From: an uncultured Rhodospirillales bacterium
Lineage (GTDB): Bacteria > Pseudomonadota > Alphaproteobacteria > Rhodospirillales > Casp-alpha2
Direction of reading: 5' to 3'
Length of the DNA stretch: 24,000 bases
Assembly (NCBI GenBank): GCA_965284225.1
Contig: CBDIRN010000002.1
Location: forward strand, 205,475-229,474
Position 1 is the first letter of the stretch. Each line of letters begins with the position of its first letter. The notes beneath the pieces were generated by a model. That model was given only the letters and a program-made list of their open reading frames with translations, searched no databases and had not been told where the DNA came from. The position numbers were made by a program, and so were the translations under genes. Of this stretch, positions 1-24,000 are shown piece by piece.

Positions 1-1
1 G

Positions 2-433
2 TCCTCGCTCCAAATTGCCCGGAAATGGCGGGAATCGTTCGACGGACCGATGCAAGAGGTGATTGAGCAGGTTTTGAAGCCAACTTCCTCTGAAATTTCA
101 CCGATCATCGAAACAATCCAAGCAGTTACCGTGAAAGAGTTTGGCCCGACTTGGATGGATGATCGGCGCAAGGAATTGATCGTTGTCAGCGACTTACTGC
201 AGCACTCTAAAGCGCTCTCCCATTACGGAGCCCGTTACAGCATCGACAGCTTCTTAAAAGGGCAAGCTTTCAACAAACTAAGAACCGACTTGCGAGATGT
301 GGATGTAGATCTTCTCTATCTCTATCGCGATACGGAGAAAGCCAACCAGAACACAGTGCACAGAGACTTCTGGATCAAACTGATCCAAGAACAGGGCGGC
401 AATGTGCGCAGAATTTACTCGGTAAGTGGATAA
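2..433 (+). CDS. 3' portion of a CDS truncated by the left window edge. Hypothetical protein, first visible gene of a 4-gene operon, with a weak vWA/Rossmann-like impression only.
   Basis: The frame of listed ORF 50..433 stays open back to nt 2 (SSLQIARKWRESFDGP precedes the listed Met), so the gene probably starts upstream of the window. The stop at 431-433 is 5 nt before the next ATG (439). 'SPIIETIQAV' and 'ELIVVSDLLQHS' loosely resemble the Thr-loop and the beta-strand plus Asp of a vWA-type fold. This is not decisive. Confidence 0.5.
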   Translation, partial: SSLQIARKWRESFDGPMQEVIEQVLKPTSSEISPIIETIQAVTVKEFGPTWMDDRRKELIVVSDLLQHSKALSHYGARYSIDSFLKGQAFNKLRTDLRDVDVDLLYLYRDTEKANQNTVHRDFWIKLIQEQGGNVRRIYSVSG

Positions 434-438
434 TCAGC

Positions 439-1716
439 ATGGCTGAAGCGACAGATCAGAAAAAGGTCGAGCAGGACAAACCAGGGCCATGGGATAGTCC
501 AGCAAGACCCAAAGCAATGGGCTACACGCTCCCGAAGCTCGTCTCGTCAACGGGGCGCCTAGGCGACACTGTCATCTTCATGTTTTTTGCCACTGTTGGC
601 ATCCTTTTGGAGATCGTTACTCACACGTTTACCAAGGACACTTTCTTTATTATCGCTGGTCCAGTGGTAATGCTTCTACTGTATGTCTTAACTGCGGTGG
701 CGTATCGGCGGTTCCGACTTCGTTTCGACCAACTTGGCGACAACTGCTATTACCTCGGTTTCCTCTTCACCCTGACGGCACTATCGATCGCTCTATATGA
801 CTTCAAAGGTCTTAAAGTCGAGATCTCCACCATCGTTTCCAATTTCGGGGTCGCCTTGGCATCAACGATTTTAGGTGTCCTTCTCCGAGTTCTATTTTCG
901 CAGATGCGAGAAGACCCGGTAGAGGTGGAGGAGCAGTCCAGGTATGAGCTCGCTCAGGCCTCTAGCATGCTGAAGGAGGAACTATATGCCTCTGTACAGG
1001 ATATGAAATCCTTCAGAGGGTTGCTCCAACAGTCAATTGCCGAGTCCTTCGACGAGGTGAACGAAAAATCTAAAGAATCCATCCTGAGGGCCGCTGAGGA
1101 GCTGTCAGAGGCAGCCAAGAATATTAATCAGGAGATCGCCGAAAGAAATGAGCAGCTCGGTGAGCGGTTTGATCGCTTCAACGACCTCACGCAGCGTTCT
1201 GTGTCCTCCTTGGAAGCACTTGTGGAAAGCATGGAGACGGTTCGTCCGCCGAATGAGCTTATCCATGAAGCATTCGAGAAAACAGTGAGCTCCATGGAGC
1301 GATTGGGCGAGGAATCACAGAAAATTTACCATATAACTGAGCAGCAACGTGAGAGGACCCAAGCGTCGATTGATATCGCCGCAACCGCGATTCAGAGGAT
1401 TTCTGAAGACCTAACGAAGCTGACCGGAGAGAACAGTCCTCTTGGGTCAGTGATCGATAATCTCAGCAAAACTACGGAATCCCTAGACAACGTAGGTAAG
1501 GATATTGAACGCCTCTCCAGCAACCTCGCTCGTGAGGTGACCACTCAAAAAGACAAACTGGGAGAGATAAACTCAGTAACTTCGGAGTCTGTGCAGTTGA
1601 TGAAGTCCCACAACTCCGAGCTTTCCGAAGCTCTTAAACAAAACCGAGAGATGTTGTCAGAGGTCGAGAAAAATTTGGCCGAGATGGCTCGTGCGCTTGT
1701 TAAAGCAGTTGGTTGA
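439..1716 (+). CDS. MotA/ExbB/TolQ-like membrane protein with a long C-terminal coiled-coil tail (ZorA-like architecture)
   Basis: 425 aa. Four hydrophobic helices lie within about aa 40-160, including 'CYYLGFLFTLTALSIAL' and 'NFGVALASTILGVLLRVLF'. By eye these resemble the LGxxGT and TTxxGL helices of MotA/ExbB/TolQ proton channels. Residues from about 165 to 425 are Glu/Ser/Leu-rich helical repeat, a predicted coiled coil. The gene is tightly packed with its neighbours. Confidence 0.6.
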   Translation: MAEATDQKKVEQDKPGPWDSPARPKAMGYTLPKLVSSTGRLGDTVIFMFFATVGILLEIVTHTFTKDTFFIIAGPVVMLLLYVLTAVAYRRFRLRFDQLGDNCYYLGFLFTLTALSIALYDFKGLKVEISTIVSNFGVALASTILGVLLRVLFSQMREDPVEVEEQSRYELAQASSMLKEELYASVQDMKSFRGLLQQSIAESFDEVNEKSKESILRAAEELSEAAKNINQEIAERNEQLGERFDRFNDLTQRSVSSLEALVESMETVRPPNELIHEAFEKTVSSMERLGEESQKIYHITEQQRERTQASIDIAATAIQRISEDLTKLTGENSPLGSVIDNLSKTTESLDNVGKDIERLSSNLAREVTTQKDKLGEINSVTSESVQLMKSHNSELSEALKQNREMLSEVEKNLAEMARALVKAVG

Positions 1717-2699
1717 CCGGCATGCGGCCGAATAGCGTTCTTCACAGCGACCAAGCTTACAAAAGGGGGCTTATTCTTGGCCTGACGATGGCTGAGATCG
1801 TGCTCCTTCTCCTTTTCTCATTGCTTTTGGCGTTGGCTGCCCTGTTTTGGGAGCAAGAGAAAAAAACGGAACAAATCATGCTGGAAAGGGACAAGATCGC
1901 GGAGGAACTTCGGATCAATGAGATGAAGTTGGAGAGTCTAGTGGCAATTTTGTCTCGAACTGATTTGAGTGAAATGAAAAAAGAGCTCGTCCGTCTGAAA
2001 GACCAGGAGCAGAAGATCGCAGTTCTACTCGAGCGCTTGCAGATTGATAAAAGTTTATCGGCAGATGAGAAGGTTTCTCTACTAATAGAAAAAACTACGA
2101 AGTTGAACGAGGTGTCAAAAGAGATCAAGGCTGCAGGATTTCCTCCTGAACCGAAGGATCTATCGAAAGCCTTAGATCGAGTGAAAGATGCACAAGCCGA
2201 AATTGCCGAGGCCGACGAAGCCCTAAAGCAAGCTCAAAAAGCGAACACAGAGCTTACGCAAAGCCTGGAGGACGCGGAGCAAGGAATTGCTCAAAAAGAG
2301 GGCCAAATTGCACATATGAAGCGAACGCTGGACCGCTTTGGTAAAGGGACCGAAAAACCGGCATGCTGGGCAGATGAGAAGACTGGCAAACCGAAATATA
2401 TATATAACGCAGGCCTGACCAGTGGTGGCATCATCGTCAGACATTCGGAAACGCCACCTTGGGGAAAATCGAGAAATCTACCGATTGATACGATTCCCTT
2501 CGATAATGATATGAAACCACGTGAATTTTTGCGTAAAGCCAATCCAATGCTTGATTGGTCAAAAAGCCACGAATGTCGCTTTTGGGTTCGCGTATACGAC
2601 CTTACAGGCCCAACCGAGAAGAAAACTTACAAACGTCACCTACGGTATTTAGAGCAAGCCTTTTACACTTGGGAGGACCTCGATGGCCATTGGGAATGA
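1713..2699 (+). CDS. Single-pass membrane, coiled-coil protein. Candidate MotB/ExbD/ZorB-like partner with an unrecognised C-terminal domain.
   Basis: The start is TTG 1713 (overlapping the upstream TGA) or ATG 1722. There is one N-terminal TM helix, 'GLILGLTMAEIVLLLLFSLLLALAALFW', with an acidic residue (Glu) inside the helix, as with the essential Asp of MotB/ExbD/TolR. It is followed by about 170 aa of coiled coil and then a Cys/Trp-containing globular C-terminus (PACWADEKTGKPKYIYNAG...ECRFWVRVYDL). I saw no OmpA-like peptidoglycan-binding motif. Confidence 0.55.
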   Translation: MTGMRPNSVLHSDQAYKRGLILGLTMAEIVLLLLFSLLLALAALFWEQEKKTEQIMLERDKIAEELRINEMKLESLVAILSRTDLSEMKKELVRLKDQEQKIAVLLERLQIDKSLSADEKVSLLIEKTTKLNEVSKEIKAAGFPPEPKDLSKALDRVKDAQAEIAEADEALKQAQKANTELTQSLEDAEQGIAQKEGQIAHMKRTLDRFGKGTEKPACWADEKTGKPKYIYNAGLTSGGIIVRHSETPPWGKSRNLPIDTIPFDNDMKPREFLRKANPMLDWSKSHECRFWVRVYDLTGPTEKKTYKRHLRYLEQAFYTWEDLDGHWE

Positions 2700-2937
2700 C
2701 CAAAGCTTCTATGAGGCCTGGCTGGAGCTAAGAGAGTCGTTCGTCCGCCGACTCGCCAGAAAATATTATGGGGTAGAGATCAGCGAAATCGGAATTCGTG
2801 CCTATAAGGTGTCGAGAAAGCCGTTAATCGCTGTCTTAGCAGAAATCCGCCGGAAGAATATCTTTGAAAGCACAATGTTCAGAGCAGGTCGCCGGGTTAG
2901 GATCGTGTTGAGGCGGAATCCGGTGAAACGTAGCTAA
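2683..2937 (+). CDS. Small hypothetical protein (84 aa), last gene of the operon
   Basis: ATG 2683 is preceded by a strong Shine-Dalgarno (GGGAGGA, 5 nt upstream) and overlaps the upstream gene's 3' end by 17 nt, which suggests translational coupling. The protein is basic with no recognisable domain. Confidence 0.55.
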   Translation: MAIGNDQSFYEAWLELRESFVRRLARKYYGVEISEIGIRAYKVSRKPLIAVLAEIRRKNIFESTMFRAGRRVRIVLRRNPVKRS

Positions 2938-3147
2938 CGGCCCTCTTAAATGATCCGGTTCTGTAGAGTGATTTACTAGCTGTGAGAGCACCTCAATATT
3001 CCGAACCGCGGCTCAAAGAACCAGATATGTTTGGTTCTCGACTAAGGGCGACTTTGGATCATCTGACTACTCTCAATATGGCGAAGAAGCTTCGTAAGCA
3101 GAATGAATTGTATGAAACTAGACACAACTTTCTAAATAATGGTGTAA

Positions 3148-4062
3148 ATGTCTATGAGGACAAGTGACAAACAGCATACGCTGATTGCGGACTTAACCAC
3201 AGAAACTCTGGCACAGTTTGTTCCAAACAGTAAGTGCTCATTACCCCATGCGGATGCCATCGAATGGTATGTCAAATTGGAAGCGGCTAACATTGATTAT
3301 GGTGTTCGGGTGCTGAAAAATTCGAGAAATTGGCAAGAACGATTTTCTTTAGCAGGGAATCCACTTGATACAGCAACTTCAATTTTTGCTAATATTGCTC
3401 GCGAAACGCATTTTCTCCATGCGAATGCCTTAAATTGGGGGTTCCCTTTATTTGAAACGCAGATAACCCGTGGCTTAGCCAATTTCTTAAATGCGGGTTA
3501 CAGCCGAGAAGTGCGACTGCAACGTTGCAAGTTAATGGCAAAAGCGTTGTCTAGTTTTGCATCTCCGATAAATGAGAGCTTTATCGCTGCGATAGAAAGT
3601 GCAGAAGATGCTTACTGTGGTTCTGAATACGGGGACAAGAGTGGTCGAGTAGACTTATTCCTTTGGTTTTTTACCGATATAGCACGTTCCAAATCTACTT
3701 GTGCCGTAGCAATGGAATGTAAAATGAGTGCAGATCTGAACGTTGGACAACTGGCTAAGTACAATCGGGTTTTCAAGAAGAAAAGACTTCACGAAGCAGG
3801 TTATGAACCAAAATATAATTCTCCTCCTTCGTCAGCCATTCAGAAGTACCTAATCGTCAAATCTGAAAGTGCAATTGGCAAGCATCACCGGCGGAATTCA
3901 AGCTGGGCAATCGTGCCATGGGCGACTCTTCTTATTGCATACGAGCGTGAAATAGAGGAACAGCTAATGTCCGGGAAAAAACTTAACGTGGGTTCGGATG
4001 ACCATGAGTTTAGGCAATATATGAAGGTGGTTTTTGAGCTGGCAGAAGGGCGTTTAGTATGA
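3148..4062 (+). CDS. PD-(D/E)xK superfamily nuclease-like protein
   Basis: 304 aa. The core motif 'GRVDLFLWF...CAVAMECKMSADLNVGQLAKY' matches D...ExK...QxxxY. This pattern is typical of the GRxDI...IENK...QL.RY group of PD-(D/E)xK families. Confidence 0.7.
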   Translation: MSMRTSDKQHTLIADLTTETLAQFVPNSKCSLPHADAIEWYVKLEAANIDYGVRVLKNSRNWQERFSLAGNPLDTATSIFANIARETHFLHANALNWGFPLFETQITRGLANFLNAGYSREVRLQRCKLMAKALSSFASPINESFIAAIESAEDAYCGSEYGDKSGRVDLFLWFFTDIARSKSTCAVAMECKMSADLNVGQLAKYNRVFKKKRLHEAGYEPKYNSPPSSAIQKYLIVKSESAIGKHHRRNSSWAIVPWATLLIAYEREIEEQLMSGKKLNVGSDDHEFRQYMKVVFELAEGRLV

Positions 4063-4682
4063 GTGGAAAATTGACAGTTACTATCCCCGAAACACTTATC
4101 AAGTATTTTGGCGATAACGCATGGAAAAGTGCTGTGAACTCCTTGTTAGATCACAGCCCGAAGAAATATCCGCCCAACCTAAAATGGGAGGATCAGATTG
4201 ATTTCCATTCGGTATATGTGGCTGCACAGGTAACACGTTTGGATTACCATAAATTTGTTTATGACTTGTGGGATAAATGCTGGGATAACTTAAGCCGGAT
4301 CAAGAGCATTTGTGGTTCAGGTCAAAAGTGGGACGACGTGAAATACCTCGCTCCTTACGATGTTTGGGATGAGGGGTTATATAGAGAGTGTTCTGTTAAA
4401 GAATCTGCAAAAAGGTATGTGCAGCTTTTTGTAGATATTGAAGAGAATTACCTCACAGCTGGTTTGTATGTCAGTGCAAATAGAGAAAAAGACCAGGTTG
4501 ATGACTCCATTAGAAAATCTGTAGAAAACGCTATTGCTAGGGAAACCGAAATTTCAAATGATTACGTTATGTGGAAGCACGCTGAAAAACCAATTGTATT
4601 TGATCCGAATAAAAGTGTGATAGAGGTTGATATTTCAGATCTGAAAACGTCCTGCGACGACGCACTAAATGCTCTTAAGTAA
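4059..4682 (+). CDS. Hypothetical protein (207 aa) translationally coupled to the upstream nuclease
   Basis: There is an ATGA start/stop overlap at 4059-4062 and a GAAGGG about 9 nt upstream. No recognisable motif. The stop is 2 nt before the 25-bp repeat at 4685. Confidence 0.6.
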   Translation: MSGKLTVTIPETLIKYFGDNAWKSAVNSLLDHSPKKYPPNLKWEDQIDFHSVYVAAQVTRLDYHKFVYDLWDKCWDNLSRIKSICGSGQKWDDVKYLAPYDVWDEGLYRECSVKESAKRYVQLFVDIEENYLTAGLYVSANREKDQVDDSIRKSVENAIARETEISNDYVMWKHAEKPIVFDPNKSVIEVDISDLKTSCDDALNALK

Positions 4683-4684
4683 GT

Positions 4685-4709
4685 TGTCTAGCAAACTAGG
4701 GGCACCTCA
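4685..4709. repeat. Left copy of a perfect 25-bp inverted repeat (TGTCTAGCAAACTAGGGGCACCTCA)
   Basis: It is the exact reverse complement of 9949..9973. It looks like a transposon end: TG...CA termini with an internal GGGGCACCTCA. Confidence 0.85.
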
Positions 4710-4851
4710 ATCCGAGGCTGCCCCTGGCCGACAAACACATCAACCTGACGCATCTTCGAGACAATCTCTTCCGGTTTGTATCGTTTCGTTGCCATCTGTG
4801 CTCCTCCGTTTCCTATCAGAACCGGTAGACCAATTCAGTGGGGGAGGATCA
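4710..4851 (-). mobile_element. IS3-family insertion-sequence remnant: left terminal IR, SD and the first ~27 codons of orfA
   Basis: On the - strand, TGATCCTCCCCCACTGAATTGGTCTAC (4851->4825) is IS3-family-like (TG start, C-run). It is followed by GGAGGAGCACAG and ATG at 4795, encoding MATKRYKPEEIVSKMRQVDVFVGQGQP. This is typical of the N-terminus of the HTH_Tnp_1 / IS3-IS911 OrfA. The similarity ends near 4715, next to the 25-bp repeat. Confidence 0.6.
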
Positions 4852-5043
4852 ACTGTCGCTGTTTGGCCTTGGGGCGATGCGGACGGCTGAGAAGTTTGGA
4901 GGGAGGGCGCATTTGTTGACAGTGGCGCTGACGGCTTGACACTTGAATGTCCAGTCTCCAAAGCGTTCACCGACCGTGGGTTCTTCAGCCGATGCAGGCC
5001 CTGTGGCTAATCCCAAAAAACTACCAACGCCAAAAGGAACCAC
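4849..5043 (-). pseudogene. Truncated 5' fragment of a secreted IalB-like (invasion-associated locus B family) gene
   Basis: A signal-peptide-like MVPFGVGSFLGLATGPASA is followed by 'ERFGDWTFKCQ...NKCAL', which recalls the GDW.v.C...C motif of IalB-family proteins. The reading frame runs straight into the IS3 terminal repeat at 4851 and stops. Local G+C is higher than in the neighbouring cargo. Confidence 0.3.
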
Positions 5044-5201
5044 AATGGTTTCATCATTGTGCCAACCTCATCCAATCGTATTATTGTTATGTCTATGTTA
5101 TGCGTGATTCTCATTTAATTTCAATATGCTATGATTGTTCGAATGTTTTTGTTTTGCGCTGGAAATATTTCGATATCGAATGGATGTGAGGAGTGTGATC
5201 G

Positions 5202-7049
5202 ATGCGTCAGATACTAGGCCCAATTTCTTTTATCGCTGGCCTAGCGACTGGCGGTCTCCTCATAATAGTGGGACTCGTGGTCGTGACATTGGGTTCGGAC
5301 GTGGTAGCGGCTGATGCGTTCCCAAAGTTCCTCTATAAGTGGCAAACGCTATTCGCAGGGCTGTTCGGCATATTCGCGGGCGGTTTCGCTATCATTGCCG
5401 CCATCATCTCGGCCCGGCACGGCGAACGCTTTGCTGCTAAACAACAGAAGTTAAAGGAAGATGCACTTTGCACCATAATTAGGCAAGATACGATCCAGAC
5501 TCTACATGTGGTTTGTGAACTTGCCGTTTGGATAGATGTGCATGCTAGTAATCCAAACCACCCCATGCCCTATAAAAACTTCGTCATGGGTGAAAGCCTC
5601 GTGAATGTCTGGTCGGCTTTTCCCTTCGTGCCACCGCAAATCGCCAAGGAATTGTTCGAGTTTTCCCATGCCATGTTCGATTGTCAGATACGAACCAAGC
5701 AATTGGGAGAGCTGGACAAAATTGAACTCAGCGATCCAGCATCCAGGAGCTTCTTGAATTCCGTGGCCAGGGCCAGGTCGGCCGGGGAGGCTCTTCTTGC
5801 AGCACTCGATGCATCCCACTATGAACACGGAACATGCACCGAGCAGGTCTTGATGAAAGATAATCTCGGGTCGGGACAGAAAACAGCGTTGATCGTCTTC
5901 GCCCTCCTGGCCACTCTTAGCGCAGGGCTTTTCTTGCTGGCGGGGAACATGCCTGAAGACTGGCGTGGGCTCATGGGCACGCCGGTTTTGTATATCGTTC
6001 TGCTCTTGTTGGCGTTACATCTGTTGGTGATGGCCTTGCCGTTCCTGCTGTACGTCAGGAATCGCCCCATTCTGCTACAACGGGTCGAAGTCCTGGCGCT
6101 GCGCGAAAACGACGCCCCTATTTCGACGGGCGGATTGTTTAACGAATTCGTATCGACTTTCGTGATCGCACTTGTTGTCTCGATCATCACCCTATGCATC
6201 TATTGGGCCACCCACTGGTTTTCCGAGAACGGACATCTGATTTCTCTGACGGTGGCCATGGTGGCGCTGTTTTTGCTAAGCCTGTGGGCGAACCGTGATG
6301 AAGCCTTGATCAAAAATCTTTCTAAAACAACTCCCTTGATCGTGGTCACTGGCGGCTTGTCGTTCGGACTGTTTTTCGGTTTCAAAGAGCACGCTGGTCC
6401 TCTTGAAGTTCCCGAAATTATTGCTTGGTTGGTTCCCGCATCTTATTTGTGGCTCACCCTTCGGGAAAGGCTGAGAGGAAACAAGCAAGGAGGTGAGGCT
6501 GATGACCTGTCGCCATTTCAGCCTTTTCACCTGCTCTGGTACGTGTCCGAAATCATTCTTCGGAAAGTGCGGCGAGGGGCCACCGCCAATCAGGCATTTG
6601 CGATCCTTCTCACCCTTCTCATTTTTGTTTTGCCGGACCAAGTAGCAGCCGTAACCCCGGACGGCCTGGCTGCCATGTTTTCGGATGTCTGGAACCGGTT
6701 TGGCGAATTGTCGATAACCAAGGACCATGTCAGCTACGTGGCGCTTGCCGTCTTCGTGGCATTTTCGTGCAGCGACTTCGCATCGATCGTTCCTGATCTC
6801 GTGCCCGAAACGTGGCTCCTCCTTGGCGGCCTTTACAACGCGATCCTAAAGGCAGTTGTCGGACTGATCTTCCTGATCGCCATCGCGCCACTCTTTATTC
6901 TGCTCTTCGCTGTCGGTGATGCGTTCTTGGGGCCTGACCTCGCAATCATCGTCGGGTTCTTCACCTTCCCCTCCTGGTCGCAGCGTGTTTTTGCTCTCTT
7001 TGCCGCCGCCTTTACCCTGTCGTTTGATCATGCCGGTAGCGTAAGATAG
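5202..7049 (+). CDS. Polytopic inner-membrane protein of unknown function (615 aa)
   Basis: GAGGAG lies 8 nt upstream of ATG 5202. There are two N-terminal TM helices, a soluble insert of about 140 aa, and then roughly ten further hydrophobic helices. No family recognised. Confidence 0.7.
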   Translation: MRQILGPISFIAGLATGGLLIIVGLVVVTLGSDVVAADAFPKFLYKWQTLFAGLFGIFAGGFAIIAAIISARHGERFAAKQQKLKEDALCTIIRQDTIQTLHVVCELAVWIDVHASNPNHPMPYKNFVMGESLVNVWSAFPFVPPQIAKELFEFSHAMFDCQIRTKQLGELDKIELSDPASRSFLNSVARARSAGEALLAALDASHYEHGTCTEQVLMKDNLGSGQKTALIVFALLATLSAGLFLLAGNMPEDWRGLMGTPVLYIVLLLLALHLLVMALPFLLYVRNRPILLQRVEVLALRENDAPISTGGLFNEFVSTFVIALVVSIITLCIYWATHWFSENGHLISLTVAMVALFLLSLWANRDEALIKNLSKTTPLIVVTGGLSFGLFFGFKEHAGPLEVPEIIAWLVPASYLWLTLRERLRGNKQGGEADDLSPFQPFHLLWYVSEIILRKVRRGATANQAFAILLTLLIFVLPDQVAAVTPDGLAAMFSDVWNRFGELSITKDHVSYVALAVFVAFSCSDFASIVPDLVPETWLLLGGLYNAILKAVVGLIFLIAIAPLFILLFAVGDAFLGPDLAIIVGFFTFPSWSQRVFALFAAAFTLSFDHAGSVR

Positions 7050-7443
7050 CAGCAGGAAGCAGATTTCTCATGCCTTTGTGCAGCCATGAGAAAAGGGCGA
7101 TGGTTGTTTCCCAATTGCCTTTCCTCCGCAATTCTCCTTCCGTGATCGTGGCAGCATCAGAGTAAACCGACATGAGACCAGCGGGTATGGTCTTTAGCCT
7201 TTGTGGATAAAAAAGCCATTCCGTTATTTCAATAGTTCGCCCGATGTCATTCGTCTCGCTGTAATGATGGCTGGGTCAGAAAAGGTACTCATGGGCACTC
7301 TGATCCGCTCCTGATGTGCTTGTAGTGAATTATTCAGGCACAAGCATTAAGCCGTGTGTATGAAGAAATTCTACTTTATATTAATTTTATGAATCAATAC
7401 ACTCTCAATAGTAGCTACATACAGTACTGCTGTTGGAGTCTTT

Positions 7444-8445
7444 TTGCCATCAAAGCATTGGGGCCTTATGAAAAAAATGAGTGTAGATGTGTTCAAAGCT
7501 TTCTTTGAAACTGTATGGAAACCCCTATCCAATTTCAGTTCTGTTATTGGCCTGATCGCAACTTTCTACTTATCTGTATTTTATGTGCCCAGCTATGTGG
7601 AGGATATTACTAAAGGTAGAGGACAGGTGATCCATGAGAGCCTCATAGATGACCTTCAGGAGATTATCTTCTATGAGCAAGAACTTACCATTAAAGATAT
7701 TGAATCACTCATTCATGGCCGAGAGCTTCAGCAAGGCGTTAGCTACGAATACAATCCCGATGAACTTCTTGTCCAAGTGCAAGAACGTTTCATAGGGAAC
7801 AAGTTTATCCCCTTAGAGAAGCGCAGTGCTTTATTGGAACGCATTAAGTCTATTCGTATCACCTACAAACCAATAAAGGAGATAGATGAAGGCCCGATTG
7901 ATTGGCCGACCATACTGAGTTTAGTCACAGCAATGTTAGGGACGATCTTTTCCTTGCTCGTGATGCTTAGCGCATCAAAGAAATTCAAACTCGATAGTGA
8001 AGTTGCAGACGATATCATCTCTGATCAAATGTACGAGAGTGACGCTCCAGAATTTATTCGAGACGGCGCACCGCAACAATACGAAGAGATGGTCATTGAA
8101 GTGCTGACTGAGCTGGATGCTTTAAAAAGGCACTCAAGCCAAGGTTATGAAAACCAGTATGACTTTATTGCTGGGAACAATCGATGTGAATATATTGGTG
8201 AAGTTAAATGGCTTAGGCGCTTGCTTGGTTTTGGAACAGTAGTACGGTTTTTGCGCACCGTCAGTCATTCAGGAAAAAACGGTATACTTGTGATTAACAC
8301 TGGGATTACTGAAAGGGCTAAAAGTGCAATACGCGAACATAATGAAATAAACAAAGACCAACATGTTCACGTTATTACAGGTAAAACTAGAGAGTTTGTG
8401 AAAAGCCGTCTGAGCAATATTTTAAAAACTGATGCTGAAGATTAA
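7444..8445 (+). CDS. Membrane-anchored Mrr-like restriction-endonuclease-fold protein
   Basis: TTG 7444 has GGAG 5 nt upstream, with an alternative ATG at 7468. There are two TM helices ('VIGLIATFYLSVFYV' and 'WPTILSLVTAMLGTIFSLLVMLSA'). The C-terminus 'YDFIAGNNRCEYIGEVKW...GILVINTGITERAKSAI...VHVITGKT' follows the Mrr catalytic-domain layout (D...E-x-K, then kgi.vT.g.ft..A). Confidence 0.7.
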   Translation: MPSKHWGLMKKMSVDVFKAFFETVWKPLSNFSSVIGLIATFYLSVFYVPSYVEDITKGRGQVIHESLIDDLQEIIFYEQELTIKDIESLIHGRELQQGVSYEYNPDELLVQVQERFIGNKFIPLEKRSALLERIKSIRITYKPIKEIDEGPIDWPTILSLVTAMLGTIFSLLVMLSASKKFKLDSEVADDIISDQMYESDAPEFIRDGAPQQYEEMVIEVLTELDALKRHSSQGYENQYDFIAGNNRCEYIGEVKWLRRLLGFGTVVRFLRTVSHSGKNGILVINTGITERAKSAIREHNEINKDQHVHVITGKTREFVKSRLSNILKTDAED

Positions 8446-8498
8446 CAGATATTCTTGATAAGCCCTGCATTAGGAACAGAAGGTCACGACACACACTC

Positions 8499-9917
8499 AT
8501 GAATAAATATGACCAAGATTATGTGGACAAATTTTTTTCTGATATCTCATCTTGGTCTAAGGCTTACACGTCTATCGCCGTAAGTTACTTAGCTTTTCGT
8601 ATAGAAGAAGGGTACGCACTAACTAAAGCTCGGATATTCCTCGACGTGTGGCCCAGAGATATAGAAAGAACTCAAATTAAATTCGATAGCCTTCAAGCAG
8701 GTGTTTTCTACTTATCTGACATAGACATATCACCCGAAGATTATATCCAATGTTTGGAGGACGGTTCCTTCTCAACTCCACATGGCAAGCTGGTATTTCT
8801 TCCAGAAGATAGTGGTGCTTATTCCGCCTATTATGACCCGTATTTAAGCGAGGGGACTCAATCAAATTATCGACTTAGCCTCCTGTCAATTAGTGGTGGG
8901 GGAGTTAACCCTCAACCACGAAATACAGAGTTGGACTGGGAGCTTAAATCAGGGGAAAAGCCGTTTGATAATGTTAATGCACTGTTGATGGAGCTTGGCA
9001 TAGGAACAGTGAGTTCAGATAGAGCAGTAGTTGAGTATGTAGCGTCCAGTTGTTTAAAGCCCCATTCCGTAGAACCGTATGGAATGGTAGTAGGCAACAA
9101 AGCATGCCCAGCACTTCTAATTCCAAATAGCTTAGAAGCAGCAAAAACAACCCTCGGTTATCAAGTATATCATGACGGTAAGGTGATAGAACGGAAACGA
9201 ATAGAAGGTTCCGATCTACGATGGGAATTCATTCGGGGTGCAAACTTGGGCAGCAAGGAAATAACTATTCCCGAAGGCGCTGTTCTACAATGCTTTGGTT
9301 CCTATGCAGGAAGCACACAATTTCAGTGGTGGATGAGTGATCCAGCAACCGTACAGAACCCATTACGCACAGTGTACAACACATTTGATCAGGGGCTTGA
9401 AGTCTTACTTGATTATCTCGCTAAGGGGCCCGGCAAGGGGAATGCCCGAGATCTCGAAACGGCAATAGCTTGGTTGCTATGGATGCTTGGATTTAATGTG
9501 GTGCACTTGGGAGCTACACCTAGGAATCAAGAGGCCCCTGATTTAGTTGCATCAACATCATTGAAACACTTCTTTGTCATAGAATGCACTACTGATTTAT
9601 TGAAAGCAGATAACAAGTTACCGAAACTTATAAGTCGTAATGAGGCTCTACGCACCAGCTTGTATACATCCGGCAACCGTAACCTTAAGACTCTGCCAGT
9701 AATAGTATCATCCAAGAGTAGGAAAGAGGTTGCTGCTGATATTGAACAAGCTGAAAAGCTAGGTGTACTGGTTATCACAAGAGATGAAATATTAAAACTG
9801 CTTGATCAAACTTTAATGCTCCCAAATGCGGAAAACATATACCTTGAAGCTGAGCTTAAGGTGAAAAAAGCAGTTGATAAGCATTCGCCGAACAAAGACT
9901 TTTTGAACCATTCGTGA
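8499..9917 (+). CDS. Hypothetical protein (472 aa) with a C-terminal PD-(D/E)xK-like domain and a novel N-terminal region
   Basis: The C-terminus 'ETAIAWLLWMLGFNVVHLG...APDLVASTSLKHFFVIECTTDLLKADNK' has a literal P-D and an E-C-T in place of ExK, with Lys residues just downstream. The roughly 300-aa N-terminal region matches nothing I recognise. The stop is 5 nt before a 38-bp Tn3-like repeat. Confidence 0.6.
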   Translation: MNKYDQDYVDKFFSDISSWSKAYTSIAVSYLAFRIEEGYALTKARIFLDVWPRDIERTQIKFDSLQAGVFYLSDIDISPEDYIQCLEDGSFSTPHGKLVFLPEDSGAYSAYYDPYLSEGTQSNYRLSLLSISGGGVNPQPRNTELDWELKSGEKPFDNVNALLMELGIGTVSSDRAVVEYVASSCLKPHSVEPYGMVVGNKACPALLIPNSLEAAKTTLGYQVYHDGKVIERKRIEGSDLRWEFIRGANLGSKEITIPEGAVLQCFGSYAGSTQFQWWMSDPATVQNPLRTVYNTFDQGLEVLLDYLAKGPGKGNARDLETAIAWLLWMLGFNVVHLGATPRNQEAPDLVASTSLKHFFVIECTTDLLKADNKLPKLISRNEALRTSLYTSGNRNLKTLPVIVSSKSRKEVAADIEQAEKLGVLVITRDEILKLLDQTLMLPNAENIYLEAELKVKKAVDKHSPNKDFLNHS

Positions 9918-9921
9918 AGAG

Positions 9922-9959
9922 CGTTTAGTGATGCGTAGATGCGATTTCTGAGGTGCCCC
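9922..9959 (-). repeat. Tn3-family-like 38-bp terminal inverted repeat (outer end at 9959, reads leftwards)
   Basis: The reverse complement reads GGGGCACCTCAGAAATCGCATCTACGCATCACTAAACG. From memory, Tn21-subgroup IRs read GGGGGCACCTCAGAAAACGG...ACGCTAAG, with an outer GGGG and an inner CTAAG. This needs alignment against ISfinder/TnCentral. It overlaps the 25-bp repeat by 11 bp. Confidence 0.4.
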
Positions 9960-9973
9960 TAGTTTGCTAGACA
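9949..9973. repeat. Right copy of the perfect 25-bp inverted repeat (TGAGGTGCCCCTAGTTTGCTAGACA)
   Basis: It is the exact reverse complement of 4685..4709. The pattern TG..TGCCCCTA......AGACA also resembles IS3-family (IS2-like) terminal repeats as I recall them. Confidence 0.85.
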
Positions 9974-10114
9974 CCTTCCACATTCATCGTGGCCGCCAGA
10001 ATTCAGAAGGCCCTCAAAGCTGCCCAGCGCCCTTTATGGGCGATATTCGTCGTATTGGCCCTAATCTTGTTTAATCTCATATATTGATCGCTAAAGAATG
10101 AATACTTCCAGACA

Positions 10115-11149
10115 ATGCCCTTGCCGCCGCTAGAATTCTTCGAAAATGCTCTAGATTACAGCCGAGTTGATCTTCTGGAGGACATCTTGGCCAATCAGGG
10201 CATGTCCGGCGCATTCACCAGGAGAACACTCGAAGCTTATAACAAGGGAAAGAAGCCTCAGAAATCAAAGGGCTTGGTGCTTGAAAAAGCCTTCGAGGGT
10301 TACGCGGAAGGTGCCAGACTCAATCATATAATTGAGGCAGTCAATGAAGCAGAAGAGGGTACCGGCCTCCTAAATGACACTTACGCAGGCCCTTGGCTTC
10401 AAATCATATCGGGATATGAAATTAGATGCGCAGAGCCCGTATTTTGGACAACAGAGGCTCGCAGGGCCCTTAGATGCGCACTTGAATTACGCGATATCGC
10501 GCAAGGTAAATCTACACGCATTCCGTCAGAAGTGATCGACGATGCAAATCTGCCAAAAACGAGGACCTACCAAGAGGTTATTAGACGGCTCCGTAAATAC
10601 GAGGCTGATCGGAATTGTTTGGATGAACAATTACTCACACCAATCTATCTAGAGACAGCCTTGTTTATAATGGCATGTCACGATTTTGAGCACGGCGATT
10701 CCAACTACGTAACACTCATAGACAAGGACGCGCCCGCTTCAAAACAAAGCCCGATGACAAAGCTCATCTTAAAAATGCGTGAAATACGTCAGATTTCAAG
10801 TTACGCGAAGATCAGCGAATTTCTCCTCCCAGATCAATCACCAGAATCCGCCCTCACAGAAATCAAAAAGTGGCGCAAGGGTAACCGGTATCCGAACTGG
10901 AAAAACGTAAAAAAGTGGCCCAGCAAATTCCCAGAGATAGAACCCTTTGCAATTTACTGGGCCGTTGGTTATGCCAGAATAATCCAAGAGATTTTCAAGA
11001 AGGCCGTCGACCTAGAAAAGGACTTGGATTGGTTCCGCGCTGATTGGATCGCCGAAAGCCGAGATGTAATCGGTTTTCACGTCCCCGACAGATATCACTC
11101 GTTACTATCTTCCAAGTCGTCAGGGCGACCGTCTTCGCCGCGAGATTGA
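10115..11149 (+). CDS. Hypothetical protein (344 aa) with two XRE-type HTH-like segments
   Basis: 'RRTLEAYNKGKKPQKSKG' and 'ISSYAKISEFL...ALTEIKKWRKGNRYPNWKNV' both resemble the recognition-helix '..is.wE.G.r.P' signature of Xre-family HTH domains. Nothing else is recognisable. Confidence 0.55.
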   Translation: MPLPPLEFFENALDYSRVDLLEDILANQGMSGAFTRRTLEAYNKGKKPQKSKGLVLEKAFEGYAEGARLNHIIEAVNEAEEGTGLLNDTYAGPWLQIISGYEIRCAEPVFWTTEARRALRCALELRDIAQGKSTRIPSEVIDDANLPKTRTYQEVIRRLRKYEADRNCLDEQLLTPIYLETALFIMACHDFEHGDSNYVTLIDKDAPASKQSPMTKLILKMREIRQISSYAKISEFLLPDQSPESALTEIKKWRKGNRYPNWKNVKKWPSKFPEIEPFAIYWAVGYARIIQEIFKKAVDLEKDLDWFRADWIAESRDVIGFHVPDRYHSLLSSKSSGRPSSPRD

Positions 11150-11232
11150 TAGTACGCATCATTGTTCGGATTAAGCTGGTCCGCATGATTGTCCAGATCA
11201 GCCTTTTCCTGTTCGGGCGTTCGTGGATCCAT
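11095..11232 (-). CDS. Small acidic protein (45 aa), absent from the ORF track
   Basis: The - strand has GGAGAA 6 nt upstream of ATG (11232). The product is MDPRTPEQEKADLDNHADQLNPNNDAYYQSRGEDGRPDDLEDSNE. The 'N.ANQLNPNN.AY..SRG' motif recurs in small conserved hypothetical proteins. It converges on the 344-aa gene and overlaps its 3' end by 55 nt. Confidence 0.4.
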   Translation of the reverse strand: MDPRTPEQEKADLDNHADQLNPNNDAYYQSRGEDGRPDDLEDSNE

Positions 11233-11950
11233 TGTCGTTCTCCTTATATCGAGTTCTGCCATCTACATGGAGCAGGGGATTCTGCCCTTGTTTGATAGAT
11301 GGCTCCTATCAACCAGTGAACGATACCCGGACCTGCCAGGACACAGACAGGAGGCAAAATTGGAAAAATGCGTAGTACATGGGTAGTAATCGGGTTCGTA
11401 ACAGATTGACCGTCTCGTAGGTCTCCCGAAACCGACCAACGCCTGAGCCGCAATATCCTCCACAAATCGCGCCGCCGGGCACGCTACAGGTGCCATAATA
11501 TTAACCCGCCAAAACCGCACCGACCATCCGCGTCAGATCTGAAAATTTTTGGGGGACGGGAGTTTTCCAGCGATCCGCCTCAGACTTTGAGTCCAGCGCT
11601 TCAGACTTTGTGTCTGTTTACACCTTTACTCGGGCGGCATTTCAATTGCAGTTAAGAAAAAATGATCGAACGGCTAAAATATTAAAAATCACAAATAACT
11701 CTCCATATCTTGATGGCAAATTTCGGCTATCATCGAATCCGCAGTCATTACTTCTATGTAAGACCGCCGGTATTAAGATCGCCGAGTCATGAGTCTGCAT
11801 GCCCTTGCACAAATAGATTTTTTGAATTTCTGGCTATATCGATAATTCGTGCAATGCTTCGAATCCTTTTCATTCACTTTTGTGATAATCTGGATTAGGT
11901 TAACCGATAAGTATTATCAGAAACTAAAATTCTATCGAGTATAGTAAAAT

Positions 11951-13762
11951 ATGCAAAGACCAATGTGGGCCGACAAAGAATCAGATGTTGATTACTTAAA
12001 CTTCTCCGAGGTTGCTGATGTTGCGGCGTCAATGATTAAGCAACCTGGGTTGTTACCGTTGTCGATTGGTATTTATGGAGGGTGGGGTGCAGGCAAATCG
12101 ACTACCTTGCGCCTAATTCATGCGAGTCTTCAGCGGGGATCGCCAAAGGATGATACGTTAGTAATCGAGTTCGACGCTTGGCTGTATCAAGATTTTGATG
12201 ACGCCCGCGCTGCTTTGATGGACGTAATTACTTCGCGTTTAATGGAAGCGTCTAAAGACCACGAAGGCTTGGCCGAGAAGGCAAAGTCGCTCATCGCGCG
12301 TGTCGATTATTTTCGAGCAGCAGGATTGCTGGCAGACGTAGGAATGTCAGCTCTAATCGGTGTTCCGCCTGGTATCTTGTCGCGGGCTGTCGATGGCGCA
12401 AAAAAAATGTGGTCAGGTGATAGTAGCGAGGGAGATATATCAGATTTTAAACAGGCTGGCGCCGATGTGATTTCAACGGGTAAGAGCTTATTAAAGCCTG
12501 AGGAAGTGACCTCGCCACCAAGAGAAATTGCCGCATTCAGAGAAGAATTTGGCAGTTTGTTAAGCGAACTAAATGTTACGCTTGTGGTGTTTATCGACAA
12601 CCTTGATAGGTGTTTGCCGAAGAAAGCGATCCAGACTTTGGAGGCTGTACGTCTTTTTCTTTTCTTGCCAAAAACAGCATTTGTCATTGCCGCCGACGAA
12701 GACATGATCCGACACGCTGTGCGTGAACACTATGCTGGGCCTGATGATCGATTGGTTACTGATTACTTAGACAAAATGGTGCAAGTTTCACTTCGCGTCC
12801 CCCGAGTTGGGGTCCAAGAGACCAAAGCGTATCTGATGCTATTATTCGCAGAGGCCGCTGGGGCGGAAGTTGAGAAACTTCAGCAACTGCGAGAAGGCCT
12901 TATTGAAATTCTTCGATCACTCTGGAAAGGCGAGCCAATTACACCGAAGATTGCTAGAGGGCTTTTAGGCGCTTCGGAGAGCAGCGATATTGCTAACGAT
13001 CTCGAAATGGCGGATCGGCTAGCTCACGTTTTGGCGACAGCACCAAATATTCAAGGCAACCCAAGAATTGTGAAAAGACTACTGAATACCGTACGCATTC
13101 GTACGGTAATTGCGCAGCAAAGGGGGATGAACCTTGATGAGGCGCTAATTGCAAAATTGGCGGTACTAGAGCGCTGTACCAACGATCCAGCCTTCAGCTC
13201 ATTCTGTCAAATGGTAGCATTATCAACGAACGGAGCTCCGCATGAGATCGCAGCAATGGAAGAAGTGGTTGATGATCCCGCAGCTTTTGAAGAAGCATGC
13301 CCTGAAGCTCTGAGCAATTATTCTAGTTTTCTACGCGAATGGTGCAAAATTCCGCCAGACTTAGCCGGAAGAGACTTGCGCCCTGCTATCTACCTTAGCC
13401 GCGATGCAGCGCCTGTGTCCTTAGCTGCTAAAAGATTATCTGCAGAAGCGACAAGTCTGTTTGAAACATTAGCTTCAGCACCAAGTCTGACATCCGCAGC
13501 GAGTAAAAACGCTGCTAAGGATGTATCGCAGGAAGATGCACCAGCGATCATGACAGCGCTGATTTCGGAACTACGGCGGATTGATAATTGGGAGAAGCGC
13601 CCGAAAGAGTTCACCGGCGCGTTACTTCTTGCAGACCAACATAGTCCGGTCCAGCAGCCTCTTTCTCAGTTTGTGGCGAGTCTGAAAATAAAGCCGGTCC
13701 CAGCATGGTTAATGCAGGTCTGTCGGCAGCGACTTTGGATGCAAAATGGGAGTAGTGCTTGA
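11951..13762 (+). CDS. qatA: QatA: KAP-family P-loop NTPase
   Basis: Walker A is 'GIYGGWGAGKST' and Walker B is 'LVVFIDNLDRCLP', the KAP hallmark (..IDdLDRc). The N-terminal 'W.DKESDVDYLNF' is typical of KAP NTPases. It is the first gene of a 4-gene overlapping operon with a QueC-like gene and a TatD gene. Confidence 0.85.
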   Translation: MQRPMWADKESDVDYLNFSEVADVAASMIKQPGLLPLSIGIYGGWGAGKSTTLRLIHASLQRGSPKDDTLVIEFDAWLYQDFDDARAALMDVITSRLMEASKDHEGLAEKAKSLIARVDYFRAAGLLADVGMSALIGVPPGILSRAVDGAKKMWSGDSSEGDISDFKQAGADVISTGKSLLKPEEVTSPPREIAAFREEFGSLLSELNVTLVVFIDNLDRCLPKKAIQTLEAVRLFLFLPKTAFVIAADEDMIRHAVREHYAGPDDRLVTDYLDKMVQVSLRVPRVGVQETKAYLMLLFAEAAGAEVEKLQQLREGLIEILRSLWKGEPITPKIARGLLGASESSDIANDLEMADRLAHVLATAPNIQGNPRIVKRLLNTVRIRTVIAQQRGMNLDEALIAKLAVLERCTNDPAFSSFCQMVALSTNGAPHEIAAMEEVVDDPAAFEEACPEALSNYSSFLREWCKIPPDLAGRDLRPAIYLSRDAAPVSLAAKRLSAEATSLFETLASAPSLTSAASKNAAKDVSQEDAPAIMTALISELRRIDNWEKRPKEFTGALLLADQHSPVQQPLSQFVASLKIKPVPAWLMQVCRQRLWMQNGSSA

Positions 13763-14519
13763 TGGGTACATCATCGTCAAAAGGGGGCTCTGGGGGTACT
13801 TCCCTTTGCTGCCACCTTGGGTGGATCAAGGGCCCGGACCGCTGCCTGAGCCAGATAAAGATCGGTTCCGTACTTTCAGACTTAAACTCGGAAAATTCGT
13901 AAGCTCAGGAGATGCGAAGGACCTTCGATCGGCAGTTGGCCATTTTGCGAGATCGTCATCTGGAGGTGCATCTGTCGCCAAGACTCGAATTTCTCCAATT
14001 GCGACCGTTGGCGGAAATCTGATTGGCCTCATATCTGATCTCCAAAGCGGCGGCGACGGGACAGCACTAGCAGGGGAGGATTTGTCCTCGTGTTTGGGTG
14101 CAGAAATTGATGTCGCAATCGAAAAAATCGTAGAAGCCCTGACACCAGACAACGGGGATGCCGACAAGATTAGTGCTGCAATGCAATCGGCACTCCTAGA
14201 AGTTTTGGAAGATGATGCATCTTTTGATCCGTTATCAATTTCGAGCGACGATTTGGTATCATTGATTTCTGCGTATTTGGTAGAAGCTATCTTCTTATGG
14301 ATAATTTCGGAGAGTGATAAATCTTTCCAAAAAGCAGATTCCGGTCCTAAAGCGAACAAGGCAGAAGCGAGTTTGAGAGAACTTGTCAAAGTTTCGGTTG
14401 AAGATGCATTAGGCGCAAAAAATTTAACAAATATAGGTGCATTAAAGCCAAACGACATTGCAGAACTTGAACGCGAAGTAACGCATGAGGTTTTCCAAGT
14501 GTGGGAGGGTTACGAGTGA
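13746..14519 (+). CDS. qatB: QatB-like protein. The 5' end is uncertain, with a possible frameshift (see finding).
   Basis: It sits between the KAP NTPase and the QueC-like gene, as in Qat operons. No known domain. The listed ATG 13746 lacks an SD. An out-of-frame ATG at 13762 has TGATG coupling and a GGGAG SD. Confidence 0.65.
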   Translation: MGVVLDGYIIVKRGLWGYFPLLPPWVDQGPGPLPEPDKDRFRTFRLKLGKFVSSGDAKDLRSAVGHFARSSSGGASVAKTRISPIATVGGNLIGLISDLQSGGDGTALAGEDLSSCLGAEIDVAIEKIVEALTPDNGDADKISAAMQSALLEVLEDDASFDPLSISSDDLVSLISAYLVEAIFLWIISESDKSFQKADSGPKANKAEASLRELVKVSVEDALGAKNLTNIGALKPNDIAELEREVTHEVFQVWEGYE

Positions 14520-15826
14520 CAACAGTGATATGTTCACATGACGAACTTAGGCTGAGTGCCTGCCCCGCCGACAGCTTGAAAGTGTTGCTCTATGGAGCCG
14601 CTTCTTCGCTTGGTTATGGTTCAATTGGAAATCGCATCCATGATGAATTCATAAAGAAGTTACCATCACCTCCTGATGCTAGAGCAATTGATTTTTTGAC
14701 AATTGCGCTCTCAGTGATTGCAGCTGATACATTTGTTCTTAGAGCGAATTCCGCAGATAGGTGGGTACGCGAAATTCATCTCATTATTGAATTGGCAAAC
14801 CCATCGCCTTGGTATGCAACAGTTTCCAATATCGAGCGAGCACTTTCGTTTTTGAGTGGTGACAAATGGAATATTGAGATTAGAGCTAATGGTTACAGTC
14901 CTGCGCCTATGCCTAAGCAGCCTGGTATTCCTGATTGCGTATGTCTTTTTTCTGGAGGTCTGGATAGTGCAGTAGGTGCGGTTGATTTGCTGAGTAAAGG
15001 AAGAAAGCCGCTATTAGTATCTCACGCATATTCAAAAGATCGACAAATCCAGCAATTGTTGCTGAACCGCTTGGGAACATTTGTACCTTATTCAGTTGGT
15101 ACAAATGTAAACGCGACAAGGGTCCAACTCGGCTCTAATCAATATATCAATGATACGTCAATGCGAGCGAGGAGTTTACTATTTCTAGCACTTGGGGCTG
15201 TTGCTGCGTCAAGCGTATCGTCTATGAATGCGGGCGCGGTTACGGAGTTGTATGTGCCGGAAAATGGCTTCATTTCTGTAAACCCACCGTTGACCAATCG
15301 TCGGCTCGGAAGCCAAAGCACGAGAACCACACATCCTAACTTTCTCCGGCAAATTCAGTTAATTTTGGATAGTGTTGGTTTACCTGTTAAACTGATTAAT
15401 CCTTATCGAGGGTTGACCAAAGGGCAGATGTTGAAGCAGTGCGCCAACCAACAGCTTCTCTCAAAAATCGCGAAATCAACAGTATCTTGTGGCAAATGGA
15501 AACGAAAAAATAAACAGTGTGGACGTTGTCTCCCTTGCCTAATTCGTCGCGCTGCTCTCCATGCAGCGAGTATGGCAGACAATACGGATAACGGATACGT
15601 CGACCTTGATCTCAAAAAAATTATGAAGAATGAGTTGCTGCGTGATGATGTGCTGGCAGTGATGATCGCCATCGACAAATATTCAGGGACTGATATGGTC
15701 CGATGGGCGATTGCCAATGGACCGTTGCCCGGTGATGTCGCCGAAAGACAGTTAAGAATTGCCGCAGTTCAGAATGGTCTAGCGGAATTAGAGGATTTTC
15801 TAAGGCACGAAGGATGCATCCCTTAA
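14501..15826 (+). CDS. qatC: QatC: QueC-like PP-loop ATPase
   Basis: The PP-loop is 'CLFSGGLDSAVGA' (SGGxDS). The C-terminal Cys cluster 'SCGKWKRKNKQCGRCLPCLIRR' matches the QueC zinc motif (CxxCxxC). The more likely start is GTG 14516, which forms a GTGA overlap with the qatB stop and has GGGAGGG 6 nt upstream. Confidence 0.85.
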   Translation: MGGLRVTTVICSHDELRLSACPADSLKVLLYGAASSLGYGSIGNRIHDEFIKKLPSPPDARAIDFLTIALSVIAADTFVLRANSADRWVREIHLIIELANPSPWYATVSNIERALSFLSGDKWNIEIRANGYSPAPMPKQPGIPDCVCLFSGGLDSAVGAVDLLSKGRKPLLVSHAYSKDRQIQQLLLNRLGTFVPYSVGTNVNATRVQLGSNQYINDTSMRARSLLFLALGAVAASSVSSMNAGAVTELYVPENGFISVNPPLTNRRLGSQSTRTTHPNFLRQIQLILDSVGLPVKLINPYRGLTKGQMLKQCANQQLLSKIAKSTVSCGKWKRKNKQCGRCLPCLIRRAALHAASMADNTDNGYVDLDLKKIMKNELLRDDVLAVMIAIDKYSGTDMVRWAIANGPLPGDVAERQLRIAAVQNGLAELEDFLRHEGCIP

Positions 15827-16557
15827 TTGATCTTCACTGCCATTTGGATTTGTATCCAGACCCATTTTCAGAAATTCGCTCCGCTATTGCTCAGAATGCG
15901 TACATTCTATCAGTGACGACAACTCCAAAGGCTTGGAGAACTACTGCTCGAATTGCTGCCGATGCGCCTCGAATTAAAACCTCTTTGGGATTCCATCCGC
16001 AGTTGGTAGGAGAGCGAGCACATGAAATCGAGCTTTTCGAGGAATTGCTGCCATCGGCTGAATATGTTGGAGAAATTGGTTTAGACGGAAGTCGAGATTT
16101 CAAAGACACATTTGATGTGCAGCTTAAGGTATTTCGAAAAATCCTACAATTGATGTCTAAGAACGGGGGACGAATTTCTTCTATTCATAGCCGTGGGGCT
16201 GCAACAGAGACGCTTGATGAAATTGAAAAAGCTCCTGGGGCAGGCACGCCCATTCTTCATTGGTTTTCGGGAAGTAAGGCCGAACTGAAACGAGCAATCG
16301 ATCTAGGCTGTTGGTTTTCCGTTGGCCCTGCGATGCTTCGAGGTAAGAAAGGAGTGGCACTTGTTAATATGATGCCTCCTGGGAGAATCCTGACAGAGAC
16401 CGATGGCCCTTTTGGTAAGAATGGAAAAGAGCCGCTCCGGCCTGCTGAAGTGGGTCTAGCATTAAAGGAATTATCTGTTTGTTGGGGATGCTCATTTGAA
16501 AGTGCAGCATCCAAGGTTGCTCAGAATCTTCGATGTATTTTGGATGGAAGAACGTAA
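15814..16557 (+). CDS. qatD: QatD: TatD-family metal-dependent hydrolase/DNase
   Basis: TatD signature blocks are present: 'LIDLHCHLD' (HxH), 'EIGLDG', 'IHSR', 'LHWFSGS' and 'ETDGPF'. It overlaps qatC by 13 nt. Confidence 0.9.
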   Translation: MHPLIDLHCHLDLYPDPFSEIRSAIAQNAYILSVTTTPKAWRTTARIAADAPRIKTSLGFHPQLVGERAHEIELFEELLPSAEYVGEIGLDGSRDFKDTFDVQLKVFRKILQLMSKNGGRISSIHSRGAATETLDEIEKAPGAGTPILHWFSGSKAELKRAIDLGCWFSVGPAMLRGKKGVALVNMMPPGRILTETDGPFGKNGKEPLRPAEVGLALKELSVCWGCSFESAASKVAQNLRCILDGRT

Positions 16558-16650
16558 TATTTTTTTGAAAAGTGTGCAGTTGTCGCTGAAGGGTATTGTT
16601 GAGCTAGAGGAAAACCTGAGTTCAGAATTTTTTTCACCTTCTTCTGCCAT

Positions 16651-16678
16651 CTAGACCTACCCCAGTGAAAGAGGCTCG
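16651..16678. repeat. Degenerate IS3-family IRL-like terminal repeat, with its outer end to the right
   Basis: CTAGACCTACCCCAGTGAAAGAGGCTCG aligns with the IS3 remnant end at 4825-4851 (GTAGACCAATTCAGTGGGGGAGGATCA). Shared blocks are TAGACC, CAGTG, GAGG and TC, with one indel. Confidence 0.35.
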
Positions 16679-17008
16679 GGGGTACACCCGAAGTGGGGCT
16701 CAGAGCAAAACCACCTGTTATTTTCTTTAATTTACAATGACGATGAATGACAAACTTTCAGTTACACTACCGCCGGACGCTGTTCATGGGCAGAAAGAAA
16801 ATTTCACGATTTTCGGTACCTAATAACCCAACCCTCATGGAAACTGTAGATCAATCCACCCCGTCTCCGGGGGTATAGAAGGCTAGGCTTTGCAAATTGC
16901 AAAACCAGCGATATCAATAGCTTATCCTATCTGGCCAAATCCCTGTCGGCTCGATGGCAAAACTATGGCGACTAAACGTGCAGAACTATACGTTCCCCTA
17001 CACACGCC

Positions 17009-20751
<3,743 letters not shown>

Positions 20752-20776
20752 AATATCATGTCCAAGCGCGCGCCCA

Positions 20777-21892
20777 TTACACCCGCATCGGCATCAATAC
20801 ATAGATCGTACCGACTTCATCGGATCCCCGGATAATGGTTGGAGACGCTGCGTCCGCAAGCAGGAACACAGCTGTATCGCTATCAATTTGCCGGGCAATA
20901 TCAAGGAGATAGCCGGAGTTAAAACCGATTTCGATGGCCTCTTCGCCGTAACTGATCTCGATCTCTTCCTGCGCCGTACCGTTTTCCGGGCTGGATGCCG
21001 ACAACGAAAGCGTATCCCCGCTGATGGACAGCTTCACGGCACGTGATTTTTCCGACGAGATCGCCGAGACGCGATCCACGGCATCAGAGAGCGCCTTGCG
21101 ATTGACGGTCATTTCCTTGTCGTTACCCGTCGGAATGACCCGCTGGTAATCGGGGAATGTGCCGTCGATCAGCTTGGACGTCAGCACTGCATCATCAAAA
21201 GCAAAGCGGATTTTCGCCTCAGAAAGGGAAATCTCGACGTCATCACCGGTCTCATCGATCAGCTTGCGAATCTCACCGACGGTTTTGCGCGGCACGATCA
21301 CGCCCGGCATCCCGGCAGCACCCGCCGGCAACGGCAACTCGACACTCGCCAGACGATGGCCGTCCGTCGATACGGACCGCAGCATCGGCGTGCCGTCACG
21401 ATCGAAAACATGCAGATAGATGCCGTTCAGATAATAACGGGTTTCCTCGGTCGAAATGGCGAAACGCGTGCGATCAATCAACTCGCGCAGATCACCGGCC
21501 GGCAGCGAGAAGGTATGCGCATACTCGCCACCCGACATCACCGGGAAATCCTCAGTCGGCAGGCAGGACAATGTGAACCGGGAACGGCCGGCCCGGATCG
21601 TCAGCTTGCCGTCGCCGGGCGCCTCAAGTTCAACCTGGGCACCATCCGGTAATTTGCGGACGATTTCGAAGAAGGTCAGGGCCGGTGCCGTCGTCGCACC
21701 CGGTGTCGATATGCTGGCCGGTACGTGCTCGACGATATCGAGATCCATATCCGTGGCATTCAGCGACAGCTTCTCGCCATCCGCTTCGATCTTCACATTC
21801 GACAGAATGGGGATCGTGTTGCGCCGCTCGACGACGCTTTGCACATGCCCGAGGGAGCGAAGAAGATCTGTCCGTTCAATCGTCAGTTTCAT
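20777..21892 (-). CDS. dnaN: DNA polymerase III beta sliding clamp
   Basis: 371 aa. 'MKLTIERTDLLRSLGHVQSVVERRNTIPILSNVKIEA' is a typical DnaN N-terminus. It sits in the conserved dnaA-dnaN-recF-gyrB order. Confidence 0.95.
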   Translation of the reverse strand: MKLTIERTDLLRSLGHVQSVVERRNTIPILSNVKIEADGEKLSLNATDMDLDIVEHVPASISTPGATTAPALTFFEIVRKLPDGAQVELEAPGDGKLTIRAGRSRFTLSCLPTEDFPVMSGGEYAHTFSLPAGDLRELIDRTRFAISTEETRYYLNGIYLHVFDRDGTPMLRSVSTDGHRLASVELPLPAGAAGMPGVIVPRKTVGEIRKLIDETGDDVEISLSEAKIRFAFDDAVLTSKLIDGTFPDYQRVIPTGNDKEMTVNRKALSDAVDRVSAISSEKSRAVKLSISGDTLSLSASSPENGTAQEEIEISYGEEAIEIGFNSGYLLDIARQIDSDTAVFLLADAASPTIIRGSDEVGTIYVLMPMRV

Positions 21893-22175
21893 GCCTGAGA
21901 ACCCGTATCCCTAATCAGGGCATCGCGCCTGCGTGCCCATGTCCAAAACAATTCGTACGCCTTGAGAAATCTGCGGAATATTCAGCAAAACCGGCCCAAA
22001 AATCACAAAATAACGGGTAATTTCCGAGCGCCGTTAAGGCGTCCGCAAGTATAGCAGACGTTAACCATGACCCAAGACATTTAACGGCCCGCAAGGCCGT
22101 CAAATCGGTTTAGATTTATGATTTAAAATCAATGGCTTGCAAGCGCCACCCCAAGGCAGGCCAGCGGCGCTCAGA

Positions 22176-23640
22176 TCACCCTTCGAGCATACGCCGTAAA
22201 AGCTCGACGTCTTCCGCGAATCCGGGATCCATGGACTTCAGTTCCTCGACCTTGCGAACGGCGTGCATCACGGTTGTATGGTCCCTGCCGCCGAACTTGC
22301 GACCGATTTCAGGCAGCGATCTCGCCGTCAGCTGTTTCGACAAGTACATGGCGACCTGACGCGGACGGGCGACCGAGCGGGCGCGGCGCGCTGAATGCAT
22401 GTCCGAGATGCGGATATTGAAATGATTGGCGACCTGTTTCTGGATTTCCTCGATGGTCACGCGGCGATCATTGGCCCTGAGGAGGTCATGCAGGACTTCC
22501 TGCGTTGCCTCAATGGTGATGTCGCGACCGATCAGCTGTGCATGGGCAACGACGCGGTTCAGCCCGCCTTCCAGCTCACGCACGTTCGATGTGATCTTGT
22601 GGGCCAGGAATTCCATGACCTTGGGCGGTATATCGGCCCTGATCTGCGCGGCCTTCGACTGCAGGATACCCAGAGCGCAATTCATACGTGGTCGCGTGAA
22701 TATCCGCCACCAGGCCACAGTTAAGGCGCGAAATCAGTCGTTCTTCCATCCCGACCAGATCAGAAGGCGACTTGTCAGCGGAAATGACGATCTGCCGACC
22801 CTAGCCAACCAGCGCATTGAAAGTGTGGAAGAACTCTTCCTGCGTTGATTCCTTGCCGGCGATAAACTGCACATCATCAATCATCAGAACATCAACGGAC
22901 CGGAACTGGTCCTTGAAATCCATGGTCGTGCTTTCACGGATCGCCTGAACAAAGCGATGCATGAATTTCTCAGCGGAGAGATAGAGCACCGTGCGCTCAG
23001 GCGTGGTCTGGCGGATGTGCCAGGCAATTGCATGCATGAGATGGGTTTTGCCGAGACCGACACCACCATAAAGAAACAGCGGATTGAACGGCACACGCTC
23101 GGCTTCGGCGACGCGCCTGGATGCGGCGTAGGCAAATTCGTTGGGCTTGCCGACGACAAAGTTATCGAAAACAAAACGCGCATCAAGACCGGCGCTCAAC
23201 CCCTGCCTGCCGCCCGACATATCACGCGGCGCTTCACTTGCAGCCGGCGTTTGCCGTTTGATGCCTTCACGAGGCTGCTGGGGAGACCTGTCGCTGCGCA
23301 CGGAGACTTCCAGCGACGCCACTTCAGGCACTTCCGAATGCCACAGCGTTGCAATTCTTTCAGCGTAGTGCGCGACAACCCAGTCCCGCATGAAACGGGT
23401 CGGCACGGTTACATGCACAACCCCGTCCTGAACGGCTCTGATCTTGATCGGCTTGATCCAGCTTTGAAAAGCCGCTTCACCGATCTCTTCGCGGAGCTGT
23501 GTGTTGACGGTCGTCCACTGCGCGAGGATGACATCTCTGTCCGCTTCTTGCGGGTCATCGTCTAGCTTGTTCGATGGTGCGCCACTGGACGTCGCGTCGA
23601 TCATGCGTCGGTTGCCCCCCTTGGATAGGCTTGTTTTCAA
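22176..23640 (-). pseudogene. dnaA: Chromosomal replication initiator DnaA, interrupted as sequenced by an in-frame TAG and a 1-nt frameshift
   Basis: The N-terminal ORF (22801..23640) has 'GGVGLGKTHL' and 'DDVQFIAGKESTQEEFFHTFNALVG' and then TAG (+ strand cta, 22801-22803). The same frame continues [42 protein letters not shown]. The remainder ([10 protein letters not shown]...DNA-binding domain 'GGRDHTTVMHA') is in a different frame (ORF 22176..22718). The start is TTG 23640 or ATG 23604. Confidence 0.85.
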
Positions 23641-24000
23641 GTACCCCGACCGAAGCCGCAGTGTAAAATTTCACTCGTCGAATGACGATAAAAGGACATC
23701 TCGGATCAATGATCCAAAATGATAGAGAGACTTATTTGTTGGTTCGTCAAGAGACCGCCGAGTCTTCCCCCAAAAAATTCCCGGACAGCTTGATTAGAAC
23801 ATTCATCACGAACGACTAACTACACCCTGACGTTTGCGCCCCCCCGCGTATCACCTCATCGTCAACCAAAACATAACAAAACCAAAAATGAACAGACGAA
23901 CTCATAAACTCAGAGATAAGCCTGACCCATCAAATAAAATCCACAAAAAATTCAAAATAACCAAGAAATTAAAGTAGCCGTTTTCATTTACTTTTTGTCG
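23641..24000. promoter_or_regulatory. AT-rich region upstream of dnaA. Probable dnaA promoter, with possible DnaA-box-like sites.
   Basis: G+C drops sharply relative to the flanking core genes. AAATCCACA at 23937-23945 matches TTATCCACA at 7/9. TGATCCAAA at 23710-23718 is one mismatch from the Caulobacter-type TGATCCACA. A GAGTC (GANTC) site lies near 23760. No perfect DnaA box was seen. Confidence 0.3.

What the first reader, a model, noticed from the sequence alone, without database searches (positions are those of the whole stretch)
7444..16557. Seven-gene same-strand block: two nuclease-fold genes, a double-HTH protein and QatABCD
From 7444 to 16557 every gene is on the + strand and has a nucleic-acid or nucleotide-related prediction. 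In order they are the TM-Mrr-like nuclease, the PD-(D/E)xK-like 472-aa protein, the 344-aa HTH-like protein, the KAP NTPase, QatB, the QueC-like enzyme and the TatD hydrolase. Only the last four correspond to a described system (Qat). The three upstream genes are unassigned. They could be accessory or sensor components of an expanded Qat-type system, or one or two independent new systems stacked next to it. Several features argue against a single transcription unit: gaps of 197 bp (containing the 25-bp repeat) and 801 bp (containing gene debris and an opposite-strand small ORF), and differing G+C. The co-localisation still deserves a test, because Qat has a nuclease-like effector (TatD) and no defined sensor.
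Basis: inference. Interest (0 to 1): 0.75.

Follow-up and report, generated by a model that had tools for sequence, protein, structure and literature searches.

The report
Qat defence operon beside unrelated genes
The seven-gene block is not one enlarged Qat anti-phage system but a patchwork: an ordinary four-gene Qat operon sits beside three unrelated, separately acquired modules that never travel with Qat or with each other in other genomes.

Summary
All seven ORFs exist at the stated coordinates, and 11951-16557 is a canonical qatABCD operon. The three upstream genes are not Qat accessories. ORF3 (10115-11149) belongs to a conserved element backbone. This pair recurs in 6 of 7 distinct loci without Qat; what lies downstream varies.

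ORF1 (Mrr-type nuclease with two hydrophobic, probably membrane-spanning, segments) and ORF2 (472 aa, C-terminal PD-(D/E)xK-like domain) lie in a 5.2-kb segment bracketed by two 29-nt termini of an IS3-family insertion sequence. That segment is part of about 7 kb that replaces a single backbone gene. The gene's 3' remnant (9980-10087) sits in the 197-bp "gap".

No fetched locus combines any two of ORF1, ORF2 and ORF3. One of 37 ORF2 loci abuts Qat genes. Of 103 plasmids carrying qatC, none carries any of the three. Published work shows cloned qatABCD alone gives defence.

Verdict: a mosaic defence island with independent modules. ORF2 (more than 240 homologues, often beside type I restriction genes) and the ORF3/small-gene pair are uncharacterised families worth modest follow-up.

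The parts
1..2921 (+). Left part of the conserved element backbone. Genes at 50-433, 439-1716 (425 aa; TM segments plus coiled coil; weak ZorA-like hits), 1713-2699 and 2683-2937.
   Evidence: 78.5% DNA identity and collinear with L001 4317-7238. Proteins are 79-92% identical. ZorA hits are weak: PADLOC E 5e-9, NCBIfam E 3e-5, below cut-offs.
2922..4680 (+). Cargo segment absent from L001 and L002: a 304-aa gene (3148-4062, weak PDDEXK_4 hit) and a 207-aa gene (4059-4682) that overlap by 4 bp.
   Evidence: No counterpart in L001 or L002. Pfam PDDEXK_4 E 8e-4, below cut-off. GC 0.42.
4681..4709 (-). Solo terminus (about 29 nt) of an IS3-family insertion sequence; left arm of the inverted repeat.
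   Evidence: Inverted repeat I1, 29 nt, 97% complementary. Exact 25-mer occurs twice against 0 expected. In 4 metagenome contigs the same 25-mer follows unrelated flanks and precedes a conserved sequence that I read on the other strand as a transposase C-terminus.
4707..4853 (-). 5' stub of a second IS3-family element (OrfA N-terminus MATKRYKPEEIVSKMRQVDV...), truncated at the left arm.
   Evidence: blastn 70-85% identity to plasmid regions annotated 'IS3 family transposase'. Sequence read.
5202..7049 (+). 615-aa polytopic membrane protein of unknown family, inside the IS-bracketed segment.
   Evidence: About 8-10 hydrophobic segments. No hit in Pfam, NCBIfam, PHROGs or PADLOC. GC 0.53.
7444..8445 (+). 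ORF1: Mrr-type PD-(D/E)xK nuclease with two hydrophobic, probably membrane-spanning, segments. The real start is probably the ATG at 7468, giving 325 aa.
   Evidence: Mrr_cat E 0.007 (16.9 bits, cut-off 21). 13 of 24 homologues carry PF04471. Hydrophobic segments at residues 31-52 and 154-178. K255 is invariant, D240 is conserved in at least 90% of sequences, and E253 in most, with a conserved 100-residue domain between the hydrophobic segments.
8499..9917 (+). ORF2: soluble 472-aa protein with a beta-rich N-terminal half (1-285) and an alpha/beta C-terminal domain carrying a PD...E-C-T...K motif. Candidate stand-alone nuclease.
   Evidence: 243 homologues among the 8000 candidates scored, so a lower bound. 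Invariant D348, E362, C363, T364 and K373. AF2 mean pLDDT 86.5 with an alpha-beta-beta-beta-alpha-beta core at 316-404. Weak Hjc and Card1_endonuc hits in 5 of 33 members each. Phage 'Restriction endonuclease' fold hit, prob 1.0, 155 columns. No TM segment.
9949..9977 (+). Solo terminus of the same IS3-family element; right arm. It ends 2 bp before the synteny breakpoint.
   Evidence: Backbone homology to L002 resumes at 9980.
9980..10087 (+). 3' remnant of the backbone gene (309/316 aa in L002/L001) that the roughly 7-kb cargo replaced.
   Evidence: The small ORF 9989-10087 ends ...KALKAAQRPLWAIFVVLALILFNL, matching the L001 316-aa C-terminus ...RALKAAQRPLWAIFFVLVLILLNLT.
10115..11149 (+). 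ORF3: 344-aa all-alpha protein of a rare, unassigned family; a backbone gene of the element.
   Evidence: Three close homologues among 5.8 billion proteins and 31 remote ones in the exhaustive search. Syntenic with backbone genes in L001 and L002. No family hits.
11095..11262 (-). Small acidic protein gene (55 aa; core from MDPR about 45 aa; motif NQLNPNNDAYYQSRG), convergent with ORF3 and overlapping its 3' end by 55 bp.
   Evidence: Present beside ORF3 relatives in the window, L001, L002, L054, L055/56 and L057 at 62-87% identity, while ORF3 is 29-72% identical. Substitutions sit mainly at codon position 3, for example 4/6/24.
11263..11622 (.). Conserved non-coding right end of the backbone. 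It includes a 118-nt stretch 94% identical to L002 with a tandem 18-nt repeat (11576-11593 and 11597-11614). Homology to L001 and L002 stops at 11622.
   Evidence: (D13).
11951..13762 (+). qatA (KAP-family P-loop NTPase).
   Evidence: PADLOC QatA E 3.6e-195, full length. Pfam KAP_NTPase E 2.4e-53. NCBIfam QatA 446 bits, below the 600-bit equivalog cut-off.
13746..14519 (+). qatB, overlapping qatA by 17 nt. The N-terminus is MGVV...
   Evidence: PADLOC QatB E 1.6e-60. Translation. G2 is reported as essential in PMC13279940.
14501..15826 (+). qatC (QueC-family protein), overlapping qatB by 19 nt.
   Evidence: NCBIfam QatC 372.5 bits against a cut-off of 280. PADLOC E 8.9e-111. Pfam QueC E 7.5e-10.
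15814..16557 (+). qatD (TatD-family nuclease), overlapping qatC by 13 nt. HxH motif (HCH) at residues 8-10.
   Evidence: PADLOC QatD E 4.5e-91. Pfam TatD_DNase E 1.6e-43. Translation.
17009..19507 (-). gyrB: first core gene and right boundary of the low-GC island. recF, dnaN and dnaA follow.
   Evidence: Pfam, NCBIfam. GC rises from about 0.45 to about 0.58 at 17000.

Best explanation
The block 7444-16557 is a mosaic stretch of a horizontally acquired, low-GC island next to gyrB. It is not one system. It has four independent units.

(1) qatABCD (11951-16557) is a canonical, self-sufficient Qat operon. From the literature, QatC (QueC family) binds QatB and probably modifies its N-terminal glycine. 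QatA is a DNA-binding KAP NTPase oligomer. QatD is a TatD nuclease held in check by NTPs.

(2) ORF3 plus the small convergent gene (10115-11262) is a conserved two-gene cassette that belongs to an element backbone. In related elements this cassette lies next to variable genes that include known defence genes in one locus. I infer that Qat here occupies a variable cargo slot downstream of it. The cassette's own role is not shown. My best guess is a regulatory or maintenance pair, in which the small acidic protein and convergent transcription counteract ORF3.

(3) ORF1 is a solitary Mrr-type nuclease with two hydrophobic segments. I infer an N-in topology, with a roughly 100-residue conserved loop outside the membrane and the nuclease domain in the cytoplasm.

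(4) ORF2 is a solitary soluble nuclease-like protein. I infer that the N-terminal beta-rich domains recognise a target and the C-terminal PD-(D/E)xK-like domain cuts DNA.

ORF1 and ORF2 arrived together with a 615-aa membrane protein gene in a 5.2-kb segment bracketed by IS3-family ends. That segment is part of about 7 kb that replaced a backbone gene.

Shown: module boundaries, lack of recurrent linkage, family assignments. Inferred: the biochemical activities and any defence role of ORF1, ORF2 and ORF3.
For: Synteny breakpoints:
- Window 1-2921 and 9980/10002-11622 are collinear with L001 and L002 at 76-94% identity.
- Window 2922-9979 replaces one 309/316-aa gene, whose C-terminal remnant survives at 9980-10087.
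- Homology ends at 11622, before Qat.

IS scars:
- 29-nt inverted termini at 4681-4709 and 9949-9977 are ends of an IS3-family element.
- A second IS3 stub lies at 4707-4853.

No recurrent linkage. Among the 65 fetched loci:
- 36 have ORF2 alone and 12 have ORF1 alone.
- 6 have ORF3 plus the small gene, and 1 has ORF3 alone.
- 1 has ORF2 plus QatC/QatD, on the opposite strand.
- None combines any two of ORF1, ORF2 and ORF3.

Other points:
- ORF2 has no recurrent neighbour; the largest neighbour cluster covers 3 of 35 loci. Its neighbours include HsdM/HsdS, HsdR, TniQ and an SMC-like ATPase.
- The closest ORF1 and ORF2 relatives (L059 at 51%, L003 at 77%) lack the other gene, and L003 DNA similarity is confined to the ORF2 coding region.
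- Reverse test: 103 plasmids carry a QatC homologue and 0 carry ORF1, ORF2 or ORF3. Annotated qat loci have unrelated upstream genes.
- ORF3 relatives lie in other contexts: after an integrase-primase-helicase core and before MmeI/UvrD/GmrSD; beside Hxs radical-SAM genes and HipAB; beside Tn7 TnsAB.
- Literature: qatABCD alone defends in E. coli and QatBC is the minimal unit (PMC13279940). 98.1% of 631 qat clusters are plain qatABCD (PMC13434339).
Against: - ORF1 and ORF2 are only 53 bp apart, on the same strand and of similar GC. Co-transcription, and a functional pairing specific to this genome, cannot be excluded.
- One ORF2 locus of 37 (L037) does abut qatC/qatD.
- The ORF3 family is rare: 7 distinct neighbourhoods were examined, so the 'cargo slot' pattern rests on few loci.
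- Promoter and terminator scans were uninformative, so transcript structure is unknown.
- The source genome could not be retrieved. The left end of the island and any integrase or att site were not seen.
- No functional data exist for ORF1-3.
Confidence: 0.85

Rival explanations
1. Expanded Qat system: ORF1, ORF2 and/or ORF3 are accessory sensor or effector components that work with QatABCD.
For: Same strand and close proximity. All have nucleic-acid-related or unknown predictions. One ORF2 homologue lies next to qatC/qatD in L037. The phage trigger of Qat is still undefined in the papers read.
Against: 0 of 103 plasmids carrying qatC carry any of the three genes. 36 of 37 ORF2 loci, 12 of 12 ORF1 loci and all 7 distinct ORF3 neighbourhoods lack Qat. 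The junctions are IS and deletion scars, and Qat lies outside the conserved backbone. In L037 the qat genes are on the opposite strand. Cloned qatABCD is sufficient for defence, and 98% of surveyed clusters are plain qatABCD.
Confidence: 0.03
2. ORF1 and ORF2 form a new two-gene defence system: a membrane-anchored nuclease or sensor plus a soluble nuclease, mobilised as a unit by IS elements.
For: 53-bp spacing, same strand, similar GC of 0.41 and 0.43. Both lie inside the IS-bracketed segment. Both have PD-(D/E)xK-type motifs.
Against: Homologues never co-occur: 0 of 37 ORF2 loci have an ORF1 relative and 0 of 12 ORF1 loci have an ORF2 relative, including the closest relatives of each. Genes downstream of ORF1 relatives (155 aa, 247 aa) are unrelated to ORF2. 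The gene upstream of the 77%-identical ORF2 in L003 is unrelated to ORF1.
Confidence: 0.1
3. ORF3 and its small partner are an element-encoded regulator that controls whatever cargo lies downstream. They would then control Qat expression here: a generic link, not a Qat-specific one.
For: The cassette is followed by variable genes in several loci: MmeI/UvrD/GmrSD in L054, HipAB and a nuclease in L055, Qat in the window. The convergent overlap suggests antisense control.
Against: No DNA-binding domain was detected in ORF3 or its relatives. In L001 and L057 core or metabolic genes follow directly. Only 7 distinct neighbourhoods are known. Two Pseudomonas plasmids have the small gene beside a protein not detectably related to ORF3.
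Confidence: 0.12

Closest known systems
QatABCD anti-phage system (Gao et al. 2020; structural and functional work in PMC13279940, PMC13376578 and PMC13434339)
   Same: 11951-16557 has the same four genes, in the same order, with overlapping reading frames. There are full-length profile matches to QatA-D. QatB starts with M-G, and QatD has an HxH motif.
   Different: About 41-47% protein identity to the nearest plasmid QatC. The QatB N-terminus is MGVV, not the consensus MGTS. QatA and QatB score below NCBIfam's equivalog cut-offs. Nothing suggests extra components.
Mrr, type IV restriction endonuclease (Pfam Mrr_cat, PF04471), for ORF1
   Same: C-terminal catalytic core with conserved D...E-x-K. 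Most homologues are recognised by PF04471, and some are annotated 'restriction endonuclease'.
   Different: No Mrr_N winged-helix DNA-binding domain. Instead there are two hydrophobic segments flanking a conserved roughly 100-residue domain of unknown family. No solved relative by sequence.
PD-(D/E)xK nucleases of the Hjc / Card1-endonuclease / restriction-endonuclease type, for ORF2
   Same: C-terminal alpha-beta-beta-beta-alpha-beta core with invariant D348 and E362. Weak Hjc and Card1_endonuc hits in family members. A phage 'restriction endonuclease' fold hit. Located beside type I R-M genes, as E. coli mrr is (the E. coli comparison is from my own knowledge).
   Different: The canonical E-x-K lysine is replaced by T364, and an invariant K373 sits on the following helix. 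A large beta-rich N-terminal half (1-285) has no convincing fold match. No Pfam, NCBIfam or PADLOC model covers the family.
IS3-family insertion sequences and decayed composite transposons
   Same: The 25-mer TGAGGTGCCCCTAGTTTGCTAGACA is the TG-initiated terminus of an IS3-family element in four metagenome contigs. An IS3 OrfA 5' stub is also present.
   Different: Only about 29 nt of each end survive, there is no transposase, and the TG ends face inward. This is a scar, not an active transposon.
Cargo hotspots of integrative mobile elements (for example P4-like satellites, from my own knowledge)
   Same: A conserved backbone gene pair (ORF3 plus the small gene) is flanked by variable genes, including defence genes in L054. 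Integrases are present in L054 and L055.
   Different: No integrase or att site was seen in the window. The backbone genes match no known satellite or ICE family. In L001 and L002 the element abuts a dif-like site that is absent from the window.

Membership tests
QatABCD | QatA: KAP-family P-loop NTPase of about 600 aa | tested here: met
   Pfam KAP_NTPase E 2.4e-53. PADLOC QatA E 3.6e-195 over positions 1-592 of 593. NCBIfam QatA 446 bits, below the 600-bit equivalog cut-off.
QatABCD | QatB with a disordered N-terminal tail beginning M-G (G2 essential; consensus MGTS) | tested here: met
   PADLOC QatB E 1.6e-60. The sequence starts MGVVLDG..., so G2 is present, but the rest of the MGTS motif is not conserved.
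QatABCD | QatC: QueC-family protein with N- and C-terminal extensions (about 440 aa) | tested here: met
   NCBIfam QatC 372.5 bits against a cut-off of 280. PADLOC E 8.9e-111. Pfam QueC E 7.5e-10. A C-terminal Cys cluster is present.
QatABCD | QatD: TatD-family nuclease with an HxH motif | tested here: met
   PADLOC QatD E 4.5e-91. Pfam TatD_DNase E 1.6e-43. HCH at residues 8-10.
QatABCD | Compact A-B-C-D operon order | tested here: met
   Overlaps of 17, 19 and 13 nt. Same layout as annotated loci L062 and L063.
QatABCD | Confers phage resistance | not testable with these tools
   Needs plaque assays.
Expanded Qat system (ORF1-3 as Qat components) | Conserved gene neighbourhood with qat operons across genomes | tested here: not met
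   1 of 37 ORF2 loci, 0 of 12 ORF1 loci and 0 of 7 distinct ORF3 neighbourhoods have Qat nearby. 0 of 103 plasmids carrying qatC carry any of the three.
Mrr-type (type IV) restriction endonuclease, for ORF1 | Mrr_cat catalytic domain with D...(E/Q)xK | tested here: met
   ORF1 itself scores 16.9 bits, below the 21-bit cut-off. 13 of 24 homologues carry PF04471. K255 is invariant, D240 is conserved in at least 90% of sequences, and E253 in most.
Mrr-type (type IV) restriction endonuclease, for ORF1 | N-terminal Mrr_N winged-helix DNA-binding domain | tested here: not met
   No such Pfam hit. The N-terminal 180 residues consist of two hydrophobic segments and an unassigned conserved domain.
PD-(D/E)xK nuclease superfamily, for ORF2 | alpha-beta-beta-beta-alpha-beta core with acidic residues and a lysine in the (P)D...(D/E)xK arrangement | tested here: inconclusive
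Helix-turn-helix regulator, for ORF3 | Recognisable HTH domain | tested here: not met
   No Pfam, NCBIfam or PADLOC hit for ORF3 or 8 relatives. The best is HTH_3 at E 0.13 in one remote relative. The AF2 model is unreliable (pLDDT 54).
IS3-family insertion sequence (the repeat arms) | TG...CA terminal inverted repeats adjoining transposase genes | tested here: met
   The 25-mer is the outermost sequence of IS copies in L050-L053, next to a conserved sequence that I read as a transposase 3' end. In the window only the termini and one OrfA stub remain.
Zorya (the backbone genes at 439-2699; considered only as context for ORF3) | ZorA (MotA-like) plus ZorB (MotB/OmpA-like) pair | tested here: inconclusive
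   The 425-aa protein gives ZorA hits at E 5e-9 (PADLOC) and 3e-5 (NCBIfam, 22.5 bits against a cut-off of 190). The window's 328-aa protein has no ZorB or OmpA hit; only the Rhizobium counterpart does (E 8e-6).

The most novel reading that the evidence does not exclude
Two uncharacterised families here could be new anti-phage or mobile-element functions.

(a) The ORF2 family has more than 240 homologues across Proteobacteria, Verrucomicrobia and Planctomycetes. It is always solitary and repeatedly sits beside type I R-M genes or in transposon cargo. It could be a new single-gene nuclease defence system with a novel beta-rich recognition module.

(b) The ORF3 plus small acidic protein pair, arranged convergently, could be a conserved 'gatekeeper' cassette. 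It would mark, and perhaps regulate, a variable cargo slot in a family of integrative elements, with Qat as the cargo here.
Probability: 0.3. Interest if true: 0.5.

Novelty: new member of a known kind. Interest (0 to 1): 0.3.

Why it matters
The result removes a tempting but wrong lead. Qat does not acquire a sensor or extra nucleases here, so people studying Qat need not include these neighbours.

It also shows how a "same-strand block" in a defence island can be assembled by IS-mediated replacement inside a conserved element, with the junction scars still readable.

There are two by-products. The first is a widespread, unannotated nuclease-like family (ORF2) with defence-island-type neighbours, which is a reasonable candidate for experimental screening. 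The second is a conserved two-gene cassette (ORF3 plus an overlooked 45-55-aa protein) that could help delimit cargo hotspots in a poorly known family of elements.

Tried and rejected
- Sigma-70 promoter and terminator scans across 6900-17100 were no better than shuffles (15 found against 16 expected; 2 against 9.5). They are uninformative about transcripts.
- No tRNA or Rfam family in the window, so no tRNA-type integration site.
- ORF3 structure prediction failed (pLDDT 54), so no fold search was attempted.
- ORF1 and ORF2 as paralogues: hhalign found nothing.
- Genes downstream of ORF1 relatives as cryptic ORF2 relatives: nothing.
- The 398-aa partner of the small gene on Pseudomonas plasmids as a remote ORF3: nothing.
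- The 615-aa gene as a transposase for the inverted repeat: rejected, because it is a polytopic membrane protein.
- The 29-nt repeat as a Tn3-type IR or an invertible-segment site (ideas from my own knowledge): rejected once the repeat proved to be an IS3-family terminus.
- A dif-like site in the window, as in L001 and L002: none found.
- Retrieving the source contig or organism: exact look-ups failed or returned no names.
- ORF1-3 as phage genes: only 1, 1 and 0 hits in 2.9 million viral contigs.

Full report
**Setting.** The window holds a low-GC island (about 0.40-0.53) from position 1 to about 17000. It abuts core genes gyrB, recF, dnaN and dnaA on the minus strand at GC about 0.58. All large ORFs from 50 to 16557 are on the + strand, so the same-strand run is a property of the whole island, not of 7444-16557 alone.

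**Checking the observation.**
- The seven ORFs are at the stated coordinates, and the two gaps (197 and 801 bp) are correct.
- 11951-16557 is a canonical qatABCD operon. It has full-length PADLOC matches to QatA, QatB, QatC and QatD (E 4e-195, 2e-60, 9e-111, 5e-91) and Pfam KAP_NTPase, QueC and TatD_DNase hits. NCBIfam QatC scores above its curated cut-off. The reading frames overlap by 17, 19 and 13 nt.
- QatB starts M-G, which is the essential glycine of PMC13279940, and QatD has an N-terminal HCH motif.
- ORF1 is Mrr-like. It scores just below the Pfam cut-off, but 13 of its 24 homologues carry PF04471. The family alignment shows a conserved D240...E253-x-K255 motif and two hydrophobic segments. 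Its real start is probably the ATG at 7468, because the deposited protein is 325 aa.
- ORF2 has no family assignment. A confident AlphaFold model (pLDDT 86.5) shows a beta-rich N-terminal half and a C-terminal alpha-beta-beta-beta-alpha-beta domain. That domain carries invariant D348, E362-C-T364 and K373.
- Weak, mutually consistent evidence makes a PD-(D/E)xK-type nuclease domain likely but not proven for ORF2. The evidence is Hjc and Card1-endonuclease hits in 5 of 33 members each, one phage 'restriction endonuclease' fold match, and a non-significant PDB alignment that places the PD...ExT motif on a matching motif in chain 6qvv_A.
- ORF3 as a 'double HTH' protein is not supported. Neither it nor eight remote relatives give any domain hit, and its structure model is unreliable.

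**ORF3 belongs to a different unit.**
- ORF3 has only three close homologues among 5.8 billion proteins.
- Two of them lie on contigs (L001, a Rhodospirillales MAG, and L002). There they are syntenic not with Qat or ORF1/ORF2 but with homologues of window genes 50-2937, at 72-92% protein identity.
- At the DNA level, window 1-2921 and 9980/10002-11622 are collinear with those loci at 76-94% identity. Window 2922-9979 replaces a single 309/316-aa gene.
- That gene's C-terminus survives as the small ORF at 9989-10087 (...KALKAAQRPLWAIF...).
- Homology stops at 11622, about 330 bp before qatA.
- In L001 the next genes are core genes, including a housekeeping TatD only 31% identical to QatD, and there is no Qat.

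**The overlooked partner of ORF3.**
- The minus-strand ORF at 11095-11262 overlaps the 3' end of ORF3 by 55 bp.
- It is present beside ORF3 relatives in the window, L001, L002, L054, L055/56 and L057. It is 62-87% identical across these loci, although ORF3 itself falls to 29-30%.
- Its substitutions are concentrated at third codon positions (for example 4/6/24 and 0/1/9 by codon position), so it is a real coding gene.
- An exhaustive HMMER search found 31 remote ORF3 relatives. Their contexts differ:
  - L054: after an integrase, a Toprim primase and an AAA_25 helicase, and before MmeI, DEAD, T5orf172, UvrD and GmrSD genes.
  - L055/56: between Hxs radical-SAM genes and a HipAB pair, near an integrase.
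  - L058: beside Tn7 TnsA and TnsB.
- The common pattern is a conserved cassette next to variable genes, which include known defence genes in L054. Qat fills that position in the window, and nothing fills it in L001.

**ORF1 and ORF2 are IS-associated cargo.**
- A 29-nt inverted repeat (4681-4709 and 9949-9977, 97% complementary, none expected by chance) brackets a 5.2-kb segment. The segment holds a 615-aa polytopic membrane protein gene, ORF1 and ORF2.
- In four metagenome contigs the same 25-mer follows unrelated flanking DNA and precedes a conserved sequence that I read, on the other strand, as a transposase C-terminus. It is therefore the TG terminus of an IS3-family element.
- A second IS3 5' stub lies at 4707-4853.
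- The right arm ends 2 bp before backbone homology resumes.
- The '197-bp gap' between ORF2 and ORF3 is therefore a recombination scar, consisting of an IS end plus a gene remnant. It is not an intergenic spacer of an operon.

**Linkage tests.**
- A scan of species-representative genomes found 35 ORF2 loci across Proteobacteria, Verrucomicrobia and Planctomycetes.
- None has an ORF1 or ORF3 relative within 10 kb. One (L037) has qatC and qatD next door, on the opposite strand.
- ORF2 has no recurrent neighbour at all. Abutting genes include HsdM/HsdS, HsdR, TniQ and an SMC-like ATPase.
- ORF1 relatives in twelve loci, including the closest at 51% identity, lack ORF2, ORF3 and Qat.
- The 77%-identical ORF2 relative (L003) is preceded by an unrelated membrane protein, and DNA similarity is confined to the ORF2 coding region.
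- Over all 65 fetched loci, no locus combines any two of ORF1, ORF2 and ORF3.
- In the reverse direction, 103 plasmids carry a QatC homologue and none carries ORF1, ORF2 or ORF3. Two annotated qat loci show compact qatABCD operons with unrelated upstream genes.

**Literature.**
- A cloned qatABCD operon defends E. coli, and QatBC is sufficient against some phages. QatA binds DNA as an oligomer (PMC13279940).
- QatB's N-terminal glycine is essential (same paper).
- QatD is a TatD nuclease inhibited by NTPs, and 98.1% of 631 qat clusters are plain qatABCD. The reported variants are truncations or duplications, not additions (PMC13434339).

**Most likely mechanism.**
- The modules act independently.
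- Qat works as described in the literature.
- ORF1 (inferred): an N-in membrane protein whose conserved loop faces outward and whose Mrr-type domain cuts DNA in the cytoplasm.
- ORF2 (inferred): a soluble, stand-alone endonuclease whose beta-rich N-terminal domains select the target.
- ORF3 and the small protein (inferred, low confidence): an element-borne regulatory or maintenance pair using convergent transcription.

**Verdict.** The block is an ordinary mosaic defence island. The moderately interesting residue is the uncharacterised ORF2 family and the ORF3/small-gene cassette.

Noticed in passing
window 439-2937; L001 1676-7016; L049 (Rhizobium pRL11) 6709-11864: A conserved module recurs from a Rhodospirillales MAG to Rhizobium plasmids at 30-38% identity. 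It consists of a thermonuclease, a 492-aa protein, a 254-aa protein, a 425-aa protein (TM segments plus coiled coil; weak ZorA hits) and a fifth TM protein. The fifth protein is OmpA/ZorB-like in Rhizobium but not in the window. It may be a distant Zorya-like system.
   Followed up: partly
window 3148-4682: A 304-aa gene (weak PDDEXK_4 hit, E 8e-4) and a 207-aa gene overlap by 4 bp, at GC 0.42. They are absent from L001 and L002. This is another unassigned two-gene unit inside the replaced region.
   Followed up: no
window 5202-7049: A 615-aa protein with about 8-10 hydrophobic segments matches no family in four libraries. Its GC (0.53) is higher than that of its neighbours.
   Followed up: no
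window 22176-23640 (minus strand): dnaA is split by an in-frame stop (FNALVG*GRQIV) and a frameshift. This suggests sequencing or assembly errors in the source genome, or a pseudogene. Either way, ORF boundaries elsewhere in the window should be read with caution.
   Followed up: partly
L001 9840-9870 and L002 2898-2925; window 11622 onward: In L001 and L002 the element backbone ends about 40 nt before AGTCGCATAATGTATATTATGGAAAAT. This closely resembles a dif/Xer recombination site (comparison from my own knowledge) and hints that the element uses Xer recombination. The window has no such site, and its sequence diverges at 11622.
   Followed up: partly
window 11505-11622: The backbone's terminal 118 nt are 94% identical to L002, more conserved than the genes. 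They contain a tandem repeat, CGCCTCAGACTTTGAGTC and CGCTTCAGACTTTGTGTC. This could be a protein-binding site or a small RNA. There are too few sequences to test covariation.
   Followed up: no
window 7265-7314; L003 2391-2432 and 7902-7934: A roughly 30-nt core (TGGGTCAGAAAAG.T.CTCATGGGCA) upstream of ORF1 recurs twice in L003, flanking the segment that carries its ORF2 homologue. On the minus strand it encodes a gene start, 'MSTFSDP'. Its meaning is unknown.
   Followed up: partly
window 4681-4709 and 9949-9977: Both surviving IS3 termini are about 29 nt long, and their TG ends face inward. The bodies of both IS copies would therefore have lain outside the bracketed segment, and both are gone. 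How two such symmetrical solo ends arose is unexplained.
   Followed up: partly
L060 7010-8380 and L061 7001-8406 (Pseudomonas megaplasmids): The small NPNNDAY-motif gene also occurs convergent with a 398-aa hypothetical protein that is not detectably related to ORF3. The small protein may pair with more than one partner family.
   Followed up: partly
window 1-17000 versus 17000-24000: Island genes (+ strand) are oriented opposite to the dnaA-dnaN-recF-gyrB core genes (minus strand). GC skew changes sign at about 17000.
   Followed up: no

What the first reader, a model, noticed from the sequence alone, without database searches (positions are those of the whole stretch)
11951..16557. Complete QatABCD-type operon (KAP NTPase, QatB, QueC-like enzyme, TatD)
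All four genes overlap or abut: TGATG between qatA and qatB, GTGA between qatB and qatC, and a 13-nt overlap between qatC and qatD. Catalytic motifs are intact: Walker A/B in QatA, SGGxDS and the Cys cluster in QatC, and the HxH/EIGLD/ETDGP blocks in QatD. This gene set matches the Qat system named in the 2022 systematic defence screen (QueC-like associated with ATPase and TatD DNase). Its mechanism is largely unresolved. QueC chemistry is ATP-dependent activation of 7-carboxy-7-deazaguanine. This raises the possibility that QatC conjugates or generates a deazapurine signal or modification rather than making preQ0, since no other que genes (queD/E/F, folE) are present here.
Basis: partly seen in the sequence, partly recalled or inferred. 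Interest (0 to 1): 0.7.

Follow-up and report, generated by a model that had tools for sequence, protein, structure and literature searches.

The report
Known QatABCD operon, qatB frameshifted
This is an ordinary member of the already described QatABCD anti-phage defence system, but as sequenced its qatB gene lacks one base, which separates the essential N-terminal acceptor motif from the rest of the protein.

Summary
The four genes are at the stated coordinates (qatA 11951-13762, qatB, qatC 14516-15826, qatD 15814-16557). All four hit the PADLOC Qat models end to end (E 3.6e-195, 1.6e-60, 8.9e-111, 4.5e-91). QatC and QatD pass NCBI's curated equivalog cut-offs. Every published catalytic residue is present.

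The operon is not "complete" as sequenced. The TGATG start codon (ATG 13762) encodes the conserved MGTS N-terminus of QatB, but that frame stops after 46 codons. The QatB body lies in the -1 frame. The closest relative (81% nt identity) shows that one base is missing at 13802-13804. All 83 other Qat loci surveyed in detail have MGTS in frame with the body.

The lesion is either very recent or an artefact. dN/dS for the qatB body is 0.075, the same as its neighbours. The essential dnaA gene in the same window also carries a stop codon and a frameshift, so record errors are plausible.

The QatC active site is remodelled and the reaction has not been reconstituted in vitro. Qat was named in 2020, not 2022. 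Low novelty and low interest.

The parts
11864..11950 (+). Leader immediately upstream of qatA that is conserved with the closest homologous cassette. It marks the left edge of the shared unit.
   Evidence: blastn of L001 against the window aligns only 11864-16553, at 81% identity.
11951..13762 (+). qatA, a KAP-family P-loop NTPase of 603 aa. Walker A GGWGAGKS is at 12077-12100 and Walker B IDNLDR is at 12593-12610.
   Evidence: PADLOC QatA E 3.6e-195, profile positions 1-592 of 593. Pfam KAP_NTPase E 2.4e-53. NCBIfam QatA scores 446 bits, below its 600 cut-off. The D-N Walker B is present in all 71 QatA sequences read.
13748..13752 (+). GGGAG Shine-Dalgarno-like sequence 9 nt upstream of the canonical qatB start.
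   Evidence: Read directly from the sequence.
13762..13902 (+). Canonical qatB start (ATG within TGATG) and the 5' fragment. It encodes MGTSSSKGGSGGTS, then out-of-frame residues, and stops at TAA 13900-13902 (46 codons).
   Evidence: Translation. MGTS is the N-terminus in all 83 other loci. The literature reports that G2 is essential and is the modification site.
13802..13804 (+). Site of the single-base deletion. The C-run is CCC where CCCC would restore TCC CCT TTG, reading S-P-L.
   Evidence: DNA alignment with L001-L003. It is the only uncompensated indel in the coding regions of the 4.7-kb alignment. Restoring one base gives MGTSSSKGGSGGTSPLLPPW, with the anchor proline at residue 15 as in 81 of 83 loci.
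13746..14519 (+). Long qatB ORF as sequenced (257 aa, MGVVLDG...). The part homologous to QatB runs from about 13805 (PLLPPW tail anchor) to the stop at 14517-14519.
   Evidence: PADLOC QatB E 1.6e-60, residues 17-256 against profile positions 12-248 of 248. It is identical to database protein P0001, which carries precomputed Pfam PF28083 QatB. It is 88% identical to P0002.
14516..15826 (+). qatC, a QueC-like PP-loop ATP pyrophosphatase of 436 aa starting at GTG 14516. SGGLDS is at 14951-14968, TRTTHP at 15320-15337 and the Zn Cys cluster at 15488-15550.
   Evidence: PADLOC QatC E 8.9e-111. NCBIfam QatC 372.5 bits, above the 280 cut-off. PDB QatC 9zee_B E 3.7e-60 and 9vlk_A E 1.9e-55. Motif tests.
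15814..16557 (+). qatD, an HxH-type TatD-family nuclease of 247 aa. HCH is at 15835-15843, EIGLD at 16072-16086 and ETDGP at 16396-16410.
   Evidence: PADLOC QatD E 4.5e-91. NCBIfam QatD 312.8 bits, above the 230 cut-off. PDB 3gg7_A E 1.6e-71 and 9xsn_A E 4e-65. All published metal and catalytic ligands are present.

Best explanation
This is a standard QatABCD anti-phage defence cassette. It sits in a low-GC genomic island next to gyrB.

Mechanism, taken from experiments on orthologues and not shown for this locus:
- QatC is a remodelled QueC-fold PP-loop enzyme. It uses ATP to adenylate a carboxylate substrate, either 7-carboxy-7-deazaguanine or something close to it.
- It then transfers that group to the free amine of Gly2 of QatB. 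Gly2 is exposed after Met1 removal and is delivered into the QatC active site by QatB's long disordered N-terminal tail.
- The QatB-QatC complex is the core of the defence.
- QatD, a TatD-type 3'-5' exonuclease and AP endonuclease, binds this complex. QatA is a DNA-binding KAP NTPase oligomer. Both widen the range of phages that are blocked.

In this record, qatB has a one-base deletion 14 codons after its start. No single reading frame encodes the MGTS acceptor, the PLLPPW tail anchor and the helical body together. I think the deletion is most likely an error in the sequence record, so the real operon would be intact and functional. A very recent genuine knockout is nearly as likely.
For: Identity:
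- All four PADLOC Qat models match over their full length.
- The NCBIfam QatC and QatD equivalogs are above their cut-offs.
- Solved QatC, QatB and QatD structures are the top PDB matches.
- QatC-specific motifs are present and QueC/Cap9 motifs are absent.
- All QatD ligands are present: H8, H10, H61, E87, D91, H125, H149, E195, D197.
- Operon order and junctions match L001.

Frame break.

Uniqueness: 83 of 83 other loci have MGTS in frame with the body. Five more metagenome loci match the restored QatB from residue 1 to 251/252.

Recent or artefactual origin:
- dN/dS for the qatB body is 0.075, against 0.077-0.098 for qatA, qatC and qatD, and there are no other lesions.
- The deletion lies in a short C-run.
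- dnaA, an essential gene in the same window, has an in-frame TAG at 22803-22801 and a 1-nt insertion at about 22674. The stitched protein matches the DnaA equivalog at positions 1-437 of 437 with 568.6 bits.

Mechanism: PMC13279940, PMC13639016, PMC13376578, PMC13434339 and PMC13329287.
Against: - Whether the deletion is an artefact cannot be decided without the reads.
- The two dnaA lesions are a substitution and a non-homopolymer insertion. They are not typical homopolymer errors, and gyrB, recF and dnaN are intact. Error density is therefore uneven.
- Defence genes are often genuinely inactivated.
- QatA and QatB score below the NCBIfam equivalog cut-offs, at 446 bits against 600 and 72.7 bits against 100. 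This subtype is divergent from the characterised E. coli and P. aeruginosa systems.
- The chemistry of QatC is not settled. The CDG-recognising Tyr/Asp pair is replaced by Thr/Thr, in vitro reconstitution failed in two laboratories, and NDG was detected only at low level.
Confidence: 0.52

Rival explanations
1. The one-base deletion is real. This copy of Qat is a very recently disabled system. Translation from the coupled ATG 13762 gives a 45-residue peptide, and any QatB body that is made lacks the correct acceptor tail. G2D and tail-deletion mutants of orthologues lose defence in the same way.
For: - The frame break is in the public record: the gene-called protein P0001 is identical to the 257-aa ORF.
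- Short homopolymers are also natural slippage sites.
- The QatB N-terminus and tail are essential in orthologues.
- Other Qat loci show genuine damage of other kinds. L039 has a 2-kb insertion between qatB and qatC, and L004 and L005 have a shortened qatA.
Against: - None of the 83 other loci surveyed in detail shows this kind of lesion.
- There is no sign of relaxed constraint on any of the four genes.
- An essential gene in the same window is also broken, which points to errors in the record.
Confidence: 0.38
2. The frameshifted gene still yields a working QatB. This could happen by initiation at ATG 13746, giving MGVVLDG..., which also exposes a Gly2. It could also happen by -1 ribosomal frameshifting or transcriptional slippage between codons 2 and 15 of the 13762 frame.
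For: - The 13746 ORF by chance also begins Met-Gly and keeps the PLLPPW anchor and the whole body.
- A -1 slip at TCA AAA GGG would restore the spacing so that W falls at residue 20 (inference).
Against: - All 83 homologues have G-T-S at residues 2-4, and 81 of 83 place the anchor proline at residue 15. The 13746 product has GVV and places the anchor at residue 20.
- ATG 13746 has no good Shine-Dalgarno sequence, whereas 13762 has GGGAG at -9 and is coupled to the qatA stop.
- There is no canonical X XXY YYZ heptamer and no homopolymer longer than 5 nt.
- The closest relatives read straight through in one frame, so no recoding signal is conserved.
Confidence: 0.07
3. The QueC-like gene is a housekeeping queuosine/preQ0 enzyme, or a type IV CBASS Cap9, and the neighbouring genes are unrelated.
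For: There is weak local similarity to QueC: Pfam QueC E 7.5e-10 over residues 279-355 only. The SGGxDS loop and a Cys cluster are shared.
Against: - TIGR00364 QueC scores 28.3 bits against a cut-off of 150.3.
- The YxQxHxxE, VPxRN, YPDC and Cap9 YxDC motifs are absent.
- The protein is 436 aa with N- and C-terminal extensions.
- No queD, queE, queF or folE gene and no CD-NTase appears among the window's ORFs of 120 aa or more.
- The four genes are conserved as a block in more than 80 genomes.
Confidence: 0.01

Closest known systems
QatABCD of E. coli NCTC9009 (Gao et al. 2020; QatC and QatB-QatC structures 9vlk/9vll)
   Same: - Same four genes in the same order.
- QatC shares SGGxDS, TxT-HP, Px4TK and the Zn Cys motif (E 1.9e-55 to 9vlk_A).
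- QatB has the MGTS N-terminus, a disordered tail and a helical body (E 4.6e-12 to 9vll_A).
   Different: - QatB and QatA belong to a divergent subtype. The best PADLOC models are PDLC02212 and PDLC02210, and both proteins score below the NCBIfam equivalog cut-offs.
- The tail anchor Trp is at residue 20 here. In P. aeruginosa QatB it is Trp18, per PMC13279940.
- The Zn motif spacer is shorter, C-x9-C against C-x19-C.
- qatB here is frameshifted.
P. aeruginosa QatABCD (Gao, Wassarman and Kranzusch 2026; QatB-QatC structures 9zee/9zef)
   Same: - QatC aligns over residues 37-436 (E 3.7e-60).
- S146/D150/S151, H170, R219, F223 and T269/T271 correspond to Pa S156/D160/S161, H180, R233, F237 and T278/T280.
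   Different: - Sequence similarity is moderate for QatC. QatB is barely detectable by sequence (E 7.5e-05).
- This locus has not been tested functionally.
Type IV CBASS Cap9-CdnD deazaguanylation (Wassarman et al. 2025)
   Same: The proposed chemistry is the same. A QueC-fold enzyme adenylates a 7-deazaguanine carboxylate and transfers it to the N-terminal Gly of a partner protein that carries an MG(T/G)S start.
   Different: - There is no CD-NTase here.
- QatC is about 250 residues longer than Cap9, going by the Cap9 median length reported.
- QatC has replaced the Tyr/Asp CDG-recognition pair with Thr/Thr, so its substrate may differ.
Metagenomic Qat cassette L001-L003 (ENA contigs; QatB P0002)
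   Same: This is the nearest relative. It is 81% nt identical over window 11864-16553 and 84-88% aa identical. It has the same TGATG junction, the same 4-nt qatB/qatC overlap and the same 13-nt qatC/qatD overlap.
   Different: - Its qatB is uninterrupted (MGTSSSKGGSGGGSPLLPPW...).
- The flanking genes are unrelated, so the cassette is the shared and probably mobile unit.

Membership tests
QatABCD anti-phage system | Co-directional four-gene operon in the order KAP NTPase, QatB, QueC-like protein, TatD nuclease, with tightly coupled junctions | tested here: met
   ORF layout and junctions TGATG, GTGA and the 13-nt overlap. The same layout is seen in L001 and in 80 reference-genome loci.
QatABCD anti-phage system | QatA is a KAP-family P-loop NTPase that matches QatA profiles | tested here: met
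   PADLOC PDLC02210 E 3.6e-195 over the full length. Pfam KAP_NTPase E 2.4e-53. Walker A is present, and the family-invariant IDNLDR Walker B is found in 71 of 71 sequences. Caveat: the NCBIfam QatA equivalog scores 446 bits, below its 600 cut-off.
QatABCD anti-phage system | A QatB helical body that matches QatB profiles | tested here: met
   PADLOC PDLC02212 E 1.6e-60. Precomputed Pfam PF28083 QatB on the identical protein P0001. PDB 9vll_A E 4.6e-12. Caveat: NCBIfam QatB scores 72.7 bits, below its 100 cut-off.
QatABCD anti-phage system | QatB N-terminal MGTS (Gly2 acceptor) joined in one polypeptide to the tail anchor and the body | tested here: not met
   MGTS (ATG 13762) and the PLLPPW anchor plus body (frame of 13746) are in different frames. 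One base is missing at 13802-13804. The feature is met in 83 of 83 other loci. It would be met here if a single C were restored.
QatABCD anti-phage system | QatC is a QueC-fold protein with SGGxDS, the Thr-x-Thr + HP and Px4TK motifs, a Zn Cys motif and N- and C-terminal extensions (about 400-460 aa) | tested here: met
   SGGLDS at 146, TRTTHP at 269, PYRGLTK at 296, C325-x9-CGRCLPCLIRR, length 436 aa. NCBIfam QatC 372.5 bits, above the 280 cut-off. PDB QatC E 3.7e-60.
QatABCD anti-phage system | [quoted passage not shown] | tested here: met
   H8, H10, H61, E87, D91, H125, H149, E195 and D197 correspond to the published H8, H10, H60, E86, D90, H124, H148, E194 and D196. NCBIfam QatD 312.8 bits, above the 230 cut-off.
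QatABCD anti-phage system | Protection against phage, and modification of QatB Gly2 by QatC | not testable with these tools
   Known only for the E. coli and P. aeruginosa orthologues.
Canonical QueC (preQ0 synthase, queuosine pathway) | TIGR00364 equivalog score, the catalytic motifs YxQxHxxE, VPxRN and YPDC, and queD/E/F neighbours | tested here: not met
   28.3 bits against a cut-off of 150.3. All three motifs are absent. No que genes appear among the window's ORFs of 120 aa or more.
Type IV CBASS (Cap9/Cap10/CD-NTase) | A short Cap9 of about 185 aa that retains the QueC active site (Y/FxQx5E, YxDC), next to a CD-NTase with an MGGS start | tested here: not met
   The Cap9 motifs are absent and the protein is 436 aa. 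No PADLOC or Pfam CD-NTase hit in the window.

The most novel reading that the evidence does not exclude
The one-base deletion is real and is tolerated or used by the cell. One version is a natural on/off switch at a short C-run for a costly defence system. Another is a split arrangement, in which a free 45-residue peptide carrying the MGTS acceptor end is made separately from a tail-less QatB body. That peptide could still be modified by QatC in trans or could act as a decoy.
Probability: 0.04. Interest if true: 0.45.

Novelty: already known. Interest (0 to 1): 0.14.

Why it matters
It adds little.
- QatABCD is in PADLOC, DefenseFinder-type resources, Pfam and NCBI's annotation models.
These are the HMM calls, the catalytic mutants, mass spectrometry of QatB, the QatD nuclease assay and queC complementation.

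Two practical points come out of this work:
- Automated annotation called a 257-aa QatB with a false N-terminus (MGVV...) and hid a frameshift that removes the essential acceptor motif.
- The same record has a broken dnaA, so its sequence quality should be checked before this locus is used for cloning or for comparative statistics.

Tried and rejected
- Programmed -1 frameshifting or transcriptional slippage to rescue qatB. There is no canonical slippery heptamer, no homopolymer longer than 5 nt, and the closest relatives do not conserve it. Rejected as unlikely.
- ATG 13746 as the true start. Rejected as the ancestral start because 83 of 83 homologues begin MGTS with the anchor at residue 15.
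- The QatA Walker B D-N as a defect. Rejected, because it is present in all 71 QatA sequences read.
- Apparent tail-less QatB proteins elsewhere. P0003 in L004 is a gene-caller start error and its DNA encodes MGTSASGKG... in frame. L039 seemed to lack qatB, but it has an intact qatB separated from qatC by a 2-kb insertion.
- Search for the same lineage with an intact C-run. An exact 31-mer scan of metagenome contigs gave 0 hits. A protein-based metagenome scan gave relatives of at most 41% identity. The reference-genome scan gave at most 51% identity. Exact-protein look-ups of QatD, QatB and QatA found no contig. The source organism and its accession were therefore not identified.
- Rfam scan of the whole window, for example for a preQ1 riboswitch in the 800-nt leader: no family reached threshold.
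- Promoter and terminator scans were not above shuffled expectation.
- Repeat search found no convincing cassette-flanking repeats.
- No tRNA genes were found.
- My first frame-survey script wrongly flagged 12 loci that use GTG or TTG starts. This was corrected.
Full report
**Observation**

- 11951-13762, 603 aa.
- A 257-aa ORF ending at 14519.
- An ORF ending at 15826.
- 15814-16557, 247 aa.

The junctions are as described:
- The qatA stop and an ATG share TGATG, with the ATG at 13762.
- The qatB stop and a GTG share GTGA, with the GTG at 14516.
- qatC and qatD overlap by 13 nt.

GTG 14516 is the real qatC start. It gives the N-terminus MTTVICSHD, which is conserved in homologues, and it reproduces the 4-nt overlap called in the closest relative L001.

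**Identity**

- All four proteins match the PADLOC Qat models over essentially their full length: QatA 3.6e-195, QatB 1.6e-60, QatC 8.9e-111 and QatD 4.5e-91.
- NCBI's curated equivalogs for QatC (372.5 bits, cut-off 280) and QatD (312.8 bits, cut-off 230) are passed.
- QatA (446 bits against 600) and QatB (72.7 bits against 100) fall short of their equivalog cut-offs. This is a subtype divergent from the seed sequences.
- Pfam gives KAP_NTPase, a partial QueC match and TatD_DNase.
- The best solved-structure matches are QatC (9zee_B at 3.7e-60 and 9vlk_A at 1.9e-55), QatB (9vll_A at 4.6e-12) and TatD-type proteins (3gg7_A at 1.6e-71 and 9xsn_A at 4e-65).
- The housekeeping QueC model scores 28.3 bits against a cut-off of 150.3.

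I also applied the criteria of the 2026 QueC-family survey (PMC13329287). The window's QatC has SGGLDS, T-R-T-T-H-P, P-x4-T-K and a C-x9-CGxCxxCxxRR zinc motif. It lacks YxQxHxxE, VPxRN, YPDC and the Cap9 variants.

The residues shown to matter in P. aeruginosa QatC are S156/D160/S161, H180, R233, F237 and T278/T280. They correspond here to S146/D150/S151, H170, R219, F223 and T269/T271.

The ligands described for A. baumannii QatD are H8, H10, H60, E86, D90, H124, H148, E194 and D196. All of them are present here, shifted by one residue after position 10.

The QatA Walker B reads D-N instead of D-D/E, but this holds in all 71 QatA sequences I could read. It is a family trait.

**The frame break in qatB**

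The ATG in TGATG (13762) is 16 nt downstream of the ATG that opens the long QatB ORF (13746), so the two are in different frames.
- From 13762 the sequence reads MGTSSSKGGSGGTSLCCHLGW... and stops at TAA 13900-13902.
- From 13746 it reads MGVVLDGYIIVKRGLWGYFPLLPPWVDQ... and continues into the QatB body.

The closest homologue is P0002, 88% identical, on loci L001-L003. It reads MGTSSSKGGSGGGSPLLPPWVDQ... in one frame.

The DNA alignment shows that the window lacks one base where L001 has TCTCCGTTG and the window has TCCC-TTTG. Restoring one C in the CCC run at 13802-13804 gives MGTSSSKGGSGGTSPLLPPW.

Across the 4.7-kb alignment with L001, this is the only uncompensated indel inside a coding region.

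**Why this matters**

Three independent papers agree on the following points (PMC13279940, PMC13639016, PMC13376578):
- The MGTS N-terminus of QatB is highly conserved.
- Met1 is removed, and Gly2 sits in the QatC active site.
- G2D mutations, N-terminal tags and deletions of the conserved Pro/Trp tail segment abolish defence.

**How unusual the break is**

I surveyed 80 Qat loci from reference genomes plus L001, L004 and L006.
- In 83 of 83, an ATG, GTG or TTG followed by G-T-S is in frame with the QatB body.
- In 81 of 83, the first proline of the tail anchor is at residue 15.
- 71 of 83 have Trp at residue 20.
- Five further metagenome loci match the restored QatB from residue 1 to residue 251 or 252.

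The window is the only exception. Neither product it can make as sequenced has the full arrangement. The 13762 product has MGTS but no anchor and no body. The 13746 product has the body but begins GVV and places the anchor at residue 20.

**Real mutation or artefact?**

The evidence points to a very recent event or an error, not to old decay.
- dN/dS against L001 is 0.075 for the qatB body, against 0.084, 0.098 and 0.077 for qatA, qatC and qatD. There are no further stops or indels.
- dnaA in the same window is split. It has an in-frame TAG at 22803-22801 and a one-base insertion near 22674.
- When the two dnaA lesions are repaired conceptually, the protein matches the DnaA equivalog from position 1 to 437 of 437 at 568.6 bits. 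The fragments alone score 271.8 and 220.1 bits, below the 343.9 cut-off.

A free-living bacterium is not expected to carry a doubly disrupted dnaA in the canonical dnaA-dnaN-recF-gyrB locus, so the record probably contains errors.

Two points weigh against this. gyrB, recF and dnaN are full length. The dnaA lesions are also not homopolymer-type errors.

My estimates are about 0.5-0.55 that the qatB deletion is an artefact, about 0.4 that it is a real recent knockout, and less than 0.1 that the gene is rescued by an alternative start or by recoding. On rescue:
- There is no canonical slippery heptamer and no long homopolymer.
- No recoding signal is conserved in relatives.
- ATG 13762 has the Shine-Dalgarno sequence and the stop-start coupling.

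**Mechanism**

Everything here comes from work on orthologues. Nothing has been tested for this locus.

Shown in orthologues:
- QatB and QatC form a 1:1 complex that is the minimal defence unit against some phages.
- QatC binds ATP through the PP-loop, and its catalytic residues are essential.
- The QatB N-terminus lies in the QatC active site, positioned like CdnD in Cap9.
- An NDG-modified GTSKAY peptide was detected by LC-MS/MS at low level.
- E. coli QatC does not complement a queC mutant.
- QatD is a Mg-dependent 3'-5' exonuclease and a Ca-dependent AP endonuclease that is inhibited by NTPs.
- QatD binds QatB-QatC through the QatB N-terminal region.
- QatA binds DNA and forms heptamers or octamers.

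Inferred:
- QatC adenylates 7-carboxy-7-deazaguanine or a related acid and transfers it to Gly2.
- How modified QatB stops phage is unknown.

The Thr/Thr replacement of the CDG-binding Tyr/Asp pair, and the failure to reconstitute the reaction in vitro, leave the identity of the substrate open.

**Context**

- The cassette lies at the right end of a low-GC island (about 43-50% GC). The island abuts the 3' end of gyrB, where GC rises to 57-59%.
- Homology to L001 covers only 11864-16553, so the four genes with a short leader form the shared unit.
- No que, folE or CD-NTase gene appears among the window's ORFs of 120 aa or more.
- No Rfam family reaches threshold and no tRNA gene is found.

**Verdict**

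The identification is right and the hypothesis was sound, but both are already in the literature and in standard annotation models.
- Qat was named by Gao et al. 2020, not in a 2022 screen.
- Novelty: already known.
- Interest: low.

Noticed in passing
window 22176-23640 (- strand): The essential replication initiator gene dnaA is broken twice. It has an in-frame TAG at 22803-22801 and a one-base insertion near 22674. The repaired reading matches the DnaA equivalog end to end (568.6 bits). This suggests errors in the sequence record, or an unusual organism.
   Followed up: yes
window 50-11149 (+ strand): Nine co-directional ORFs of 127-615 aa lie in the same low-GC island upstream of qat. None has a significant match in Pfam, NCBIfam, PADLOC or PHROGs. 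The only hits are weak coiled-coil/ZorA-like ones for 439-1716 and a sub-threshold PD-(D/E)XK hit for 3148-4062. They may be uncharacterised defence genes.
   Followed up: partly
window about 16560-17010: Island boundary. GC jumps from about 0.46 to about 0.59 immediately downstream of the gyrB stop (17009). The core genes gyrB, recF, dnaN and dnaA follow on the minus strand. No tRNA, integrase or flanking repeat was found within the window.
   Followed up: partly
window 11576-11614: A tandem 18-nt near-repeat (CGCYTCAGACTTTGWGTC, spacing 21 nt) lies in the 800-nt non-coding leader about 340 nt upstream of qatA. It could be an operator. It lies outside the part of the leader that is conserved with L001.
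   Followed up: no
L039 2946-4977 (Candidatus Electrothrix laxa): A 2-kb insertion separates an intact qatB from qatC in this Qat locus. It was not characterised.
   Followed up: no
L004 4721-5824 and L005 182-1240: In these Qat loci qatA is only about 352-367 aa, against about 600 aa elsewhere, and in L004 it lies next to a phage-type integrase. It appears to be N-terminally truncated. The gene caller also set the qatB start too late (194 aa), although the MGTS start is in frame.
   Followed up: partly
window 13746-14519, and database protein P0001: Automated gene calling on the public record annotated QatB as a 257-aa protein starting MGVVLDG. This hides the frameshift and gives a false N-terminus. 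It is an example of the start-site misannotation noted by Gao et al. 2026.
   Followed up: yes
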